In this document: positions 1 to 64,000 of the stretch, in pieces
Position numbering within the stretch: position 1 is the first letter of the stretch
Layout of the letters: each line of letters opens with the position of its first letter
Origin: Fidelibacterota bacterium
GTDB taxonomy: Bacteria > Fidelibacterota > Marinisomatia > Marinisomatales > Marinisomataceae
Direction of reading: 5' to 3'
Length of the DNA: 64,000 nt
Assembly: GCA_045560235.1 (NCBI GenBank)
Contig: JBJKZP010000002.1
Location: 18,332 to 82,331, forward strand
The notes under the pieces: generated by a model
Told to the model about the DNA's origin: nothing
Seen by the model: the letters and a program-made list of their open reading frames with translations, nothing else
The model's database searches: none
Made by a program: the position numbers and the translations under genes

Positions 1-142
1 TGATCACCTTCCAATGGAATTCAATTATTTAAATTCTTTATATCTGATTTTAATAAGCGTTCTTTTTAGTGCAGTTTTCTCATTTCTATCCGTAAAAAAT
101 CTTATCAAAATTGAGCCCATTGATATTTTGAGGAATAAATGA
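1..142 (+). CDS. C-terminal end of an FtsX-family (LolC/LolE-like) permease; 5' truncated by the window edge
   Basis: Open frame from position 2 reads DHLPMEFNYLNSLYLILISVLFSAVFSFLSVKNLIKIEPIDILRNK*. This is a terminal TM helix plus a typical FtsX C-terminal tail. The TGA overlaps the next ATG (ATGA at 139-142). Confidence 0.6.
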   Translation, partial: DHLPMEFNYLNSLYLILISVLFSAVFSFLSVKNLIKIEPIDILRNK

Positions 143-1275
143 ATTTATATTTTTTAATTGCAAAAAGATTTTTATTTCCTAAAAAGAAATTTACTTCAAG
201 TATTATAAATTTTATTTCATTTTTAGGTTTATTTATTGGAGCTACTTCAATTGTACTTTCCATATCTGTTTTAAATGGTTTTCAAGATATTCTAAAGTCT
301 GAATATACTAAGCTCTATGGCCAATTTTTAATTGAGGATTATGATGATCAAGCAGATAAATCGATTAAAAATTATTTAGATTTAAATAATAGTAGCTATT
401 CCATTAATAGTGTTGATGAATTATTAATTATAGCTCAAAATAAACAAAGTCTTATTGAGCTCAAGTCTGTTACAAATCAATCTATAATTGATTTTTATGA
501 TTTGAATCTAAAAGAAAATCATGAAATTTTATCTGGTAACGAAATTATAATCGGGAATTCCCTTGCTTCACGTCTTAATTTAGATATTGGTGATAAGGTT
601 CAAATTATATCTAAAGATTTTAAGTTTAATTCTTTTGGTATTCCTGAAATAAAAGAAGTTGTTGTAGTTAATGTATTTACTAATAGAATTTTAAAAGCAG
701 ATGATTCCTTAATCTTTGGTATAATTAATGAGTCTAAAAACAAAAATTTATCTTTTGAATTTAATAATTCCGAAGTGTTAACATCAAATTTATCGTCTAA
801 AATATTGTCATGGAAAGATCGAAATCAACAGCTTTTTGAAGCAACTGAAATAGAAAAGAAGATTACATTTTTTACTTTATCATTAATCATATTAGTAGCA
901 TCATTTAATTTAAGTTCATCAATAATGCAAATTACTTCAAAGAAACTTAAAGATCTGGCCGTATTAATGTCTCTTGGAATGAACAAGTCTGGAATTAAAA
1001 TAATCTTTATTATTTATAGTTACTTAATAGGGGCTGGAGCAATTTTGCTTGGAATATCTTTTGCAGTTTTAATTATTTTTATACAAAATACTCACTCATT
1101 GATTAATCTAAATCCAGAATTTTATTTGGTAGATACTTTACCTATGAACATATTTATTGGCGATATTCTTTTTCTTTTGGCAGGTTCTTTAGTATTAGTT
1201 GGTATTTTTTCATTAATTCCATTAAGATTTGTTAAAAATATGAGTCCAAATCAAATTATTAATAGGCAAATATGA
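139..1275 (+). CDS. Lipoprotein-release / MacB-type ABC permease (LolC/LolE-like, FtsX family)
   Basis: 378 aa. N-terminal FLIAKRFLFPKKK motif followed by a TM helix, a large periplasmic loop, and three C-terminal TM helices. Overlaps the downstream ABC ATPase gene. Confidence 0.8.
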   Translation: MNLYFLIAKRFLFPKKKFTSSIINFISFLGLFIGATSIVLSISVLNGFQDILKSEYTKLYGQFLIEDYDDQADKSIKNYLDLNNSSYSINSVDELLIIAQNKQSLIELKSVTNQSIIDFYDLNLKENHEILSGNEIIIGNSLASRLNLDIGDKVQIISKDFKFNSFGIPEIKEVVVVNVFTNRILKADDSLIFGIINESKNKNLSFEFNNSEVLTSNLSSKILSWKDRNQQLFEATEIEKKITFFTLSLIILVASFNLSSSIMQITSKKLKDLAVLMSLGMNKSGIKIIFIIYSYLIGAGAILLGISFAVLIIFIQNTHSLINLNPEFYLVDTLPMNIFIGDILFLLAGSLVLVGIFSLIPLRFVKNMSPNQIINRQI

Positions 1276-1931
1276 TTATTAGAGTTAAAAACTTAAGTAA
1301 GAATTTTCGAGATGGTAAAAAAACTTTACATGTATTAAAAAATATAAACTTTGATGTCAAAGAAGGAGAAATTGTAACCATAAAAGGCCCTTCAGGATCA
1401 GGAAAATCTACACTCTTAAGTATTTTAGGAACTTTGGATAGCGCTGACAGCGGAGAAATATCTATAAACAACAAATCTTTAAGTGAAGTTAAAGATTTGA
1501 ATAGACTACGTAATTCAAATATAGGATTTGTTTTTCAATTTCATAACCTTATTCCAGAATTATCTCTTGAAGAGAATGTTTGTATGCCAAAAATGATTAG
1601 TAAGGGGAAAATTGATAATCATAAAATTGAAGAACTTTTTAAATTTTTTCAGCTTCAAGATAGAATGAAATCTTTTCCAAATGATCTTTCCGGCGGTGAA
1701 AAGCAAAGAGTAGCAGTAATGAGAGCGATAATAAATAATCCTTCAATAATCATTGCCGATGAACCAACAGGAAATTTAGATAAAGAAAATGCTATTAAAA
1801 TGATATCGCTTTTTAAGGAGTTAAATACTAAAAATAAATTAACTTTTATTATCGCAACCCACGATGAACAAATATTTCACATTGGTCATAGTAAATATAA
1901 TCTTGAGAGTGGAGATTTAAAAAAAATATAA
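1272..1931 (+). CDS. lolD: ABC transporter ATP-binding protein, LolD-like
   Basis: Walker A GPSGSGKST, ABC signature LSGGEKQR, and Walker B IIIADEPTGNLD. 4-nt overlap with the upstream permease. Confidence 0.88.
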   Translation: MIIRVKNLSKNFRDGKKTLHVLKNINFDVKEGEIVTIKGPSGSGKSTLLSILGTLDSADSGEISINNKSLSEVKDLNRLRNSNIGFVFQFHNLIPELSLEENVCMPKMISKGKIDNHKIEELFKFFQLQDRMKSFPNDLSGGEKQRVAVMRAIINNPSIIIADEPTGNLDKENAIKMISLFKELNTKNKLTFIIATHDEQIFHIGHSKYNLESGDLKKI

Positions 1932-1935
1932 AAAC

Positions 1936-1974
1936 ATGACTTTATGTCATACTTAATGACATTAATGTCATTAA
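1936..1974. promoter_or_regulatory. Tandem ATGAC/GTCAT inverted repeats, including a perfect 22-bp palindrome TTAATGACATTAATGTCATTAA (1953-1974); candidate operator or hairpin
   Basis: Read directly from the sequence. ATGAC-tttat-GTCAT lies at 1936-1950, and the self-complementary 22-mer at 1953-1974. Both sit in the 105-bp gap between lolD and dnaK, about 63 bp upstream of the dnaK ATG. Existence is certain; function is not. Confidence 0.5.
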
Positions 1975-2036
1975 AAATCTATTGGTATCATCTTTGCAAT
2001 TATAAAACTGAAACAAAAAATTTAAAGGAGTTTATA

Positions 2037-3944
2037 ATGGGAAAAATTATTGGAATTGATTTAGGTACAACGAATTCATGTGTGGCTGTGATGGAGGGTG
2101 GAGAACCAACCGTAATTACTAGCCCAGAAGGCGGAAGAACTACGCCTTCAGTAATTGGATTTACTAAGGACGGAGAAAGGCTAGTTGGTGATCCAGCTAA
2201 AAGACAAGCAGTCACTAATCCTGACAATACAATTTATTCTATAAAAAGATTTATGGGTAGAACGCCTGCTGAGATAAAAAAAGATATCGAAGAAGTACCT
2301 TATAATGTTGTTGTTGATGCTAAAAAAGTAAATGTTGAAGCAAATGGAAAGCAGTATCAACCACAAGAAATTAGTGCTATGGTACTACAAAAAATGAAAC
2401 AAATGGCTGAACAATATTTAGGTTCTACTGTGACAGATGCTGTTATAACTGTGCCAGCATATTTTAATGATTCACAAAGAAAAGCTACTAAAGATGCTGG
2501 AAAAATTGCTGGTTTAAATGTAAAAAGAATTATTAATGAACCAACGGCTGCATCGTTAGCATATGGATTTGATAAGAAAAAAGATGAAAAGGTTGCTGTT
2601 TTTGATTTAGGAGGAGGAACTTTTGATATTTCGATTTTAGATATCTTAAATGATGAAGGTCAAAGTATTGAAGTACATGCTAGTAATGGCGATGGAAGAC
2701 TAGGCGGAGATGATTTTGATCAAAAGATAGTAGATTGGTTAGCAGAAGAATTCAAAAAAACAGAAGGAATTGATCTTCGCAAAGATCCAATGGCTTTACA
2801 AAGATTAAAAGAATCTGCTGAAAATGCTAAAAAAGAGCTATCCTCTTCAAAGCAAACGGAAATTAATCTTCCTTTTATTACAGCAGATTCATCAGGTCCA
2901 AAGCATTTAAATATGACTTTAACTAGAGCAGCTTTTGAACAGTTAGTTACAGACTTAATTGAAAGAGTTGTAGCTCCTTGTAAGCAAGCATTAAAAGATT
3001 CGAAGTTGAGCTCATCTGATATTAATGAAGTTATTCTTGTAGGTGGATCAACCAGAATACCTGCAATTCAAGCAAAAGTAAAAGAGATTTTTGGAAAAGA
3101 TCCTAACCAGAGTGTAAATCCTGATGAAGTAGTTGCATTAGGTGCAGCAATTCAAGGTGGCGTACTTTCTGGAGATGTTGATGATGTATTGCTGCTTGAT
3201 GTAACCCCACTTACCTTAGGAATAGAAACAATGGGTGGCGTTGCTACACCATTAATTGAAAAAAATACTACGATTCCAACACAAAAGTCTCAAGTTTTCT
3301 CTACAGCAGCTGACAACCAACCAATGGTTGATATACATGTAGTTCAAGGAGAAAGATCTATGGCTAATGATAATAAAAGCTTAGGAAGATTTCACTTAGA
3401 TGGAATTCCTCCTGCTCCAAGAGGAACGCCTCAAATTGAAGTTTCATTTGATATGGATGCGAACGGAATTTTGAATGTGAAGGCGGTAGATAAGGCTACA
3501 TCAAAAGAACAAAGCATTAGAATTGAAGCTCAAAGCGGATTATCAGATCAAGAAATTGAAAAAATGGTCAATGATGCTAAAAAACATGAAGCAGAAGACA
3601 AGGCTAAAAAAGAAGAAATAGATACTAAAAATCAAGCAGAGCAACTTGTGTTTCAAACAGAGAAACAGATGAAAGATTTAGATGATAAATTATCTGAAGA
3701 TGATAAAAATGATCTTAATGAAGCATTAGATAAGCTTAAAAAAGCTAATGAATTATCTGTGATTGAAGATATTAAAACAGAAATGGAAAATTTAAATTCA
3801 GTGTGGAGCTCAAAAGCTTCTTCAATGTATGATGCTTCTAGTAATCAAGAGCAAACTAATCCAGCTCAAGAACCAAGCTCATCTGCAGAAGCAAAAGATG
3901 ATAAAAAAATTAAAGACGCTGATTTTGAAGTAGTAGAAGACTAG
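2037..3944 (+). CDS. dnaK: Molecular chaperone DnaK (Hsp70)
   Basis: Canonical N-terminus [18 protein letters not shown], preceded by AAGGAG 6 nt upstream. DLGGGTFD and [14 protein letters not shown] motifs are present. The ORF-track start at 1944 is an artefactual extension. Confidence 0.97.
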
Positions 3945-3987
3945 TTTTAGATTTTATATTTAGCTATTAATAGTTAGTTTTTCAACT

Positions 3988-5184
3988 ATGGAAAGCGTAG
4001 TTCCAAAACTGATAAAAACTTTACTGAGTCTAATATCCACTTTTATACTTTTTTTAGCTATAGTTGCTATAGCTTTCTATTTCTACTTATCTGACGGAGT
4101 AGAGCTTAAGCTTGATAAGTCAAATACAACACTGAGTAGTCTTACTCAAAGATTCGAAATTGATTTTGATGAATCGTCTTCTGTTTTTTTCAAAGCAAGA
4201 GACAATGGTATAGATACTTATATTACTTTAGTTGAACCCGTAATTAAGAAATCTAAAAAAATATTACTTGAAGCAGAAAATATTACATTAAATACATCTT
4301 TAGATTTCAGGAAAACTTTACAACTTGCAATTCAAATAATATTAAATAATAATACTGATCTTAACTTAGTTAATCCTGTTGCAATAAAATTAAAAAGTCC
4401 ATTGCTCGATATATCTAATTTTCAAGGTCAAGACATGCTAGATAAGAGTGATAAAAATTTTTTTAATGTATCCATTAAAGCTGATAATGGAAAAATGATT
4501 GACGGTAAAATAGATTTGGGTGAATTTGATTTTTTATTAAATATTAAACAATTTTCAAAAAACTCAATTTTGGATAGCTACAAATTTAGATTAAAATCAT
4601 CAGAAAAATTTCCCGCAAGTTATATCGCTAAATTTTTTCCTGATGTTGATAGTATAGGCGATTCTAAAGAAACAGTATCATTTGATATTACTCTTGAAGA
4701 CAAATCTTTCAATGATCCTGAGATGAGTCAAAAGTTAAATGGTGTTATTCAAATCAGAAATACAACTATGAAACTTAAGAGGTTTCCAGTTGAATTGAAA
4801 CCAGAACCAATTTACAGTTTAAACTTAGATTTAAATATTATAGATAATATTGCTCAAGCAAATTTAACTGGTTCATTATATAATCCAAAAAAAAGATGGA
4901 AATATCAATCTTCTAATCTTCAGATTGGAGGTAAAATCAATTTTGAAGAAATTCTGAAACCTAATCTAGATTTAATCGTTAATGGTTATGATATCCATTT
5001 TGCTAAATTAGATAATCCTAATTTAAACGGTTTAGCAGACTTAACAGTGTCTATAGTTGGAAAAAATGTATTAGATTTAAAGGGTTCTTTAAAAATTAAA
5101 GAAAGTAGAGGCTTCTTGGTTCCATTAGCTGATACTGAGTTTCAAGCAAAACATGTTATAAGAAGTTTAGATGAAAAAAAATGA
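3988..5184 (+). CDS. Hypothetical N-terminally anchored protein; the beta-rich repetitive body weakly resembles the N-terminal part of AsmA/TamB-like proteins
   Basis: 398 aa. Single N-terminal TM helix (LLSLISTFILFLAIVAIAFYFYL). The C-terminal repeats (NLNGLADLTVSIVGKNVLDLKGSLKI) resemble TamB-like repeats. 14-nt overlap with the MoxR gene. Confidence 0.55.
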   Translation: MESVVPKLIKTLLSLISTFILFLAIVAIAFYFYLSDGVELKLDKSNTTLSSLTQRFEIDFDESSSVFFKARDNGIDTYITLVEPVIKKSKKILLEAENITLNTSLDFRKTLQLAIQIILNNNTDLNLVNPVAIKLKSPLLDISNFQGQDMLDKSDKNFFNVSIKADNGKMIDGKIDLGEFDFLLNIKQFSKNSILDSYKFRLKSSEKFPASYIAKFFPDVDSIGDSKETVSFDITLEDKSFNDPEMSQKLNGVIQIRNTTMKLKRFPVELKPEPIYSLNLDLNIIDNIAQANLTGSLYNPKKRWKYQSSNLQIGGKINFEEILKPNLDLIVNGYDIHFAKLDNPNLNGLADLTVSIVGKNVLDLKGSLKIKESRGFLVPLADTEFQAKHVIRSLDEKK

Positions 5185-6163
5185 ACTAGATAGATTGAAC
5201 GCTAAGATTCAACAAAAATCATCATTCGTGGATGAACTTAGAAATGAAATTTCTAATGTTATAGTAGGTCAGAATGACTTAATTGATAAGATTTTAATTT
5301 CAGTTATTTCTAATGGTCATATCCTTTTAGAAGGCGTCCCTGGTTTAGCAAAGACTTTAACTATCAATACTGTTGCAAGTTTAATTAATGCTGAATTCAA
5401 AAGAATACAATTTACTCCAGATATGCTTCCAGCAGATTTATTAGGAACATTGATATACAACCAAAAAACTGGAGAATTTAATACAAAAAAAGGTCCGATA
5501 TTTTCTAATATAATCTTAGCTGATGAAATAAATAGAGCTCCATCTAAAGTTCAAAGCGCTTTACTTGAATCAATGCAAGAAAGACAGGTTACGATAGGCG
5601 ATGAAACCTTTAAGCTTTCAACTCCATTTTTAGTTTTAGCTACTCAAAATCCTATTGAGCAAGAAGGTACATATCCACTTCCAGAGGCTCAAGTTGATAG
5701 GTTCATGATGAAAGTTTTGGTTGATTATCCATCTATTAGCGAAGAAAAAGAGATATTGAAAAGAGCAAGTACAGTCTCTAGTAATAAAATAAAATCTATT
5801 GTTAAATCTAAATCAATACTAGACGCACAAAATTTAGTTAACGAAATATATCTTGATTCAAAAATTGCTGATTATATTTTAAATATAGTTTTTGCAACTA
5901 GAGAGCCAGAAAATTTTAATCTATCCAAATTATGTGATCTAATTACATTTGGAGCATCTCCTCGTGCTTCGATTAATTTAGTTCTTGCTTCAAAAGCTAA
6001 AGCATTTATTGATGGAAGAGGTTATGTTATTCCTGAGGATATTAAATATGTAGCAAAAGATATATTAAGACATAGAATCTTATTGTCTTACGAAGCAGAA
6101 GCAGAGGAAATATCTTCAGAGGATATTATTGAGCAGCTTCTTCAAGAAATTCCAGTTCCTTGA
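5171..6163 (+). CDS. MoxR-family AAA+ ATPase
   Basis: Walker A GVPGLAKT, Walker B ILADEINRA, and SALLESMQERQVT, which is typical of MoxR/RavA. 330 aa. Confidence 0.9.
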   Translation: MKKNELDRLNAKIQQKSSFVDELRNEISNVIVGQNDLIDKILISVISNGHILLEGVPGLAKTLTINTVASLINAEFKRIQFTPDMLPADLLGTLIYNQKTGEFNTKKGPIFSNIILADEINRAPSKVQSALLESMQERQVTIGDETFKLSTPFLVLATQNPIEQEGTYPLPEAQVDRFMMKVLVDYPSISEEKEILKRASTVSSNKIKSIVKSKSILDAQNLVNEIYLDSKIADYILNIVFATREPENFNLSKLCDLITFGASPRASINLVLASKAKAFIDGRGYVIPEDIKYVAKDILRHRILLSYEAEAEEISSEDIIEQLLQEIPVP

Positions 6164-6170
6164 GGCTGAG

Positions 6171-7049
6171 ATGTCTAAAGAAATTTTAAAAAAAGTTCGT
6201 CAAATTGAAATCAGAACAAAAAATATAGTAAATGATTTTTTTGGAGGCGATTACCATTCAAATTTTAAGGGAAGAGGAATGACATTTTCAGAGGTAAGAG
6301 AATACGTACCGGGAGATGACATTAGATCAATAGACTGGAATGTTACCGCTAAAACAGGAAAGCCGCATATAAAAATATTTGAAGAAGAAAGAGAGCTTTC
6401 TGTTTTAATACTAATTGATGTAAGTAGCTCTGGAATATTTGGATCAAAAAAAGATTTTAAAATTGATGTTGCTGTAGAAATTGCTGCAATGCTAAGCTTT
6501 TCGGCAATTAAGAATAATGATAAGGTGGGTTTAGTTTTATTCAGCGATATAATTGAAAAATATATTCCCCCTAAAAAGGGTAAAAAGCATGTATTGAGGC
6601 TAATTACTGATATTATTAATCATGATTTTGATATAAACAAAAAGAAAACTTCAATTAAAAACGCTATTGATTTTGCTAATAAAATTTCAAAAAGAAAGAG
6701 CGTAATATTTTTGATATCTGATTTTATTGACAATGATTTTTTTAATGAATTAAAGTTTTTGAACTTTAAACATGATTTGATTGGTTTACAAATTTATGAT
6801 TCTTTTGAAAGAGATTTCCCTAATATTGGTTTAGTCAATATACATGATTCAGAAACAGGTAAAAAGGCCTGGATAGATACATCAAGCAAAAAAAATAGAG
6901 AAAATTTTTTAAAAGATTCAAATTCAAAGCTCGATTTATTTTCTAAAAAATGTAAAAATATCGGATTTGATTTATTGCAAATAAGCACTGATGATGATTA
7001 TGTAAAGTTTTTAATGCAATTTTTTAGAAAAAGAGCTAAGAGAAGTTAA
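6171..7049 (+). CDS. DUF58-family protein (MoxR partner, vWA-like fold)
   Basis: GDDIRSIDWNVTAKTGKPHIKIFEEEREL is the hallmark DUF58 motif. An ATG at 6171 lies just after the MoxR stop. The ORF-track start at 6129 would overlap MoxR. Confidence 0.85.
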   Translation: MSKEILKKVRQIEIRTKNIVNDFFGGDYHSNFKGRGMTFSEVREYVPGDDIRSIDWNVTAKTGKPHIKIFEEERELSVLILIDVSSSGIFGSKKDFKIDVAVEIAAMLSFSAIKNNDKVGLVLFSDIIEKYIPPKKGKKHVLRLITDIINHDFDINKKKTSIKNAIDFANKISKRKSVIFLISDFIDNDFFNELKFLNFKHDLIGLQIYDSFERDFPNIGLVNIHDSETGKKAWIDTSSKKNRENFLKDSNSKLDLFSKKCKNIGFDLLQISTDDDYVKFLMQFFRKRAKRS

Positions 7050-7909
7050 TGAAAAAATATTTTATCATTTTTTGTTTATTATTTTCATGTGATAATAAAA
7101 TAAAAAATCCTGAAATTATTTATAAAACAATACCTGCAATATCACAAATAGGTTCTCCTGTTAATCATAGTATTGAGATAAATAATTTGGGCAAACTATT
7201 TACACTAAACAGTGTAACATGGGAAGACTCATCAAATTGGCTTAAAGATTCGACTAAGGTGATAATAAAAGAATCAAATATCGATACTCTAGAAAATGCT
7301 ATTTTGTTTAATTATGAAATTACATTTTGGGATACTGGAAAGGTGATTATTCCATCTCATTATGCAAGTATTAGCTTTCCAGATTCTCTGTCTCCATCAA
7401 TTTTTAGAACTGAATCAAATGAAGTATTTATTTCTTCTGTATTTGACAGTACAATGACAACAACTATAGTAGATAAGCCATTGAAGGAAATAGAATTTCC
7501 AATAGAAAAATTGAAATTATTTGCATTGCTTCTTCTTTTAATTTCAATTATATATTTTACAAGCTTATTAAAAACAAGAAGTAGTCAAAAGTCAAATAAA
7601 AGAAAATTTTTTAATTTTAATCCTAAATTAAAAGCACTGAACGATGTTAAAGAAATCAATTTAGATTTACCTTCTTTGGAATTTTATAGTGAAGTATCGG
7701 AAATATTGAGAAAATATTTCCAAAATAATTATTATATAATTTCTTTTGAAATGACCTCATCAGAATTGAAGAAATATTTTCAAGATAAAGAATTAAATAT
7801 ACTTTTAGATCAAATTGATCAAGTAAAATTTGGTAGAAAAGACTCTTCTTATTCAGAAAAAAAAGATATTTTAGTTTTATTAAAAAAAGTTATAAGAAAA
7901 CTATTATAA
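7049..7909 (+). CDS. Hypothetical lipoprotein with a central TM helix (possible BatD-like / Bat-operon accessory protein)
   Basis: Lipobox LLFSC near the N-terminus and an internal TM helix LFALLLLLISIIYFTSLL. TAATG overlap with the DUF58 gene. Family assignment is uncertain. Confidence 0.5.
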   Translation: MKKYFIIFCLLFSCDNKIKNPEIIYKTIPAISQIGSPVNHSIEINNLGKLFTLNSVTWEDSSNWLKDSTKVIIKESNIDTLENAILFNYEITFWDTGKVIIPSHYASISFPDSLSPSIFRTESNEVFISSVFDSTMTTTIVDKPLKEIEFPIEKLKLFALLLLLISIIYFTSLLKTRSSQKSNKRKFFNFNPKLKALNDVKEINLDLPSLEFYSEVSEILRKYFQNNYYIISFEMTSSELKKYFQDKELNILLDQIDQVKFGRKDSSYSEKKDILVLLKKVIRKLL

Positions 7910-7936
7910 AGTGTTTAATTAAATTAATTTACAGAC

Positions 7937-8500
7937 ATGAGTACAACAGCAGATATTAGAAACGGTGCCGTAATTCTATTCAAGAACTCAAGAATGAAGA
8001 TTGTAGAATTTCAACATGTCAAGCCTGGTAAAGGCCCTGCGTTTGTCAGAACGAAATTAAAAGATATTAAATCTGGAAAAATTATTGATCATACTTATAA
8101 TTCAGGAGCAAAAATTGAATTTATTCGGGTCACTTCAAGCAAGTTTCAATATTTATACAGAGATGGTGATAGTTTTGTGTTTATGGATAACAATACCTTC
8201 AATCAAGTGAATGTTTCAGAATCAATGATGGATAATGGACATTTTTATATTAAAGAGGGGGATACCATAGAGATATCTTTTGATGGAGAAGAAATAATAA
8301 GTTTAATTTTTCCCTCAAAAACTATTCTTAAGGTTGTTCAAACAGATCCGGGTCACAAGGGAAATACTGCAACAAATGCATTAAAACCTGCAAAGCTAGA
8401 AACTGGTTTAGAAGTTCAGGTTCCATTGTTTATTAATGAGGGTGATTTAGTTAAAATTGACACTAAAGATGGTAGTTATTCAGAAAGAATAAAACATTAG
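7937..8500 (+). CDS. efp: Translation elongation factor P
   Basis: 187 aa. Contains the [15 protein letters not shown] loop with the conserved modifiable Lys. Typical EF-P length and domain pattern. Confidence 0.95.
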
Positions 8501-8501
8501 T

Positions 8502-8981
8502 ATGTGGAAAGATAAAATAAAAGAAATCATTTACATGTTAGAGAATAGCGATGTTAATGAAATTGAAGTTAGGTCTTGGTTTAATAAGATTAAAGTGACA
8601 AAAAAGCCATCTATTCTTAATGTGGATTCTGCTCAGGCTTCTTCTCAAAATATTTCAGCAAGTAATGAAAATGTAATTTCAAGTGATAACAATGCAAATA
8701 AAGAAGAACAAAAAATTAAAACCCCAACTACTTCTGACTTGGTTGAAGTTAAATCGCCAATGCCTGGAACTTTTTATTCTTCTTCAGATCCTGATTCTCT
8801 ACCTTTTGTATCTGTTGGAGATGCGGTTAAGCCGGGTGATACTATATGTATTGTAGAAGCAATGAAAATTATGAACGAAATTCAGGCTGAAGATTCAGGA
8901 GTTGTTGAAGAAATTTTCATTCAAAATGCTTGTCCGGTTGAATTTGATCAAGTGCTTTTCAAATTAAAAATATCCAATTAA
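8502..8981 (+). CDS. accB: Acetyl-CoA carboxylase biotin carboxyl carrier protein
   Basis: C-terminal biotinyl domain with the EAMKIMNEI motif. Lies immediately upstream of accC. Confidence 0.9.
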
Positions 8982-8982
8982 A

Positions 8983-10335
8983 ATGTTTAAGAAAATTCTT
9001 ATTGCCAATAGAGGTGAAATTGCTATAAGAATAATCAGGGCATGTAAAGAAATGGGAATTAAAACAGTAGCTGTTTTTTCAAAAGCCGATAAACACTCTT
9101 TGCATATAAAATTTGCTGATGAGGCTATATGTATTGGAAACGGTCCTGCAGTAGAAAGTTATTTAAATATTCCTAGAATAATTGCTGCTGGCGAAATCAC
9201 AAATGCTGATGCAATTCATCCTGGTTATGGATTTCTTGCAGAAAATGCAAAATTTAGTCAAATATGTAAAGATAATGGATTTACATTTATTGGCCCTGAT
9301 TCAGAAATTATTAATTTAATGGGCGATAAAGTTAATGCAAGAAAAGCAGCTAATAATGCAGGAGTGCCCATCATTTCTGGAAGCAACACTCTTTCTTCAG
9401 TTCAAGAGTTTCTAGAAATAGCAGAAAATATTGGATACCCAGTTATGCTTAAGGCTGTAGCTGGCGGTGGCGGAAAAGGGATGCGTGTTATTAGAAATGT
9501 ATCAGAAGCTGAAAAAGGTTTTTCTATTATTCAGAATGAAGCAGAAATGGCTTTTAATAACTCCGAAATTTATGTTGAAAAATTTGTTGAAAATGGTAGA
9601 CATATAGAAGTTCAGATTCTATCTGATAAATTTGGAAATCATTTACATTTAGGTGAAAGAGAGTGTTCAATTCAAAGAAGCAATCAAAAATTAATTGAAG
9701 AATGCCCATCAGCTTTTGTTGATAAAGAATTGAGAGAAAAACTTACATCAAAATCAATTGAGTTAGCAAAAAATGTCAATTATATAGGAGCCGGTACAAT
9801 AGAATTCTTGGTAGATAAAGATAAAAATTTCTTTTTTATTGAAATGAATACAAGAATACAAGTTGAACATACTGTTACTGAAATGGTATGCATGATTGAT
9901 TTAGTTAAGGAGCAAATTAGAACTTATGCTGGAGAAAAACTTTCAATGCAGCAACAAGATATAATAATGAATGGACATGCAATTGAATGTAGAATTAACG
10001 CTGAAGATCCATATAATAATTTTATACCATCTCCAAAAAAAATAAAATCACTCAATTTTCCTGGTGGAATTGGAGTAAGAATTGATTCATTTATTTATGC
10101 AGGATATGAGATACCAACTTTTTATGATTCAATGTTAGGAAAGTTAATAGTTCACTCATCGTCGAGGAAAAAAGCTATTACGAGAATGAAAAGATCATTG
10201 CAAGAGACTTTTATTGAAGGTCCTGCAACTACGCTTCCATTATTAGAAGAAATTTTCGAAAATAAAGACTTTAATAATGGAAATTTTGATATAAATTTTT
10301 TAGGTAAATTTTTAGAAAAAAACAGAAGAGGGTAA
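8983..10335 (+). CDS. accC: Acetyl-CoA carboxylase biotin carboxylase subunit
   Basis: N-terminus MFKKILIANRGEIAIRIIRAC, plus the ATP-grasp motifs MLKAVAGGGGKGMRV and EMNTRIQVEHTVTE. Confidence 0.95.
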   Translation: MFKKILIANRGEIAIRIIRACKEMGIKTVAVFSKADKHSLHIKFADEAICIGNGPAVESYLNIPRIIAAGEITNADAIHPGYGFLAENAKFSQICKDNGFTFIGPDSEIINLMGDKVNARKAANNAGVPIISGSNTLSSVQEFLEIAENIGYPVMLKAVAGGGGKGMRVIRNVSEAEKGFSIIQNEAEMAFNNSEIYVEKFVENGRHIEVQILSDKFGNHLHLGERECSIQRSNQKLIEECPSAFVDKELREKLTSKSIELAKNVNYIGAGTIEFLVDKDKNFFFIEMNTRIQVEHTVTEMVCMIDLVKEQIRTYAGEKLSMQQQDIIMNGHAIECRINAEDPYNNFIPSPKKIKSLNFPGGIGVRIDSFIYAGYEIPTFYDSMLGKLIVHSSSRKKAITRMKRSLQETFIEGPATTLPLLEEIFENKDFNNGNFDINFLGKFLEKNRRG

Positions 10336-10337
10336 GG

Positions 10338-10715
10338 ATGAATCATCCAGAGAATTTAAAATATACATCTGAACATGAATGGGTAAAAATTGATGGGAAT
10401 ATAGCAACTATTGGTATAACAGATTTTGCTCAAAGCGAGCTTGGAGATATTATATTTTTAGAGTTTCCAGAAACAAATGAATCTTTTAGTGAGGGCGATG
10501 TTTTTGGAACTATTGAAGCAGTAAAAACAGTATCAGATTTATTTATGCCTATTGATGGAAAAATTATTGAAGTAAACGAAAATCTAAATGATGAACCTGA
10601 AAGTGTGAATACCAATCCTTATGAGCAAGGATGGATGGTAAAAATTGAATTGTCTGACAACTATTCATCTGATTCTTTGCTAGACTCAAAATCTTACATC
10701 GAATTAATTGGTTAA
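10338..10715 (+). CDS. gcvH: Glycine cleavage system H protein (lipoyl carrier)
   Basis: 125 aa. YTSEHEWV motif and lipoyl-lysine motif EAVKTVSD. Confidence 0.9.
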   Translation: MNHPENLKYTSEHEWVKIDGNIATIGITDFAQSELGDIIFLEFPETNESFSEGDVFGTIEAVKTVSDLFMPIDGKIIEVNENLNDEPESVNTNPYEQGWMVKIELSDNYSSDSLLDSKSYIELIG

Positions 10716-10717
10716 AT

Positions 10718-11626
10718 ATGCTTAAAAACTTAGAGCATTATGTTCAAGTTTTAAAGATTGAAAAAAATCATTCATCAAATACTGTGAATTCGTATTTATC
10801 TGATATCAAATCTTTTGAAAAATTTTTAAAAAAAAGAAAAATATCTTTCAAAGAAATAATTAACAATTCAGAGGTAACAAAAAATTATTTTAGATATTTA
10901 AGTAGAAGTAAAATCTCTCCAAGATCTATTAAAAGAAAGTATTCATCGCTATCTTCATATTTTTCATATTTGATTGATAGAAAAGAAATTAAAAAAAATC
11001 CCTTAAATAGTATTTTTACACCAAAGCTTACTAAAAAACTACCTACTGTCTTATCATTAGATGAAATAAAGAGAATTTTTAAAGAGTCTGAAAATACAGA
11101 TAATGAATTATTAGGATTAAGGGATAGATGTATAATTGAATTATTGTATTCATGTGGTTTGCGTGTTAGTGAACTATGTGAATTGAAAATTAACAATATT
11201 CAATTTGATGCAAATCTTATCAGATTCTTTGGAAAGGGAAACAAAGAGAGAATTATTCCACTTACTTTTTATGCCAAAGAATGGCTGGAAAAATATCTTT
11301 ATCAGTCTCGACATATTCTTTTGTCTAGAAAGTCCTCAGAAAGTAAGTTTGTTTTTTTAAGTAATAATGGAAAGAAGTTAACACGCGCTGCCATTTGGCA
11401 ATCAATTAAAAAATATGTAAATGCTGCAGGAGTAACAAAGTCTGTTTCGCCTCATACTTTTAGACATTCTTTTGCAACACATCTAGTAGATGGAGGAGCA
11501 AACTTAATTGAAATTCAGAAATTGCTTGGTCATGCAGATATTTCTACGACAGAAATTTATGTTCATCTATCAAAAGAATTTATAGATACTGAATACATGA
11601 AAGCTTTTGATAAAAAAAAGAATTAA
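10718..11626 (+). CDS. xerD: Tyrosine site-specific recombinase, XerC/XerD type
   Basis: Catalytic motifs GLRVSEL, HTFRHSFATHL and LGHADISTTEIYVH. 302 aa, housekeeping context. Confidence 0.85.
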   Translation: MLKNLEHYVQVLKIEKNHSSNTVNSYLSDIKSFEKFLKKRKISFKEIINNSEVTKNYFRYLSRSKISPRSIKRKYSSLSSYFSYLIDRKEIKKNPLNSIFTPKLTKKLPTVLSLDEIKRIFKESENTDNELLGLRDRCIIELLYSCGLRVSELCELKINNIQFDANLIRFFGKGNKERIIPLTFYAKEWLEKYLYQSRHILLSRKSSESKFVFLSNNGKKLTRAAIWQSIKKYVNAAGVTKSVSPHTFRHSFATHLVDGGANLIEIQKLLGHADISTTEIYVHLSKEFIDTEYMKAFDKKKN

Positions 11627-11638
11627 CTATCTTTCAAC

Positions 11639-12259
11639 ATGGGAATAGCCAGTTTATCATTAGAACTTCAATTAATTTTAGTTCCAACTATACTCTTTGC
11701 TTTAACTTTTCACGAGTTTGCACATGCAAGAGTTGCTTATCTTTTAGGAGATTATACTTCTTACTATCAGAACAGAATGAACCTAAATCCGTTTAATCAT
11801 TTAGATCCTTTTGGTACATTTGCGTTATATTTTTTAGGATTCGGTTGGGCAAAGCCTGTCCCGGTAAACATACAGAATCTTCAAAATCCTAAAAAAGATA
11901 TGATGATGATTGCTATGGCGGGTCCAGCTTCTAATATGTTTTTAGCTCTTTTTGCATCTATATTTTACAGATTAAATTTCTATTTTCAATTTAGCGAAGA
12001 AGTAATTTTGCCTCTAGAGATATTCATTCAAATTAATATTGTTTTAGCAATCTTTAATTTATTGCCGTTGAACCCTTTAGATGGATCAAGAATTCTTCCA
12101 CTAATTGTAAAAAATCCTCGAGCCCTATACAATATTGAAGTATATGGCCCAAGGGTTTTGATTGGACTTATTATTTTAAACTTGGTAGGAATTCCGATAT
12201 TATCAACAATCATTCTAACGCCAGTTTCAATTATTTTTTATCTATTAACAGGTGCTTAA
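11639..12259 (+). CDS. Site-2 protease family (M50) membrane zinc metalloprotease
   Basis: HEFAHA (HExxH) within the first TM region, a polytopic membrane profile, and an NLLPLNPLDGSR motif. Confidence 0.75.
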   Translation: MGIASLSLELQLILVPTILFALTFHEFAHARVAYLLGDYTSYYQNRMNLNPFNHLDPFGTFALYFLGFGWAKPVPVNIQNLQNPKKDMMMIAMAGPASNMFLALFASIFYRLNFYFQFSEEVILPLEIFIQINIVLAIFNLLPLNPLDGSRILPLIVKNPRALYNIEVYGPRVLIGLIILNLVGIPILSTIILTPVSIIFYLLTGA

Positions 12260-13168
12260 TTGAAAAAAATATTTTCAATTTTTGGTCCTACTGGAATTGG
12301 AAAGTCAAGTTTATCAATCAAATTAGCCAAAAGAATTAACGGTGAAATAATTGGAGTTGATTCTAGACAGATTTATGACGGTATTTCAATCGGTACTGCA
12401 CAGCCTTCAAAAAAACAACTAAATGAAATTCCTCATCATTTAATTGGATTTAAGAAGCTAAACGAAACTATATCATCTGGTGAATATTTAGATCTTATAG
12501 ATTTAAAAATTGAAGATATTATTTCTAGAGGAAAGTCTCCAATACTTTGCGGTGGAACTGGGCTGTATTTCAAATCACTTATCGAAGGTATTTTTGAGGG
12601 TAGCCATACAAATATTAAAATAAGAAAAAAACTTGAATCAGATTACGATAATGATAAAATCAAACTTTATAATAAATTAAAAAAAATTGATCCTAAATAT
12701 TCTGAGAAAGTTCATATTAATAACAAAAAAAGACTAATTAGGGCGTTAGAAATTTTTGAAACTACAGGAATTCCCTTATCTAAAAACTTCAATTTATCAT
12801 CAAAGAAAAGTAAATATGTAGAAAATTATTTTTTTATTTATTTAAATACAGATAATAGTTTTTTACATCCAAGAATTGAAGAAAGATTGAATCAAATGAT
12901 TGATCAGGGAATGATTGAAGAAGTTAAGTCTATAATGAGCAAACAAATTGACATTAGCCATATAGATTATATTGGATTTAGAGAATTAAAAGAATATTTA
13001 GAAAAGAAAATTTCTATTGAAGAATCAAAAGAAAAAATATTTATTAGAACTCGTCAATATGCTAAAAGACAAAATAAATGGTTCAATTCTAATAAATATG
13101 ATTTATCGTTTGATATTGAAAAGATTACATCAAATGATATTGTTGATAAATTGATTCAAATAAACTAA
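12260..13168 (+). CDS. miaA: tRNA dimethylallyltransferase
   Basis: P-loop GPTGIGKSSLSIKLAK, then VDSRQIYDGISIGTAQP. It apparently starts at TTG directly after the upstream TAA. Confidence 0.9.
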   Translation: MKKIFSIFGPTGIGKSSLSIKLAKRINGEIIGVDSRQIYDGISIGTAQPSKKQLNEIPHHLIGFKKLNETISSGEYLDLIDLKIEDIISRGKSPILCGGTGLYFKSLIEGIFEGSHTNIKIRKKLESDYDNDKIKLYNKLKKIDPKYSEKVHINNKKRLIRALEIFETTGIPLSKNFNLSSKKSKYVENYFFIYLNTDNSFLHPRIEERLNQMIDQGMIEEVKSIMSKQIDISHIDYIGFRELKEYLEKKISIEESKEKIFIRTRQYAKRQNKWFNSNKYDLSFDIEKITSNDIVDKLIQIN

Positions 13169-13192
13169 TTTTCGCAAACAATTGGAGAATTA

Positions 13193-14122
13193 ATGTTAAA
13201 AAGCAAACATCTTATCGGTTTAGAACATTTTCCAATTTCTGATTTGAATAAAATAATCGACACCTCTTTTAAGTTTAAAGAAATCTTAAATACAGAATCT
13301 AGAAAATCTATTCTTCTTAAAGGAAAGACAATTGTTAATATGTTTTTTGAAAATTCTACAAGAACAAAAATTAGCTTCTCATTAGCTGAAAAAAGACTAG
13401 GTGCTGATAGCATTAATTTTTCTGCATCTACAAGCAGTGTTAAAAAGGGAGAGACTTTAAAAGATACGGTTCAAAACATTGAATCAATGAAGATAGATGG
13501 TGCTGTTATGCGTCATAGCCATCCAGGCTCAGCTTTGAAATTAACTGAATACATTGATGGAGCAGTTATAAATGCAGGAGATGGATCTCACGAGCATCCA
13601 ACGCAAGCAATCTTAGATATGGTTACCCTTAAAGAGAAATTTGGAAAAATTAAAGGTTTAAAAATTGGTATTGTAGGCGATATTCTTAACAGTAGAGTAG
13701 CTAGAAGTGATATTTTTGCTCTAAAAAAACTTGGTGCAGAAATCGTTGTATGCGGACCAAGCACTTTATTGCCTGGAGATGCAAAAAAATTAGGCATAAA
13801 TATTACATATAATTTGAATGAGGTTCTAAGTTGGTGCGATGCAGTTATAGCTCTTAGAATCCAGTTAGAGAGAATGCATCTTGGAAGAATTCCTTCAAAA
13901 AGGGAATATCATAGCGAATTTGGTCTAACCTATGAAAAAATAAGTAAATTAAAAAAAGACATTGTCATTATGCATCCTGGCCCAATGAATAGGGGCGTAG
14001 AAATAGATAGTAAAGTTGCAGATTCTGATAATGCAGTTATTTTAGATCAAGTTCTTAATGGGGTTGCCTCAAGAATGTCAATTTTATATTTATTGCTTGG
14101 AGATGGAGATAGCAAATTATGA
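13193..14122 (+). CDS. pyrB: Aspartate carbamoyltransferase catalytic subunit
   Basis: ENSTRTKISF (STRT carbamoyl-phosphate motif), HPTQAILD and HPGPMNRG. Confidence 0.95.
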   Translation: MLKSKHLIGLEHFPISDLNKIIDTSFKFKEILNTESRKSILLKGKTIVNMFFENSTRTKISFSLAEKRLGADSINFSASTSSVKKGETLKDTVQNIESMKIDGAVMRHSHPGSALKLTEYIDGAVINAGDGSHEHPTQAILDMVTLKEKFGKIKGLKIGIVGDILNSRVARSDIFALKKLGAEIVVCGPSTLLPGDAKKLGINITYNLNEVLSWCDAVIALRIQLERMHLGRIPSKREYHSEFGLTYEKISKLKKDIVIMHPGPMNRGVEIDSKVADSDNAVILDQVLNGVASRMSILYLLLGDGDSKL

Positions 14123-15414
14123 TCAAGGGAATTAACGCAAGAAAACTGCTGTTGAAGTCTGGTAGAATTATAGATCCATTTTCTAAAAAAACTTTTAATG
14201 GCGATATTTTAATTGAAGGTGGAAAGATTTCAAAAATTTCAGACTCTATATCTTCAAAGGGAAAAGATTATAAAATTATAGATTGTAAAGGACTAGTGGT
14301 GACCCATGGCTTTTGTGACATGCATGTACATTTCAGAGAACCTGGAAGAGAAGATAAAGAGACTCTTGAGTCGGGTTCTTATGCTGCCCTAGCTGGAGGC
14401 TTTACGCAGGTTTGTACCATGGCAAATACTAATCCAGTTATAGATTCTCCAGAACATATTCATTACATCGTTAGCAAAAGTCAAAAATTACCCATAGATA
14501 TTTTTCCAATAGGAGCTGTTTCAAAAGGAATGAAAGGCGAAGAATTAACTGAGATGTTATTGATGCAAAAAAATGGAGCAATAGCTTTTAGTGACGATGG
14601 AGTTCCAATTCAGAATGCTCAATTTATGAAGTTAGCTTTGACATACTCAAAAATGCTGAATGTGCCAATCATGAATCATGCTGAGGATATTTTTTTAAGA
14701 AATGATGGAGTAATGAATGCTTCTTCAACTTCAAATAATTTAGGCTTAAAAGGCAATACCAGCCTTGGTGAAGCTGTGATGGTTTATAGAGACTTGTTAT
14801 TAGCAGAGTCATTAGACAGTAAATTGCATTTACTTCATATATCAACAAAAGAAGCTGTTGATCTACTAAAACAGTTTAAAAACAAAAAACACTTAATTAC
14901 AGCTGAAGTATCTCCTCATCATCTTTATTTCATTGATGAAGATATTGATTCATTTGATACAAACTTGAAAGTAGCTCCACCAGTCAGAAGTAAAAAAGAT
15001 AGAAAAGCTTTAATCGAAGGAATAAAGTCGGGATTGATTGATTGTATTGCAACCGACCATGCTCCTCATACTCTGGAGGATAAAGAGACAACTTTTAACG
15101 AAGCAGCATTTGGGATGATTGGCCTAGAATCATGTTTTGGGGTTATTAATAAAGTTCTAGTAAAAGAAAATGGAATGAGTCTCAAATCTTTAATTGAAAA
15201 AATTACTGTAAATCCTAGAAAAGTTATGAATTTAGAAACAAATTTATTTGCTCCAGGTTCAAAAGCTCAAATAACAATTTTTGATCCAAATGAAAAATGG
15301 AAATTTGAAAATAGCCATATTTTATCTAAATCTTCAAACTCTCCATTTGTTGGAAAAGATCTGGTTGGAAAAGTAAAATTTGTAATTTCTAAAAATCAAT
15401 TTTTTGCATTATAA
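14119..15414 (+). CDS. pyrC: Dihydroorotase
   Basis: DMHVHFREPG metal-binding motif and a DHAPH motif. ATGA overlap with pyrB. Confidence 0.9.
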   Translation: MIKGINARKLLLKSGRIIDPFSKKTFNGDILIEGGKISKISDSISSKGKDYKIIDCKGLVVTHGFCDMHVHFREPGREDKETLESGSYAALAGGFTQVCTMANTNPVIDSPEHIHYIVSKSQKLPIDIFPIGAVSKGMKGEELTEMLLMQKNGAIAFSDDGVPIQNAQFMKLALTYSKMLNVPIMNHAEDIFLRNDGVMNASSTSNNLGLKGNTSLGEAVMVYRDLLLAESLDSKLHLLHISTKEAVDLLKQFKNKKHLITAEVSPHHLYFIDEDIDSFDTNLKVAPPVRSKKDRKALIEGIKSGLIDCIATDHAPHTLEDKETTFNEAAFGMIGLESCFGVINKVLVKENGMSLKSLIEKITVNPRKVMNLETNLFAPGSKAQITIFDPNEKWKFENSHILSKSSNSPFVGKDLVGKVKFVISKNQFFAL

Positions 15415-15482
15415 ATTCTCTATCATTAATCATTGACTAATGCTAGCACATCAATTAAGTTCCAGAGCATTTTTATAGAATT

Positions 15483-15920
15483 ATGAAAAAGATAACAAAA
15501 ACTATATCAGCAAAAGATGTTAGCCAGCAGTGGTGGCTCTTTGACGCAACAGACCAGGTTTTAGGTAGATTTTCATCTGAGGTTGCTCAGGTCCTACGTG
15601 GAAAACATCGTCCTAACTATTCTCCTAACATTTATATGGGCGATGCTGTTATTATTATAAATGCTGAAAAAATAAGAGTTACTGGAAATAAATCTGAAAC
15701 TAAAAAATATTTTAGACATTCTGGCTATCCAGGTGGTGTAAAGTATTCTAGTTTTAGCGAACTTATGAAAAATGATTCTGAAAAAGTTTTACTCACTGCT
15801 GTTAAAGGTATGTTGCCAAAAAATAAGCTAGGTAGAGAAATCTCCAAACATATTAGAATTTATAAAGACAATAATCATGGTCATGATGCACAGCAACCAA
15901 AAGAATGGAGTTCTAAGTAA
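15483..15920 (+). CDS. rplM: 50S ribosomal protein L13
   Basis: WWLFDATDQVLGRFSSEVAQVLRGKHRP is typical of L13. Confidence 0.95.
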   Translation: MKKITKTISAKDVSQQWWLFDATDQVLGRFSSEVAQVLRGKHRPNYSPNIYMGDAVIIINAEKIRVTGNKSETKKYFRHSGYPGGVKYSSFSELMKNDSEKVLLTAVKGMLPKNKLGREISKHIRIYKDNNHGHDAQQPKEWSSK

Positions 15921-16318
15921 TGAAGAAAGAATTTTATAATGGCGTTGGAAGAAGAAAGAATTCAACTGCCAGAGTTTATCTTTCAGATGGAAAAGGAAGC
16001 TTTTCAATCAATAATGTTTCAGATGATATCAACAAATATTTAAAAAGAGAATCTTTAGTTATTCACGCCGTTAAACCTTTAGAGGTGCTTAATCTTAAAG
16101 GAAAATATGACATTAAGATTAATGTTAAAGGCGGAGGACTAACAGGTCAAGCAGGTGCAATCCAATTAGGAATTGCTAGAGCATTATTAAAAATTGATAA
16201 TGAATTTAGATCTCAGCTTAAGTCTCATGGTTTGTTAACAAGAGACGCTAGAGAAGTAGAAAGAAAAAAATATGGACAACCTGGAGCAAGAAAGAAGTTC
16301 CAATTTTCAAAAAGATAA
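15920..16318 (+). CDS. rpsI: 30S ribosomal protein S9
   Basis: GGGLTGQAGAIQLGIARAL, with the C-terminus ending in ARKKFQFSKR. Confidence 0.95.
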   Translation: MKKEFYNGVGRRKNSTARVYLSDGKGSFSINNVSDDINKYLKRESLVIHAVKPLEVLNLKGKYDIKINVKGGGLTGQAGAIQLGIARALLKIDNEFRSQLKSHGLLTRDAREVERKKYGQPGARKKFQFSKR

Positions 16319-16322
16319 TATT

Positions 16323-17063
16323 ATGCAAAAAATTACTAAAGAAGATTTACTCAGCTCAGGGGCGCATTTTGGTCATGTTAGTAGTAAAACAGATCCAAAC
16401 TTTAAAGATTTCGTAGTTTCACAGAAGAATGGTATAGATATCATCAATTTAGATGATACTCTTAGCAATTTAGATAAAGCTTTAAATTTTATTGCAAATA
16501 TTGTTCAAAGAAATGGCGAGATCCTCTTTGTTGGTACAAAAAAACATGCTAAAGATATTATACAGCAAGAAGCCGATAGATGTGGTATGTTTTATATTGT
16601 AGAAAGATGGCTGGGCGGAACATTGACTAATTTTTCAACGATTAAAAAAAGCATTAAAAGATTGCATTCCCTTGAAAAAGAAGGCTCTTCAATTTTTGAA
16701 GATTTGACAAAAAAAGAGCTTTTGCAACTAAGTAGAGAAAAAATAAAACTTTCTGACCAGCACAGAGGAATTAAAGATATGAAAAGACTTCCTAATGCTA
16801 TTGTTATTGTTGATGGTAAAACTGAATCTATTGCAATCCAGGAAGCTAAAAAACTTGAAATTCCAATCATTTGTATCGTTGATTCAAATACTGACCCAAC
16901 GCTTTGTGAGTATCCAATACCAGCAAATGATGACTCAATTAGAACTATTCAGCTTTTAATTAGTGAGATAGTTAATACAATTGTTTCATCTAGAAAAAAA
17001 GATGAAGATAAGGCAGAAAAAACTGTCAACAAAGATTCAAACGAAGAAAATAGCAAAGGGTAA
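16323..17063 (+). CDS. rpsB: 30S ribosomal protein S2
   Basis: The true start is MQKITKEDLLSSGAHFGH at 16323. The ORF-track start at 16272 overlaps rpsI. Confidence 0.95.
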   Translation: MQKITKEDLLSSGAHFGHVSSKTDPNFKDFVVSQKNGIDIINLDDTLSNLDKALNFIANIVQRNGEILFVGTKKHAKDIIQQEADRCGMFYIVERWLGGTLTNFSTIKKSIKRLHSLEKEGSSIFEDLTKKELLQLSREKIKLSDQHRGIKDMKRLPNAIVIVDGKTESIAIQEAKKLEIPIICIVDSNTDPTLCEYPIPANDDSIRTIQLLISEIVNTIVSSRKKDEDKAEKTVNKDSNEENSKG

Positions 17064-17067
17064 ATAC

Positions 17068-17670
17068 ATGAGCGTTGACGCTAAACTAGTTAAAACTTTA
17101 AGAGAAAGAACTGGAGCAGGAATGATGGACTGCAAAAAGGCGTTAATGGAAGTTAATGGAGACCTTGATTTAGCTGTAGATCAGTTGAGAAAATCTGGTA
17201 TAGCTAAAGCAGAAAAGAAATCCTCTAGAGCTGCTAATGAAGGTGTTGTTTTTTCATATATTCATCATGGTAATAAGTTAGGTGTATTAGTTGAAGTTGG
17301 ATGTGAAACTGATTTTGTAGCAAAAACTGAAGGTTTTAATGACTTAGCAAACAGTATTGCAATGCAAGTTGCTGCCTCTAATCCATTAGCTGTAGATGAA
17401 TCTGGAATTGCAAAAGAAATTTTGGATAGAGAGAAAGAAATTTTTATTGATCAGGCAAAATCTTCTGGTAAGCCTGAAAATGTTGTTGAAAAAATTGTTG
17501 AAGGAAAGTTGAATAAATTTGTGCAAGATAACTGTCTAATGCACCAATCTTTTGTTAAAAATCCTGATATGACTATTTCTCAGTTAGTACAAGAAGCAGT
17601 GGCCAAATTAGGAGAAAATATTACAATCAACAGATTTGTAAGATTTGCTCTTGGTGAACATTCAAGTTAA
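17068..17670 (+). CDS. tsf: Translation elongation factor Ts (short, about 200 aa form)
   Basis: Starts MSVDAKLVKTLRERTGAGMMDCKKAL (UBA-like N-terminal domain). The ORF-track start at 16981 overlaps rpsB. Confidence 0.9.
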   Translation: MSVDAKLVKTLRERTGAGMMDCKKALMEVNGDLDLAVDQLRKSGIAKAEKKSSRAANEGVVFSYIHHGNKLGVLVEVGCETDFVAKTEGFNDLANSIAMQVAASNPLAVDESGIAKEILDREKEIFIDQAKSSGKPENVVEKIVEGKLNKFVQDNCLMHQSFVKNPDMTISQLVQEAVAKLGENITINRFVRFALGEHSS

Positions 17671-18386
17671 TGTCTCAAAATAAAAGAAGAAGAGTATTGC
17701 TTAAATTAAGTGGAGAAATTCTTTCAGGAAGCCAACCTCAAGGAGTAGACCCTAAAATTGCTCAACAGCTTGCGAGAGAAGTTGCTAGACTAAAAGAACT
17801 CAATATTGACATTGGTATTGTTTTAGGTGCAGGTAATATTTTTAGAGGTAGAGATGCTTCTGAAAAGGGTATGGATAGGGTTACTGCAGATTACATAGGA
17901 ATGGTTGGAACAATAATAAACTCGGTAACACTCCAGGACTCTCTAGAACAATTTGGTTGTCAAACTCGCACATTATCTGGTATTGATATCCCAAAAATTG
18001 CTGAGCCATATATTAGAAGAAGAGCAATTAGACATTTAGATAAAGAGCGTATTGTTATAATAGCCGGCGGTACAGGTAATCCTTTTTTTAGCACTGATAG
18101 TGCAGCAGCTTTAAGAGCAGCTGAATTAAATTGCGACCTATTGATTAAAGGCACTAAGGTTGATGGAATATTTGATTCAGATCCTAATACTAATCCTGAT
18201 GCAAAAAAATTCAAATCATTAAGTTTTTCTCAAGTTCTTGAAAAAGAATTAGCAATAATGGACCTAACAGCAATAACTTTGTGTAAAGAGAATAAGATGC
18301 CTATACGTGTTTTAGACATTACTAAGGAAGATAATCTATTTAATTTCTTAGATGGAAATAGCGAAATAGGTACAAGTGTAGAGTAG
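17670..18386 (+). CDS. pyrH: UMP kinase
   Basis: RVLLKLSGE N-terminus, GAGNIFRG, and the amino-acid-kinase fold pattern. Confidence 0.95.
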   Translation: MSQNKRRRVLLKLSGEILSGSQPQGVDPKIAQQLAREVARLKELNIDIGIVLGAGNIFRGRDASEKGMDRVTADYIGMVGTIINSVTLQDSLEQFGCQTRTLSGIDIPKIAEPYIRRRAIRHLDKERIVIIAGGTGNPFFSTDSAAALRAAELNCDLLIKGTKVDGIFDSDPNTNPDAKKFKSLSFSQVLEKELAIMDLTAITLCKENKMPIRVLDITKEDNLFNFLDGNSEIGTSVE

Positions 18387-18387
18387 A

Positions 18388-18945
18388 ATGTTAATTCAAA
18401 GTTTAGATTCAGCAAAATCAAAAATGGAACAAACGATAAATTTTGTTTCAAGTGAATTGAATAAGATTAGAACAGGAAGAGCAAACCCTGAAATGTTCAA
18501 TAAAATTTTAGTAAAGTACTACGATAATGATACCCCTTTAAATCAAATTGCTAATATATCTACAATGGATGCTATTACAATAAGCATTCAACCTTTTGAT
18601 AAAACCTCTATTGATGATATTGAAAAAGCAATACTAGAATCTGATTTGGGTTTTAATCCGTCTAATAATGGTAATAGTATAATGATTACTTTTCCTCCCT
18701 TGTCTGTTGAAAGAAGGCAGGAACTGGTTAAGGTAGCATCCAAGATTATTGAAGACGGTAGAATTTCTGTCAGAAATATTCGTAGAGAAATGATTCAAGC
18801 AGCTAAAAGAGTTGAGGAAGAGCAAAAAATTCCAGAAGATGACATGAAAAAATTTATGGATGATATGCAAGAAGTCACGGACTCTTTTATAAAAAGACTG
18901 AATTCGGCTCAGCAAGAAAAAGAAGTCGAAATTTTAGATAAGTAA
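18388..18945 (+). CDS. frr: Ribosome recycling factor
   Basis: 185 aa. IRTGRANP motif and position after pyrH. Confidence 0.95.
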   Translation: MLIQSLDSAKSKMEQTINFVSSELNKIRTGRANPEMFNKILVKYYDNDTPLNQIANISTMDAITISIQPFDKTSIDDIEKAILESDLGFNPSNNGNSIMITFPPLSVERRQELVKVASKIIEDGRISVRNIRREMIQAAKRVEEEQKIPEDDMKKFMDDMQEVTDSFIKRLNSAQQEKEVEILDK

Positions 18946-19009
18946 ATTTACATAGATTGCTGAAAATATTGATACAAAAACTGCGATTAAAAATCACATA
19001 TATCTAATA

Positions 19010-21382
19010 TTATTCACATTTAGACCAACCGCAATCTTTACAAACCAAACATCCGCCTTCATTAACTATTCCTCTACCATCGCATTCGCTACAGTCTTGA
19101 CCGTATTCTTTTGCAGTAGCAGTGTCATCATCAGCTAATTCAAATTGTGTTTTGCTATCTTGTGGAAGTGTATCTCCATTAACGAAAGATTCTAGAGCTC
19201 TACCGATAGCGTCAGGTGTCGATAAAATTAACTGACCATCTTCCCATGTAGGGTTTGGTCCACTAATACCTTTAAGTTGATTAATAATGCTATTTGGATC
19301 TACTCCTGAACGAAGAGATAGAGAGATTAGTCTACTAATTGCTTCGGTTTGCGCAGCAACAGTTCCACCGGCTTTACCAATGGCTGTAAATACCTCACAA
19401 AGCCCATTTTCATCCTCATTAACGGTAACGTATAAAGTCCCATCGCCAGTTCTCATACGTCTTGTTCTTCCTTCTGTAATAGACGGACGATTTCGTGCCG
19501 TTTTCTTTTCAGATGTGCTAGCATTGGTTGATATATTTTCAGAAGATTTTTCATCAGTAATAAGAATTCCTTCTCGAGAACCTTCTCTGTATACAGTGAT
19601 TCCTTTTAGATCAGCTTTATAGGCTGTCATATAAATATCAGCCACTGTATCAACTGTAGTTTCTTCAGCTAAATTAACTGTTGAAGAAATTGAGCTATCA
19701 ATATATTTCTGAACAATTCCTTGCATTTTTACCCTGAAAAATGGATCAACGTTATGAGCTGTGACTACATAGTCTGGTAAGCTTTCATCTGTACCAAACA
19801 TTTCCTTTACAACTGGATGATAGACTTTAAAAGTATCAAATTCTTTACCTAAACTATCGTTCTTTTTAACCTTGCGCTTGTAAGAAGTCGCAAAAATTGG
19901 TTCGACCCCTGAAGTAACTCGAGCAACAATAGCTCCACTTCCAGTAGGAGCAACTGTTGTAAGAGTAGAATTTCTTACTCCATGGTTCTTAATTTTAGTT
20001 TGAAGATCTTCTGGTAAATCTTGTACAAAAAGGCTTTTTGAATAACCGTCCCAATCAAAATTAGGGAACTGTCCTTTTTCTTTTGCTAGATCTGCACTAG
20101 TTTCATATGCAGTATCTCTATGAATTTCCATTACTTTGGAAATAGTATCTAGAGCCTCATCTGAATCATATTTGATACCCATTTTGACAAGCATATCTCC
20201 AAGACCAAGAATTCCAAGACCTACACGACGATCATTGATAGCATTTTGTTTTTGTTCTTCAAGAGCATGGCGGTCAAGATTATAATCTATAACATTATCT
20301 AAAAATCTTGCACCAATAGCTGTTGTTTCTTTGAAACCATCAAAATCAAAATTACCATTCTCATCAACAAACCTTTCTAAGTTTAGTGCTCCAAGATTAC
20401 AACATCCGCCATCTGGTAGAGGTTGTTCCGCACAAGGATTTGTTGATACTAACGGACTACAATATTCAGCATTATGATATTTGGTCATTGTATCCCAGAA
20501 AAGTAGTCCTGGCTCTGCACTTGCATGAGCATGTTTAATAATTTTCATCCAAAGGTCTTTTGCTTTAACAGTAGTATATACTTTACCGCCCCATTGCAGA
20601 TCAAAATCAGTTTCTTTTTGGACTGAATCCATAAATTCATCTGTTAACAATACTGATATATTTGAATATTTAACCATATCTACATCACCAGTTTTTATTT
20701 CGATAAATTTTTCAATATCCGGATGATCAACCCTTAAGGTTTGCATATTAGCACCCCTTCTTCCATGCTGAGCAATTGTATTTGTATTCTCACTAAATAA
20801 ATTCATAAAACCAACAGGACCGCAAGAATTTCCTCCTGTACCCTGGATTTCATCGCCTCCAGGTCTTAAAACAGATAAATCGTGTCCACAGCCTCCACCG
20901 TATTTGTAGGTCATTGCTTCTTGGATTACACAGTCATATATAGATTTGATGGAGTCATCTTTTATGCCAACTACGTAGCAATTATTTAACGTTGTTGTAA
21001 TATCTTCACGACCTGCTCCATGCATAATTCTTCCACCAGGAACAAATTTGAAATTTTTAAGCGCCTGAAAGAAAGCTGCTTCCCATTTCTCTTGCAATTC
21101 AGGAGTTTTTTCAACGCTTGCCAATGCTTTGGCTTGTCGTTTCCATAAATTCCATGGGTGTTTCTCTCCTGGAGCAAGGTATTTCATTTCAAGAACGCTT
21201 CGACCTAATTCGTCTTCTTTATAATAATTTTCTACTTTGTATTCTTCTGGACAACTTTCAACATCGCTACTATCCATATTTTCTTTGACATTAAAGCCTA
21301 GGATTTGATTCTTTAATTCTGAATCAATTTTTGGATTTTTTTCGTTTTCTGTTGGAAAGTTTATTTCTATTGCTTCCGCCAT
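19010..21382 (-). CDS. nrdJ: Class II (adenosylcobalamin-dependent) ribonucleotide reductase
   Basis: 790 aa. Active-site region NPCAEQPLPDGGCCNLGALNL. C-terminal Cys-rich tail CSECDGRGIVNEGGCLVCKDCGWSKCE. No ATP-cone recognised. Confidence 0.9.
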   Translation of the reverse strand: MAEAIEINFPTENEKNPKIDSELKNQILGFNVKENMDSSDVESCPEEYKVENYYKEDELGRSVLEMKYLAPGEKHPWNLWKRQAKALASVEKTPELQEKWEAAFFQALKNFKFVPGGRIMHGAGREDITTTLNNCYVVGIKDDSIKSIYDCVIQEAMTYKYGGGCGHDLSVLRPGGDEIQGTGGNSCGPVGFMNLFSENTNTIAQHGRRGANMQTLRVDHPDIEKFIEIKTGDVDMVKYSNISVLLTDEFMDSVQKETDFDLQWGGKVYTTVKAKDLWMKIIKHAHASAEPGLLFWDTMTKYHNAEYCSPLVSTNPCAEQPLPDGGCCNLGALNLERFVDENGNFDFDGFKETTAIGARFLDNVIDYNLDRHALEEQKQNAINDRRVGLGILGLGDMLVKMGIKYDSDEALDTISKVMEIHRDTAYETSADLAKEKGQFPNFDWDGYSKSLFVQDLPEDLQTKIKNHGVRNSTLTTVAPTGSGAIVARVTSGVEPIFATSYKRKVKKNDSLGKEFDTFKVYHPVVKEMFGTDESLPDYVVTAHNVDPFFRVKMQGIVQKYIDSSISSTVNLAEETTVDTVADIYMTAYKADLKGITVYREGSREGILITDEKSSENISTNASTSEKKTARNRPSITEGRTRRMRTGDGTLYVTVNEDENGLCEVFTAIGKAGGTVAAQTEAISRLISLSLRSGVDPNSIINQLKGISGPNPTWEDGQLILSTPDAIGRALESFVNGDTLPQDSKTQFELADDDTATAKEYGQDCSECDGRGIVNEGGCLVCKDCGWSKCE

Positions 21383-21664
21383 AATTCTATAATTCTAACC
21401 CTCGGTTTGTGTTAATATTTATTTTGTCCGCAGACAAATCTCTAAATGAGATTATTAATTTTTTGCAAATACTAAGCTTTCGAAAAGCTTGTTTGGCTGG
21501 CATTCCAACTTATCTATTTTTATATATTTTAGTCAAGATTAAAAATGCAAATATCTATTATTTTTTTCAAAAAAAAGATAAAAGGAATTTTTGATATGAA
21601 AAATTAAGCTATAGTCACATTATTTTGCCTACTTGTTTTGCATATATTTCTTTGTTAATATTTG

Positions 21665-24600
21665 ATGCAATTAACGCATATGACAGACATACATTTAAAC
21701 GATAAATTCTCGCTTGAAGATAAATATACTCTTTTAGAAGGCAGGATAGTTTTGTCCGGAATCCAAGCTCTTGTAAGACTTCTGCTTGATCAAAATAGAG
21801 CTGATTTAATTAAAGGATTAAATACTGGAACTCTTGTATCGGGTTATAGGGGATCTCCTGTAGGTGTTTTAGATATCAATCTTGTTAGAAATAAAAAATT
21901 ACTAGATCAGCATAATATTAACTTTATTCCAGGTGTCAACGAGGATCTTGGAGCAACGCTTATATATGGTAGCCAAATGGCAGGAATGGTATCTAATGTC
22001 AAGTATGATGGAGTGCTTGGTATGTGGTATGGAAAAGCTCCTGGAGTGGATCGTTCAGGGGATATTTTTAGACATGCAAATTTTTTGGGCGTTGGTAAAA
22101 ATGGAGGTGTGCTAGCAGTAGCTGGCGATGACCCTTCTTGCAAATCTTCTACCTTACCATCTCAATCTGAGCCAGCATTGTTTGATGCAATGATGCCAAT
22201 TTTTTATCCAGGTAATATTCAGGAGGTGCTAGACTTAGGTAGGTATGCATATGAAATGTCAAGGTATTCAGGCCTATGGTCTGGTTTCAAAATTGTAACT
22301 GATATAGCAGATGCTTTTAGTAGCGTTATCGTTCACCCAGAAAGAATCAATATTAATATTCCAGACTTTCAATACAATGGACAGCCATGGAAGCATACAC
22401 AAAACGCTAAACTTGTTGGGCATCATAGTTTACCAACTGAAAAAGAAATCCACTTGGGTAGAATTGAAGCAGCAAAGCACTTTCTGGCATCTAATGAAAT
22501 AAATAAAATTACATTTAGTTCTGATAAGGATTCTATAGGTATTATTACAGCTGGTAAAACATATTATGATGTACTAGAAGCTTTTGAATCTCTAGGATGG
22601 GATAAAGAATTCCTTAATAATAAGGGTATTAGAGTTCTAAAGCTGGGTGCAACTTTTCCTGTAGATAGTAACATTGTTAAGCGCTTTTCTGAAAATTTAG
22701 ATGAGATCTTTATTATAGAAGAAAAAAGATCTTTTATTGAAATGTTAATCAAGGAAGAAATTTATAATTATAATAATAAACCTATTATTGTTGGTAAAAA
22801 TGATGAAAACAATAAGCCTTTAATTCCGGGGTACGGAGAATTAACTGCCGATGATTTATCAAAGATTTTATTTAAAAGATATTCTTCAAGACTTGGTGTT
22901 GACTCAGATAATAAAAAAATTAATATAATTACAGAAGTTGATAAAAGGATTTATGGTCAATCCTTGAGCTCAAGGTCTATGTATTTTTGCTCAGGATGTC
23001 CTCATAATACATCAACGGTTAAACTTCCAGAAGGCGATTCAGCTTTTGGCGGTATTGGGTGTCACTTAATGGCGATGTTTGTTGATGATGGTAAAGCTTT
23101 TGGTACTACTCATATGGGTGGAGAGGGTGCTCAATGGGCTGGAATGGAGCCATTTGTTGAAAAAGAGCATATGTTCCAAAATATAGGAGATGGAACTTTT
23201 TTTCATTCAGGTTCTTTGGCTTTAAGACAAGCCGTAGCAGCTAAATCTCATATAACATACAAGATTTTATATAACAGAGCAGTCGCAATGACTGGAGCGC
23301 AAGATCCAGATGGAGGATTAGATTTACCTGAGCTAACTAAATATTTAAAATCTCAAGGCGTTGAAAAGGTTATTATAACTACAGATGATACATCTGCATA
23401 TGATACCATTGAAAAATCACGATGGGATAAAGATATTGAGATCATGCATAGAGATGATATTGTAGATGCTCAAAAGAAATTAAAAGCTACAAAAGGCGTT
23501 ACTGTATTGGTTCACGATCAGTCATGTGCAGCAAATCTGAGAAGACTAAGAAAACGTGGTTTAGCGCATGAGCCAAAGAAAAGAATTTTTATTAACGAGG
23601 CAGTTTGTGAAGGGTGCGGTGATTGTGGAGTTAAATCCAACTGTTTAAGCGTTCAGCCAATTAAAACAGAGTATGGAAGAAAAACTCAAATTGACCAACC
23701 TTCATGTAATAAGGACTATTCATGTGTTGAAGGTAATTGTCCTTCCTTTATTCAAGTCATTCCTTCTGAAAAAAATGATAAAAGAATATTGCCTGAGATA
23801 AATTTTGATCCATCAATTATCCCAAATCCTAAAAAGATTCAAAAGGATGTAGCAAACATTTTTATGCTTGGAATTGGAGGAACTGGTGTAGTTACTGTTA
23901 ATCAAATTATTTCAACAGCTGCATTTATTGAAAATAAAAAGGTGATTGCTTTGGACCAAACAGGTTTGAGTCAAAAAGGCGGATCTGTTGTTTCTCATTT
24001 AAAAATTGTAGACAATAATAAAGAGTATTCAAGTAGGGTTGCTAATGGAGAATCAGATGCTTACTTAGTATTTGATTTATTAACCGGAGCGAATCCTAAA
24101 AACATGGCTAAGCTTAGCACAAAAAATTCTACTTCTATTATTTCAACATCGGAAATACCTACAGGAGATATGGTTAGATCTACTGCTGAAGAGTATCCTG
24201 AAGCATCTTTTATGATAGATCTCATCAAAGAGTATTCTAAAGATAGTGAGCTATTAAATGCTACTGAACTTTCAGAGCATTTTTTTGGAAGTAATATGCA
24301 AGCTAATTTTATTGTTATTGGAGCCGCTTACCAAGCAGGAAGTATTCCTTTATCTAATGAGTCGATCGAAAAAGCTATCAAAATCAATGGAGTTGCTGTT
24401 AAGCAGAATACTGAAGCATTTAATATTGGTAGAAAAATAGTATCCGATCCTCATTGGATAGATACTATTGATTTATATCGTTCTGGAAGTTTGACATCAG
24501 AACCAAATTTATCTTCAGAGGCTATCAAATTAATAGATTCAATATCTCCTGATGAAGAATTGAGAAATATTCTAGAATTTCGAACTCAAGAACTTATTGA

Positions 24601-25201
24601 TTATCAAAATCTAGCTTTTGCAAAAGAATATATTGGTTTTGTTAATACAATATACATCAAAGAAAAAGACTTAAGATCAAGCTCTGAATTATCTCAAAAT
24701 GTTGCTAGATATTTATTCAAACTAATGGCAACAAAAGATGAATATGAAGTAGCTAGACTTTCTTTAAAAGCAGAACTTGATTCAGCAATTAGTCAGGAGT
24801 TTGGTAAGTCTGCAAAAGTAAGCTATATGTTGCATCCGCCATTTTTAAAGGCAATGCAAAATATCCCAATTTTAAATCTTTTACCTGGAGTAAAGTCTAA
24901 ACTTGCTTTGGGCTCTTGGTTTAAGATTTTCTACGTAATATTGAAGAATATGAAATTCCTAAGAGGAACAGCTTTTGATTTTATGGCATGGTTTAGCAAC
25001 GATGTTAGAAAAGCAGATCAAAAAGCTTTAAATCATTATAAGACTACAATTACAGAAAATATTGATAAAATTGGAAATGGAGAATACCAATCGTTAAAAG
25101 ATTTTTCAACTTTACCTGATATTATCAGAGGATATGAGGAAGTCAGACTTGAAACAATGGAAGAATATTATCAAAAATCTGATAATATTTTTAACTCATA
25201 G
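21665..25201 (+). CDS. Fused indolepyruvate:ferredoxin oxidoreductase family protein (IorA-IorB fusion)
   Basis: About 1178 aa. N-terminal LEGRIVLSGIQALVRLLLDQ, a TPP-binding region, the 4Fe-4S motif CEGCGDCGVKSNC, and a C-terminal gamma-like domain GIGGTGVVT. The ATG at 21665 follows the tracker's TTG. Confidence 0.85.
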   Translation: MQLTHMTDIHLNDKFSLEDKYTLLEGRIVLSGIQALVRLLLDQNRADLIKGLNTGTLVSGYRGSPVGVLDINLVRNKKLLDQHNINFIPGVNEDLGATLIYGSQMAGMVSNVKYDGVLGMWYGKAPGVDRSGDIFRHANFLGVGKNGGVLAVAGDDPSCKSSTLPSQSEPALFDAMMPIFYPGNIQEVLDLGRYAYEMSRYSGLWSGFKIVTDIADAFSSVIVHPERININIPDFQYNGQPWKHTQNAKLVGHHSLPTEKEIHLGRIEAAKHFLASNEINKITFSSDKDSIGIITAGKTYYDVLEAFESLGWDKEFLNNKGIRVLKLGATFPVDSNIVKRFSENLDEIFIIEEKRSFIEMLIKEEIYNYNNKPIIVGKNDENNKPLIPGYGELTADDLSKILFKRYSSRLGVDSDNKKINIITEVDKRIYGQSLSSRSMYFCSGCPHNTSTVKLPEGDSAFGGIGCHLMAMFVDDGKAFGTTHMGGEGAQWAGMEPFVEKEHMFQNIGDGTFFHSGSLALRQAVAAKSHITYKILYNRAVAMTGAQDPDGGLDLPELTKYLKSQGVEKVIITTDDTSAYDTIEKSRWDKDIEIMHRDDIVDAQKKLKATKGVTVLVHDQSCAANLRRLRKRGLAHEPKKRIFINEAVCEGCGDCGVKSNCLSVQPIKTEYGRKTQIDQPSCNKDYSCVEGNCPSFIQVIPSEKNDKRILPEINFDPSIIPNPKKIQKDVANIFMLGIGGTGVVTVNQIISTAAFIENKKVIALDQTGLSQKGGSVVSHLKIVDNNKEYSSRVANGESDAYLVFDLLTGANPKNMAKLSTKNSTSIISTSEIPTGDMVRSTAEEYPEASFMIDLIKEYSKDSELLNATELSEHFFGSNMQANFIVIGAAYQAGSIPLSNESIEKAIKINGVAVKQNTEAFNIGRKIVSDPHWIDTIDLYRSGSLTSEPNLSSEAIKLIDSISPDEELRNILEFRTQELIDYQNLAFAKEYIGFVNTIYIKEKDLRSSSELSQNVARYLFKLMATKDEYEVARLSLKAELDSAISQEFGKSAKVSYMLHPPFLKAMQNIPILNLLPGVKSKLALGSWFKIFYVILKNMKFLRGTAFDFMAWFSNDVRKADQKALNHYKTTITENIDKIGNGEYQSLKDFSTLPDIIRGYEEVRLETMEEYYQKSDNIFNS

Positions 25202-25271
25202 AAATCTATTTTTATTTCTAGTAATACCGATTATATTTGTAAAACCAAAAATTTTTAAGATAGGAACATAT

Positions 25272-27896
25272 ATGTATAAAAAATTATTAGTATTTATAGC
25301 ACTTTTTAGCTTATCATTTTCACAACATGTTCATGACGATTATAGAGATTGGATAAGGTGTGCTGCTGATGAGCTCGAACAGGAATTACAACTTTTACAT
25401 CCTGAATTTATAGCTGAAAGAGATGCTCAAATTCTTAAAGGAAAAAATTTATTACAACAAAATCCTCAATGGAGAGCAGATTTAAATTCTCAAAATACAA
25501 TTTATGTTCCTGTAATTTTTCATGTTTTATACGCAAATGCTGGAGATAATGTATCTGCTGTTCAAATTGGAGCTAATTTTGACCAAATTAATTTAGATTT
25601 TCAAAACTTAAATCCTGATGGAGATGAAATTCCATCATCACCAAATCCTAGCAATGCACCATATGATCCAGGTGTTGATTATAGTCATCAAGCTGTTAGA
25701 GGTACTCATAATATTGTATTTGTTGGTGCGCAAGGAGAAACTACAGGAGATCAGCTCATTGAAGGAATTACTATAAGAAGATATAGTATTAGTCAGTCTA
25801 CTGTTAGCGGAGTTGGTGAAGCTAGTACTTTAGCCAGCTCTACTGCAACTGATAGCGGTGTAGCAAGCGGTTACCAAGATGGATATTTAAATATTTATAT
25901 AGCTCCATTAACTGGAGGGTTGTTAGGACAGGCTTATTTAGGATTTCCTGAATCAGTTGTTTTAGATGAATCTGTCGGTTCAGTTGAAAGCCCTGGAACG
26001 GCAGGGGGCTATAATAGAGGTCGAACTTTAACCCATGAATTAGGTCATAACTTTACCTATAACCACGTTTTTAATTCCAGTAATTGTGGTAATCAATTAT
26101 GGAGCGATGTTCCAGCACAATATGTAAATAACAGAGGTGCAAATATTTATGAATGGCCAGCTGGAAGTGGAAATTTTTATGGAAGAGATGGTGAAAATAG
26201 CTGTATCTCAACATCTGGTAAAGGTGATCAGTTTATGAATTATATGGACTATGTTTATGATGATCAAATGAGAATGTTTTCTGAAGAACAGGCTCTTGAT
26301 GGCTATGCATGGGCAGCAGGTAGAAGTTGGGCCCAGGTGGTTAATGGAGTTTCAACTCAAATCGATTCAGATGTAACACAAGCTACTTCACAGTCAGAAT
26401 TTACAATTAATGTTACTTTTGAAGAGCAGGTTACCGGTTTTACACAAGATGATATTGTTTTAGAAAATGCTACTATTTCAAACTTTAATGGTGGAGATGG
26501 TACAACATATAGTTTTGATATTCAAGCAGTTCAAGATGGAGAAGTGAGAGTATCAATAGCTCCAAATAGTTGCACCGGAGTTGCATCAGGCGAATATAAT
26601 CTACCATCCAATGAATATGTGGTCATTGTTGATACTCAAGCTCCTACTGCAGGAACTTTAACAATTGGCAACATTCAAGATACGCAGTATATTATTCCAG
26701 ATCTTCCAGCTACAACAGGAGGCAATATTTGTACTCAAGGTACAAATTGTCTAAATCTCGTATTACAAGATTTTTCTGACGAGTTAACAGGTGTGCAAAC
26801 TTACTATGTTTCTGTTGGTCTATCTCCAGGAGGGCAAGAAATTGTTCCTTTGCAGGCTGAGGAAAGTGCATATTTCCAATTAGATAACTTAAGTAGTTTA
26901 GCTAATTATCAGCAGTACTTTGTTACTGTTTATGCTCAGGATTTAGTTGGACTCAATTCAGCGTCTGTGAGTAAAGGCTTCTTTTATTTTGGAAACTTAT
27001 TAGGAGATTTCAACGACGATTGGAAGGTTGATTTTGAAGATTATATTCATTTAATTAAAAATTATCCTTCACCTGAAGTTGATATTGCTCCAACTACCGG
27101 TAGTAAACCATATCTATTTCCAAACTTTGATGGCATTACGGATCAGCAAGATTTAGCAAAGTTTGAAGAAATGTGGAATTGGTCTATTGATCAGTTGAAA
27201 TATCTTGAAAATGGTGAACCAGACCCTTTCTATGATGGTCTTCCTGTTTATACACAAATTGGAACTACTCCAAACTCATTTTTAAAGATTCTTAATGGTC
27301 AGTTGACAGTTAAGTTTCCATTAGAGGTTTCAACTACTCAATTTTATTTTGAGTATGATCCTGAAAAATATAACGTGAATTATCTCACTAGTAATCTTAC
27401 TGATGACATAGTATTAAGTGCCAATGATAAAGAATTAGGAATAGTTCAATTAGAAGTTGCTAATACTTCAATGGCAAGAACAACTCCAATTCAGCTTTCA
27501 TTTGATTTTGAAAATTTAAGTGGAAGTTATGAATATATGAGAATGACATATGCTGGTTATAATAAAAATGGAGAAGCACTGCTTACTGGTTACAAAGATG
27601 AGCTTACTGCTCCAAAAAATTATCGTTTAGCACAAAGCTATCCAAATCCATTTAGTTCAGGAGGAACTACTATTGAATTTGATTTACCATCTATAACTAC
27701 TATGAGCATGGTGATTATAGATATTAGAGGAAGAGTAGTAAGAAATTTAATTCAGAATGAAGTACGTTTTGGATTTCAATCTGTGGTGTGGGATGCGAAA
27801 AATGACGACGGTGAACAAGTTAGTAGCGGCGTTTACTTTTATCAGATTCGATCTGGCAATTTTAATGAAGCTGGTAAACTTGTATTTGTAAAGTAA
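25272..27896 (+). CDS. Secreted multidomain zinc metalloprotease (M43/pappalysin-like) with Ig-like and dockerin-like repeats and a T9SS-type C-terminal sorting domain
   Basis: Signal peptide MYKKLLVFIALFSLSFSQ at the ATG at 25272. Zinc motif HELGHNFTYNH. Dockerin-like GDFNDDWKVDFEDYIHLIKNY. C-terminal YPNPFSSGGTTIEFDL...GVYFYQIR resembles the Por_Secre_tail / FlgD-Ig domain. Confidence 0.75.
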   Translation: MYKKLLVFIALFSLSFSQHVHDDYRDWIRCAADELEQELQLLHPEFIAERDAQILKGKNLLQQNPQWRADLNSQNTIYVPVIFHVLYANAGDNVSAVQIGANFDQINLDFQNLNPDGDEIPSSPNPSNAPYDPGVDYSHQAVRGTHNIVFVGAQGETTGDQLIEGITIRRYSISQSTVSGVGEASTLASSTATDSGVASGYQDGYLNIYIAPLTGGLLGQAYLGFPESVVLDESVGSVESPGTAGGYNRGRTLTHELGHNFTYNHVFNSSNCGNQLWSDVPAQYVNNRGANIYEWPAGSGNFYGRDGENSCISTSGKGDQFMNYMDYVYDDQMRMFSEEQALDGYAWAAGRSWAQVVNGVSTQIDSDVTQATSQSEFTINVTFEEQVTGFTQDDIVLENATISNFNGGDGTTYSFDIQAVQDGEVRVSIAPNSCTGVASGEYNLPSNEYVVIVDTQAPTAGTLTIGNIQDTQYIIPDLPATTGGNICTQGTNCLNLVLQDFSDELTGVQTYYVSVGLSPGGQEIVPLQAEESAYFQLDNLSSLANYQQYFVTVYAQDLVGLNSASVSKGFFYFGNLLGDFNDDWKVDFEDYIHLIKNYPSPEVDIAPTTGSKPYLFPNFDGITDQQDLAKFEEMWNWSIDQLKYLENGEPDPFYDGLPVYTQIGTTPNSFLKILNGQLTVKFPLEVSTTQFYFEYDPEKYNVNYLTSNLTDDIVLSANDKELGIVQLEVANTSMARTTPIQLSFDFENLSGSYEYMRMTYAGYNKNGEALLTGYKDELTAPKNYRLAQSYPNPFSSGGTTIEFDLPSITTMSMVIIDIRGRVVRNLIQNEVRFGFQSVVWDAKNDDGEQVSSGVYFYQIRSGNFNEAGKLVFVK

Positions 27897-27907
27897 GTTA
27901 ATTTAAA

Positions 27908-28873
27908 ATGCTAACTAAAAGACCTACACTATCTGATATCAAAAGTGCGCAAAAACGTACAAATTTGATTGTCCGAAAAACGCCTATTCTAACATCAGAA
28001 TATTTCAATCAACTGCTAGGAATGGAACTATTCTTTAAGTGTGAAAATTTTCAAAAAACTGGATCTTTTAAAATTAGAGGTGCAACTAATGCTGTCTTTT
28101 CTTTAACAGAATCAGAAAAAGCTCAAGGCGTTGCATGTCAATCGTCGGGTAATCATGGCGGTGCAATTGCATGCGCAGCTCATTTAAAAGGTGTTCATGC
28201 TGATATTGTTATGGCTAAAAGTGTTTCTAAAGCTAAAATTCATAATGTTAAGACTTATAAAGGAAATATGATTTTTTGCGATACTATGGCAGAAAGAGAT
28301 AAATTATTTTTAAAAATAGTAGAAGAAAAAAATAGAATATCTATTCATCCATATGATAATTTTGATGTTATGGCTGGTCAAGGTACTATAGCACTAGAAA
28401 TAGTTGATCAAGTACCTGAATTTGATTCAATTCTAGTCCCAATTGGAGGCGGAGGATTAATTAGTGGAATATCTATTGCATTAAAAGGAATTAATTCATC
28501 AGCTAAAATTATAGGATGCGAACCAGAGAGTGTTGATGATACATATCAGATGTATAAAGCTGATAAACGCATTCAAATGAAACATAGAGAATCAATTGCT
28601 GATGGATTAATGGCTATTGTAGGGCAGCTTACGCTACCGATAATTCAAGAGAATGTAGATGATATTATTTTAGCTACTGAGAAAGAAATTATTGATACTA
28701 CGCGTCTAGTTTGGGAAAGAATGAAAATTATTATTGAGCCATCTTGCGCTCTAACGCTTGCTGCATTAATTAAAAATAAAGAAAAGTTTAGTGGACAAAA
28801 AATTGTACTGGTTATAACTGGCGGCAATGTTGATCTTGTTTCTTTACCTTGGTTAAAAGTTGGTAAAGATTAA
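27908..28873 (+). CDS. PLP-dependent serine/threonine dehydratase family protein (no ACT domain)
   Basis: PLP-lysine motif ENFQKTGSFKIRGA and glycine loop GGGGLISG. 321 aa. Confidence 0.8.
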   Translation: MLTKRPTLSDIKSAQKRTNLIVRKTPILTSEYFNQLLGMELFFKCENFQKTGSFKIRGATNAVFSLTESEKAQGVACQSSGNHGGAIACAAHLKGVHADIVMAKSVSKAKIHNVKTYKGNMIFCDTMAERDKLFLKIVEEKNRISIHPYDNFDVMAGQGTIALEIVDQVPEFDSILVPIGGGGLISGISIALKGINSSAKIIGCEPESVDDTYQMYKADKRIQMKHRESIADGLMAIVGQLTLPIIQENVDDIILATEKEIIDTTRLVWERMKIIIEPSCALTLAALIKNKEKFSGQKIVLVITGGNVDLVSLPWLKVGKD

Positions 28874-28896
28874 ACTGATTTAAATAAGAATGGATA

Positions 28897-28929
28897 ATAA
28901 AAAAGCCCTCAATTTTGAGGGCTTTTTTA
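28897..28929. terminator. Bidirectional rho-independent terminator
   Basis: AAAAAGCCCTC-aatttt-GAGGGCTTTTTT lies between convergent genes. The GC-rich stem is flanked by A and T tracts. Confidence 0.75.
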
Positions 28930-28950
28930 TTAATCATGAAACTATGTTTC

Positions 28951-31900
28951 TTACAGATCGTAACCAAGTGTAATTGATGTAAATCTGCCCATTTCTGGTC
29001 CTAAGAAAGTTTCTTTGTGAACAACATCTGTGATGTTGTCAATTGATAAACCAACTGACATTCCGTCAATAGCTTCTAAACTCCATTTCGCATTGAAGCC
29101 TAATGTATAGAATGAATCAATATTTCCTGAAGTTCCAGAGAAACCATCAGCAAAATATGAATCTTGATAACGTAAAGTCATACCATAAGCTGATCCTTCT
29201 CCGTTAGCATATTGCATACTTGAACCTAACTTAAATTTAGGCGTATTCATGTTTACAAATTGCTCAACACCTTCAAAGTCTACTGTTAGTGAGCTATCAC
29301 TTAATAGAGACATATTCATTGAGAAAGTCCAGTCTGCATTTGGAAAATAATTCATAGCTACTTCAAGCCCTTGAAGATTTAAATCTTCAGTAAGCTGTTT
29401 ATAACCATAAATTAAATTACCACCATACGGTGATTGTTCAGGAGCAATCATACCAATAGGAGCTTGAGCTACTGTGCCTAATAAAAGACCAGCAAACTCA
29501 TCTGCACCGGTACCATTTCCATTACCACCAGCAGCAGCAGCGTCCCAACCGTTAATCCAATTAACAAGGTTAGCATCGCCAGCAGTTGCTAAATGAGTAA
29601 GAACATTACTTACGTAACTTCCACCATCACCAAGTACAGTAACCATACCTGAGATATTTTGTAAGTTTGTTACATAGTCTGAAATAGTCATATCATAAAC
29701 ATCTACAGATAGTGTCATGTTATCACTAACCTGACCTTTATAACCAAACTCAGTTTGAGCCCAAGTAGTTTCTTTAGTTACAGGGAAATTAGGATATTGT
29801 GTTACAGGATTAACAACTTCAAAGTTCTCGTTAATCGTAACGTTGCTATAAGAATCTGGAGTAACACTTTGTACCATAGCTAGTACTGCGTTTGAAGCAG
29901 CAGCAGCTTGAGCGGCACCATAAGCAGCAGCGCCAGCTACGTCACCAGTAGCAGCAGCATAACCTGCAGCAACCTGTCCAGCAAATGCAGCGTTATAACC
30001 AGCACCTTCAGCAGATTGAAGAATAGAACCCATCATAAGAGGAGCCCATATTCCATAAGCCGCAGCATTCATACTGCTATTATTCATTGCATAGTTAGTG
30101 TTGATTCCATCCGCGAACATCTCGGCAACCATTGCTGTTGCTTGATCAACTCCATAAGCAGCAGTTAACTGCGCTAAAACAGCAGCTTCGTATCCAGGTG
30201 TCCAATTTGAACGATAAGTAGGAACTCCATTCTCATCTCTGTGATATGTCCAACCAGTTGTTGTTGAACCCATTGCTTTAACTTGAATATCAGGATTGTA
30301 ACCTAAAGCTGGACCCCATGGGCCTGCAGAAGTAAAGTCAAGTCCTAACCCTTGCTTGTATACAAAATCTCTATACACAGCAATATCTAAGTTTTTAGTG
30401 AAGTTACCTGGAAGATCAATATTTTCTCCATATGTTAGACGGAAAGAACCTCTAACATCTTCTGGAGACCATACGAAAGCAAGTTTTGGAGCAAAAACAT
30501 TATCTGTTCCAATATCTTTCAGATAGTTATTAGTATCCAGTCTTCCAGTACCAACAAATTTAAATTCATCGCTGAATTTCTTTTCATAGGAATAGTAAAC
30601 ACCAAGATTATTAAAATCATCAACCTCTTCATTTTTACCATTAATAGTTCCTTTAGTTTCAGGAGTTCTATCTAGGTAATCAAGTCCCCAAATAACAGTC
30701 TGACCATTATTCATTGGTACAGTGTGTTGTAATTGGAAAGCACGATTTGATGATTCATCATAAACAACATTACCGTTAACTAAACTGTATGTTGTTTTTT
30801 GATCATTTACGTTTGTAAAGAAATTCAAAAAAAGATCCCCACCTAAAACATCTTGTCTGAAGTATGACATTTGAAATTGATATAAATCAACATCGTCAGC
30901 AAATTGTCTTCCAACACCTGTCATTTCAATTGCAGATAAATTTGCATATCTGGTATTGATAGTCAGATTAGATTTTAGATCAGGACGAATTTCTGTTTTA
31001 GTCTCAAATACAGTCGCTTCAGGTGAAAATGGCTCACTTGCAGTGGCTGCATTTAAAGAACCGCCTTCAGGGTCATTGTATTTAACAGCATCATAGTCAA
31101 TAAAAGGATATGAAGTTGTTTGAAGACCTCTTCTAATATATTCTGGCTCAAAGTAGTCATGGCCATCAAGATTAGCTTCAGCTAAAGATCTTGGCATATT
31201 AGATTCCCAGTCATCAAAAGATCTATGACTGAATGATATTCTAGTTGCCGCTTTCGCTCCCCATTGGTGAGCTACACGTCCGTAGATTTTCATGAAATTT
31301 CTATCACCAACAGTAACAGCAACTCTGTTGCCTTGATTAAATGGTGATTTAGTAAATAGAGAAATAACTCCTTGTTGTGTATCAGGACCATACATTGGTG
31401 ATGCTGGACCACGCACTAATTCAACTCTGTCGATATCTGAATCATCAGGAGCGAAGAATTGTAATAATTGTGCATTTACAACAGGAGCTCTTGTCCATCT
31501 ATTGTCAACAACAGCATGAATCGCACCTGAAAATACTCCGTTAAAACCTCTAAGTGTAACATTAGAAGATTCTAAACCTGTTTTCATGTACTCAACACCT
31601 GCTTGATTACCGATTACATCTGCAATAGTAGTTGCGCCTCTAGCTTCAAGTTCATCTCCGCTAAAAACTGTAACACTTGCAGGTGCTTCAGTAACTAATT
31701 CTTTTTTCAAAGATGCAGAAACTACAACTTGATTAAGTCTAATATCGCCTTGATCAAGAATTAGATTTACACTGCTAGCCTTCCCGCCGCTAATAGTAAC
31801 AACTGCGCTAGCATCTTCATATCCAATATAAGATGCAGTAACAGTATACGTACCATCGCTTAGTCCTGAAATGCTAAATGATCCATCTTGGTTAGATGAA

Positions 31901-32055
31901 GCACCAGAATCAGTGCCTTCAACTGCTACATTTGCTCCAGCTAGAGAATTACCATTTTCACCATTTACGGTACCAGTAATACTCTGAGCAAAAAGTGATG
32001 CAACAGAAAAAAGCAGGGCAAACATATATTGAAAACTTGCTTTATTAAGTTTCAT
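28951..32055 (-). CDS. TonB-dependent outer-membrane receptor with an N-terminal CarboxypepD_reg domain
   Basis: 1034 aa. Signal peptide, then a carboxypeptidase-regulatory-like domain (ITGTVNGENGNSLAGANVAVEG...YTVTASYIGYE), a plug domain (VTVFSGDELEARGATTIADV), and a beta-barrel ending in TLGYDL. Confidence 0.85.
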   Translation of the reverse strand: MKLNKASFQYMFALLFSVASLFAQSITGTVNGENGNSLAGANVAVEGTDSGASSNQDGSFSISGLSDGTYTVTASYIGYEDASAVVTISGGKASSVNLILDQGDIRLNQVVVSASLKKELVTEAPASVTVFSGDELEARGATTIADVIGNQAGVEYMKTGLESSNVTLRGFNGVFSGAIHAVVDNRWTRAPVVNAQLLQFFAPDDSDIDRVELVRGPASPMYGPDTQQGVISLFTKSPFNQGNRVAVTVGDRNFMKIYGRVAHQWGAKAATRISFSHRSFDDWESNMPRSLAEANLDGHDYFEPEYIRRGLQTTSYPFIDYDAVKYNDPEGGSLNAATASEPFSPEATVFETKTEIRPDLKSNLTINTRYANLSAIEMTGVGRQFADDVDLYQFQMSYFRQDVLGGDLFLNFFTNVNDQKTTYSLVNGNVVYDESSNRAFQLQHTVPMNNGQTVIWGLDYLDRTPETKGTINGKNEEVDDFNNLGVYYSYEKKFSDEFKFVGTGRLDTNNYLKDIGTDNVFAPKLAFVWSPEDVRGSFRLTYGENIDLPGNFTKNLDIAVYRDFVYKQGLGLDFTSAGPWGPALGYNPDIQVKAMGSTTTGWTYHRDENGVPTYRSNWTPGYEAAVLAQLTAAYGVDQATAMVAEMFADGINTNYAMNNSSMNAAAYGIWAPLMMGSILQSAEGAGYNAAFAGQVAAGYAAATGDVAGAAAYGAAQAAAASNAVLAMVQSVTPDSYSNVTINENFEVVNPVTQYPNFPVTKETTWAQTEFGYKGQVSDNMTLSVDVYDMTISDYVTNLQNISGMVTVLGDGGSYVSNVLTHLATAGDANLVNWINGWDAAAAGGNGNGTGADEFAGLLLGTVAQAPIGMIAPEQSPYGGNLIYGYKQLTEDLNLQGLEVAMNYFPNADWTFSMNMSLLSDSSLTVDFEGVEQFVNMNTPKFKLGSSMQYANGEGSAYGMTLRYQDSYFADGFSGTSGNIDSFYTLGFNAKWSLEAIDGMSVGLSIDNITDVVHKETFLGPEMGRFTSITLGYDL

Positions 32056-32095
32056 TATTTATACCTCTTTTTATTTATTATAAGTTAGTTTTCTT

Positions 32096-32111
32096 CGTGT
32101 CTATAGACACG
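32096..32111. promoter_or_regulatory. Perfect 16-bp palindrome CGTGTCTATAGACACG in a divergent promoter region
   Basis: Verified self-complementary by hand. Its centre lies about 48 bp upstream of the TonB-receptor ATG and about 90 bp upstream of the msrB ATG. It is unusually GC-rich for local intergenic DNA. Confidence 0.5.
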
Positions 32112-32193
32112 GAGTTATCAATTATTTTCAAGGTATAACTATAAATGAAAAAAACCAAACAAAAAATCTAGACTAGTATTAACTTAGTTTTCT

Positions 32194-32691
32194 ATGAAAA
32201 TCTTAAAAAAATATGCAATAATCGCAGTAATGTGTTTAAGCATTAATGCTCAGACAATGGACGAAGTTATGGAAGAAAAAAAATCTAAGTTAACAGATAT
32301 GCAATATTACGTTACTCAAGCATGTGGAACAGAGCCAGCATTTGATAATGAGTACTGGGATCACAAAGAGCCAGGTATTTATGTAGATATTGTATCTGGA
32401 GAAGCTCTTTTTTCCTCGGTACATAAATATGATTCCAACTCTGGATGGCCTTCTTTTTATCAGCCGATCGAAAAGAAGAATGTTACATTTGAACAAGATT
32501 ATGAATTAATTATGCCTAGAACGGAGGTAAAAAGCAAGGAAGGCGATTCTCACCTTGGTCATGTTTTTAATGACGGACCAAATCCTACTGGACTAAGATA
32601 TTGTATTAATTCAGCTGCGCTAAAATTTGTTCCCGTCAAAGAAATGGAAGAAAAAGGATATAAAGAGTATTTGTATCTTTTTGAAACATAA
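32194..32691 (+). CDS. msrB: Peptide-methionine (R)-S-oxide reductase MsrB with an N-terminal signal peptide
   Basis: [15 protein letters not shown] and RYCINS (catalytic Cys) motifs. N-terminal [20 protein letters not shown] looks like a Sec signal. Confidence 0.88.
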
Positions 32692-34035
32692 ATGCAAAAA
32701 GAATCTCGATTAGATGCTTTTATAGCAAATCCTTATAAATCTATGTGGACAATGGCCATGCCTATTATTGCAGGAATGATGGTCCAAACTCTTTTTAATG
32801 TAGTTGATATAATGTTCATTGGATGGCTAGGCGCAGATGAGGTTGCTGCTGTTGCTTTTGTAAGTCCATTATTCTTTATTATTATTGGTCTTGGTGTCGG
32901 AATAGGAACAGGTGCAACTGCTACTATAGCTCAATATATCGGTCAAAAAGATAAAGAAAATGCCGAAAAAACAGCTTCTCAGACTATTTTAATTGGTTTT
33001 TTAAGTACTGTATTTTTGACAGTCTTTGGAGTGATTTATGGAAAAGGATTTTTATCAATTTTAGGTGCAGAAGGAGAAATTTTATCTATAGCATATTCTT
33101 ATTTACGTATTTTAACATTTGGTCTCGGATTAGTCATTTTTTCTATGTTTTTTAGAGCTATTCTTGGAGGAGAAGGTGAAACAAAAATTCCTATGATCAT
33201 TGGTTTAATTGGAACTGTTTTAAACCTCATTTTAGACCCAATACTTATTTTTACGCTTGAATATGGCGTCAGGGGGGCAGCATTTGCTACCGTAATTAGT
33301 CAAATAGCAATGGTAGTATCATATCTATTTATTATTTTTGTAAAAAAATCCACTTATATATCATTCAATATCAGAGACTTTACTTTTAATAATCATATTA
33401 TTTCAAAAATCTTCCAAATTGGAATTCCTTCTTCATTATCAATGCTTATTATTTCATTTGGTCAAGTAGTGATGAATAAGATTCTTATTAACTATTCCAC
33501 AGAGGCAGTTGCAGCTTATCAAATCGTTTCTCGACTAGATATGTTATTATTTATGCCGATTTTAGGAATAGCAATCAGTCTAACAACCATTGTTGGAATG
33601 TTTTATGGAGCCAAAGAATATAAAAAGCTTTTATCGGTAGTTTATTATGGTATCAATAGAGCAGTAATTATTACAACAATATTTGTAATTCTATTTTTTG
33701 TACTAGCAAAAAATATTTTACCTATTTTTAGTTCAAGCTCGTTAGTTGTAGATATTGGAGTGACCTATTTAAAAATCATTATTTTAGCTTATCCAGCTGT
33801 AGGAATAAGTGTTATTTGTTCAAGAGTTTGTCAAGCGCTTGGTCAAGGTGTTCCTTTATTAATTACAACAATTACGCGTGTAATTATTTTGACTGCTCCT
33901 CTATCATATTATTTCTATTATATTGGAAAGCCTTTGGAATGGGTTTGGTTTTCGCAAGTATTTGCAATATTGATTGCTGCAATAATTTCCTATGCTTGGA
34001 TGAGATTTTATTTCAAAAAGTTTAATATTGTATGA
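32692..34035 (+). CDS. MATE-family efflux transporter
   Basis: 447 aa with about 12 TM helices. N-terminal MWTMAMPIIAGMMVQTLFNVVDIMFIG pattern is typical of MATE/NorM. Confidence 0.85.
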   Translation: MQKESRLDAFIANPYKSMWTMAMPIIAGMMVQTLFNVVDIMFIGWLGADEVAAVAFVSPLFFIIIGLGVGIGTGATATIAQYIGQKDKENAEKTASQTILIGFLSTVFLTVFGVIYGKGFLSILGAEGEILSIAYSYLRILTFGLGLVIFSMFFRAILGGEGETKIPMIIGLIGTVLNLILDPILIFTLEYGVRGAAFATVISQIAMVVSYLFIIFVKKSTYISFNIRDFTFNNHIISKIFQIGIPSSLSMLIISFGQVVMNKILINYSTEAVAAYQIVSRLDMLLFMPILGIAISLTTIVGMFYGAKEYKKLLSVVYYGINRAVIITTIFVILFFVLAKNILPIFSSSSLVVDIGVTYLKIIILAYPAVGISVICSRVCQALGQGVPLLITTITRVIILTAPLSYYFYYIGKPLEWVWFSQVFAILIAAIISYAWMRFYFKKFNIV

Positions 34036-34062
34036 TTTCACTCAAAAAGTTAATTTTTTAAT

Positions 34063-34518
34063 ATGAAAGTTTTGAATAATCTTAAAGAAGCTAAGGCATT
34101 GGTTGGCGAAGAGCTTGGATTGAGTGAATGGCAAAGAATTTCTCAAAGACAAATTTCAAGATTTGGTAAAGTTACCGGCGATCAACAATGGATTCATACG
34201 GCTCCTATAAGAGCAAAACTTTATTCACCTTTCAAGACTACAATTGCACACGGTTTTCTTGTATTATCTTTACTCCCAAAGTTCTTAGAAGAAACTTATT
34301 CAATCAAGTCTGCAAAAATGGGAGTGAATTATGGCTTAAATCGCGTAAGATTCACTGCTCCTGTACCGGTAAATAGTTTTGTGCGAGGAAGAGTATTGTT
34401 AAAAGATTTTCAAGAAATTAAAAACGGAGCCAAGTTAACAGTAGAAGTGACTGTTGAGTTGAAAGACAGTAATAAGCCTGCTTGTATAGCAGAACAAGTT
34501 TTTTTGATTTACGAATAA
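34063..34518 (+). CDS. MaoC-like (R)-specific enoyl-CoA hydratase/dehydratase (hot-dog fold)
   Basis: 151 aa. Contains FGKVTGDQQWIHTAP...TTIAHGFLVLSLL, typical of a MaoC dehydratase. Confidence 0.8.
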   Translation: MKVLNNLKEAKALVGEELGLSEWQRISQRQISRFGKVTGDQQWIHTAPIRAKLYSPFKTTIAHGFLVLSLLPKFLEETYSIKSAKMGVNYGLNRVRFTAPVPVNSFVRGRVLLKDFQEIKNGAKLTVEVTVELKDSNKPACIAEQVFLIYE

Positions 34519-34533
34519 GTTTAGGAGGGGAAT

Positions 34534-35232
34534 ATTTCAGAATTATATTTAGTCAGACACGGGCAAGCATCATTTGGTAAAAAAAATTATGACAACTTAA
34601 GCGAAAAAGGTATTAAGCAATCTATTTCTTTAGGTAAAAAATTAAACAAAAAAAATTTAGTCTTTGATAATGTAGTTGTAGGTCCAATGAAAAGGCATAT
34701 TCAAACTTTCAATGGTATAAATAAAGGATATGGTCAGTCTTTAAGCGACCCAATAATTATCGATGAATTTGCTGAGAATCAATTAATGGAAATTGCTCAA
34801 TATTTTATTCCTAAGATGCTAGAAACAAATAAGAATATTAAAGAACTGATGGACGAAGTCCCTTTTTGGAAGAGAAAGAAAACGTTTTTGAAATATTTTA
34901 ATATTATCGCTGAGCAATGGATCAACGATGAATTAGATCTTTCAAATAAGAATTTTGAAAGTTATAAAAGTTTTAAAAGTCGTGTAAAGAATGCAAAAGA
35001 TAAAGTTGCTGAAATAATGAAAGAAGGCTCAAAGACTATGGTTGTATCTTCCGGAGGAACAATTACAGGAATATATGCTCAATGTCATCCGCTTTCAGCT
35101 GAAGAGATTACGCAGCTAAATTTGAAAATCAAAAATGCTTCTATTTCACTTTTTACGAAACAAAATGATACTTTTACATTAAAAGCATTTAATTGTAGTT
35201 TTATACCCAGATATTTAGAAACATACATTTAA
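34534..35232 (+). CDS. Histidine phosphatase (PGAM) family protein, apparently ATT-initiated
   Basis: The catalytic LYLVRHGQASFG motif lies upstream of the first ATG (34687), in the same frame. The frame opens after a TAG at 34522-34524. The only plausible initiator is ATT at 34534, 5 nt after AGGAGG (34523-34528). Confidence 0.7.
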   Translation: MSELYLVRHGQASFGKKNYDNLSEKGIKQSISLGKKLNKKNLVFDNVVVGPMKRHIQTFNGINKGYGQSLSDPIIIDEFAENQLMEIAQYFIPKMLETNKNIKELMDEVPFWKRKKTFLKYFNIIAEQWINDELDLSNKNFESYKSFKSRVKNAKDKVAEIMKEGSKTMVVSSGGTITGIYAQCHPLSAEEITQLNLKIKNASISLFTKQNDTFTLKAFNCSFIPRYLETYI

Positions 35233-35240
35233 GGAGAGTC

Positions 35241-36437
35241 ATGGCAATTTCAACAGAAAAATTTGAAGATATTAAATCTAAAATTCAGCAGTTTATTAAA
35301 GAAGAAATGCTTGCAGATGAAAGTTTTTTTGATATAAATCATAAGTTTGCTGATTATTTACCATTCCTTGAAGAAAAAAGAAACAAAGTCAGAGAGATGG
35401 GCCTATTTGCACCGCAAATCCCTAAAGACCATGGCGGTTTGGGATTAAGCTTACATCAGCTTGGACAAATCTATGAAATCTTAGGTCAAACTTTTTATGG
35501 ATTGTATGTATTCAATTGTCAAGCACCAGATGCTGGAAATATGGAAATTTTAATGGAGCATGGAACGGAATATCAAAAAGAAACATTTTTAAATCCATTG
35601 GTGGCAGGAAAAATTAGAAGCTGTTTTTCAATGACTGAACCTGATTACGCTGGGTCTAATCCCATTATGATGGGTACAACTGCTGTTAAAGATGGATCTA
35701 GCTATGTAATTAATGGTCATAAATGGTTTACTTCATCAGCTGATGGAGCAGACTTTGCAATTGCGATGGTTATAACCAATCCTGAAAATCCAAATCCATA
35801 CATGAGAGCATCTCAAATTATCATTCCAACCGATACTGAAGGTTTTAACTTTATAAGAAATATTTCAGTTATGGGCGATGAAGGAGACGGATGGAATGCT
35901 CATGCAGAAATAAAATATGAAAATTGCATTGTTCCAGAGCAAAATGTTTTAGGTCCAGTAGGGGCCGGTTTTAAAATTGCTCAAGATAGACTTGGTCCAG
36001 GAAGAATTCATCATTGCATGAGATGGATCGGTGAATGCGAAAGAGCATTTGAAATGATGTGTGAAAGAGCAGCATCAAGAGAATTAATGCCCGGTAAGCC
36101 TCTTGCTTTAAAGCAAACAGTTCAAAATTGGATTGCTGAATCAAGAGCTGAAATCAACGCCTCAAGACTGATGGTGTTAGATGCAGCAAAGAAAATTGAT
36201 AATGAAGGAGCTTATGCTGCAAAGGTAGAAATATCTACAATTAAATTTTATGTCGCTCAAGTGCTTCAAAATGTGCTTGATAGGGCTGTTCAGGTTCATG
36301 GAGCGTTAGGAATGACAGATGATACACCGTTAGCTTCACTATATAGACATGAACGATCTGCTAGAATATATGATGGTGCAGATGAGGTGCATAAAACTAG
36401 AGTTGCTAAAGAAATAATGAAAAAGTACTTAAAATAA
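35241..36437 (+). CDS. Acyl-CoA dehydrogenase, ACAD10/ACAD11-like subgroup
   Basis: 398 aa. CFSMTEPDYAGSNPIMM...YVINGHKWFTSSADGADFAIAMVITNP resembles the ACAD10/11 C-terminal domain. AAGGAG SD upstream. Confidence 0.88.
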   Translation: MAISTEKFEDIKSKIQQFIKEEMLADESFFDINHKFADYLPFLEEKRNKVREMGLFAPQIPKDHGGLGLSLHQLGQIYEILGQTFYGLYVFNCQAPDAGNMEILMEHGTEYQKETFLNPLVAGKIRSCFSMTEPDYAGSNPIMMGTTAVKDGSSYVINGHKWFTSSADGADFAIAMVITNPENPNPYMRASQIIIPTDTEGFNFIRNISVMGDEGDGWNAHAEIKYENCIVPEQNVLGPVGAGFKIAQDRLGPGRIHHCMRWIGECERAFEMMCERAASRELMPGKPLALKQTVQNWIAESRAEINASRLMVLDAAKKIDNEGAYAAKVEISTIKFYVAQVLQNVLDRAVQVHGALGMTDDTPLASLYRHERSARIYDGADEVHKTRVAKEIMKKYLK

Positions 36438-36441
36438 GTTT

Positions 36442-37599
36442 GTGAGAGTTTTGAGAGTTCCTCTAAAGCTAAAATTCTACTACCTATTATCGCTTTTTGT
36501 TCAAAATAAAAAAACACCTGGTTTTGATGAAGATTTTCCTAGGAATATTCGTTCAGGCGAAGAGTTTGCTCTAGAAAATCTAAAAGCATATTTACAAAAA
36601 AATGATATTGATACAACCGATTTTGAATTAAAGCAGTTTCCGAGCGGATATTCTAATCTAACATATTTTTTAAAAAATTCTTCACAAGAAATGGTTTTAA
36701 GGAGACCGCCTTATGGAGCAAAAAGTTTAAAAGGCGGCCACGATATGCTAAGAGAATATACCGTATTGAAAAACTTAAAATCTCAATTTAATAAAGTTCC
36801 AAAGGTTTATCACTACTGCGATGATAAAAGTATTTTAGGAGCACCATTTTATATAATGGATCGAGTTCAAGGATATATTATAAGGCCAAATCTTCAGCAA
36901 AAAAATTCTCCAGGCAAAGAAGTAATTGAAAAAATATCTAACTCCCTTGTAGATACCTTAGTAGAATTGCATTCAGTTAATATAAAACAAGCAAACCTGA
37001 ATGATTTAGGAAAAATTAATGGCTATGTTAAAAGGCAGGTTGAAGGATGGACAAAAAGGTATTTTCATTCAAAAACTGATTCTATTAGGGATATGGAATT
37101 TGTTGCAAAATGGTTAAATGAAAACCAGCCAAAGGAATCAAAAGAAGCAATTATTCATAATGATTTCAAGTATGATAACTTGGTATTAGATAAGAATAAT
37201 TTTTCTAACATAATTTCTGTATTGGATTGGGAAATGGCTACCATAGGTGACCCTTTTATGGATCTTGGAACTACGCTTGGATATTGGATCGATAGTAATG
37301 ATTTGCCAGAGTTAAAATTATTTCAATTGAGTGCTACTACTTTAGAAGGAAATCCATCCAGAGAGGGCATTCTTGAGATGTATGAAAAGAAATCTGGATA
37401 TACAGTTAATAAACCGGTGTTTTATTATGTATTTGGTCTTTTTAAGATTGCTGTAATAGCTCAACAAATATATTTCAGATACAAAAAAGGATTTACTAAA
37501 GATAAAAGATTTGGATTATTAAACCTCGCTGTAATGTCATTATCAGTTATGGCTAAACAAGCAATAGCTAAAGATAGATTGAGTAATTTGTTTGAATAA
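36442..37599 (+). CDS. APH/ChoK-like phosphotransferase (ACAD10/11 kinase-domain-like)
   Basis: KQFPSGYSNLTYFLKNSSQEMVLRRPP nucleotide-binding region, catalytic IHNDFKYDNLV, and LDWEMATIGDPFMDL. There is no ATG upstream of the conserved region, so the start is GTG 36442 or TTG 36451. Confidence 0.8.
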   Translation: MRVLRVPLKLKFYYLLSLFVQNKKTPGFDEDFPRNIRSGEEFALENLKAYLQKNDIDTTDFELKQFPSGYSNLTYFLKNSSQEMVLRRPPYGAKSLKGGHDMLREYTVLKNLKSQFNKVPKVYHYCDDKSILGAPFYIMDRVQGYIIRPNLQQKNSPGKEVIEKISNSLVDTLVELHSVNIKQANLNDLGKINGYVKRQVEGWTKRYFHSKTDSIRDMEFVAKWLNENQPKESKEAIIHNDFKYDNLVLDKNNFSNIISVLDWEMATIGDPFMDLGTTLGYWIDSNDLPELKLFQLSATTLEGNPSREGILEMYEKKSGYTVNKPVFYYVFGLFKIAVIAQQIYFRYKKGFTKDKRFGLLNLAVMSLSVMAKQAIAKDRLSNLFE

Positions 37600-37629
37600 A
37601 AAAAGGCCTTCAATTGAAGGCCTTTTTTT
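37598..37629. terminator. Bidirectional rho-independent terminator
   Basis: AAAAAGGCCTTC-aatt-GAAGGCCTTTTTTT lies between the convergent kinase and proteorhodopsin genes. Confidence 0.8.
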
Positions 37630-37645
37630 AATTACAATGAATTGA

Positions 37646-38353
37646 TTATTTTGTATCCATTCTAGCAGCTGCCCAAACAATGACACCTGGAAGAATTTTG
37701 TTAACAAAATCAGCTAGATTGTAAACTGTATTTACAACTACCATATCTGGCGCTGCGCCTCCACCAAAATAACCTAAAGCATAACCTAGTGGATAAATAA
37801 TCCAACCAAAAGTTACAATTTTCTTTAAGCTATCATAAGCATAGTGTCCAGCAGCGTTACTTGATCCAGCATTAGCTTCAGCAGCTTCACCTGACCAAAG
37901 TTCTCTAAGGCATAGAGCCCAGAAAAGCATACCGCCAACAAAACCAGTTGTTTCATTGACCCATGAACATGCACCTGATTCGCCTAAATAACCAAAAACA
38001 AGCATTAATGTTGAAAAACCAAGAAGTCTATGAAAAACTCCTGCACTTACTTTAGTTACTGCAAGCAGAACAATATAAAGTTCAACCATCAGTAGTGGTA
38101 CGGTAATTAACCAGTCAATATATCTAATTTCAGTAACTACATCTCCACCCATTTTTCTCATATAGATGTAGTGAATAGCAGCTATGAAACATACTAAGAA
38201 AGATACAGTTAATGATGTTTTCCATTTTGGATTTACATTGTCGCGCTCCATCCAAAAGAATAAAGAAGCGGCAATTAAAGCCATATTAACTACGAAGAAT
38301 GTAAAACCGTCCACAGTGGCCGGTGTCATCGCATCAATTAAGTTTATAAACAT
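37646..38353 (-). CDS. Proteorhodopsin (light-driven proton pump, DTE motif, Leu at the spectral tuning site)
   Basis: RYIDWLITVPLLMVELYIVL gives D/T/E at the positions homologous to D97/T101/E108, and Leu at position 105. AAIHYIYMR provides the H75 equivalent. YNLADFVNKILPG carries the Schiff-base Lys. Confidence 0.92.
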   Translation of the reverse strand: MFINLIDAMTPATVDGFTFFVVNMALIAASLFFWMERDNVNPKWKTSLTVSFLVCFIAAIHYIYMRKMGGDVVTEIRYIDWLITVPLLMVELYIVLLAVTKVSAGVFHRLLGFSTLMLVFGYLGESGACSWVNETTGFVGGMLFWALCLRELWSGEAAEANAGSSNAAGHYAYDSLKKIVTFGWIIYPLGYALGYFGGGAAPDMVVVNTVYNLADFVNKILPGVIVWAAARMDTK

Positions 38354-38432
38354 GTTTTATACCTCATTATTATTAAATTGAAGGTAATATATAATTAAAT
38401 TTATTTAAAACTCAAATACTTTAACAAGGAAC

Positions 38433-39026
38433 ATGAAAAAAGAATTTCAAAACATTTATGATAAAATAGCTGGTTTCATGAAAGATGCTATTATTGATTC
38501 GTCTCATTCATATAGAACATTTTCTTTAGCTTCTATCGACAATAAATCTCCAAAAGTAAGAACCGTTGTTTTAAGAGATTTCTCCATAAAAAACAACTAT
38601 TTTGAGTTTCATTCTGATATACGTAGTCCAAAATTAGTAGAATTAAAAAATAATAATAATTTTTCAGCATTGTTTTATTCATCTGAAACTAAAGTCCAAA
38701 TTAGATTTAATGGTAAAACAAAAATCCTTTATGATTGCTCTCAAACAGAAAAGCGTTGGGAGCAGATAACGCCTTCATCGAAAAGATGTTATATGGGACC
38801 TTACAGTCCATCAGAGTCATTAAGTGAATATCATCCAAATATTCCTGAAAGTGTTCAATTTAAGAACCCTTCCGATGAGGAGTCTTTAGATGGATACAAA
38901 AATTTTGTAATTGTTAGATGTTATTTTGATAAAATTGATTACCTAAAATTAAAATACAGTGGACATTTTAGATGTAGTTTTATGTTAAATGAAAGTGGTA
39001 TTGATGCTGAATGGATAGCACCTTAA
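38433..39026 (+). CDS. Pyridoxamine 5'-phosphate oxidase-like FMN-binding family protein
   Basis: PKVRTVVLRDF...FEFHSDIRSPKLVEL...VQIRFNG pattern and the C-terminal EWIAP tail resemble the PNPOx-like split-barrel fold. Confidence 0.6.
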   Translation: MKKEFQNIYDKIAGFMKDAIIDSSHSYRTFSLASIDNKSPKVRTVVLRDFSIKNNYFEFHSDIRSPKLVELKNNNNFSALFYSSETKVQIRFNGKTKILYDCSQTEKRWEQITPSSKRCYMGPYSPSESLSEYHPNIPESVQFKNPSDEESLDGYKNFVIVRCYFDKIDYLKLKYSGHFRCSFMLNESGIDAEWIAP

Positions 39027-39027
39027 A

Positions 39028-39135
39028 ATGAAAAGTACAATTATATTAATGGTCTTTCTTGTAATTTTTGGAACACTATTTAACTTTTTAACAATCAAGC
39101 GATACATAAGGAAAAGAAAAGATGAAAAAAATTAA
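39028..39135 (+). CDS. Unannotated 35-aa single-TM micro-ORF
   Basis: MKSTIILMVFLVIFGTLFNFLTIKRYIRKRKDEKN. It starts 1 nt after the upstream stop and overlaps the rhodanese start by 14 nt. A hydrophobic helix is followed by a basic tail. Hand-translated; absent from the ORF track. Confidence 0.35.
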   Translation: MKSTIILMVFLVIFGTLFNFLTIKRYIRKRKDEKN

Positions 39136-39502
39136 ATTAATCTTATTATTTTTTATAGTAATTTTTTCTATGAATTTTTGCACCAAAAATATAGATGTTA
39201 TAACTATGCAGCAATTTCAAAGTAGGATTTTGGATCAAAATACTGTTGTATTAGATGTTCGAACAGAAGAGGAGTACTTTGGACCATTAGGTCATATAGA
39301 TGGTGCAATTCTTATTCCCATCAATGAGCTTGAAAGTAGGATGGTAGAATTAAAAAAATTCCAAGATGAAACAATTTATGTTGTTTGTAGAAGTGGAAAT
39401 AGATCAAATCTTGGCAAAGATTTACTAATTGAAAATAATTTTAAAGCAGTAAATGTTGATGGCGGTATGTTGGCCTGGAAGGCTGATAGCAATGCGAGAT
39501 AA
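39122..39502 (+). CDS. Rhodanese-domain sulfurtransferase, probable lipoprotein
   Basis: Active-site loop VVCRSGNRS. N-terminal signal with a Cys (FSMNFC). 126 aa. Confidence 0.85.
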   Translation: MKKIKLILLFFIVIFSMNFCTKNIDVITMQQFQSRILDQNTVVLDVRTEEEYFGPLGHIDGAILIPINELESRMVELKKFQDETIYVVCRSGNRSNLGKDLLIENNFKAVNVDGGMLAWKADSNAR

Positions 39503-39596
39503 AAAAGACATTGTTTTTTACTATAAAAAATCTTTTTTAACGATAATTGTAATAATGTTTATTTTATTAATACCTTTCTTTTTATATGCGAATTAA
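39492..39596 (+). CDS. Unannotated 34-aa single-TM micro-ORF
   Basis: MRDKKDIVFYYKKSFLTIIVIMFILLIPFFLYAN. It overlaps the rhodanese stop by 11 nt and the next gene's start by 11 nt. Hand-translated; absent from the ORF track. Confidence 0.35.
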   Translation: MRDKKDIVFYYKKSFLTIIVIMFILLIPFFLYAN

Positions 39597-40221
39597 GCAA
39601 AAATATATAATTGATTTTGCCAAGGGAATAACTTGGATACTGGTTTTAGCCTTAATATTTTGCTTTAATCAAGAACAAAACATAACGGCATGGATTTATT
39701 TCTGTTTACATGGATCTTATGGGTTAATGTGGGTTGCTAAAAGCTACATTTTTCCAGATAAAACATGGGAAAGTAAGGTTCATATTCCTTATGCTGCTTT
39801 AATTTTTATTGGTCTAATCTTGTACTGGGCACCAGCCTTTATTATTGCTTTAACAGGCCATGAAGCGTCGATACCTATTATTACTGCTGCAATTTTTATA
39901 TTCTCAATTGGGGTATTTTATCATTTTGCTTCAGATATGCAAAAATATATTTTTTTAAAAAATAACTCCGGCTTAATAACTGATGGTTTTTGGAAGCAGT
40001 GTAGACATCCAAATTATTTTGGTGAACTTTTAATCTATTTAAGCTTTGTTCTTCTTGTTGTTGAGACGTCTTTATGGTGGATTCCAGTATCAATTCTTAT
40101 TCTATTTATTGTTGCTGTTTGGATTCCCAATATGATTAAAATTGATAAATCTCTTTCAAGATTTGAAGAACATAAATCTTACAAGGAGAAAACAGCTTTT
40201 ATAGTACCCTATATCTTATAA
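39586..40221 (+). CDS. DUF1295 / steroid-5-alpha-reductase / ICMT-like polytopic membrane protein
   Basis: RHPNYFGELLIYLSF motif and about 6 TM helices. Confidence 0.65.
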   Translation: MRIKQKYIIDFAKGITWILVLALIFCFNQEQNITAWIYFCLHGSYGLMWVAKSYIFPDKTWESKVHIPYAALIFIGLILYWAPAFIIALTGHEASIPIITAAIFIFSIGVFYHFASDMQKYIFLKNNSGLITDGFWKQCRHPNYFGELLIYLSFVLLVVETSLWWIPVSILILFIVAVWIPNMIKIDKSLSRFEEHKSYKEKTAFIVPYIL

Positions 40222-40607
40222 TGAAATCGAAAACAGTGATATATTATGACGGTATTTGTATTCTTTGCTCATCTGTAATGAGCACTTTAATCAAAATGGA
40301 TAAAGATAATATTTTATATTTTAGTCCACTGCAGTCTAACTTTGCAAAATCAACACTTGATAACAAATATTTAGAAACGATGGGTACTGTGATAGTTAAG
40401 AATGATGAAAAGATATATACTAAATCCAATGCTGCTTTTATAATTCTTGAACAACTAAAGAATCCTTTAAGATATTTATTGTATTTAGTTCCAAGTTTTT
40501 TTACTGATTTTATTTACGACTTTGTTGCAAAAAGAAGATATAGCTGGTTTGGAAAAAAAGAAGAATGTATTTTTCCATTAAACAATCCAAAATTTTTAAT
40601 TGACTGA
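40221..40607 (+). CDS. DCC-family thiol-disulfide oxidoreductase (DUF393)
   Basis: N-terminal IYYDGICILCS (DGxCxLC motif). 128 aa. Confidence 0.7.
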   Translation: MKSKTVIYYDGICILCSSVMSTLIKMDKDNILYFSPLQSNFAKSTLDNKYLETMGTVIVKNDEKIYTKSNAAFIILEQLKNPLRYLLYLVPSFFTDFIYDFVAKRRYSWFGKKEECIFPLNNPKFLID

Positions 40608-41020
40608 TGAAAAAAGAACAATTCTCTAGATTTTATGATATGGAAACGAGATGGTATGATGAAGATATGTTAGGTCATCTTAATCATGGAACCGCAGTAA
40701 CTTATTTTGAAGATGCTAGAGTGAGACATGCACATGATATTGGACTTTCACCTTACGATAGTAATAAATTTCCATTTATTGTTGCTTCAATGTCATTCAA
40801 TTTTTTAAAACAAGTCAAGCACCCAAAAAAAATCAGCATAGGACTTAAAGTTTCCAGAGTCGGAGGAAAAAGTTTCGACTATGAATATGGTTTATTTGTT
40901 GAGGATGACAATGAATGTGCAATTAGTTGCCATATGACACTTGTTTGTTTTGACTTTAGAAGCCAAAAAAGTGTAAAAGTTTTTGAAGAGATAAAAAATG
41001 ATTTTGGGGATAATGAATGA
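40607..41020 (+). CDS. 4HBT/YbgC-like acyl-CoA thioesterase (hot-dog fold)
   Basis: 137 aa. N-terminal RWYDEDMLGHLNHGTAVTYFEDAR pattern is typical of the thioesterase superfamily. Confidence 0.7.
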   Translation: MKKEQFSRFYDMETRWYDEDMLGHLNHGTAVTYFEDARVRHAHDIGLSPYDSNKFPFIVASMSFNFLKQVKHPKKISIGLKVSRVGGKSFDYEYGLFVEDDNECAISCHMTLVCFDFRSQKSVKVFEEIKNDFGDNE

Positions 41021-41760
41021 ATATTGTAATAGAAAATGATATAAAAATAATTCGAATGGGCGATAAAGGCCCAAATCTTTTAAGCGTTGATAGAGCAAAA
41101 AAAATTATTAAAGAGCTAAACTATAACGAATGTAAGGCAGTTATTTTTCTAGGAAACGATAAAGTTTTTAGCGCTGGGTTAAATCTAAAAGATTTAACAT
41201 CTGCTACAAAGCCGGATCAAGTAGCTTTAATTTTTGGTACTCTTGGAAAATTACTCCAAGCATGCAGAGATTTTCAAGGACCTGTAATCAGTATTGTAGG
41301 TGGGCATGCAATAGCTGGAGGCTGTCTTCTCGCTCTAGCTTCTGATTACCGCTATGGAATGCACGGGATGCATCGGATGGGATTGAATGAAATGGCAATT
41401 GGAATTGACTTACCATCAGATATGCTTTCAATTATTTCACATTCTATCAGTAGAGATAATTTATTTGAAGTTGCAACACAGTGCAAGATGTATACACCAG
41501 TTCAAGCTGAGAAAAAAGGATTGATAAATGAGCTAGTTGGACACCGATTTTCAGGAAAGAAAAATGCTACTTCACTTGCTTTAGAAAAAGCAAAAAAATT
41601 AGCTCAATTCTATATAAATGCTGGCGAACCATTTGTTAGGTTGAAGCAGTCGCTTATGCATGAAACTACTTTTGACTATGATATATTGATTGAAAATTGG
41701 TTCTCAGATGAGACACAGAAAAAAGTCAAAACTGTAATGAGCTCATTAGCAAAAAAATGA
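41017..41760 (+). CDS. Enoyl-CoA hydratase/isomerase (crotonase) family protein
   Basis: KVFSAGLNLKDL and VGGHAIAGGCLLALASDYR oxyanion-hole segments. Confidence 0.75.
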   Translation: MNIVIENDIKIIRMGDKGPNLLSVDRAKKIIKELNYNECKAVIFLGNDKVFSAGLNLKDLTSATKPDQVALIFGTLGKLLQACRDFQGPVISIVGGHAIAGGCLLALASDYRYGMHGMHRMGLNEMAIGIDLPSDMLSIISHSISRDNLFEVATQCKMYTPVQAEKKGLINELVGHRFSGKKNATSLALEKAKKLAQFYINAGEPFVRLKQSLMHETTFDYDILIENWFSDETQKKVKTVMSSLAKK

Positions 41761-42656
41761 ATATTCTTGTCGCAGGCGGCACCGGATTTATTGGAAAAAA
41801 AATTGTTGGAACTTTATCAAGTCAAAATTATAAGGTTTTTGTTTTAACAAGAAATATAAATCATCATAAAAATTCATTTGGAAAAAATATAGAGCTAGTT
41901 GAATGGAATGCTACGAATCCTAGGCTGCTTTCAAAAATATCTGTATTAATTAAATTAAATGGAGAGAAAGTAGATCAATTGTGGACAAAAAAAACCAAAA
42001 GAAAAATTCTTTCTAGTAGAATTGAGACTACCAATCTTCTATACAAGTTCTGCAAAACAAATCAAATTATTCCAAAACAATTAATTAATGCATCAGCTGT
42101 TGGTATTTATGCTAATAATGAAGCTAAGTATGATTCTGCCGTGAACGAAGATTCGAGCCATGGAAACACATTTCTATCGGATGTATGCATTCAAAATGAA
42201 AAGGGATGTGAAATATTTAGTTCCTTCGAAAATATGAAAATGATCCAATTACGAATTGGAGTAGTACTTCAAAAAAAAATTGTATCATTACTTTCTTTGC
42301 CTTTGTTTTTTTCAATTCCAATTCCAGGAAATAAAAATCATTATTTTCCATGGGTTCACGTTGACGACATTGCTGGATTTACTTCGTTTTCTATCAAAAA
42401 TAATTTAGAAGGAGTTTTCAATTTAGTTTCTCCAGATTTTGCAAATCATCAAAAATTCTTTAAGGAAATTATTAGTTATAAAAAAGGTTTACTAAGATGG
42501 GTTTTATTTATACCAAATATAATAGTAAAACTTTTTTTAAGAGATATGAGTGAAATGTTATTGTATGGCCCTAAAACAGAGCCAAAAAGGACTTTAGAGA
42601 GTGGATACAAATTCAAATTTAAATCTTTAAAAGATGCACTTTCAAGTCTCTCTTAA
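41757..42656 (+). CDS. YfcH-type (TIGR01777) NAD-binding epimerase family protein with a DUF1731 C-terminus
   Basis: MNILVAGGTGFIGKKIV Rossmann motif. C-terminal PKRTLESGYKFKFKSLKDAL is typical of the YfcH family. Confidence 0.75.
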   Translation: MNILVAGGTGFIGKKIVGTLSSQNYKVFVLTRNINHHKNSFGKNIELVEWNATNPRLLSKISVLIKLNGEKVDQLWTKKTKRKILSSRIETTNLLYKFCKTNQIIPKQLINASAVGIYANNEAKYDSAVNEDSSHGNTFLSDVCIQNEKGCEIFSSFENMKMIQLRIGVVLQKKIVSLLSLPLFFSIPIPGNKNHYFPWVHVDDIAGFTSFSIKNNLEGVFNLVSPDFANHQKFFKEIISYKKGLLRWVLFIPNIIVKLFLRDMSEMLLYGPKTEPKRTLESGYKFKFKSLKDALSSLS

Positions 42657-42737
42657 TAAATAGCTTGGAAAATCTTAAAAATTTGGTAAATTTCAGGCTG
42701 TGAAAACAATAAAAATTCTACTAAAAGGATTAATCAA

Positions 42738-43727
42738 TTGACTGCCAAAATTTCAAAAAAACTTTCGAACGAATTAAAGAATATTGAATCTACCGGTCCT
42801 GACGAAATGGCTGCTGCTATTGAAAAAGAGCAAGCAGAAGAAGAAAAAAGAAAACAGGCTTTAGGTAGAGCTGATGAGAGAATTAAGAGATCTAAAGTAT
42901 CTAGCGGTACTATTAGTATGTATTTATCTGAAATATCTCAATACGAACCTCTAGCTCCAGAAAAAGAGGTTGAATTAGCAGTGTTAATTGCTAAGGGCGA
43001 TAAAAGAGCTATGAAGGAGCTAGTAGAGGCAAATTTAAGATTTGTTGTATCTGTTGCGAAGAAATATCAAGGAAATGGTCTGTCTTTATCAGATATCATT
43101 AACGAAGGTAATTTAGGCTTAATTAAAGCTGCAAAAAGATTTGATCCTTCAAGGGGATTTAAATTTATTTCGTATGCAGTTTGGTGGATTAGACAAGCAA
43201 TTCTTCAAGCATTAGCAGAACAAGGAAGATTAATAAGATTGCCTTTAAATCGTGTAGGTACGATTACAAAAATAACCAAAGCTGCTGAAAAACTTGAAGC
43301 TGAAATGGGTAGACCTCCAAAAGTTGAAGAGATTAGTCATCAACTTGATGTAAAAACTGAAGAAGTTTTTAATGCTCTACAGTATTCAAGAAGACATAGT
43401 TCATTAGATGCTCCTTTTGCTGAAGGCGAAGATAGTTCTTTAATTAATGTCATTGAAGATGAGCAGGAAAAAGATCCTGATAATAAAGTAATGGATACTT
43501 CAATGAAAGAAGAAATTGGATCTGCTTTAAGCACTTTAACAGAAAGAGAACGCTCAGTAATAGAAATGTATTTTGGAATTAATAGAGATAGATCTTTTAC
43601 ACTTAACGAAATTGGTGAACAATTTAGCTTAACTAGAGAGCGTGTAAGACAAATTAAAGAAAAAGCTATTAGAAGATTAGCTCATAAAACTAGAAGTGAG
43701 CCTTTGAGAGTTTATCTTGGACAGTAG
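42738..43727 (+). CDS. rpoD: Primary-type RNA polymerase sigma-70 factor (short FCB-type RpoD)
   Basis: Region 2 (NLRFVVSVAKKYQGNGLSLSDIINEGNLGLIKAAKRFD...FISYAVWWIRQAI) and region 4.2 (LTRERVRQIKEKAIRRL). The start is uncertain: TTG 42738 or ATG 42807. Confidence 0.9.
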   Translation: MTAKISKKLSNELKNIESTGPDEMAAAIEKEQAEEEKRKQALGRADERIKRSKVSSGTISMYLSEISQYEPLAPEKEVELAVLIAKGDKRAMKELVEANLRFVVSVAKKYQGNGLSLSDIINEGNLGLIKAAKRFDPSRGFKFISYAVWWIRQAILQALAEQGRLIRLPLNRVGTITKITKAAEKLEAEMGRPPKVEEISHQLDVKTEEVFNALQYSRRHSSLDAPFAEGEDSSLINVIEDEQEKDPDNKVMDTSMKEEIGSALSTLTERERSVIEMYFGINRDRSFTLNEIGEQFSLTRERVRQIKEKAIRRLAHKTRSEPLRVYLGQ

Positions 43728-44151
43728 TTTAAATTCTGCTTTAATTTTATTCCCAATTTTTCCAATAATCTTAATAATGCATTTACATACACTTGTTAAT
43801 GCGTTGCAAATTAAAAAATCAATATTAAGCAAAGAACTAGATCCTCGATGGTTGAAGTTTATGCCGGGTTGGCAAGAAATTCCTGATAATATTCAAGCTT
43901 CTAGAGAATTATATAAGAATCTTTTTCAAGCTCCGATAATTTTTTTAATCTTTTGTTTGTTTGCATATGTTTTAAATAATGTATCTATATTTAATCTAGT
44001 TTTAGCGTGGATGTATGTTGTTTTGAGGATATGGCATTATTTTGTTAGAATTACAAATCCAAAACTCTCAAAAAGAAGAATTCCCTTCCAGTATTCCTTG
44101 ATTGTAAGTCTTGTATTATGGATTGATTTATTCATTTTTTTGTTAAAATAA
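43717..44151 (+). CDS. Small polytopic membrane protein, possibly MAPEG family
   Basis: 144 aa with 3-4 TM helices. NLFQAPIIF and LRIWHYFVRI loosely match MAPEG signature positions. 11-nt overlap with rpoD. Confidence 0.45.
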   Translation: MDSSLNSALILFPIFPIILIMHLHTLVNALQIKKSILSKELDPRWLKFMPGWQEIPDNIQASRELYKNLFQAPIIFLIFCLFAYVLNNVSIFNLVLAWMYVVLRIWHYFVRITNPKLSKRRIPFQYSLIVSLVLWIDLFIFLLK

Positions 44152-44192
44152 TTAATAGCACAACAATTCACATAGTTGTATAATCCTTTATT

Positions 44193-45509
44193 ATGGCTAA
44201 AAAACCAAAAATAGCAATTATTGGACGTCCAAATGTTGGTAAATCTACATTGTTTAACAAGCTTTCTGGAAAAAGAACATCTATTGTTGATCAGCTAGAA
44301 GGAGTAACTAGGGACAGGGTCTATGCAAGCGCAGAATGGTTATCACAGGAATTTAATATTATTGATACTGGAGGGTTTGTTAGCTCCAATGAAGATATTT
44401 TTAATAAAAAAATTAAAGTACAAATTTCAGCAGCTCTAAATGAGTGTCATGGAATAATTTTTCTTGTCGATGGTAAAGATGGTTTAAATCCTAATGATAA
44501 CCTTTTATCTAAATTAGTTAGAAAGTCAGGTAAAAATTTTGTGATGGGTGTTAATAAGTGCGATACTCCAGATCACAGCTTTAGAAAAGACCAATTCTTT
44601 GATCTTGGTTTTGAAAATCCTTTTCCAATTTCTGCATTAAATGGAGCTGGTATAGGCGATATGTTAGATGAGCTGTTTGAGCACATTGATTTTAATTTGA
44701 TTTCTAAATCTGATGACGATGAGGATTGTTCTATTTCTATTGTAGGAATGCCAAATGTTGGAAAGTCATCATTGTTGAATGCTTTGCTTCAAAGAGATCA
44801 AGCAATAGTCTCTGATATTGCAGGTACTACCAGAGATTCTTTGGATACTGTAATTAAGTGGCACGGAAAAAATATCAAAGTAGTCGACACAGCAGGCCTT
44901 AGAAAAAAGAGCAAGATTGATACGGATATAGAATTTTATAGCTCTCTAAGAGCAATGGATTCACTTCTGAGATCAGATTTAGTTTTACTTGTTGTCGATG
45001 CTGAGAAGGGGTTTACAAAACAAGAAAAGTCGATTGCTAAAGAGGTAATTAAAAAAGGAAAAAGAATGATTATCCTTGTTAATAAATGGGATTTAGCTTC
45101 AGGGACTGACATTTCGGCGGAGCTTTATAAAGAAGATATGTATGATGAATTCAAAGATTTAAGACATTACCCTATTTTATTTGTTTCTGCTTTGACAAAA
45201 AGGAGAGTATCAAATATTTTGGAAATTGCTTGGGATGTTTTTACAAAGCAAAGAGAAAAATTATCTACTAAAAAACTTAACGAATGGGTGGAAAAAGCTG
45301 TTAGAAACTATCCTCCTCCAGCTAAACTTGGTAAATCAATTAAGTTAAAATTTATTGAACAAGTTCAACAGTCTCCTCCAATTTTTGCAATATTTAGTAA
45401 TTATCCAAAGCTAATATCTGTACAATATTTAAGGTACTTGCATAATCAATTAAGGGATTCTTTTGATTTAAAGGGCATAACTATTAAGTTTTCTCTAAGA
45501 AAAGGCTAA
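44193..45509 (+). CDS. der: Ribosome-associated GTPase Der (EngA)
   Basis: Two G domains (GRPNVGKST and GMPNVGKSS; DTGG and DTAG; NKCD and NKWD) plus a KH-like C-terminus. Confidence 0.95.
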   Translation: MAKKPKIAIIGRPNVGKSTLFNKLSGKRTSIVDQLEGVTRDRVYASAEWLSQEFNIIDTGGFVSSNEDIFNKKIKVQISAALNECHGIIFLVDGKDGLNPNDNLLSKLVRKSGKNFVMGVNKCDTPDHSFRKDQFFDLGFENPFPISALNGAGIGDMLDELFEHIDFNLISKSDDDEDCSISIVGMPNVGKSSLLNALLQRDQAIVSDIAGTTRDSLDTVIKWHGKNIKVVDTAGLRKKSKIDTDIEFYSSLRAMDSLLRSDLVLLVVDAEKGFTKQEKSIAKEVIKKGKRMIILVNKWDLASGTDISAELYKEDMYDEFKDLRHYPILFVSALTKRRVSNILEIAWDVFTKQREKLSTKKLNEWVEKAVRNYPPPAKLGKSIKLKFIEQVQQSPPIFAIFSNYPKLISVQYLRYLHNQLRDSFDLKGITIKFSLRKG

Positions 45510-46795
45510 TGACAAAAAAACAAACTTATAGTTGGGCGTTATATGATTGGGCAAATTCTGCTTTTGCTACAACGGTAATGGCTGGTTTTTTCCCTATTTT
45601 CTTTTCTCAATATTGGTCTAATCCTGACAATTTATCTATAAGCACCTTTTACCTTGGTCTAGGCAATTCTATTGCATCATTAATTGTTGCATTGATGGCA
45701 CCCATTTTAGGAGCCATAGCAGATAGAGGAAGTTTCAAGAAAAAGTTTCTTATTTTCTTTGCATTTTTAGGTATTGTAATGACTTTGAGTTTAGGGTTTG
45801 TTGCTCAAGGAATGTGGCAAGTTGCTTTATTGGTATATATTTTTTCAACCATAGGTTTTTCTGGTGCAAATATTTTTTATGATTCATTATTACCTGCAGT
45901 TTCAGATGAAAAAAGCGTTGATCAAGTATCTGCATTAGGTTTTTCATTGGGCTATCTTGGGGGAGGAATCCTCATCATTATTAATTTTTTGATGATTTCA
46001 TATCCTTCAGCTTTTGGGTTAATTGATGCAGTTCAAGCAACAAAATACTCTTTTATTTCAGTCGCTGTTTGGTGGACTATATTTTCTCTACCATTAATCT
46101 TTTTTGTTGAAGAGCCAAAACATCATAGTCAAGAAGGTATTCGTGATTCAATTAAGAATGGTTTAGTTCAATTCAAAAGTACTTTTAATGATTTAAAAAA
46201 ATTAAAAGTTGTTGCCACCTTTCTTCTGGCATATTGGCTTTATATTGACGGCGTTGATACAGTTGTTAGAATGGCAGCAAATTTTGCTTTTACTTTAGGT
46301 TTTGATCAATCTGCTATTATGGGAGCATTAGTATTTATTCAATTGATAGCATTTGTTGCTACTCTTGCTTACATAAAGCTGTCAAAATTTATTGGGTTAA
46401 AAAACGGCATATACTTAGGAATTTTAGGATATTTAGTGATTATTTTTGCAGGTTATTTTACAGAGACTATTACGCATTTTTATATTGTTGCTTTCTTGAT
46501 TGGTTGTTTTCAGGGCGGAATACAATCTTTGAGTAGAAGTTTATATTCAAGAATTATTCCTGAAAAAAAAGCTGCTGAATTCTATGGTTTTTACAATATG
46601 CTAGGAAAATTTGCAGCAGTTTTTGGACCTATTCTAATGGGGACTGTTACTTTACTCTTGAGTAATGTTGTAGAAAATGAAATCTTAGCAGCTCGCTTTG
46701 GTTTAATGTCAATTATGATCTTATTTCTTTTGGGAGGTTATATTTTTTCAAAGGTAGATATAGCTGAAGGCGAAGCAATTGCCAAAAACCTTTAA
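45509..46795 (+). CDS. MFS transporter, UMF1/Atg22-like family
   Basis: N-terminal SWALYDWANSAFATTVMAGFFPIFF is characteristic of the family. About 12 TM helices. Confidence 0.8.
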   Translation: MTKKQTYSWALYDWANSAFATTVMAGFFPIFFSQYWSNPDNLSISTFYLGLGNSIASLIVALMAPILGAIADRGSFKKKFLIFFAFLGIVMTLSLGFVAQGMWQVALLVYIFSTIGFSGANIFYDSLLPAVSDEKSVDQVSALGFSLGYLGGGILIIINFLMISYPSAFGLIDAVQATKYSFISVAVWWTIFSLPLIFFVEEPKHHSQEGIRDSIKNGLVQFKSTFNDLKKLKVVATFLLAYWLYIDGVDTVVRMAANFAFTLGFDQSAIMGALVFIQLIAFVATLAYIKLSKFIGLKNGIYLGILGYLVIIFAGYFTETITHFYIVAFLIGCFQGGIQSLSRSLYSRIIPEKKAAEFYGFYNMLGKFAAVFGPILMGTVTLLLSNVVENEILAARFGLMSIMILFLLGGYIFSKVDIAEGEAIAKNL

Positions 46796-46874
46796 TTTCA
46801 ATAGAAGAAGAACAATTTTAAAATTTTTTGAAATAAAGCGCTCACAAAGTTGCAATTTTTTATAAATTATCGAC

Positions 46875-47267
46875 GTGAATAACATTTCAGAATATTCAGA
46901 GTTAGTTCAACCTACGCACATTAATACTGCTGGAACACTTTTTGGCGGGTATATGCTAGCATGGCTCGATCTAGCAGCAGCGAAAGCAGCATCAGAGTTT
47001 TTAGAACAGACTGATGCATGGGGAGCGGTTACTCGCGCATTGGATAAGGTTGAATTTAAAGAGCCAGTTTATCTTGGAGATTGGGTGAAATGTAAATCAC
47101 AAATAATTCAAGCTGGAAATACTTCTGTCAAAGTCCAAGTTCAGGCTTTTGCACAAAGCAAAGATCACGGTAAAAGACTCGCTTGCACTGCTGACATTAC
47201 TTTTGTTGCAGTAATCAAAAATGAAGCAGGAGATTTAATCAGCTTTAAACACAATCTAAGCTTATAA
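46875..47267 (+). CDS. Acyl-CoA thioester hydrolase (YciA-like hot-dog)
   Basis: PTHINTAGTLFGGYMLAWLDLAAAKAA motif. 130 aa. GTG start. Confidence 0.75.
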   Translation: MNNISEYSELVQPTHINTAGTLFGGYMLAWLDLAAAKAASEFLEQTDAWGAVTRALDKVEFKEPVYLGDWVKCKSQIIQAGNTSVKVQVQAFAQSKDHGKRLACTADITFVAVIKNEAGDLISFKHNLSL

Positions 47268-47279
47268 AGGAAATTAAAA

Positions 47280-48719
47280 ATGGCACATATTAAAGAATTA
47301 AAATTTTTAAAAAATCATAAAGAATTGGTTGACGAAAACTATAGTATGGTTGCAGTACCTACATTTTCCGATACAATGGATAAAGATTTAGCTCAACTAT
47401 TTAAATCGCAAAATAAAACCGGAAAAGTCGGTGAATTAGTGTTTGAAATAGATAATGATTCAAGAGTAGTTTATTATGGCCTTGGTAATTCTTCAGAAAA
47501 AACTCCTGAAAATTTTCGTAGAGCAGCTGGTGAAATTGTAGGATATGCCTTAAAACATAAATACAATGATATTGCTGTAGAGTGTCCTGTTTCAGATGAA
47601 GGCGAGTATTATTGTCAAGCTTTTTCAGAGGGTCTAATTTTATCAAGCTATAGGTTTTTAGACTATTTTACAGATCAAAGAGGAGATTATCATTTAAATA
47701 GCATTACTATGGTTGGAGCTTGCAATGAAGAAGCAGCAAAAAAAGGAGTAATTATTGGTAGCGCTGTTTGCGATTCTAGAGATTTAGGAAATCATCCAGG
47801 CAATGTTACTACGCCAACCAGATTAGCAGAGTTTGCTACAGAGGTTGGAAAGAAAGGTAATATGAAAGTTACTATTTTTGATAGAGAAGAATTTACAGAG
47901 ATGGGAATGGGATCTTTTGCTGGCGTTGCGCAAGGCACTAATGAGCCTCCAAAATTTATTATCATGGAATATTCTGGCGGTAAAAAAAATGAAAAACCAA
48001 TTATGCTTGTTGGTAAAGGTTTAACTTTTGACACTGGAGGCGTTTCTCTAAAACCAGGATTAAACATGGATCAAATGAAATTTGATATGTGTGGATCAGC
48101 TGTAGTTTTCGGAGTTATGAATGCAATTGCTGAATTAAAACCAAACATGAATGTTGTTGCAATAGTTCCGTCAACCCATAACATGCTAGGCGGTTCTGCA
48201 TATAGGCCAGGAGATATTCTTACAGCATACAATGGAAAAACAATTGAAGTATTAAACACTGATGCAGAAGGAAGATTGATTCTTGCTGATGCGCTTGCAT
48301 ATGCAAGCAAGCACTACGATCCAGAGTATATGCTTGATTTTGCAACCCTTACAGGTGCAGTTGTAATTACGCTTGGTCACATAGCAACAGGATTAATGAG
48401 TAATAATGAATCGTTGGTTGAAAATATTAAAGTTTCATCAGATAACACCGGTGAGCATGTGTGGCAGTTACCACTTTGGGAGGAATATTGTGACCAAGTA
48501 AAATCTGAGGTTGCTGATGTCAAAAATTTAGGATCTCCAGGTCAAGCTGGAACTATAGCTGGAGCTGCTTTTTTGAAAGCTTTTGTTGGCAAAGATATTC
48601 CATGGGCCCACTTTGACGTAGCTGGAACCTCATATCATGTTGAAAATAGAAGCTACATTCAAAAGAATAGTGCTTCAGGTCAAGTGATTAGGCTGGTCCT
48701 TGATTTGATTGGTGCTTAA
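47280..48719 (+). CDS. pepA: Leucyl aminopeptidase (M17)
   Basis: VGKGLTFDTGGVSLKP, NTDAEGRLILADAL and LTGA motifs. Confidence 0.95.
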   Translation: MAHIKELKFLKNHKELVDENYSMVAVPTFSDTMDKDLAQLFKSQNKTGKVGELVFEIDNDSRVVYYGLGNSSEKTPENFRRAAGEIVGYALKHKYNDIAVECPVSDEGEYYCQAFSEGLILSSYRFLDYFTDQRGDYHLNSITMVGACNEEAAKKGVIIGSAVCDSRDLGNHPGNVTTPTRLAEFATEVGKKGNMKVTIFDREEFTEMGMGSFAGVAQGTNEPPKFIIMEYSGGKKNEKPIMLVGKGLTFDTGGVSLKPGLNMDQMKFDMCGSAVVFGVMNAIAELKPNMNVVAIVPSTHNMLGGSAYRPGDILTAYNGKTIEVLNTDAEGRLILADALAYASKHYDPEYMLDFATLTGAVVITLGHIATGLMSNNESLVENIKVSSDNTGEHVWQLPLWEEYCDQVKSEVADVKNLGSPGQAGTIAGAAFLKAFVGKDIPWAHFDVAGTSYHVENRSYIQKNSASGQVIRLVLDLIGA

Positions 48720-49436
48720 ATGAATAAATTATTTAAGAATGATATTTCTTTAGATCAAAAGAATCATAAATATATTCTTGAAAGTAGTCCTGATTTCAAA
48801 TTTTCTAGCGTTACAGAGTTTATACACCATTTTTTTGAAAAATTTGATCAAGAAAAAGTTGCAAGAAAATTAATTAATACTCATCCAAAATATAGCGGTA
48901 AAACAGTAGTTGAGGTAATTAAAGAATGGGGTAAGGGTGCGGAGAGGGGTACAATTGTTCATAATGAATTAGAGATGTTCATTAAAGAAAATATTACTCC
49001 AAAACATCCAATGTCTGTTACTGGAGTTCAGTGGGTTAAAGAAAAACAAAAGAATCCACATAACACCTTTTATTCTGAGGTTGTAGTATATTCAAAAGAG
49101 CTAGGAATCGCAGGAACAATTGATGTCCTAGTTTATAATAGCGAGCAAGATATGTATCATTTAGTAGACTGGAAAACTAATAAGCGTATTGATAAAAAAT
49201 CATTCAGAAAAAAAAGAGGTCTTCTAAGCTCATCCAAACATTTAGAGGATTGTAATTTTATACATTATTCTCTACAGCTTACATTTTATAGATATATATT
49301 AGAACGTTTTTATGGACTTGAAATAGGAAGTCAAACATTATTCCATCTTAAAGAAAATAATCAATATGAGATTTATAATGTTGATTATAAAAGTGAAGAT
49401 TTAATTAATATGCTTAGAGAGAAAGAATTAATTTAG
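48720..49436 (+). CDS. PD-(D/E)XK nuclease (phage RecB/Cas4-like exonuclease type, no Cys cluster)
   Basis: Ordered motifs GTIVHNELE, AGTIDVLV, HLVDWKTNK (D-x-K) and YSLQLTFYRY (QxxxY). The ATG directly abuts the pepA stop. Confidence 0.75.
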   Translation: MNKLFKNDISLDQKNHKYILESSPDFKFSSVTEFIHHFFEKFDQEKVARKLINTHPKYSGKTVVEVIKEWGKGAERGTIVHNELEMFIKENITPKHPMSVTGVQWVKEKQKNPHNTFYSEVVVYSKELGIAGTIDVLVYNSEQDMYHLVDWKTNKRIDKKSFRKKRGLLSSSKHLEDCNFIHYSLQLTFYRYILERFYGLEIGSQTLFHLKENNQYEIYNVDYKSEDLINMLREKELI

Positions 49437-49452
49437 AAATATTATAATATTC

Positions 49453-49944
49453 TTATTTTATACTAACTCTTTTTTCTTGAATTAGTTCACAGCCCGGAAC
49501 ATCTTCACCATTTTTTAATGCTTCTTTTATTTTACCTTTATCAATTGATTGCAATTCTTTGGTTTCAATATAGCTTGATGGAATGTTTTGTTCATTAGTA
49601 ATAACAACTTTATGAGGATTATTTTGAAGAGAAATAGTTATTTCAGAACTTTCTACTTTTTTTGTATTTGTTTTTTCTAGATTATATCTTAAATATTCTT
49701 TTAGATGTTTAACTTTAGACTCTATTGAGGTTCTTCGTTTATATTGTCTTGATTCTGCTTCTTTAATTCCGGCAGCTGTGTGTTCTAAATTTTTAATAAA
49801 TTTAGCAACGTTAGTAGTTTTCAATTTGAATTCACCTTCAAGCGATTCTAACGTATCTTTAACAGACTGATCATCAAGATCAGTTAAGTTTTCAAGAGCT
49901 TCTTGAAATTCATCCGCAAGTTCATAAAGACTAGGTAAAGACAT
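49453..49944 (-). CDS. Siphovirus Gp157-like protein (Sipho_Gp157 family)
   Basis: 163 aa. Acidic coiled-coil N-terminus (LYELADEFQEALENLTDLDDQSVKDTLESLEGEF). C-terminal IDKGKIKEALKNGEDVPGCELIQEKRVSIK matches the family's conserved tail, as I recall it. Confidence 0.65.
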   Translation of the reverse strand: MSLPSLYELADEFQEALENLTDLDDQSVKDTLESLEGEFKLKTTNVAKFIKNLEHTAAGIKEAESRQYKRRTSIESKVKHLKEYLRYNLEKTNTKKVESSEITISLQNNPHKVVITNEQNIPSSYIETKELQSIDKGKIKEALKNGEDVPGCELIQEKRVSIK

Positions 49945-49953
49945 AGATTAATA

Positions 49954-49989
49954 TAAAAAAAATACCCTGAAAAAATCAGGGTATTTTTG
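49954..49989 (-). terminator. Rho-independent terminator of the pnt operon
   Basis: ATACCCTGA-aaaaa-TCAGGGTAT. On the minus strand it is followed by a long T tract. It lies 55 nt downstream of the pntB stop. Confidence 0.75.
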
Positions 49990-50042
49990 AAATGGATTTA
50001 AAAAAAGATTATTGATTGATTTTGCTATTAAGAAAGATAATA

Positions 50043-51437
50043 CTAATCTAATTCTTTTATCTCTTTAAGAAGATCGTTAAGCATGTCTTTTGCATCGCCA
50101 AAAACCATAATAGAATTATCATATCCAAATAATTCATTTTGAACTCCAGCAAATCCTGGGTTCATACTTCTTTTGTTGATAATAACGGTTCTAGATTTAT
50201 CAACGTTCAGGATAGGCATTCCATAGATTGGACTTGATTGATCATGCCTTGCGGCAGGATTGACAACGTCATTAGCTCCTAAAATTAGCGCAACATCACA
50301 ATCTTCAAATTCAGGATTAATTTCATCTAAATCTTTTAGTACATCATAAGAGACATTTGCTTCAGCTAGTAATACATTCATATGTCCAGGCATTCTTCCA
50401 GCAACAGGGTGAATAGCATACAATATTTTTTTACCCATTGCCTCTAAAGATTCTGCTACTTCTCTAGCAACATGCTGAGCTTGTGCAACAGCTAAACCAT
50501 AGCCTGGAACAATAATAATTTTTTCAGCAGCATCAAGAATCATTGCGGCTTCAGTAGTTGAATAGCTTTTAATATTGACTTCTTTGCCGCCTTCACTACT
50601 TCCGGAGGTTTCCGCTGCTCCAACCGCTCCAAATATAACATTTGCTAAAGAACGATTCATGCCTTTACACATTATATTTGTAAGAATAAGACCAGAAGCT
50701 CCAACAAGCGATCCACTGATAATAAGTGCATTATTACTGATTAGAAATCCAGTAGCGGCAGCAGCAATACCAGAGTAAGAATTAAGTAATGAAATCACCA
50801 CAGGCATGTCTGCTCCTCCAATAGGTATAGTAAGACCTATTCCAAGAAGTAGGGCAAGCACTATAACAATATAAAATGCATTTAAATATCCACTGTAAAT
50901 AGATGATTCAAAAAATAATCCTGGAGCAAGAATTATAGATACAGATAATAAGGCAATTATTGCATTTATAGCTTGTTGACCTTTAAAAGTGATTGCTCTT
51001 CCGGAAATAAATCCTTGAAGTTTACCAAATGCAACAAAGCTTCCTGTAAAGGTTAGCGATCCAATAAAAACGCTTAAACAAACAATAATGAAAGGACTGT
51101 TTGGTGAGGATAGAAACTCTGAGGATGCTACAAAAGCTGATGCTGCTCCTCCTAATCCATTAAAAATAGCAACCATTTGAGGCATCTCGGTCATTTGAAC
51201 TCTCGTTGCAAAAATTAAACCAATTACAGCTCCAATAACTACACCAGTAAGTATTAGAGAAAAGTCAAATTCTTTTCCTGGGTAAGTTAGGGTTGCAATA
51301 ACTGCAATTAACATTCCAAGAGAAGATAAAAGATTCCCGCTTCTTGCAGTCTTGGGATGAGATAGCCTCTTAATCCCTAATATAAAAGCAATAGCTGATA
51401 CTAAATAAAGTATGTTTGTTATTTGAATAGCTTCCAT
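50043..51437 (-). CDS. pntB: NAD(P) transhydrogenase subunit beta
   Basis: 464 aa. N-terminal polytopic membrane domain plus a C-terminal NADP(H)-binding domain (VPGYGLAVAQAQ, GANDVVNPAA). Confidence 0.95.
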   Translation of the reverse strand: MEAIQITNILYLVSAIAFILGIKRLSHPKTARSGNLLSSLGMLIAVIATLTYPGKEFDFSLILTGVVIGAVIGLIFATRVQMTEMPQMVAIFNGLGGAASAFVASSEFLSSPNSPFIIVCLSVFIGSLTFTGSFVAFGKLQGFISGRAITFKGQQAINAIIALLSVSIILAPGLFFESSIYSGYLNAFYIVIVLALLLGIGLTIPIGGADMPVVISLLNSYSGIAAAATGFLISNNALIISGSLVGASGLILTNIMCKGMNRSLANVIFGAVGAAETSGSSEGGKEVNIKSYSTTEAAMILDAAEKIIIVPGYGLAVAQAQHVAREVAESLEAMGKKILYAIHPVAGRMPGHMNVLLAEANVSYDVLKDLDEINPEFEDCDVALILGANDVVNPAARHDQSSPIYGMPILNVDKSRTVIINKRSMNPGFAGVQNELFGYDNSIMVFGDAKDMLNDLLKEIKELD

Positions 51438-51438
51438 A

Positions 51439-51720
51439 TTATTTCTTCTTAAACATTTTTAACATTCTATCAGTAACTAAAAAACCGCCAACTACATTAA
51501 TTGTAGCACAGATTAAAGCGGCAAGACCTATATATTTACTTGCATCTCCACCGTCAACTAAGATTGCGAGAATAGCACCAACAATAGCGATACCTGAAAT
51601 TGCATTAGATCCTGACATTAGAGGAGTATGAAGTGTTGGTGGAACTTTATTGATAATTTCATTACCAACAAAAACAGCAAGAATAAAAATCGTAATTAAA
51701 CTAACAATATCAATTTGCAT
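51439..51720 (-). CDS. pntAB: NAD(P) transhydrogenase alpha subunit part 2 (membrane segment)
   Basis: 93 aa. VPPTLHTPLMSGSNAISGI motif. Sits between pntAA and pntB. Confidence 0.85.
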   Translation of the reverse strand: MQIDIVSLITIFILAVFVGNEIINKVPPTLHTPLMSGSNAISGIAIVGAILAILVDGGDASKYIGLAALICATINVVGGFLVTDRMLKMFKKK

Positions 51721-52841
51721 TACATTGCCTCCTTTGTAGGCTCATGACGAACCACACCATTTTCTAAAAATAACATTCCATCAATAATTTCATCTTCCTT
51801 GTCTAGCATAAATCCATCTTCAGAATGACAGTGATCAATTATTGCTTCAATATTTTTTGAAAATAACTGACTAGAATGAAAAGCCATTGTACTTGGTATA
51901 TTAGCATTTCCATCAATCAAGACACCACCATGATTTACTACTTCATTTGGTGATGTTAATTCACAATTTCCGCCATTTTCAGCAGCTAAATCCATAATAA
52001 CAGATCCTGGCGACATTGTTTCTACCATATCTTTAGGTATTAGCATTGGCGCAGGTCTATTAGGTATAAGAGCAGTTGTAATAACAATATCTGATTTACC
52101 AACTCTTTCTTTCATCAATTCTTGTTGTTTGGCTTTGTAATCATCGCTTGTTTCAGAAGCGTATCCTCCAGAACCAACACCATCATCCGAATCACTGTCT
52201 ACTTCAACGAATTTTGCTCCAAGACTTTCAACTTGTTCTTTTACTTCAGGTCTTACATCAAATGCTTCTACTTGGGAGCCTAATCTTTTGGCTGTTGCAA
52301 TTGCTTGCAAGCCGGCAACACCTGCTCCAATAACAAGTGTTCTAGCGGGAGAAATAGTTCCTGCTGCTGTCATTAGAAGAGGCATATATTTTCCAATATG
52401 ATTTGCTCCAATTAGAACTGCTTTGTATCCAGCAATATTAGCCTGCGAACTTAAAACATCCATTTTCTGCGCAAGAGTAGTTCTTGGAAGTAAGTTTAAA
52501 GAAAAAGCTGATACTTTTTGACCAGCTAATCGTTTCACACAATCAATTTCTTTGATTGTTTGTAATAGAGAAATAAATAATGTTCCATCTTTAAGAGATA
52601 AAATTTCTTCCTTTGAAGGTGAGTTAACTTTGCAAACTATATTGCAATCAAAAATTTGATTTTTATCAACAATTTTAGCACCTGCATTTTTGTAGTCGTC
52701 ATTAGAATAATTAGCATTTAAGCCTGAATCAGATTCAATGAAAAATTCATATCCTTTTTTTGAGAGCGCAGAAACGGTTGATGGCACAATCGCCACCCTC
52801 ATTTCATTTGTTTTATTTTCTTTTAAAATTCCAATTTTCAT
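51720..52841 (-). CDS. pntAA: NAD(P) transhydrogenase alpha subunit part 1 (NAD(H)-binding, alanine-dehydrogenase-like)
   Basis: RVAIVPSTV, VIGAGVAGLQAIATAKRLG Rossmann motif. 373 aa. Confidence 0.9.
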   Translation of the reverse strand: MKIGILKENKTNEMRVAIVPSTVSALSKKGYEFFIESDSGLNANYSNDDYKNAGAKIVDKNQIFDCNIVCKVNSPSKEEILSLKDGTLFISLLQTIKEIDCVKRLAGQKVSAFSLNLLPRTTLAQKMDVLSSQANIAGYKAVLIGANHIGKYMPLLMTAAGTISPARTLVIGAGVAGLQAIATAKRLGSQVEAFDVRPEVKEQVESLGAKFVEVDSDSDDGVGSGGYASETSDDYKAKQQELMKERVGKSDIVITTALIPNRPAPMLIPKDMVETMSPGSVIMDLAAENGGNCELTSPNEVVNHGGVLIDGNANIPSTMAFHSSQLFSKNIEAIIDHCHSEDGFMLDKEDEIIDGMLFLENGVVRHEPTKEAM

Positions 52842-52930
52842 AACAATAAAATCGAGGTAAAATTACGCATTTCGTAGCAATCATCAAGAACTTTATTCAT
52901 AATAAATATTTTTTTTAATTAAATTTAATT

Positions 52931-53875
52931 ATGGAATTATATCCCAAAGCCAAAGTTTTTAATTCTTTCAATTTAAAAGTATCTGATTTACATACAATTT
53001 TTGTTGAAGAATCAGGAAATAAAAATGGAAAGCCTGTAATATTTTTACATGGCGGTCCAGGGGGAGGAATTAGTTCTAGCTACAGACAGTACTTTAATCC
53101 TGAGAAATGGAGAATAATTATGTTTGATCAGCGCGGTTGCGGTAAAAGCACTCCATTTGCTGAATTGAAAGAGAATACTACTTGGGATTTGGTTGCAGAT
53201 ATTGAAAGAATTAGAGAGTATCTTGAGATTGAAAAATGGGTAGTTTTTGGAGGAAGTTGGGGAAGTACACTATCTCTAGCTTACAGTCAAAAACACCCTT
53301 TGTCTTGCAAAGCGCTTATACTTAGAGGAATATTTTTAGTAAGAAAAAAAGAGATTGATTGGTTTTATCAATATGGAGCAAGCAACGTCTTTCCAGATAG
53401 ATGGGAATCTTATTTAGCCCCAATTCCTGAGCATAAAAGAAATAATTTATTAAGCGCATATTATGAAATTTTGACTGGCGATAATCATCGAAAGAAAATT
53501 GAAGCAGCAAAAGCTTGGAGTACATGGGAGGGAAGTTCTGTTAGACTCATTTTAGATGATGATTTTATATCTGATTTTGGTGATGAAAAATTTGCTGAAG
53601 CATTTGCAAGAATTGAATGCCATTATTTTATGAATAATTGTTGGCTTCCAACTGAAAATTATTTAATCGAGAACGTGGATAAAATAAGAAATATTCCTGC
53701 AGTTATAGTTCATGGTAGATATGATATAATTTGTCCTGTCGTTCAAGCTTGGGATTTACATAAGGCATGGCCGGAAGCAGATTTACATATTATTCCTGAC
53801 GCAGGACATTCAATTTATGAAGAAGGTATTAAGAATAAGCTGCTTGAATACACTGATAAGTTTGTAGAATTGTAG
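52931..53875 (+). CDS. pip: Proline iminopeptidase (S33)
   Basis: HGGPGGG, GGSWGSTLSLAY nucleophile elbow, and a C-terminal GHS motif. Confidence 0.9.
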   Translation: MELYPKAKVFNSFNLKVSDLHTIFVEESGNKNGKPVIFLHGGPGGGISSSYRQYFNPEKWRIIMFDQRGCGKSTPFAELKENTTWDLVADIERIREYLEIEKWVVFGGSWGSTLSLAYSQKHPLSCKALILRGIFLVRKKEIDWFYQYGASNVFPDRWESYLAPIPEHKRNNLLSAYYEILTGDNHRKKIEAAKAWSTWEGSSVRLILDDDFISDFGDEKFAEAFARIECHYFMNNCWLPTENYLIENVDKIRNIPAVIVHGRYDIICPVVQAWDLHKAWPEADLHIIPDAGHSIYEEGIKNKLLEYTDKFVEL

Positions 53876-53876
53876 T

Positions 53877-54482
53877 CTATATTAGGCTTGATACAATTGC
53901 CAATAATGACCCAAGTAAAAATGTTGTATTACTTGCTATATCCGATCCAGCTATTAAAAAACCAATAAGTACTAAAAGTTTATTATTAAATTTTAGTTTA
54001 GTTTTCTGACTGTCAGATATTTCCAATTCATCGATATCATCATTTTTAATAGAAAGCGTAGTATTTACAGCTGAATCTTTAGATATTTTATTTTTAGAAA
54101 TAATTTGATTGTTCCTAAGGAGAAATTGAATACTTTTTCTTTTTGGCATATCTATTTCAAAAGATTCAATATTTTCATTAAGCTGAAGTGCTATCTGCGT
54201 TGATTCTTCAGTATTTGAAATTTCTACACTTTTTAATGAATCATTTTTATAATTAGAAATTGCAAGACTATCTGACTTTGCATCATAAATGGTTATATAA
54301 AACCATTCAGAAGAATACCATGCAGTTACATTATTAAGATTTAATTTTTTATTTGAATCGAGTAAAATGACTGTTCCGTTATTTTTAGATTCTACATGCA
54401 ATTTTTTTATAGTCTGATTTTGAGACAAAACCGGAGTACAAAAAAACAAAAATAAAACAGTTAGTATTAGATTATTTTTCAC
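53877..54482 (-). CDS. Hypothetical exported protein with a C-terminal hydrophobic anchor
   Basis: Signal peptide MKNNLILTVLFLFFCTPVLSQ and a C-terminal TM-like LLVLIGFLIAG...LLAIVSSLI. No recognisable family. Confidence 0.45.
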   Translation of the reverse strand: MKNNLILTVLFLFFCTPVLSQNQTIKKLHVESKNNGTVILLDSNKKLNLNNVTAWYSSEWFYITIYDAKSDSLAISNYKNDSLKSVEISNTEESTQIALQLNENIESFEIDMPKRKSIQFLLRNNQIISKNKISKDSAVNTTLSIKNDDIDELEISDSQKTKLKFNNKLLVLIGFLIAGSDIASNTTFLLGSLLAIVSSLI

Positions 54483-54529
54483 CTAATGAATATATTATTT
54501 GTTTAGATTCATATGAAACAATTTTATCA

Positions 54530-57067
54530 ATGAAAAGTTCACAAATTAGAGAATCATTTATTAGCTTTTTTGAAAGCAAAAACCATAAACGGGTTTCAAG
54601 TGCGCCTGTATTACCAATAGGCGACAAGTCTTTATTGTTTACAAACGCTGGTATGAATCAATTCAAGCCAATTTTTTTAAATACTCAAGAGCCAACCAAT
54701 CTTCGAATAGTTAATAGTCAAAAATGTATTCGCGTAAGTGGAAAGCATAACGATTTAGAGGAGGTTGGAAGAGATGGGTTCCATCATACTTTCTTTGAAA
54801 TGTTGGGTAACTGGTCATTCGGCGATTATTACAAAAAAGAAGCTATAGAATGGTCTTGGGAGCTTTTTACAGAAGTGTGGAAGCTTGATAAATCAAAATT
54901 ATGGGTTACAGTTTTTGAAGAAGATGACGAAGCATATAATTTATGGAAAGATTGTACAGATATCAATCCTGCAAGAATTATAAGGTCTGGAGCTAAAGAT
55001 AATTTTTGGGAAATGGCCGAAACAGGTCCATGCGGTCCTTGTTCAGAGATTCATTATTATGTAGGCGAACATGCTAATAATCAAAAAGCTGAAATGGTTA
55101 ACAATTCACCTGATTATTGGGAGTTATGGAATCTTGTATTTATTCAATTTAATAGATTAAAAGATGGAACAATGGAAGATCTTCCAAAAAAACATGTAGA
55201 TACAGGCGCTGGTTTAGAAAGAATTTGTTCAATTCTTCAAGATAAAGATTCTAATTATAAAACAGATCTTTTTTCAGCAACAATTAAAGATTTGGAAAAA
55301 TTGTCAGGAACTAGGTATAAAGATTTTGAAATTACTTATAATGTAATTTGTGATCATATACGTATGTTGTCTTTTGCTATTGCTGATGGCGTAATTCCTT
55401 CAAATGATGGAAGAGGATATGTTGTTAGAAGAGTATTAAGAAGGGGATCAAAATTTGCACTTAATCTTAAAAGCAATGAACCAATTTTATATAAATTAGT
55501 TGGTTCGGTAGTAACTACAATGTCAAGCCATTATCCAGAGCTAAAAGAAAAGCAGCAATACATTGAACAGACAATTTTGAGTGAAGAAAATTCATTTTTA
55601 AGAACCCTTGAAAAAGGTGTTATACAATTTGAAAAAATTATTGAAAATACTTCTGCAGATATAATAAATGGTAACGATGCATTTAAATTATATGATACAT
55701 ATGGCTTCCCTTTAGATTTGACAGAAATGATGGCTGAAGAAATTGGTAAAAAGGTTGATGTTGAAGGTTTCAACAGTAAAATGCTAAAACAGCAAGCTTT
55801 GGCAAAAAGTGGTCAAAAATTTTTAATGGATAATGCGAATATTAAATGGGAATTAGCTTTAGATAAGAAGCATTCTAATTTTGTAGGGTACGATAAAATG
55901 AAAATATCTTCAGAGATGGTAAATTATGCTTTAAATGAAGATCATATTATTATAGTGTTAAAAGAAACACCTTTTTATGCAGAATCTGGCGGTCAAATTG
56001 GAGACACTGGAATAATAAAAAATAATGATTTTACCGTTGATGTTGAAGATACTCAAAGAGATGGAGATTTTATTATCCATATTTGCAGTCTTAAGAATGG
56101 ATCTATTAGAAAAAATCTTGATGTAGATTGTGAGGTTGATCTAAATAGAAGATCTGATATTAGGTTAAATCATTCTGCTACACATTTACTTCATCAGGCT
56201 ATAAAAGATGTATTGGGTAATCAGGTAAATCAAGCTGGCTCTTTAGTACATCCAGAATATCTTAGATTTGACATAACGCATCCAAATAAAATTTCAAAAG
56301 AGGATTTAAAGGCAATTGAAGATATAGTAAACAAAAAAATTAAAGAAAATATTCCGGTAGAAACAAGCATCAAAAGTCTTGAGGACGCTAAAAAAGAAGG
56401 AGCAACTGCTTTATTTGGAGAAAAATATGGCGATAAAGTGAGAGTGTTGTCAATGGGTTCATATTCGATGGAGCTATGTGGGGGTACTCATGTTTCTAAT
56501 ACCGGAGAAATTCAAAAGTTTAAAATAAAACACGAAAAAGCTATTTCGGCTGGAGTTAGAAGAGTTCACGCCATAACACATAAGCAGGTTGATTTTTTTG
56601 TGAAAAAGAAAGCAGAAGAATTAGGTCTTCAAGAGCATGCGCATGAAAAGAAAGAATTAAAGAGAAAAAATCAGTTATCACTTCTAGGAGCAGTTGATAT
56701 TGAATCAATCTTAAAAGATAAAATTTCTATAAATAATATAAATTTTTTGATAGCAGAAGTAAATTTAGGCTCAGCAGGAGATCTTAAAGAAATTAATAAA
56801 AGGGTAAGAAATAATTTTCTTTCTGGAATAGTCTGTCTATTCACAGAAGTTGAAGATAAAAAAACACTTTCTATTGGTGTATCTGATGATTTGATAAAAA
56901 AATCAATTATTGCTGGAGATTTGGTTAAAGAGATATCTATGCAATTAGATGGAAGTGGTGGTGGAAGAAAGGATTTTGCTATGGCTGGAATTTCCTCACA
57001 AAATTCAACAGCAAAAATTAATGATGTTATAAAAAATACAATTAAAACTATTTTGGAGAAAATATAA
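54530..57067 (+). CDS. alaS: Alanine--tRNA ligase
   Basis: FTNAGMNQFK, HHTFFEMLGNWSFGDYYK, editing-domain HSATHLL and CGGTHV motifs. 845 aa. Confidence 0.97.
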   Translation: MKSSQIRESFISFFESKNHKRVSSAPVLPIGDKSLLFTNAGMNQFKPIFLNTQEPTNLRIVNSQKCIRVSGKHNDLEEVGRDGFHHTFFEMLGNWSFGDYYKKEAIEWSWELFTEVWKLDKSKLWVTVFEEDDEAYNLWKDCTDINPARIIRSGAKDNFWEMAETGPCGPCSEIHYYVGEHANNQKAEMVNNSPDYWELWNLVFIQFNRLKDGTMEDLPKKHVDTGAGLERICSILQDKDSNYKTDLFSATIKDLEKLSGTRYKDFEITYNVICDHIRMLSFAIADGVIPSNDGRGYVVRRVLRRGSKFALNLKSNEPILYKLVGSVVTTMSSHYPELKEKQQYIEQTILSEENSFLRTLEKGVIQFEKIIENTSADIINGNDAFKLYDTYGFPLDLTEMMAEEIGKKVDVEGFNSKMLKQQALAKSGQKFLMDNANIKWELALDKKHSNFVGYDKMKISSEMVNYALNEDHIIIVLKETPFYAESGGQIGDTGIIKNNDFTVDVEDTQRDGDFIIHICSLKNGSIRKNLDVDCEVDLNRRSDIRLNHSATHLLHQAIKDVLGNQVNQAGSLVHPEYLRFDITHPNKISKEDLKAIEDIVNKKIKENIPVETSIKSLEDAKKEGATALFGEKYGDKVRVLSMGSYSMELCGGTHVSNTGEIQKFKIKHEKAISAGVRRVHAITHKQVDFFVKKKAEELGLQEHAHEKKELKRKNQLSLLGAVDIESILKDKISINNINFLIAEVNLGSAGDLKEINKRVRNNFLSGIVCLFTEVEDKKTLSIGVSDDLIKKSIIAGDLVKEISMQLDGSGGGRKDFAMAGISSQNSTAKINDVIKNTIKTILEKI

Positions 57068-57495
57068 TGCAGTTTCAAAAAGTAAAAAATTCATATATAG
57101 TTCATGTTGAAAAGGGTGAAAAAGTCATAGAATCATTAACACTCTTTTGTAAGCAAAATAATATATATTCAGCCCAGCTTGCAGGTATAGGCGCAGTTAA
57201 GAATATTGATATTGGAGCATATGATATTGATACAAAAGATTATGTCCATAGATATTTTGATGAAATACTCGAATTATTATCTTTTCAAGGCAACGTTGCT
57301 TTAAAAGACGGAGAGCCTTTTTTGCATGCGCATATTACTTTAGGTAATCATGATATGAAGGTATTTGGAGGACACTTATTTGAAATGGAAGTAGCTGCTG
57401 TTGGAGAATTTATCATTCACGACTTTGAAGATAAAACTTTTAGAAAATTAAATGAAGATATTGGACTTGCAACCCTAAGTCTATGCAAATTATAA
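57067..57495 (+). CDS. PPC-domain (DUF296) protein
   Basis: 142 aa. GAYDIDTKDYVHRYFDEILELLSFQGNVALKDGEPFLHAHITLG pattern is typical of DUF296. Confidence 0.7.
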   Translation: MQFQKVKNSYIVHVEKGEKVIESLTLFCKQNNIYSAQLAGIGAVKNIDIGAYDIDTKDYVHRYFDEILELLSFQGNVALKDGEPFLHAHITLGNHDMKVFGGHLFEMEVAAVGEFIIHDFEDKTFRKLNEDIGLATLSLCKL

Positions 57496-57504
57496 GGAGA
57501 AAAT

Positions 57505-57867
57505 ATGTCAGAATTCAAATCACCTAACCCAGTTGGACCATACTCAATGTTTAGAGAACTTTCATCTGGGGGATGGATAAGTTCAGGTCAAATACCAATT
57601 AATCCTCAAACAGGAAAGCTTAACAATGATTCGATTGAAGAGGAGGTCGTACAGGTTTTTAATAACTTAGAAGCTGTATTATCTGATAATGGAAAATCAT
57701 TAAATGATGTTAAAAAGTTTTTAGTTTTTTTAACTGATTTATCAATTACTCCTTTAGTTAACGCTGAAATAGAAAAAAGATTAATTGAACCGTTTCCTGC
57801 AAGGTCAACAATACAAGTCGTAGGACTGCCAATGGGAGCAAATGTAGAAGTAGAATGTTTAGGGTAA
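57505..57867 (+). CDS. RidA/YjgF-family reactive-intermediate deaminase
   Basis: PVGPYS near the N-terminus and C-terminal ARSTIQVVGLPMGANVEVEC. Confidence 0.8.
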   Translation: MSEFKSPNPVGPYSMFRELSSGGWISSGQIPINPQTGKLNNDSIEEEVVQVFNNLEAVLSDNGKSLNDVKKFLVFLTDLSITPLVNAEIEKRLIEPFPARSTIQVVGLPMGANVEVECLG

Positions 57868-58295
57868 TAATTTTTAACTTTATTTTTATTGTTTTTTTCA
57901 CATCTATATCGCTATCTCAACAAAAAGTAGATTTTAGAACTCCTGAAGAGCAGGCAAAAGATCCAAAAATTGCTCTTAAAAAGTCTTTAATTTTTCCTGG
58001 AATGGGTCAAATATATAATGATCAAAAAATAAAAGGATATTCATTGATTGCTGCAGAAATATTTTCTTTATGGAGCTTCAATGAAAACAGAAAAAAACAT
58101 AAAAATTATTCTGAAAGTGATGCAAAGTCTCAGGATTATTATTTGACAGAGAGAAATCGTTTTGCTTGGATGGCAATTGGGTTGTACTTTTATGGAATTC
58201 TAGATTCTGTTGTTGAGGCACATCTAGATAATTTTGATGAAATAGTTAAACAAAACAATCCTGTAGAGAAAGAAGGGAATATTTATGGAGAATAA
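57855..58295 (+). CDS. Hypothetical membrane protein, DUF5683-like
   Basis: Signal/TM N-terminus and an SLIFPGMGQIYNDQKIKGY motif resembling the Bacteroidetes DUF5683 family. Confidence 0.45.
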   Translation: MFRVIIFNFIFIVFFTSISLSQQKVDFRTPEEQAKDPKIALKKSLIFPGMGQIYNDQKIKGYSLIAAEIFSLWSFNENRKKHKNYSESDAKSQDYYLTERNRFAWMAIGLYFYGILDSVVEAHLDNFDEIVKQNNPVEKEGNIYGE

Positions 58296-59682
58296 TAGAG
58301 AGCAATGGAGTTCTAAAGCAAGTTTTATTTTAGCTGCTGCTGGTTCAGCAGTTGGGCTTGGCAATATCTGGAAATTCCCTTATATAGCTGGCGAAAATGG
58401 CGGAGCAGCTTTTCTATTTATCTATTTGATTTGTATTTTATTAATAGGGTTACCAATTTTAAATATTGAGATTCTTCTTGGAAGAGAGACTAAAAAAAAT
58501 CCAGTTGGAGCATTTAAAACTTTAACGAAGAATCCATTTTGGCAATATGTTGGAGCACTAGGAGTTTTTGCCAGTTTTACCATTCTTTCCTTTTACAGTG
58601 TAGTTGGAGGATGGTCTTTAGCTTACACTTACGAAGCATTAATAGGAACGTTTAATACAGCTGCTTTTGACAACCCTTCTTCTGCAGGCAATTTCTTTAG
58701 CTTAAAAAATAATAGCCCTTTATGGGTTCTAGGCTACCATACTTTATTTTTAGCTATTGTTGTTATGATTTTGCTATCAGGTGTTAGAGCAGGACTTGAA
58801 AAGGCTAGTAGATTTCTGATGCCTATTTTATTAATTATTCTTCTAATTTTGGTTGTTCAAGGACTTGTTTTACCTAATGCAAATGAAGGAGTATCTTTTC
58901 TTTTCCAGCCAGATTGGACTAAAATTAATGGTCAAACAATTTTATTAGCACTAGGTCATGCATTCTTTACTTTAAGTTTAGGAATGGGAGCAATGATGAC
59001 ATATGGTAGCTACTTATCAGATAAAGACGATATCGTGAATGCATCTTATTTGGTGGCATTCCTTGATACTATTATTGCTATTCTTGCTGGTGTTGCCATT
59101 TTTACTGTGGTATTTTCATCAGGTTACGATCCAACAGCTGGACCTGGTTTAGTTTTCCATGTTTTACCTCCTTTATTGTCTGATCTTGCGGGAGGTTATT
59201 TCTTTTCACTTCTTTTCTTTTTATTGCTATCAATAGCAGCTATTACATCAGGAATATCAATATTAGAAGTAAGTGTTGCTTATCTGGTTGATGAAAAAAA
59301 ATATCCAAGAAAAAAAGCAGTTTTAGTGATGGCATTCTTAGTATATATTGCTGCAATTCCATGCGCATTATCTTTCAATCTTTTATCTGATTTTACTTTT
59401 AGTTTTCAAGATAAAGCATTTACTTTTTTTGATATTGCAGACTATTTAGCTTCAAATTTACTTTTACCTTTAGGTGGTTTCTTTTTAGCAATTTTTGCAG
59501 GTTATGTTTGGGGGATGAGCGATGTGGTAAAAGGTCTATTGAAGGGTACATCAAATTCAAGATTTTTTAACAACAATATCTTTAAAAATAAAAATTCAAT
59601 TCCTGTTTTTGAGTTCATTGTTAAAACAATCGTTATTCCTATAGTATTTATCGTTTTGCTTAATTTGTTAGGAGTTTTCTAA
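58285..59682 (+). CDS. Sodium:neurotransmitter symporter (SNF/NSS) family transporter
   Basis: WSSKASFILAAAGSAVGLGNIWKFPYIAGENGGAAFL is the hallmark NSS TM1 region. About 12 TM helices. Confidence 0.92.
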   Translation: MENNREQWSSKASFILAAAGSAVGLGNIWKFPYIAGENGGAAFLFIYLICILLIGLPILNIEILLGRETKKNPVGAFKTLTKNPFWQYVGALGVFASFTILSFYSVVGGWSLAYTYEALIGTFNTAAFDNPSSAGNFFSLKNNSPLWVLGYHTLFLAIVVMILLSGVRAGLEKASRFLMPILLIILLILVVQGLVLPNANEGVSFLFQPDWTKINGQTILLALGHAFFTLSLGMGAMMTYGSYLSDKDDIVNASYLVAFLDTIIAILAGVAIFTVVFSSGYDPTAGPGLVFHVLPPLLSDLAGGYFFSLLFFLLLSIAAITSGISILEVSVAYLVDEKKYPRKKAVLVMAFLVYIAAIPCALSFNLLSDFTFSFQDKAFTFFDIADYLASNLLLPLGGFFLAIFAGYVWGMSDVVKGLLKGTSNSRFFNNNIFKNKNSIPVFEFIVKTIVIPIVFIVLLNLLGVF

Positions 59683-59688
59683 ACTATA

Positions 59689-60447
59689 ATGATTAAAAAA
59701 TTTTTTCCTATTAATTCAAAGCAATTTACTTTATTTGAAAAAGTTTTTAAATCTTTTGATAAACATGCAATAGATAGATTGGAGTTGTTATTTCCTATGT
59801 GGTGCATGATGGCTTTTCAACATTATCTTATCAAGTCTTTTGATATAGCAGTATTTAGAGGAATGAATATTGATATAAATAAAAGCTATGTTTTTTCATT
59901 AATTGTCGAAGATTGGATAGGTGTAGCAAGTATTATCTTTCATACATTTTTAATATTATGGCTAATGAAGAGATTTGATTCATTTGGACTATTTAGAACT
60001 GTAAAAACAGATTTTCAGAATAATTTCTTATTATTTTTATCGCTATATGCGTTAATTGATATATTAATTTTCGGCAAAATGATGATTGGATATTTTTTAA
60101 TATCAACTGTTTTATATATTATTTATAGGTCTGACAGTTTTAAAAGTAAGTTTACTAGCATGATTTTAACCGTTATTGCTTTGATTTTTTCCATAAATAT
60201 GGATGAACCTGTGCTAGCAACTTCTGCAGCAATCTATTTGCCAATTTTAGCTATTTCTATATTTATAAAAACTCAAGAAATGACTTCTTTTGTTCAAAAA
60301 TATCTGTTATTAATTTTATTTATTTTTATATCAACAAAAGAATTTTGGTTTGGATTCATAGGTCTTGCATATCTTTTATTTTTCAATATGTACTATTATT
60401 TTTCATCGAAGAGCAACTATAATTGGCTTAAGTTAGACGTATATTAA
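59689..60447 (+). CDS. Hypothetical polytopic membrane protein
   Basis: 252 aa with multiple hydrophobic helices. No family recognised. Confidence 0.5.
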   Translation: MIKKFFPINSKQFTLFEKVFKSFDKHAIDRLELLFPMWCMMAFQHYLIKSFDIAVFRGMNIDINKSYVFSLIVEDWIGVASIIFHTFLILWLMKRFDSFGLFRTVKTDFQNNFLLFLSLYALIDILIFGKMMIGYFLISTVLYIIYRSDSFKSKFTSMILTVIALIFSINMDEPVLATSAAIYLPILAISIFIKTQEMTSFVQKYLLLILFIFISTKEFWFGFIGLAYLLFFNMYYYFSSKSNYNWLKLDVY

Positions 60448-60567
60448 TAATCTGCTGGTTTTTTTTATCTTTTTTGTTAAATTGTCCAATGTTGACCTTA
60501 ATAAAAACTTTTTATTCTAAAAAGTTGGCTAAACAAACCATTCCACATTTTGCGCCCGGAGATAATT

Positions 60568-62031
60568 ATGTCAAATAATATTGAAAAAAAATTAACATTT
60601 GATGATGTTTTGTTAGTTCCAAGAAAATCATCGATCTTGCCTAAAGAAGTAGATTGTTCTACTCAATTAACTAAGAAAATTTCTTTAAATATTCCTGTAA
60701 TGAGTGCAGCGATGGATACGGTAACTGAATCTGATATGGCTATAGCTTTAGCGAGACAAGGTGGAATTGGAGTAATACATAAAAATTTAACTATTAAAGA
60801 ACAGGCATTGATGGTCGATAAAGTTAAAAGATATGAGAGTGGTATGATAAGAAATCCTATCACATTAGATGAAAATAAGACTGTAAGAGATGCGAATCAA
60901 TTGATGGAGCAATATTCTATTGGAGGTTTACCTGTATTATCAAATGATAAGTTGGTTGGTATAATAACAAAAAGAGATATTCGTTTTGAATCTAATCTTG
61001 ATACCTTAGTCAAAGATAGAATGACTTCAGAAAACTTAGTTACTGTTAATTCTGAAACTAGTAATGATGAAGCTAAAAAAATTCTTCAAAAACATCGCAT
61101 TGAACGATTATTAGTTGTTGACAAAAACAATAATCTTGCTGGATTAATTACAGTAAAAGATTTAACAAAGAAAGAAGAATTTCCTCATTCAACAAAAGAT
61201 AAAAACGGAAGATTGAGAGTAGCCGCTGCGATAAGCGTTAGAAATGATTGGAAAGAAAGAATCTCTGCTCTTGCAGATGTAAGTGTTGATGCAATTGTAG
61301 TAGATACTGCTCATGGTCATTCTCAGTTTGTATTAGATTTAGTGAAAGAAATTAAAAAAGAATTTCCAAGACTTGACTTAATTGCTGGAAATGTAGCTAC
61401 GCCTGAAGCTACTGAAGATTTAATTAAGTCCGGAGCGGATTGTGTTAAGATAGGTATTGGTGCAGGATCAAGTTGTACTACAAGAATTATTGCAGGAGTT
61501 GGTGTTCCTCAATTATCTGCAGTTATAGATTGTGCAGAAGTTGGAATAAAGTATGACACACCAATAATTGCTGATGGTGGAATCAGATATAGTGGCGATG
61601 TTGCTAAATCTCTTGCTGCTGGTGCAAATGTAGTAATGCTTGGTGGAATGCTAGCCGGGATGGATGAAAGCCCTGGAGAAACTATAGTTTATGAAGGAAG
61701 AAGATATAAGTCTTATAGAGGTATGGGTTCTTTAGCTGCTATGAAAGAAGGCGGAGGAGAAAGATATTTTCAGCAAGAAAAAGATGAATTAAAACTTGTA
61801 CCAGAAGGTATAGAAGGTATGGTACCTTTTAGAGGTCCAGTCAATAGTACCATCTTCCAACTTATTGGTGGTTTAAAATCTTCAATGGGATATTGCGGTT
61901 CTGAAAATTTAAAATCTTTTTATAAAAATAAGAAGTTTATTGAAATATCTTCAGCTGGTGTCAAGGAAAGCCATCCACATGAAGTAAGTATTATAAAAGA
62001 AGCCCCTAATTATCAAGGGCACGATAAATAG
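60568..62031 (+). CDS. guaB: Inosine-5'-monophosphate dehydrogenase
   Basis: [18 protein letters not shown] start, CBS pair, and catalytic loop [11 protein letters not shown]. The ORF-track TTG start at 60550 is an extension. Confidence 0.97.
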
Positions 62032-62289
62032 CTATTTACTTAAAGAATTTAAGTGATTGGTAATTTTTGATTTTTGTCTGGCTGCATTATTTTTATGTAT
62101 AATATTTTTGCTAGCCATTTTATCAATGAAAGAAACTGCATCTGCATAGTGTTCGTCTGCAGATTTTTTAGAATCAGCAGTTAATACACTCTTAATTAAT
62201 GTGCGCATTCTAGATTTATTTTGAGAGTTAATAGCTCTTTTTTTTAAATCCTGCCTGTCTCTTTTAATTTGTTGTTTATGTCTATCCAT
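62032..62289 (-). CDS. rpsT: 30S ribosomal protein S20
   Basis: MDRHKQQIKRDRQDLKKRAINSQNKSRMRT is a typical basic S20 N-terminus. The internal ATG is preferred over the upstream TTG (62304). Confidence 0.85.
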   Translation of the reverse strand: MDRHKQQIKRDRQDLKKRAINSQNKSRMRTLIKSVLTADSKKSADEHYADAVSFIDKMASKNIIHKNNAARQKSKITNHLNSLSK

Positions 62290-62381
62290 AAAATGTGGTT
62301 GCAACTTATTCTATATACGAATAGATGTCAATAATTTTCTAATTTGATTATTGTTTTAATTTTTATCGTTTAAATTATACT

Positions 62382-63323
62382 ATGTCGTCAAAAAAACTTA
62401 AAGAGATCGCAAATAAAGCAAAGAAAAATGATTTTATCTCTATTTCTGAATTAATGTCGGGGATAGAAAACAATATTTTTTCAAGAAAACAGGTCTCAGA
62501 ATATATTTTTAAAGAATCGCATGAATCCTTAAAAATTGGCATAACAGGACCTCCGGGAGCAGGAAAAAGCTCTTTAATGAACAAGCTTATTCCTTTAATT
62601 AGAAAAACAGGCTTGTCCGTTGGTGTTATTGCAATAGATCCATCAAGTCCAATTACAGGAGGGTCTTTTTTGGGAGATAGGGTAAGAATTAATAATGCAA
62701 TTAATGACAAAAATGTATTTGTTAGAAGTATGGGTTCTAGAGCAGAACTTGGAGGAGTAACCGAACTGGCAGAAGACTTTAGTGATATTTTAGCTTTTAG
62801 TGGAAAAGATATAATTTTTATTGAAACAGTCGGAGTCGGTCAATCTGAATATAGCGTGTCTGAAATAACTGATTTAACTACGTTAGTTTTTGTCCCTGAA
62901 TCAGGAGATGAAATTCAATTATTGAAAGCAGGCATCCTCGAGCTAGCTGATATCTTTGTTGTTAATAAATCAGATAGAAAAGATTCTAACTTGTTGGTTA
63001 GGTCTATAAATAATATTATTTCATCAACCAAAAAAAATATTAAAAAAATCCCAATTTTTAAAACAAGCTGCAAAACTGACGAAGGTCTAGAGATTTTTGC
63101 TAATGCAATTGTTGAATATTATAGATCTATGAAAGAAAATGAAGATATACAAAGCAGACAAGTTTTACGATATAACAGAAGAATTAAAACAATCATTGAA
63201 AAAGATATTTTAAACAATTTTTGGAATGAACATAGATTGTCTTTATTAGAAAATATTGACAAATCCTCTATTAAAGTGAAGTCTCCATACGAAATTGTTG
63301 ATGAAATAAAGGTTAAAAAATGA
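62382..63323 (+). CDS. MeaB/ArgK-like G3E-family P-loop GTPase
   Basis: GITGPPGAGKSS (G1), IETVGVGQSE (G3) and VVNKSDR (G4). 313 aa. Confidence 0.8.
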   Translation: MSSKKLKEIANKAKKNDFISISELMSGIENNIFSRKQVSEYIFKESHESLKIGITGPPGAGKSSLMNKLIPLIRKTGLSVGVIAIDPSSPITGGSFLGDRVRINNAINDKNVFVRSMGSRAELGGVTELAEDFSDILAFSGKDIIFIETVGVGQSEYSVSEITDLTTLVFVPESGDEIQLLKAGILELADIFVVNKSDRKDSNLLVRSINNIISSTKKNIKKIPIFKTSCKTDEGLEIFANAIVEYYRSMKENEDIQSRQVLRYNRRIKTIIEKDILNNFWNEHRLSLLENIDKSSIKVKSPYEIVDEIKVKK

Positions 63324-64000
63324 CTCAGCAAGATATGTCTATCGTGGATCATTTAGAAGAATTGAGATGGAGAATTCTCAAGTCATTAGGCTCTATAGTC
63401 TTAATGTCGATTTTAACTTTTAATTTTGCAAATAGCTTGGTGGATATATTGATACAGCCAGCTTTGAAGATTAATTCTGATTTAAACTTACAGGTTTTAA
63501 CAATTCAGGGAATGTTTCTCTTGAAATGGAATCTTGCTATAATAGGTGGAATAATTTTATCTATTCCTGTTGTTACTGTGCAAATATGGAAATTTTTATC
63601 ACCAGGTTTATATGATAAAGAAAAAAAAATTCTACTTCCTTTAATTTTAACTGCTTTTTCATGTTTTATTTTGGGTAGTATATTTGCATATAAAGTGATT
63701 TTGCCATTTTCTTTAGACTTTTTTGCATCAATGATAACTGCAGATATCCAGAATAATTTCTCAATTAATTATTACTTTAGCTTTGTTTTGTCTTTAATGA
63801 TTGGAGCAGGTATCATATTTGAATTGCCCGTTGCATCGTTTTTGTTCTCTTCAATTGGATTAATTGATCCAGAATTTTTAAAAACTTACAGAAGAGAAGC
63901 AATCGCAGTAACTGTTATTCTTTCAGCCATAATTACTCCTCCCGATCCTATAAGCTTGATAATAATGTCTATTCCAATGTTAATTTTATATGAAATAAGC
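63320..64000 (+). CDS. tatC: Sec-independent protein translocase TatC; 3' truncated by the window edge
   Basis: Hand-translated open frame MTQQDMSIVDHLEELRWRILKSLG...FLSPGLYDKEKK...TPPDPIS with no stop to the window end. ATGA overlap with the upstream GTPase gene. Not in the ORF track because it lacks a stop. Confidence 0.85.
   Translation, partial: MTQQDMSIVDHLEELRWRILKSLGSIVLMSILTFNFANSLVDILIQPALKINSDLNLQVLTIQGMFLLKWNLAIIGGIILSIPVVTVQIWKFLSPGLYDKEKKILLPLILTAFSCFILGSIFAYKVILPFSLDFFASMITADIQNNFSINYYFSFVLSLMIGAGIIFELPVASFLFSSIGLIDPEFLKTYRREAIAVTVILSAIITPPDPISLIIMSIPMLILYEIS

Follow-up and report, generated by a model that had tools for sequence, protein, structure and literature searches.

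Four tightly spaced, co-directional genes at positions 34063-37599 of the window (the whole 64,000-nucleotide stretch of DNA that was analysed) raise the question of which pathway they serve. In the preliminary description they were read as a split form of eukaryotic ACAD10/ACAD11, in which a kinase and an acyl-CoA dehydrogenase (ACAD) are fused, accompanied by a PGAM-family phosphatase and a MaoC hydratase. Generic annotation would give acyl-CoA dehydrogenase, phosphotransferase and histidine phosphatase. The genes encode, in order, a MaoC hydratase, a PGAM-like protein, an ACAD and an APH-fold kinase, all on the + strand; they are listed here with their motifs and neighbours.

32194-32691, + strand: MsrB, upstream of the four-gene unit
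32692-34035, + strand: MATE transporter, upstream of the four-gene unit
34063-34518, + strand: predicted MaoC / Rv0130-type single hot-dog (R)-specific enoyl-CoA hydratase, 151 aa (Pfam MaoC_dehydratas, 3.3e-23)
34177-34197, + strand: MaoC catalytic Asp/His motif GDQQWIH, aligned to GDHQWIH of 2c2i
34523-34536, + strand: putative ribosome-binding site AGGAGGGG and ATT start codon (34534-34536) of the PGAM-like gene, from the reading frame and the relatives' codons
34534-35232, + strand: PGAM-like protein of the histidine phosphatase superfamily (branch 1), 232 aa (Pfam His_Phos_1)
35241-36437, + strand: ACAD10/ACAD11/LvaC-type acyl-CoA dehydrogenase-fold enzyme, 398 aa (all three ACAD Pfam domains)
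35988-36023, + strand: ACAD family-specific motif RLGPGRIHHCMR
36369-36392, + strand: ACAD catalytic Asp within YDGADEVH
36442-37599, + strand: APH-fold small-molecule kinase of ACAD10/11/LvaA type, 385 aa (Pfam APH, 3.5e-42)
36445-36513, + strand: basic/hydrophobic, Marinimicrobia-specific N-terminal extension of the kinase (aa 2-24)
36691-36711, + strand: kinase beta3 Arg in MVLRRPP
36745-36759, + strand: kinase alphaC Arg-Glu in MLREY
37153-37179, + strand: kinase catalytic loop IHNDFKYDN
37225-37233, + strand: kinase DWE metal-binding motif
37598-37629, bidirectional: terminator hairpin AAAAAAAGGCCTTCAATTGAAGGCCTTTTTTT (RNA fold)
37646-38353, - strand: convergent proteorhodopsin gene (Pfam Bac_rhodopsin)

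Gene content and order were observed directly and confirmed the arrangement first noticed, with intergenic gaps of 15 nt (MaoC/PGAM), 8 nt (PGAM/ACAD) and 4 nt (ACAD/kinase). The strong terminator claimed at the end of the unit was also found, as a hairpin with an RNA fold of -21 kcal/mol (z = -5.58; equally stable shuffles, 0/200), which a simple pattern scan for terminators did not pick up. Since it is placed between the kinase gene and the convergent proteorhodopsin gene, it is taken to be bidirectional. The host is a marine, oligotrophic, proteorhodopsin-bearing SAR406 (Marinimicrobia) bacterium. The transcript may exceed the four genes and extend upstream into MsrB and MATE, because these lie directly 5' in the same orientation, separated by 0 nt (MsrB/MATE) and 27 nt (MATE/MaoC).

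Comparison of the ACAD with solved structures gave human ACAD11 as the best match (2wbi; 5e-79, 40% identity over 384 aa), with 1e-77 for mouse ACAD11 (8v3u) against 3.7e-43 for the best ordinary ACAD; in bit scores, ACAD11 reached 269 and all other solved ACADs at most 151. A neighbour-joining tree placed the protein in the ACAD11 clade, apart from ordinary ACADs, in agreement with the RLGPGR[IV]HHCMR and Asp signatures that it has in common with ACAD11. Equivalents of R626, H634, R637 and D753 are all present; these residues are specific to ACAD10/11 and have been tied to phosphate handling (PMC12440821). Within the tree, the protein belongs to a 'YDGADE' subclade (Marinimicrobia, Bacteroidota), which is sister to an 'ADGPDE' subclade of human ACAD11 and proteobacterial enzymes. 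On the grounds of this homology and of the conserved signature residues, the ACAD is predicted to eliminate phosphate from 4-phosphoacyl-CoA.

The kinase, whose start codon is GTG (alternative TTG at 36451), matched PDB entry 9o56 at 3e-83 (42% identity), the mouse ACAD11 kinase domain at 8e-46 (37% identity) and 3dxp at 1e-40. Against ACAD10/11-type kinases it scored 283 and 160 bits, compared with 30 and 23 for the next-best solved APH-like or uncharacterised chains, and it fell far under the cut-offs of curated aminoglycoside and thiamine kinase models. It scored 265-283 bits to kinases of the C. thermarum, Acinetobacter and Pseudoalteromonas type, against 130 bits to the Burkholderia type. 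The HxDxK..N, DWE, beta3 Arg and alphaC Glu elements, which are the catalytic and ATP-binding residues, are all in place, with roles as given in PMC13596139 and PMC12440821, and the N-terminal extension is kept across divergent Marinimicrobia loci. Every motif quoted in the preliminary description was recovered (kinase aa 65-77, 84-90 and 238-246; ACAD aa 129-141 and 157-165), and the resemblance to the two ACAD10/11 domains, then judged by eye, is borne out by these rankings: the ACAD did not group with ordinary ACADs, nor the kinase with aminoglycoside kinases. The core of the earlier reading is thus strongly supported, and its interpretation as a whole partly so.

It had also been asked whether the four genes keep company outside this genome. 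The order MaoC-PGAM-ACAD-kinase was found in 5 genome and 11 metagenome loci, all Marinimicrobia-like, at 47-90% protein identity, and since the same order recurs in these 16 loci, the arrangement is not due to chance. At one of them (L051) the upstream MsrB-MATE pair is inverted and the four-gene unit still intact. ACAD and kinase pairs are widespread (Bacteroidota, Acidobacteriota, Proteobacteria), their adjacency being kept across at least four phyla; a neighbouring ORF was scored as ACAD in 26/36 of the non-Marinimicrobia loci found with the kinase, and the HCMR motif was present in every kinase-adjoining ACAD inspected. Neighbours in other phyla include SDR, MaoC, crotonase, 3-hydroxyacyl-CoA dehydrogenase, thiolase and AMP-binding ligase genes. 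The triad of PGAM, kinase and ACAD also occurs in A. baumannii, B. multivorans, Pseudoalteromonas and Azoarcus, the B. multivorans locus reading PGAM-kinase-SDR-SDR-ACAD with the HCMR signature. Of 27 non-Marinimicrobia metagenome loci found by the PGAM motif alone, each flank reaching 4 kb or more, 14 have the kinase or the special ACAD within 5 kb of PGAM and 11 have both. Where the flanks are complete, roughly half of the genes of this PGAM subfamily stand alone, in unrelated contexts.

The MaoC protein, encoded by the first gene of the unit in all 16 loci, has M. tuberculosis Rv0130 (PDB 2c2i) as its closest solved relative (1.5e-39), with which it shares the single hot-dog architecture and the conserved Asp/His motif. 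Johansson and colleagues reportedly described, in 2006, an (R)-specific enoyl-CoA hydratase activity of Rv0130. We know of no tie between Rv0130 and any 4-hydroxyacyl-CoA pathway.

The PGAM-like gene required its start to be revised. The mechanical ORF list holds it only as 34687-35232 (His_Phos_1, 4.6e-10), but the frame is open from 34525, an RHG motif is encoded at 34555, and between the in-frame stop (34522-34524) and this motif there is no ATG, GTG or TTG. The true start is accordingly assigned to a non-canonical ATT at 34534 that follows a GGAGGGG ribosome-binding site. The homologous codon is ATT in 11 loci besides the window, GTG in L051 and L053 and ATG in L052, and around 90 of the 120 closest database homologues are annotated as 211-aa truncations lacking the RHG. 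By its motifs the protein is assigned to a large, uncharacterised 'RHGQASFG ... SSGG' subfamily. Alignment to dPGM structures showed that Arg8, His9 (the nucleophile), Arg54 and Glu81 are kept, while the second catalytic His is replaced by Ser173 (SSGG, nt 35047-35058) and the pocket Asn (dPGM Asn17) by Gly15. The earlier assignment to a phosphatase family therefore stands for the superfamily but not for a canonical phosphatase; with the second His gone, the protein could perhaps be no hydrolase whatsoever. Its proposed place in the slot of ACAD10's HAD domain did not hold, the order here being PGAM-ACAD-kinase and that of ACAD10 HAD-kinase-ACAD; non-homologous replacement would be an analogy.

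The operon is probably a bacterial split form of ACAD10/ACAD11 (LvaA/LvaC) that channels 4-hydroxyacyl-CoA thioesters into beta-oxidation, a reading for which we infer all enzymatic activities and the physiological substrate. The APH-fold kinase would phosphorylate the 4-hydroxyl of a 4-hydroxyacyl-CoA with ATP. The Arg/His/Arg cluster of the ACAD10/11-type flavoenzyme, within RLGPGRIHHCMR, would then bind the 4-phosphoacyl-CoA, from which the catalytic Asp and FAD would eliminate phosphate in a net redox-neutral reaction to give a trans-2-enoyl-CoA, and the Rv0130-type MaoC would hydrate this to (R)-3-hydroxyacyl-CoA. PGAM, translated from a weak ATT start, may be a low-abundance accessory to the kinase step. 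Its role is the least certain part of this explanation: a safety valve, hydrolysing 4-phosphoacyl-CoA that has stalled or the 4-phospho-acid in free form, is the likelier of two candidates and is put forward tentatively, the other being a kinase-modulating partner. Use of 4-hydroxy acids or lactones by the host is plausible. Weighing against the reading as a whole are the place of the ACAD in the YDGADE subclade rather than with human ACAD11, the alkylglycerol substrate of the closest characterised kinase, the many PGAM-subfamily genes that stand alone, the missing second His of PGAM, and the scan of proteins at 19-51 kb, in which no acyl-CoA synthetase or ligase, lactonase, LvaB or LvaD homologue turned up. 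The pathway type is already known in bacteria, since LvaA/LvaC, rightly named earlier as performing analogous chemistry, and the B. pseudomallei pair Q63VL0/Q63VL1 are experimentally established and carry out this chemistry in vitro (PMC11342911); the conserved atypical PGAM partner is its only open puzzle.

That an ordinary beta-oxidation ACAD and hydratase have, as chance neighbours, a housekeeping phosphatase and an unrelated kinase for antibiotics or small molecules could be read from the NCBIfam search, in which none of the four proteins had a specific model, every match being far below curated cut-offs and annotations generic only. However, the homology ranking, the signature residues and the tree put both enzymes in ACAD10/11 clades, and with the adjacency kept across phyla this view is effectively refuted and scarcely tenable. 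Ether-lipid or monoradylglycerol salvage is a more serious contender. Here the kinase would act on 1-O-alkyl- or acyl-glycerols, an activity reported for ACAD10 as well as for several prokaryotic relatives, ACAD and MaoC would be separate or secondary, and PGAM would be the matching lipid-phosphate phosphatase, a functional counterpart of ACAD10's HAD domain. The kinase's best solved relative, 9o56, is apparently the Caldalkalibacillus thermarum ACAD10-type kinase of a preprint (PMC13596139), in which that enzyme phosphorylates 1-O-alkylglycerol (chimyl alcohol) with stimulation by acetyl-CoA, chimyl alcohol is a substrate of several prokaryotic homologues, and the HAD domain of ACAD10 acts as an alkyl-acetyl-glycerophosphate phosphatase; the conserved basic/hydrophobic extension of the Marinimicrobia kinase could moreover bind membranes. 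Against this, translational coupling ties the kinase to an ACAD with every residue proposed for holding 4-phosphoacyl-CoA, the recurrent neighbours across phyla are all CoA-thioester enzymes with no glycerolipid enzyme among them, and the window proteins scanned, in a search that was not AGPS-specific, included no ether-lipid synthesis gene. The preprint itself leaves open how the two activities relate. We consider salvage unlikely, while noting that the two functions need not be mutually exclusive and that an alkylglycerol-kinase function is a live rival.

A dedicated levulinate (4-oxopentanoate) operon equivalent to Pseudomonas lvaABCDE would likewise account for the kinase and ACAD, whose family has been equated in the literature with LvaA and LvaC, and for a histidine phosphatase gene, as the P. 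citronellolis levulinate cluster also has one. It is nevertheless very improbable: the operon lacks an LvaD-type SDR for 4-oxo reduction, the LvaE ligase, LvaB and LvaR; the scan of proteins at 19-51 kb did not yield any of these either; MaoC stands in here for the SDRs of the proteobacterial and Bacteroidota versions; and the host's oligotrophic, marine, proteorhodopsin-bearing character speaks against it. A further variant keeps the 4-hydroxyacyl-CoA pathway for the rest of the operon and has PGAM, catalytically dead or weak, regulate or scaffold the kinase, by analogy with P. putida LvaB and the kinase-restraining HAD domain of ACAD10. In its favour, none of the 142 subfamily sequences examined (the window's and 141 cluster representatives) retains the second catalytic His or the pocket Asn; the P. 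citronellolis histidine phosphatase gene occupies the position of P. putida lvaB, whose product, according to work cited in PMC6692424, binds LvaA and is required for kinase activity; and the role of the HAD domain is itself disputed, with negligible activity on 4-phosphoacyl-CoA and restraint of the kinase in one study (Paquay et al., PMC11342911) and ether-lipid phosphatase activity in the other (PMC13596139). However, Arg8, His9, Arg54, Glu81, Ser173 and Asn201 are invariant in 142/142 sequences and Asn220 in 141/142, as is usual for an active site that has been remodelled but still functions, and unlike decay. A kinase neighbour is lacking for half of the genes in the subfamily, and no kinase fusion was seen among 150 cluster representatives, all being single-domain proteins of up to 295 aa or shorter fragments. 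This variant is rather doubtful.

Reading the operon as a split ACAD10/ACAD11 system, both catalytic modules are homologous to those of the mammalian enzymes (PMC12440821, PMC11342911): the ACAD shares the family motif and catalytic Asp with human ACAD11, and the kinase the catalytic loop and DWE with the mouse ACAD11 kinase domain. In contrast to the mammalian kinase-ACAD fusion, there are two separate genes, ACAD then kinase; the ACAD falls in the sister subclade, with YDGADE instead of ADGPDE around the catalytic Asp; and unlike ACAD10 the operon has no HAD domain and co-encodes the unrelated histidine-phosphatase-like and MaoC proteins. The C. thermarum kinase, the closest characterised relative of the kinase, has the same beta3 Arg, alphaC Glu, His-x-Asp-x-Lys loop and DWE, but its assay substrate was 1-O-alkylglycerol, not 4-hydroxyacyl-CoA (PMC13596139). 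Among split bacterial pairs, B. pseudomallei Q63VL0 (kinase) and Q63VL1 (ACAD) can replace the ACAD10 domains in converting 4-hydroxyhexanoyl-CoA to hexenoyl-CoA in vitro (Paquay et al. 2024, PMC11342911); compared through B. multivorans, the Burkholderia kinase is only distantly similar and the cluster has SDRs, not MaoC. The P. putida KT2440 lva system (LvaA kinase, LvaB, LvaC ACAD, LvaD SDR, LvaE ligase) likewise phosphorylates the 4-hydroxyl and then eliminates phosphate with an ACAD-fold enzyme, the likeness to LvaA and LvaC being drawn through the literature that equates them with the ACAD10/11 domains; the PGAM-like and MaoC genes are extras of the present operon. A histidine phosphatase in such a cluster is not new: in P. 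citronellolis LA18T, a histidine phosphatase family protein, possibly of the SSGG subfamily and with its function left open by that study, is encoded with LvaA and LvaC homologues (2019, PMC6692424), the only mention in the literature that we came across of such a phosphatase with this pathway. That cluster, however, is induced by levulinate and has an LvaD-type SDR, a ligase and a regulator, with no MaoC listed, whereas the operon described here combines the phosphatase-like protein with a MaoC hydratase.

The preliminary description had set out four co-directional genes at 34063-37599 that end at a strong terminator, and both the gene set and the terminator were confirmed. The genes were read as follows:

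34063-34518, plus strand, MaoC hot-dog hydratase (open reading frame and Pfam match)
34534-35232, plus strand, histidine-phosphatase-like protein of 232 residues, termed PGAM, read from an ATT start at 34534 (Pfam His_Phos_1 match and locus comparison)
35241-36437, plus strand, acyl-CoA dehydrogenase, termed ACAD (open reading frame and Pfam match)
36442-37599, plus strand, APH-fold kinase (open reading frame and Pfam APH match, 3.5e-42)

Once PGAM was started at the ATT, the intergenic gaps were 15, 8 and 4 nt, the last of these between ACAD and kinase, and these gaps leave no room for extra ORFs in the operon. Direct RNA folding placed a GC-rich hairpin with A and T runs on either side at the 3' end of the operon (37598-37629, -21 kcal/mol, z = -5.6). 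The output of a consensus promoter/terminator scan did not include this terminator and was discounted, as direct folding shows the hairpin to be real. A convergent proteorhodopsin gene (37646-38353, minus strand) has the same hairpin in common with the operon; this arrangement was kept in most of the related loci whose sequence extends far enough for it to be seen. Directly 5' of MaoC and on the same strand were MsrB and a MATE transporter. In L051, one of the related loci recovered from genome and metagenome searches, the MsrB-MATE pair was inverted yet MaoC-PGAM-ACAD-kinase was intact, and the four genes were thus considered a conserved unit.

The G+C content of the window was about 31%. Two MAGs of uncultured marine bacteria encoded proteins 90% identical to the kinase, and two Candidatus Marinimicrobia assemblies encoded proteins 76-78% identical to it; on these matches, the closest relatives of the window are uncultured Marinimicrobia (SAR406) genomes. 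A literature search on fatty-acid catabolism in Marinimicrobia found nothing relevant. On the same strand, 3 kb downstream of the operon, a 4HBT-type thioesterase (40607-41020) overlapped a crotonase-type enoyl-CoA hydratase/isomerase (41017-41760), and the two might act on related substrates. Elsewhere in the window were a 1179-aa 2-oxoacid:ferredoxin oxidoreductase-like protein with POR, TPP_enzyme_C and DUF6537 domains (21662-25201) and a protein of 920 aa whose C-terminal sorting domain is of the type IX secretion kind (25134-27896); as listed these overlap by 68 nt, so that the TTG or ATG starts assigned to them may have to be revised.

Among solved structures, ACAD matched human ACAD11 (2wbi) at 5e-79 and 269 bits with 40% identity over 384 residues, followed by mouse ACAD11 (8v3u, 1e-77) and 4hr3 (2e-75), whereas the best ordinary ACAD reached 3.7e-43 and 151 bits. 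A neighbour-joining tree was built from human ACAD11, proteobacterial, acidobacterial and Bacteroidota homologues, the Marinimicrobia loci and five ordinary ACADs that these loci also encode, and it placed the window ACAD in the ACAD11 clade, apart from the five ordinary enzymes. An identity as an ordinary FadE was ruled out by the tree together with the structure-match ranking. Residues 250-261, RLGPGRIHHCMR, were identical in human ACAD11 and missing from the ordinary ACADs compared. In the alignment this segment supplied the equivalents of R626, H634 and R637 (mouse ACAD11 numbering), which were tied to binding of the phosphorylated substrate by Rashan et al. (PMC12440821). Likewise YDGADEVH (residues 377-384) aligned to ADGPDEVH of human ACAD11, with an Asp at the position of the catalytic Glu of ordinary ACADs; a catalytic role of this Asp in ACAD10/11 has been described (PMC12440821, PMC11342911). 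Both signatures, the HCMR motif and the Asp, were present throughout the ACAD11 clade and absent from the five ordinary ACADs. Around the catalytic Asp the clade divided into two sister subclades, YDG(A/P)DE (the window, L001, L005, L054, L006, L010, L013, L015, L093 and L102) and ADGPD(E/Q) (human ACAD11, L027, L031, L042, L045, L063, L113, L126 and L127). The window enzyme fell in the 'YDGADE' subclade of Marinimicrobia and Bacteroidota, with ACAD11 and Proteobacteria in the sister 'ADGPDE' subclade. From these signatures the window ACAD is predicted to be an FAD-dependent phosphate eliminase of the ACAD10/ACAD11/LvaC type.

The kinase was closest to PDB 9o56 (3e-83, 283 bits, 42% identity), presumably the C. 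thermarum ACAD10-type kinase of a recent preprint (PMC13596139), followed by the kinase domain of mouse ACAD11 (8e-46, 160 bits, 37% identity) and 3dxp (1e-40, 143 bits), the next solved APH-like chains scoring at most 30 bits. The IHNDFKYDN loop (His-x-Asp-x-Lys..Asn) and the DWE metal-binding motif aligned to their catalytic counterparts in 9o56 and ACAD11, and MVLRRPP and MLREY aligned to AVLRRPP and MEREF of 9o56, giving an Arg in place of the canonical Lys in beta3 and a Glu in alphaC; roles of the residues R61 and E78 are given in the preprint (PMC13596139). The NCBIfam models for APH(3') and thiamine kinase reached 40 bits (cut-off 205) and 38 bits (cut-off 299), and these scores and the structure-match ranking ruled out an antibiotic-resistance (aminoglycoside) kinase; none of the four proteins has a specific NCBIfam model. 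The likeness of both enzymes to ACAD10/11, proposed at first by eye, thus survived comparison with ordinary ACADs and with aminoglycoside and thiamine kinases, ACAD going with ACAD11 and the kinase with ACAD10/11-type kinases. Kinases of the window type (260-280 bits) formed pairs with members of both ACAD subclades, A. baumannii being one example. About 30 aa of basic and hydrophobic character (RVLRVPLKLKFYYLLSLFVQNKK, 36445-36513) also extend the kinase at its N-terminus and may form a membrane-binding helix; this extension was kept at the protein level even among Marinimicrobia loci whose overall identity falls to about 50%, and was absent from Bacteroidota homologues and solved structures.

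MaoC scored 82 bits against the Pfam MaoC domain (cut-off 27) and matched Rv0130 (2c2i) at 1.5e-39, its GDQQWIH aligning to GDHQWIH of Rv0130 with the catalytic Asp...His pair kept. In L006, a locus of Arenibacter algicola, a 460-aa ORF (5314-6693) fused a MaoC hydratase to a crotonase-type enoyl-CoA hydratase; it lay directly upstream of an ACAD10/11-type ACAD and a kinase, and was preceded by two SDR genes.

The start of PGAM required separate analysis. Its frame was open from 34525 and the active-site motif LYLVRHGQASFG was encoded from 34543, with an ATT at 34534 lying 5-6 bases 3' of AGGAGGGG, a GGAGG-type ribosome-binding site (34523-34536). A comparison of the homologous start codon across 17 Marinimicrobia-like loci (among them the window, L001-L004, L046-L049 and L051-L056) found ATT in 12 with the window included, GTG in two and ATG in one, the remaining two having an ATG four codons upstream of the ATT position. 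On this comparison ATT 34534 was accepted as the start, and the alignment settles on it as the only plausible one; the mechanical ORF call, which began at ATG 34687 and gave 181 aa without the active site, was dropped. Since about 90 of the best 120 database homologues were annotated as 211 aa and lacked the RHG active site, gene callers appear to miss this start systematically. Compared with ATG, ATT is a much weaker initiation codon. Its conservation here therefore implies far lower synthesis of PGAM than of its operon neighbours, and the start is a clean natural example of within-operon tuning by start codon.

Even the shortened PGAM ORF scored 39.9 bits against Pfam His_Phos_1 (cut-off 21.7), and by this profile match PGAM is a bona fide member of branch 1 of the histidine phosphatase superfamily. 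Its active site was compared in 142 sequences, the window PGAM and 141 full-length cluster representatives, with residues numbered from the ATT. Arg8, His9, Arg54 and Glu81 were invariant (142/142). Ser173, aligned to the His of AAHGN in dPGM structures (the second catalytic His, His184 in E. coli dPGM), was likewise Ser in all 142. Gly15 aligned to the dPGM pocket residue Asn17, Asn not being among the four commonest residues at this position, while Asn201 was invariant (142/142) and Asn220 was found in 141 of 142. Judged by these positions, PGAM belongs to the fold and superfamily but is not a canonical phosphatase or mutase, and its active site looks remodelled and still constrained rather than decayed. 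The subfamily is marked by RHGQASFG...SSGG (34555-34578 and 35047-35058 in the window) and comprised at least 856 clusters at 50% identity with E <= 1e-10. None of the best 150 of these 856, shorter fragments included, had more than one domain or exceeded 295 aa, and no PGAM-kinase fusion was present among these 150 representatives.

A kinase-seeded search of the genome collection gave 41 loci. All five Marinimicrobia loci retained full six-gene synteny. Among the 36 others (Bacteroidota, Acidobacteriota), an ACAD adjoined the kinase in 26, with HCMR in every one inspected, and PGAM was found in none; the accompanying genes in Bacteroidota were SDR, MaoC (once crotonase-fused), 3-hydroxyacyl-CoA dehydrogenase and further ACADs. 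When annotated plasmid and chromid records were searched with PGAM instead, a PGAM-kinase-ACAD triad with an HCMR-type ACAD was recovered in four proteobacterial genera, as ACAD-SDR-kinase-PGAM-SDR in Pseudoalteromonas, PGAM-kinase-SDR-ACAD in Azoarcus, PGAM-kinase-SDR-SDR-ACAD in Burkholderia multivorans and ACAD-kinase-PGAM-SDR in Acinetobacter baumannii. Sulfitobacter carried PGAM-kinase with other ACADs, and Ralstonia and Cupriavidus carried PGAM without a kinase/ACAD pair nearby.

An unbiased metagenome scan, seeded with the PGAM motif alone, gave 80 loci, and the four-gene unit was present in each of the 11 Marinimicrobia-like ones. In the 27 other loci whose flanks each spanned 4 kb or more, a kinase or special ACAD lay within 5 kb of PGAM in 14 and both in 11, with SDR in 13 and MaoC in two. 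By our own estimate, the chance that a roughly single-copy gene lies no more than about ten genes from a chosen locus is well below 1%, and against this the 14 of 27 indicate that the linkage of PGAM to kinase/ACAD is real though not obligatory. Co-occurrence outside this genome was thus borne out for MaoC-PGAM-ACAD-kinase in Marinimicrobia-like loci and for kinase-ACAD pairs in other phyla. In loci without an adjoining kinase or ACAD, no other recurrent neighbour of PGAM emerged, stop-to-stop ORF calling being noisy in their high-GC contigs; an alternative partner was rejected, the neighbours being heterogeneous (SurA-like isomerase, GGDEF protein, ammonium transporter, PhzF, chemoreceptor, KAS III, AcrB pump). 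A KAS III-type beta-ketoacyl-ACP synthase lay upstream of such unlinked PGAM genes on the opposite strand in both L043 (Ralstonia wenshanensis, 3172-4293) and L086 (6734-7729), which may reflect coincidence or shared ancestry.

The best-supported reading of the operon is a 4-hydroxyacyl-CoA bypass into beta-oxidation. The kinase would convert 4-hydroxyacyl-CoA to 4-phosphoacyl-CoA, the ACAD-fold enzyme would eliminate phosphate to give 2-enoyl-CoA in a net redox-neutral step, and the Rv0130-type MaoC would hydrate this product. Alternatively, the kinase could phosphorylate ether-lipid-type substrates. The preprint reports that the ACAD10 kinase and several prokaryotic homologues phosphorylate 1-O-alkylglycerols and that the HAD domain removes phosphate from an ether-lipid intermediate, and the closest characterised relative of the window kinase was assayed on alkylglycerol only (PMC13596139). 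Such a substrate, however, fits poorly with the conserved coupling to the special ACAD and with neighbours that are uniformly of the CoA-thioester type across phyla. For the 4-hydroxyacyl-CoA bypass we infer that PGAM would be a low-abundance accessory, hydrolysis of stalled phosphorylated intermediates being the favoured role and that of a regulatory partner the main alternative. The core of the interpretation first offered for the four genes is thus supported, and its phosphatase part is speculative.

It is possible, if rather doubtful, that bacterial 4-hydroxyacyl-CoA kinase/eliminase systems have in the RHGQASFG...SSGG subfamily a third, dedicated component, doing the same job as the ACAD10 HAD domain and perhaps LvaB by controlling the phosphorylated intermediate, whether it hydrolyses 4-phosphoacyl(-CoA) that has stalled or gates the kinase. 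If true, a single task would have drawn in three unrelated proteins (PGAM, the HAD domain and LvaB) independently, which would point to some general hazard in the pathway, for instance trapping of CoA or toxicity of a phospho-intermediate. In mammals, the kinase/ACAD route for 4-hydroxy acids was elucidated only recently, and two groups dispute the roles of the ACAD10 kinase and HAD domain. The locus adds little to the core chemistry. The extension of this type of pathway to SAR406 suggests that 4-hydroxy or lactone-derived lipids might serve as carbon sources there. More useful as a lead is the uncharacterised PGAM subfamily, with its remodelled active site and repeated linkage to kinase/ACAD pairs. 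As its carriers include the tractable Acinetobacter baumannii and Burkholderia, the role of the accessory phosphatase-like module is directly testable in bacteria, and an answer there could inform the HAD-domain debate. The residual interest thus lies in an atypical PGAM subfamily with cultivable carriers and in the conserved ATT start.

The route of a kinase (LvaA, with LvaB) acting with an ACAD (LvaC) was reportedly established with the lva operon of P. putida. The P. putida cluster has a small LvaB, an LvaD SDR, an LvaE ligase and an LvaR regulator, whereas the window operon has none of these; a Pfam scan extended to 20 more proteins in the 19-51 kb interval found no SDR, AMP-binding ligase or sigma-54 regulator. 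The closest mammalian relatives of LvaA and LvaC are ACAD10/11, which act likewise on 4-hydroxyacyl-CoAs (PMC12440821, PMC11342911), and it is through ACAD10/11 that we infer homology of the window proteins to LvaA/LvaC. A split B. pseudomallei pair, Q63VL0/Q63VL1, was able to stand in for the ACAD10 domains in vitro (Paquay et al., PMC11342911). In P. citronellolis LA18T, a 2019 paper reported a histidine phosphatase family gene where lvaB would be, with the LvaA and LvaC homologues on either side of it (PMC6692424); beyond this mention, a literature search found no characterised function for a PGAM-type phosphatase, the lva synteny of Rand et al. 2017 being outside its scope. The ACAD10 HAD domain showed negligible phosphatase activity on 4-phosphoacyl-CoA and a restraining effect on the kinase (PMC11342911). 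PGAM had been proposed in the preliminary description to occupy the slot of this HAD domain, but the gene order does not correspond. As an analogy, PGAM as a stand-in for the HAD domain nevertheless seems reasonable, and the co-occurrence data make it more interesting. The association of a phosphatase with such kinase/ACAD clusters was already known; what is new here is the occurrence of this type of pathway in a new phylum, the proteorhodopsin-bearing, uncultured SAR406 of the open ocean, with a minimal accessory set.

What the first reader, a model, noticed from the sequence alone, without database searches (positions are those of the whole stretch)
48720..49944. Orphan phage-type cassette (PD-(D/E)XK nuclease and Sipho_Gp157-like protein) embedded between pepA and the pnt operon
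Two convergent genes with phage affinities sit in an otherwise purely housekeeping stretch.

The first is a 238-aa nuclease with the full H...D...DxK...QxxxY motif series of phage RecB/Cas4-like exonucleases, but no Fe-S cysteines. The second is a 163-aa protein whose acidic coiled-coil N-terminus and K-G-x-x-V-P-G-x-E-L tail match the Siphovirus Gp157 family. That family is associated in the literature with phage-resistance phenotypes, and is usually found at the head of siphovirus recombination/replication modules.

There is no integrase, tRNA, att-like repeat or other phage gene nearby. The nuclease ATG abuts the pepA stop with 0 nt between them. The two stops are 16 bp apart, around a 14-bp AT palindrome (49438-49451).

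This looks like a domesticated two-gene module rather than a decaying prophage. Candidate roles are a minimal anti-phage or superinfection-exclusion system, or a recombination or repair helper. I know of no described system with this pairing.
Basis: partly seen in the sequence, partly recalled or inferred. Interest (0 to 1): 0.6.

Follow-up and report, generated by a model that had tools for sequence, protein, structure and literature searches.

The report
Two resident phage-type DNA genes, adjacent secondarily
A small exonuclease and a phage 'Gp157' (Mu Gam-like) protein really do sit between pepA and pntB in this marine SAR406/Marinimicrobia genome, but they are two separately inherited, long-kept host genes that became neighbours only because the genes between them were deleted, not a new two-gene anti-phage system.

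Summary
ORF 48720-49436(+) is a PD-(D/E)XK nuclease with an MGME1/RecB/Cas4-like fold, an intact catalytic motif series and a single Cys. ORF 49453-49944(-) is a full-length Sipho_Gp157 protein (PF05565, E 1.6e-47).

The "cassette" reading fails. More than 35 Marinimicrobia species carry both genes at this site, under purifying selection (dN/dS 0.02-0.12) and with no phage genes nearby. Their arrangement is pntB-[oxidoreductase]-gp157-PEMT-> <-rmuC-nuc-[74 aa]-pepA.

The two genes end two convergent transcription units. The nuclease's recurrent partner is RmuC; Gp157's is a PEMT-family membrane methyltransferase. Only the window lineage lacks PEMT, and the 16-nt spacer is its relic.

The window's gp157 is also a replaced allele. 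It is 53-58% identical to the copy in sister species (flanks 95-98%), but 82-89% identical to a distant clade.

Outside this lineage the families hardly co-occur (1 of 80 viral nuclease loci; 0 of 12 other Gp157 loci). PADLOC finds no defence system. The family's "phage resistance" label traces to a noncoding origin element.

Most likely these are two independent DNA-end metabolism genes. Moderate-to-low interest.

The parts
48720..49436 (+). PD-(D/E)XK exonuclease-type gene (238 aa) of the RecB/MGME1/Cas4-like fold, without an Fe-S cluster. Its start codon abuts the pepA stop codon.
   Evidence: Pfam PDDEXK_1 lies above its cut-off, and PHROG 298 'exonuclease' scores E 1e-22. The AlphaFold2 model has pLDDT 94. 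Its best PDB matches are MGME1, the AdnA/AddA nuclease domains, Cas4, Dna2 and RecE. H81, D135, D150, K152, Q186 and Y190 are invariant, and there is a single Cys. dN/dS is 0.02-0.10.
49453..49944 (-). Sipho_Gp157 family gene (163 aa), a relative of phage Mu Gam. Here it is a horizontally replaced allele.
   Evidence: PF05565 scores E 1.6e-47 over the full length, and PHROG 253 scores E 1e-45. The model has pLDDT 87 and matches viral 'Siphovirus Gp157/Resistance protein' models at TM about 0.8. dN/dS is 0.05-0.12. Identity is 53-58% to sister species but 82-89% to a distant clade.
49437..49452 (.). 16-nt spacer between the convergent stop codons. It contains the 14-bp AT palindrome and is the relic of the 3' end of a deleted PEMT-family gene.
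   Evidence: The spacer aligns with the last codons of PEMT in L015 and L044, where PEMT overlaps the end of the nuclease gene. Palindromes of this kind are common in the window: 17 seen against 9.6 expected.
49447..50002 (-). Imported DNA segment: the gp157 gene plus its upstream hairpin, of the allele type found in the L026-L036 clade.
   Evidence: DNA identity to L015 is 91-92% in both flanks but 69% across this segment. Identity to L026 and L029 is 71-78% in the flanks but 82% across this segment.
49958..49988 (-). Intrinsic-terminator-like hairpin followed by a T run. It lies downstream of pntB and 13 nt upstream of the gp157 ATG.
   Evidence: It is the only terminator-like site in 48600-50200. 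Folding gives -17 kcal/mol, z = -5.5. The same hairpin stands upstream of gp157 in L026 and L034, with a compensatory C-G to T-A change in L026 and a G-U wobble in L034.
49945..49955 (-). TATATTAATCT immediately 5' of the gp157 ATG. TATATT is a -10-like box kept in all allele types examined, and L015 and L057 read TATATTAA as the window does. It may mark gp157's own promoter with a very short or absent leader (inference).
   Evidence: Sequence comparison of the region upstream of gp157 in the window, L015, L057, L029, L036, L026 and L034.
47280..48719 (+). pepA (leucyl aminopeptidase, M17), the upstream gene of the nuclease's transcription unit (context).
   Evidence: Pfam Peptidase_M17_N and Peptidase_M17 on the identical product in L001.
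50043..51437 (-). pntB (transhydrogenase beta subunit), the gene upstream of gp157 on the same strand. The terminator hairpin separates the two (context).
   Evidence: Pfam PNTB on the identical product in L001.

Best explanation
These are two separate, long-resident host genes of phage-related ancestry. They became neighbours in this lineage through genome reduction. They are not a co-evolved system.

(1) The nuclease is a metal-dependent PD-(D/E)XK exonuclease of the RecB/MGME1 type, with catalytic D135, D150 and K152 and the Q186xxxY190 motif. It most likely trims DNA ends or flaps during recombination or repair. It is the last gene of the pepA unit, and the TAA|ATG junction is consistent with translational coupling. 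In other clades rmuC (a DNA recombination protein) follows it and overlaps its stop codon. That makes RmuC the only recurrent DNA-metabolism partner seen for the nuclease.

(2) Gp157 is a homologue of phage Mu Gam. Its long helix (residues 25-91) most likely dimerises, and its C-terminal domain carries the conserved NGxxVPGCEL. It probably binds double-stranded DNA ends or otherwise modulates end processing, as it presumably does next to RecT- and Sak4-type annealing proteins in phages. Here it stands behind a terminator, probably with its own promoter. Everywhere else it is followed by a PEMT-family membrane methyltransferase gene that starts within about 40 nt of its stop or overlaps it. In some loci the gap is only 4 nt or less.

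(3) In the window lineage one event, or two closely spaced ones, replaced gp157 with a distant Marinimicrobia allele and deleted PEMT. This left the two stop codons 16 nt apart.

Shown: the families, the fold of the nuclease, conservation and purifying selection, synteny, the allele replacement, the PEMT relic and the lack of independent co-occurrence. Inferred: DNA-end binding by Gp157, the nuclease's substrate, the promoter and leaderless start, and the cellular role in repair.
For: - Families and folds.
- Link to Mu Gam: family member P0072 passes the Pfam cut-offs of both PF05565 (124 bits) and PF07352 Phage_Mu_Gam (35.2 bits against 28.3) on overlapping residues. Four of 38 members hit PF07352. 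hhalign of the family against Mu Gam gives E 1.2e-3. PHROG 253 and RefSeq phage records name it 'Mu Gam-like end protection'. PMC8093625 places sipho_gp157 in the same slot as Mu gam, upstream of erf/sak4.
- Phage neighbours: a RecT-like gene overlaps the gp157 start in L148 and another lies about 700 bp downstream in L151. A gene with a weak Sak4-like match (E 9e-10) abuts gp157 in L063.
- Vertical conservation: 35 GTDB Marinimicrobia-type genome loci (L026-L060, L065) plus 9 metagenome loci (L011-L019) share pntB...gp157-PEMT...nuc...pepA. A locus chosen through the nuclease (L162) shows the same nuc-rmuC> <PEMT-gp157 order.
- rmuC: PF02646 at E 2.6e-49, overlapping the nuclease stop codon.
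- Purifying selection.
- Allele replacement and the PEMT relic.
- No independent co-occurrence.
- No defence-system hit.
Against: - gp157, rmuC and the nuclease are three DNA-metabolism genes held within about 3 kb across a whole clade. A functional connection among them cannot be excluded, because conserved synteny within one lineage counts as a single observation.
- The Gam link is by transitive homology only. The window protein itself does not hit PF07352.
- The Gp157 model found no solved Ku or Gam structure.
- hhalign probability against Mu Gam is only 19%.
- No biochemical study of the Gp157 protein itself turned up in the two literature searches.
- Allele turnover of gp157 (window) and rmuC (L033, L034) looks more like conflict-driven evolution than ordinary housekeeping.
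Confidence: 0.6

Rival explanations
1. The genes form a small, fast-turning-over anti-phage or superinfection-exclusion islet: Gp157 plus the nuclease, with RmuC in other clades. Gp157 would sense or bind incoming linear phage DNA ends, and the nuclease or RmuC would degrade it.
For: - The interval shows xenologous allele replacement. The window's gp157 is 53-58% identical to sister species but 82-89% identical to a distant clade.
- rmuC falls into at least four allele classes, 26-58% identical to each other. Two of the breaks lie between otherwise close genomes. L034 vs L036: nuclease 97%, gp157 93%, rmuC 29%. L033 vs L026: rmuC 57%.
- Gene content between pntB and pepA varies.
- An RmuC-like domain occurs in a PADLOC DRT model, RTasRmuC, E 1e-15.
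- The nuclease is Cas4/RecB-like.
Against: - PADLOC reports no system match for Gp157 or the nuclease.
- The pair is adjacent only in the window lineage, and rmuC is absent from the window.
- The two families do not co-occur elsewhere.
- Both genes are under ordinary purifying selection and are fixed in every species sampled, whereas defence genes are usually patchy.
- The other variable genes in the interval are metabolic: an oxidoreductase, an EF-G-like protein and a homocysteine methyltransferase.
- The family's resistance reputation rests on a noncoding ori element.
Confidence: 0.13
2. The two genes are a true functional pair for host DNA-end processing. The Gam-like protein would cap or hand over ends to the MGME1-like exonuclease. 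This would be a minimal end-resection system in a very small genome, and adjacency would not be needed for it to work.
For: - Both genes are kept wherever the locus is intact, while the oxidoreductase, rmuC, the 74-aa ORF and (in the window) PEMT are lost in one lineage or another.
- At least one clade member has a chromosome of only 0.97 Mb (L040). Retention there implies a useful role.
- Both proteins plausibly act on DNA ends.
Against: - The nuclease occurs alone in Bacteroidota chromosomes, in the viral contigs fetched and in Flavobacterium and crAss-like phages. Gp157 occurs without this nuclease in the other loci examined, and in deposited phages it is listed mainly from Firmicutes phages, a different host group.
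- The two genes lie in different, convergent transcription units.
- Retention of both may only reflect that each is useful on its own.
Confidence: 0.15
3. The pair is the last remnant of a prophage that once sat between pepA and pntB and is now decaying.
For: Both families are common in phages: PHROG 253 and 298, 466 and 52 deposited phage records, and at least 506 viral contigs for the nuclease.
Against: - No integrase, tRNA or structural gene was found, either in the window or in any of the more than 40 related loci.
- No att-like repeat was searched for.
- Both ORFs are intact in nearly all species, with dN/dS of 0.02-0.12.
- The genes interleaved with them are housekeeping genes.
- No viral contig carries a Gp157 more than 41% identical.
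Confidence: 0.03
4. In this clade Gp157 has been recruited to a role unrelated to DNA. That role would be tied to the membrane methyltransferase gene (PEMT/ICMT family) that follows it closely in every other species.
For: gp157-PEMT is the most constant gene pair in the interval. It is present in every other locus that covers the region, co-directional, with PEMT starting within about 40 nt of the gp157 stop or overlapping it, and only 0-4 nt away in some loci.
Against: - The window lineage lost PEMT but kept an intact gp157 and even renewed it.
- The window's only PEMT-like match is a weak one 9.5 kb away (31% identity over 81 residues).
- In phages the family's context is DNA recombination (PMC8093625).
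- Tight spacing is the norm in this densely packed genome.
Confidence: 0.07

Closest known systems
Sipho_Gp157 (PF05565; PHROG 253), e.g. ORF35 of Geobacillus virus E2 and orf157 of Streptococcus thermophilus phage Sfi21
   Same: There is a full-length profile match at E 1.6e-47. Identity to the Geobacillus and Parageobacillus phage proteins is 46%. The predicted fold matches viral Gp157 models at TM about 0.8. The conserved C-terminal NGxxVPGxEL is present.
   Different: In phages the gene sits in the early recombination/replication module. It lies beside or near RecT-, Sak4- or Erf-type annealing proteins, or, in temperate phages such as E2, a few kb from the integrase and repressor (PMC8093625). 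Here it is a single chromosomal gene between pntB and a host nuclease. No annealing protein lies nearby. It is fixed in a whole bacterial clade and is under purifying selection.
Phage Mu Gam (PF07352), the Ku-like double-strand-end binding protein that shields DNA from host exonucleases
   Same: The two families are homologous through intermediates. P0072 passes both Pfam cut-offs on overlapping residues. The proteins are similar in size, 163 against 174 aa. They occupy the same slot upstream of annealing-protein genes in Firmicutes phages.
   Different: The window protein does not itself hit PF07352. hhalign probability is only 19%. No solved Gam or Ku structure was recovered by fold search. 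End binding has not been tested for any Gp157.
MGME1, the RecB-family nuclease domains (AddA, AdnA, RecB) and Cas4
   Same: The nuclease shares the PD-(D/E)XK core with the D...D-x-K and QxxxY motifs. The best fold matches are MGME1 (E 1e-5, TM 0.56-0.59), AdnA/AddA, Cas4, Dna2 and RecE. Like MGME1 it has no Fe-S cluster (single Cys).
   Different: It is a stand-alone 238-aa protein with no helicase partner and no Cas1/Cas2 or CRISPR nearby. Sequence identity to the solved structures is only 12-15%. The NCBIfam cas4 score is 22 against a cut-off of 65. It has a conserved N-terminal H16-x-Y18 hairpin of unknown role.
PHROG 298 'exonuclease' of Flavobacterium phages, crAss-like phages and large marine phages, and the stand-alone 'PD-(D/E)XK nuclease family protein' of Bacteroidota
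   Same: It is the same protein family. Identity to Bacteroidota chromosomal copies and to marine phage-like contigs is 44-50%. Identity to cultured phage copies is 25-29%.
   Different: In Marinimicrobia the gene is fixed downstream of pepA and, in several clades, joined to rmuC. Neither linkage is seen in the Bacteroidota or phage loci.
RmuC (PF02646), a DNA recombination protein with a PD-(D/E)XK-type domain
   Same: In the relatives that keep it, rmuC is the gene joined to the nuclease by a 4-nt start/stop overlap (L026, L040, L162).
   Different: It is absent from the window, so it is not part of the feature at hand. Its alleles are extremely divergent between close relatives.

Membership tests
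Sipho_Gp157 (PF05565) | Full-length match to the family profile above the curated cut-off | tested here: met
   161.9 bits against a cut-off of 28.6, residues 6-163 on profile positions 2-162 of 162. PHROG 253 scores E 1e-45.
Sipho_Gp157 (PF05565) | Predicted fold shared with viral family members | tested here: met
   Foldseek against BFVD gives 'Resistance protein' and 'Siphovirus Gp157' models at E 1.6e-11 to 2e-6, TM 0.76-0.81.
Sipho_Gp157 (PF05565) | Typical context: a phage recombination module next to an annealing protein (RecT, Erf or Sak4) | tested here: not met
   The neighbours are pntB and the nuclease. The Pfam list for the called genes of L001, about 4.5 kb on the pnt side and 10 kb on the pepA side, holds no annealing protein. 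The context is met in phage and prophage loci L148, L151 and L063.
Phage Mu Gam (PF07352) | Match to the Gam profile | tested here: inconclusive
   The window protein gives no hit at E <= 1. Four of 38 family members hit the profile, and P0072 lies above the cut-off. hhalign of the family against Mu Gam gives E 1.2e-3, probability 19%.
Phage Mu Gam (PF07352) | Binds double-stranded DNA ends and protects them from exonucleases | not testable with these tools
   This needs EMSA and exonuclease-protection assays with purified protein.
PD-(D/E)XK nucleases of the RecB/MGME1/Cas4 type (PF12705) | Catalytic D...D-x-K plus the QxxxY motif, on the restriction-endonuclease-like fold | tested here: met
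   D135, D150, K152, Q186 and Y190 are invariant in 35 homologues. PF12705 scores 26.4 against 22. The model has pLDDT 94 and matches MGME1, AddA, Cas4, Dna2 and RecE with probability 1.0.
Cas4 | Four-cysteine Fe-S cluster and association with cas1/cas2 and a CRISPR array | tested here: not met
   The protein has a single Cys, C178. TIGR00372 scores 22 against a cut-off of 65. No cas genes appear among the neighbours. No CRISPR-array or tandem-repeat scan of the window was run.
Known anti-phage defence systems (PADLOC-DB 2.0) | Significant match of the components to models of one described system | tested here: not met
   The nuclease gives only weak Cas4/DruK-type nuclease similarity (best E 2e-6). 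Gp157's best hit is E 0.01.
Prophage or prophage remnant | Integrase, att repeats or a tRNA target, structural or lysis genes, or decaying ORFs | tested here: not met
   The window has no tRNA. No phage Pfam families occur in the window's flanks or in any related locus. Both ORFs are intact with dN/dS of 0.02-0.12. The interleaved genes are housekeeping genes. Att-like repeats were not searched for.
Conserved two-gene module (co-inherited functional pair) | Adjacency or co-occurrence that recurs in independent lineages | tested here: not met
   The genes are adjacent only in the window lineage. PEMT, with or without rmuC, lies between them in all other loci. One of 80 viral nuclease loci has a Gp157 within 10 kb. 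None of 12 other Gp157 loci has this nuclease. The nuclease stands alone in Bacteroidota.

The most novel reading that the evidence does not exclude
The short pntB-pepA interval of this SAR406 clade may be a miniature conflict locus. It holds a Gam-like end-binding protein, an MGME1-like exonuclease and RmuC, and their alleles are repeatedly swapped between distant lineages. Examples are gp157 in the window and rmuC in L033 and L034. Together these genes could form an undescribed system that recognises and destroys, or alternatively protects, linear DNA ends during phage infection of bacteria with extremely small genomes.
Probability: 0.13. Interest if true: 0.55.

Novelty: new member of a known kind. 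Interest (0 to 1): 0.3.

Why it matters
It corrects an attractive but wrong reading. Two phage-family genes lying side by side in a housekeeping stretch need not be a defence cassette. Here, comparison with relatives shows the adjacency to be a by-product of deletions.

Two things remain of modest interest. First, a Mu Gam-like phage protein has been fixed under purifying selection in a clade of abundant ocean bacteria, at least one of which has a chromosome of only about 1 Mb. That implies a host function for a protein family that has never been characterised biochemically. Second, that gene, and the neighbouring rmuC in relatives, have been replaced by distant alleles through recombination. 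This gives a clean natural example of xenologous replacement in a streamlined genome, and a handle for asking what Gp157 proteins do.

Tried and rejected
- Foldseek of the Gp157 model against the PDB gave only coiled-coil noise, best E 1.5.
- Sequence and profile searches of both proteins against PDB chains found nothing meaningful.
- The broad Gp157 alignment A1 was too diverse for a pattern scan of viral contigs. The clade alignment A3 worked but found only distant viral relatives, at most 41% identical. No phage donor for the window allele was found.
- PADLOC gave no defence-system assignment.
- Assembly chimera as the cause of the mosaic gp157 was rejected. The ten places fetched, from independent samples, show the same neighbouring genes wherever the contig reaches them, at 99-100% protein identity.
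- The 14-bp AT palindrome as a functional element (bidirectional terminator or att site) was rejected. Such palindromes are frequent in the window, it contains no G-C pairs, and it aligns with the PEMT 3' coding end in relatives.
- GC content as evidence of recent foreign origin was rejected as uninformative.
- Whether the source genomes lack RecBCD/AddAB or Ku/LigD could not be checked, because only about 8-10 kb around each hit is held.
Full report
**1. What is there**

- ORF 48720-49436 (+) encodes 238 aa. Its ATG follows the pepA TAA with no spacer.
- ORF 49453-49944 (-) encodes 163 aa and converges on the first ORF.
- 16 nt separate the two stops, and the spacer contains a perfect 14-bp AT palindrome.

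The surroundings fit the description. The 64-kb window has no tRNA. The called genes around the pair are housekeeping genes: rpoD-like sigma factor, der, an MFS transporter, a 4HBT thioesterase, pepA, pntAA/AB/B, proline iminopeptidase and alaS.

GC content at the pair (0.23-0.31) is at the low end of the local range but is not distinctive. The palindrome is not remarkable either. The window holds 17 perfect 14-bp palindromes, against 9.6 +/- 2.8 in simulations.

**2. Family assignments**

*Gp157.* The 163-aa protein is a full-length Sipho_Gp157 (PF05565): 161.9 bits against a cut-off of 28.6. It also matches PHROG 253 'Mu Gam-like end protection' at E 1e-45.
- Its AlphaFold2 model (pLDDT 87) has a 67-residue helix followed by a small mixed C-terminal domain.
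- The model matches predicted viral 'Siphovirus Gp157 / Resistance protein' structures at TM about 0.8.
- It matches no solved structure.

*Nuclease.* The 238-aa protein passes PF12705 PDDEXK_1 (26.4 against 22) and PHROG 298 'exonuclease' (E 1e-22).
- H81, E85, E120, D135, D150, K152, Q186 and Y190 are invariant or nearly so in 35 homologues. The protein has a single Cys.
- Its model (pLDDT 94, pTM 0.89) matches human MGME1 best. The nuclease domains of AdnA/AddA, then Cas4, Dna2, Exo5 and RecE follow.
- It is therefore a RecB/MGME1-type nuclease without an Fe-S cluster. It is not a Cas4: TIGR00372 scores 22 against a cut-off of 65.

**3. Whose genome, and how old the genes are**

The exact Gp157 protein is indexed on contigs in 24 blocks of the collection. 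The ten places fetched, from independent marine metagenomes, show the same neighbouring genes wherever the contig reaches them.

Homologues are named Marinimicrobia / Candidatus Neomarinimicrobiota / Fidelibacterota, i.e. SAR406. A scan of one genome per GTDB species found 35 Marinimicrobia-type loci with a Gp157 50-89% identical to the window's. In every one that reaches the flanks, the gene lies between the pnt operon and pepA. One of these genomes has a chromosome of 969,550 bp (L040).

Both genes are under purifying selection:

| Gene | dN/dS |
|---|---|
| gp157 | 0.05-0.12 |
| nuclease | 0.02-0.10 |
| pepA | 0.02-0.13 (one outlier pair, L036-L034, at 0.29) |
| pntB | 0.02-0.13 |

No related locus shows an integrase, structural gene or other phage gene at this site. 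The 'decaying prophage' reading is therefore out, and 'long-resident host genes' is in.

**4. The pair is not a module**

In all other loci the interval reads:

pntB - [zinc-type oxidoreductase] - gp157 - PEMT/ICMT-family membrane methyltransferase -> <- [rmuC] - nuclease - [74-aa membrane ORF] - pepA

Bracketed genes are present in some clades only.

- PEMT starts within about 40 nt of the gp157 stop or overlaps it, only 0-4 nt away in some loci. It is present in every locus that covers the region. The window lineage is the only exception.
- rmuC (PF02646, E 2.6e-49) begins 4 nt before the nuclease stop codon in L026, L040 and L162.
- L162 was retrieved through the nuclease rather than through Gp157, and it shows the same order. 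The conservation is therefore not just a selection artefact.

So the two genes terminate two convergent transcription units. The nuclease's recurrent partner is RmuC, and Gp157's is PEMT.

The window's 16-nt spacer, GAATATTATAATATTT on the gp157 strand, lines up with the last codons of PEMT in L015 and L044. There PEMT overlaps the nuclease stop codon. The spacer is thus a deletion scar. The zero-nt pepA|nuclease junction is also derived, because most relatives have the 74-aa ORF there.

**5. An unexpected mosaic**

By its flanks the window is a close sister of L015, L016 and L057. Protein identity of the window to the two groups compares as follows:

| Gene | Sister species (L015/L016/L057) | Distant clade (L026-L036) |
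|---|---|---|
| pepA | 97-98% | 69-71% (80% to L034) |
| pntB | 96-97% | about 80% |
| der | 97-98% | not compared |
| nuclease | 95% | 75-79% |
| gp157 | 53-55% | 82-89% |

At the DNA level the flanks are 90-92% identical to L015 and L057, but the 0.55-kb gp157 segment (49447-50002) is only 69% identical. Against L026 and L029 the flanks are 71-78% identical, while the gp157 segment and its upstream hairpin reach 82%.

Elsewhere Gp157 tracks the species tree. The window lineage has therefore replaced its gp157 with a distant Marinimicrobia allele. This happened together with, or close in time to, the PEMT deletion.

The donor is not sampled. dS to the nearest allele is about 1.2, and no viral contig carries anything closer than 41%.

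rmuC behaves in a similar way in relatives. L034 and L036 share 97% (nuclease) and 93% (gp157) identity but only 29% in RmuC, and at least four RmuC allele classes exist.

**6. Does the pairing recur elsewhere?**

It does not.
- The nuclease family is widespread as a lone gene in Bacteroidota chromosomes (L020-L022). It also occurs in large marine phage-like contigs (L023-L025, L155-L158), with no Gp157 nearby.
- Of 80 viral contigs carrying the nuclease, one (L129) has a Gp157 within 10 kb, 6.5 kb away on the other strand.
- Of 12 other Gp157 loci (8 viral, 4 bacterial or prophage), none has this nuclease.
- In deposited phage genomes the Gp157 family occurs in 466 records, mostly Streptococcus, Staphylococcus, Clostridium and Listeria phages. 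The nuclease occurs in 52 records: Flavobacterium phages, crAss-like phages and uncultured giant phages. The host groups listed do not overlap.

**7. What the Gp157 family does**

In phages it lies beside or near annealing-protein genes. A RecT-like gene overlaps the gp157 start in L148, and another lies about 700 bp downstream in L151. A gene with a weak Sak4-like match abuts gp157 in L063. It also sits at the head of the early module of Geobacillus virus E2.

A survey of Firmicutes phages places sipho_gp157 in the same slot as Mu gam, upstream of erf/sak4, and infers an analogous function (PMC8093625).

Homology to Mu Gam is supported through intermediates.
- P0072 passes both Pfam cut-offs on overlapping residues.
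- Four of 38 family members hit PF07352.
- hhalign against Mu Gam gives E 1.2e-3 at low probability.

That Mu Gam is a Ku-like protein binding double-strand ends is established knowledge, not tested here.

A later paper that cites this work describes the protective element as a 302-bp noncoding origin fragment (PER), which acts in a copy-number-dependent way, and not as the protein (PMC6356513). PMC6157547 repeats the label without a test. PADLOC gives no defence assignment for either protein.

**8. Expression signals**

A strong hairpin with a T run lies at 49988-49958 on the minus strand (-17 kcal/mol, z = -5.5). It sits between pntB and gp157, 13 nt before the ATG. It came in with the imported allele. 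L026 and L034 have the same hairpin, with a compensatory C-G to T-A change in L026 and a G-U wobble in L034.

All allele types examined keep TATATT 5-6 nt before the ATG, and L015 and L057 read TATATTAA as the window does. I infer that gp157 has its own promoter and a very short or absent leader. This is not shown.

The TAA|ATG junction suggests that the nuclease is translationally coupled to pepA.

**9. Verdict**

The best reading (confidence about 0.6) is as follows.
- There are two independent, selectively maintained DNA-end metabolism genes of phage-related ancestry.
- One is an MGME1/RecB-like exonuclease whose recurrent partner is RmuC.
- The other is a Mu Gam-like protein.
- Reductive deletions brought them side by side in one lineage.
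- The gp157 allele was replaced by recombination.

A defence islet (0.13) or a true end-processing pair (0.15) cannot be excluded. The repeated allele replacement of gp157 and rmuC is the main hint in that direction.

This is a new member of known kinds, not a new system. Interest is about 0.3.

Noticed in passing
L026:9129-10076, L033:1981-2919, L034:3857-4810, L037:2584-3480, L040:12028-13017 (all minus strand): In relatives, rmuC lies just downstream of the nuclease. It falls into at least four allele classes that are only 26-58% identical to each other. This holds even between sister genomes: L034 vs L036 share 97% (nuclease) and 93% (gp157) identity but only 29% in RmuC. The gene is lost altogether in many species, including the window. 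This is a second case of xenologous replacement in the same short interval.
   Followed up: partly
window 46795-46875, compared with L011:11694-14467 and L017:11914-14483: Several relatives carry isocitrate lyase and malate synthase (the glyoxylate shunt) between the 4HBT thioesterase and the MFS transporter. The window and L015 lack them. The shunt is therefore a variable trait in this clade.
   Followed up: no
L040 (OZ243041.1, Fidelibacterota MAG, chromosome 1): The record is a chromosome of only 969,550 bp, so at least one member of the clade has a very small genome. That makes retention of a phage-derived Gp157 more notable. In this genome and in L039, an EF-G-like GTPase and a homocysteine S-methyltransferase are inserted between PEMT and rmuC.
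   Followed up: partly
window 49945-49955 (minus strand), and the equivalent positions in L015, L057, L026, L029, L034 and L036: A TATATT box is conserved 5-6 nt upstream of the gp157 ATG in all allele types examined, even though the proteins are only about 55% identical. L015 and L057 read TATATTAA as the window does. This may be a -10 box for a leaderless or near-leaderless transcript.
   Followed up: partly
L017:9792-10016, L026:10794-11018, L044:9803-10024 (minus strand): A conserved 74-aa ORF with a hydrophobic core and a basic tail (RRITRRRVNKL), and no Pfam match, lies between pepA and the nuclease in most relatives. It is absent in the window, L011-L016, L050 and L057.
   Followed up: partly
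L034 (DASCOP010000004.1) 5759-7198: The pepA of L034 is 90% identical to that of L017, but only 79% identical to that of its sister L036. The sisters' nuclease, gp157 and PEMT are 93-97% identical. Either recombination has occurred at this site again, or the MAG contig is chimeric.
   Followed up: no
L129 (IMGVR_UViG_3300042375_000433) 1241-1747 (-) and 8314-8919 (+): This is the only viral contig of 80 that carries both a Gp157 homologue and this nuclease family. The two genes are 6.5 kb apart on opposite strands.
   Followed up: no
window 53877-54482 (-): A 201-aa ORF with an N-terminal hydrophobic segment and no Pfam hit is conserved between the proline iminopeptidase gene and alaS in all relatives (195-201 aa, '-' in the Pfam column).
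   Followed up: no
window, whole: Perfect 14-bp palindromes are about twice as frequent as expected from a Markov-1 model: 17 against 9.6 +/- 2.8. Their positions relative to gene ends were not examined.
   Followed up: no
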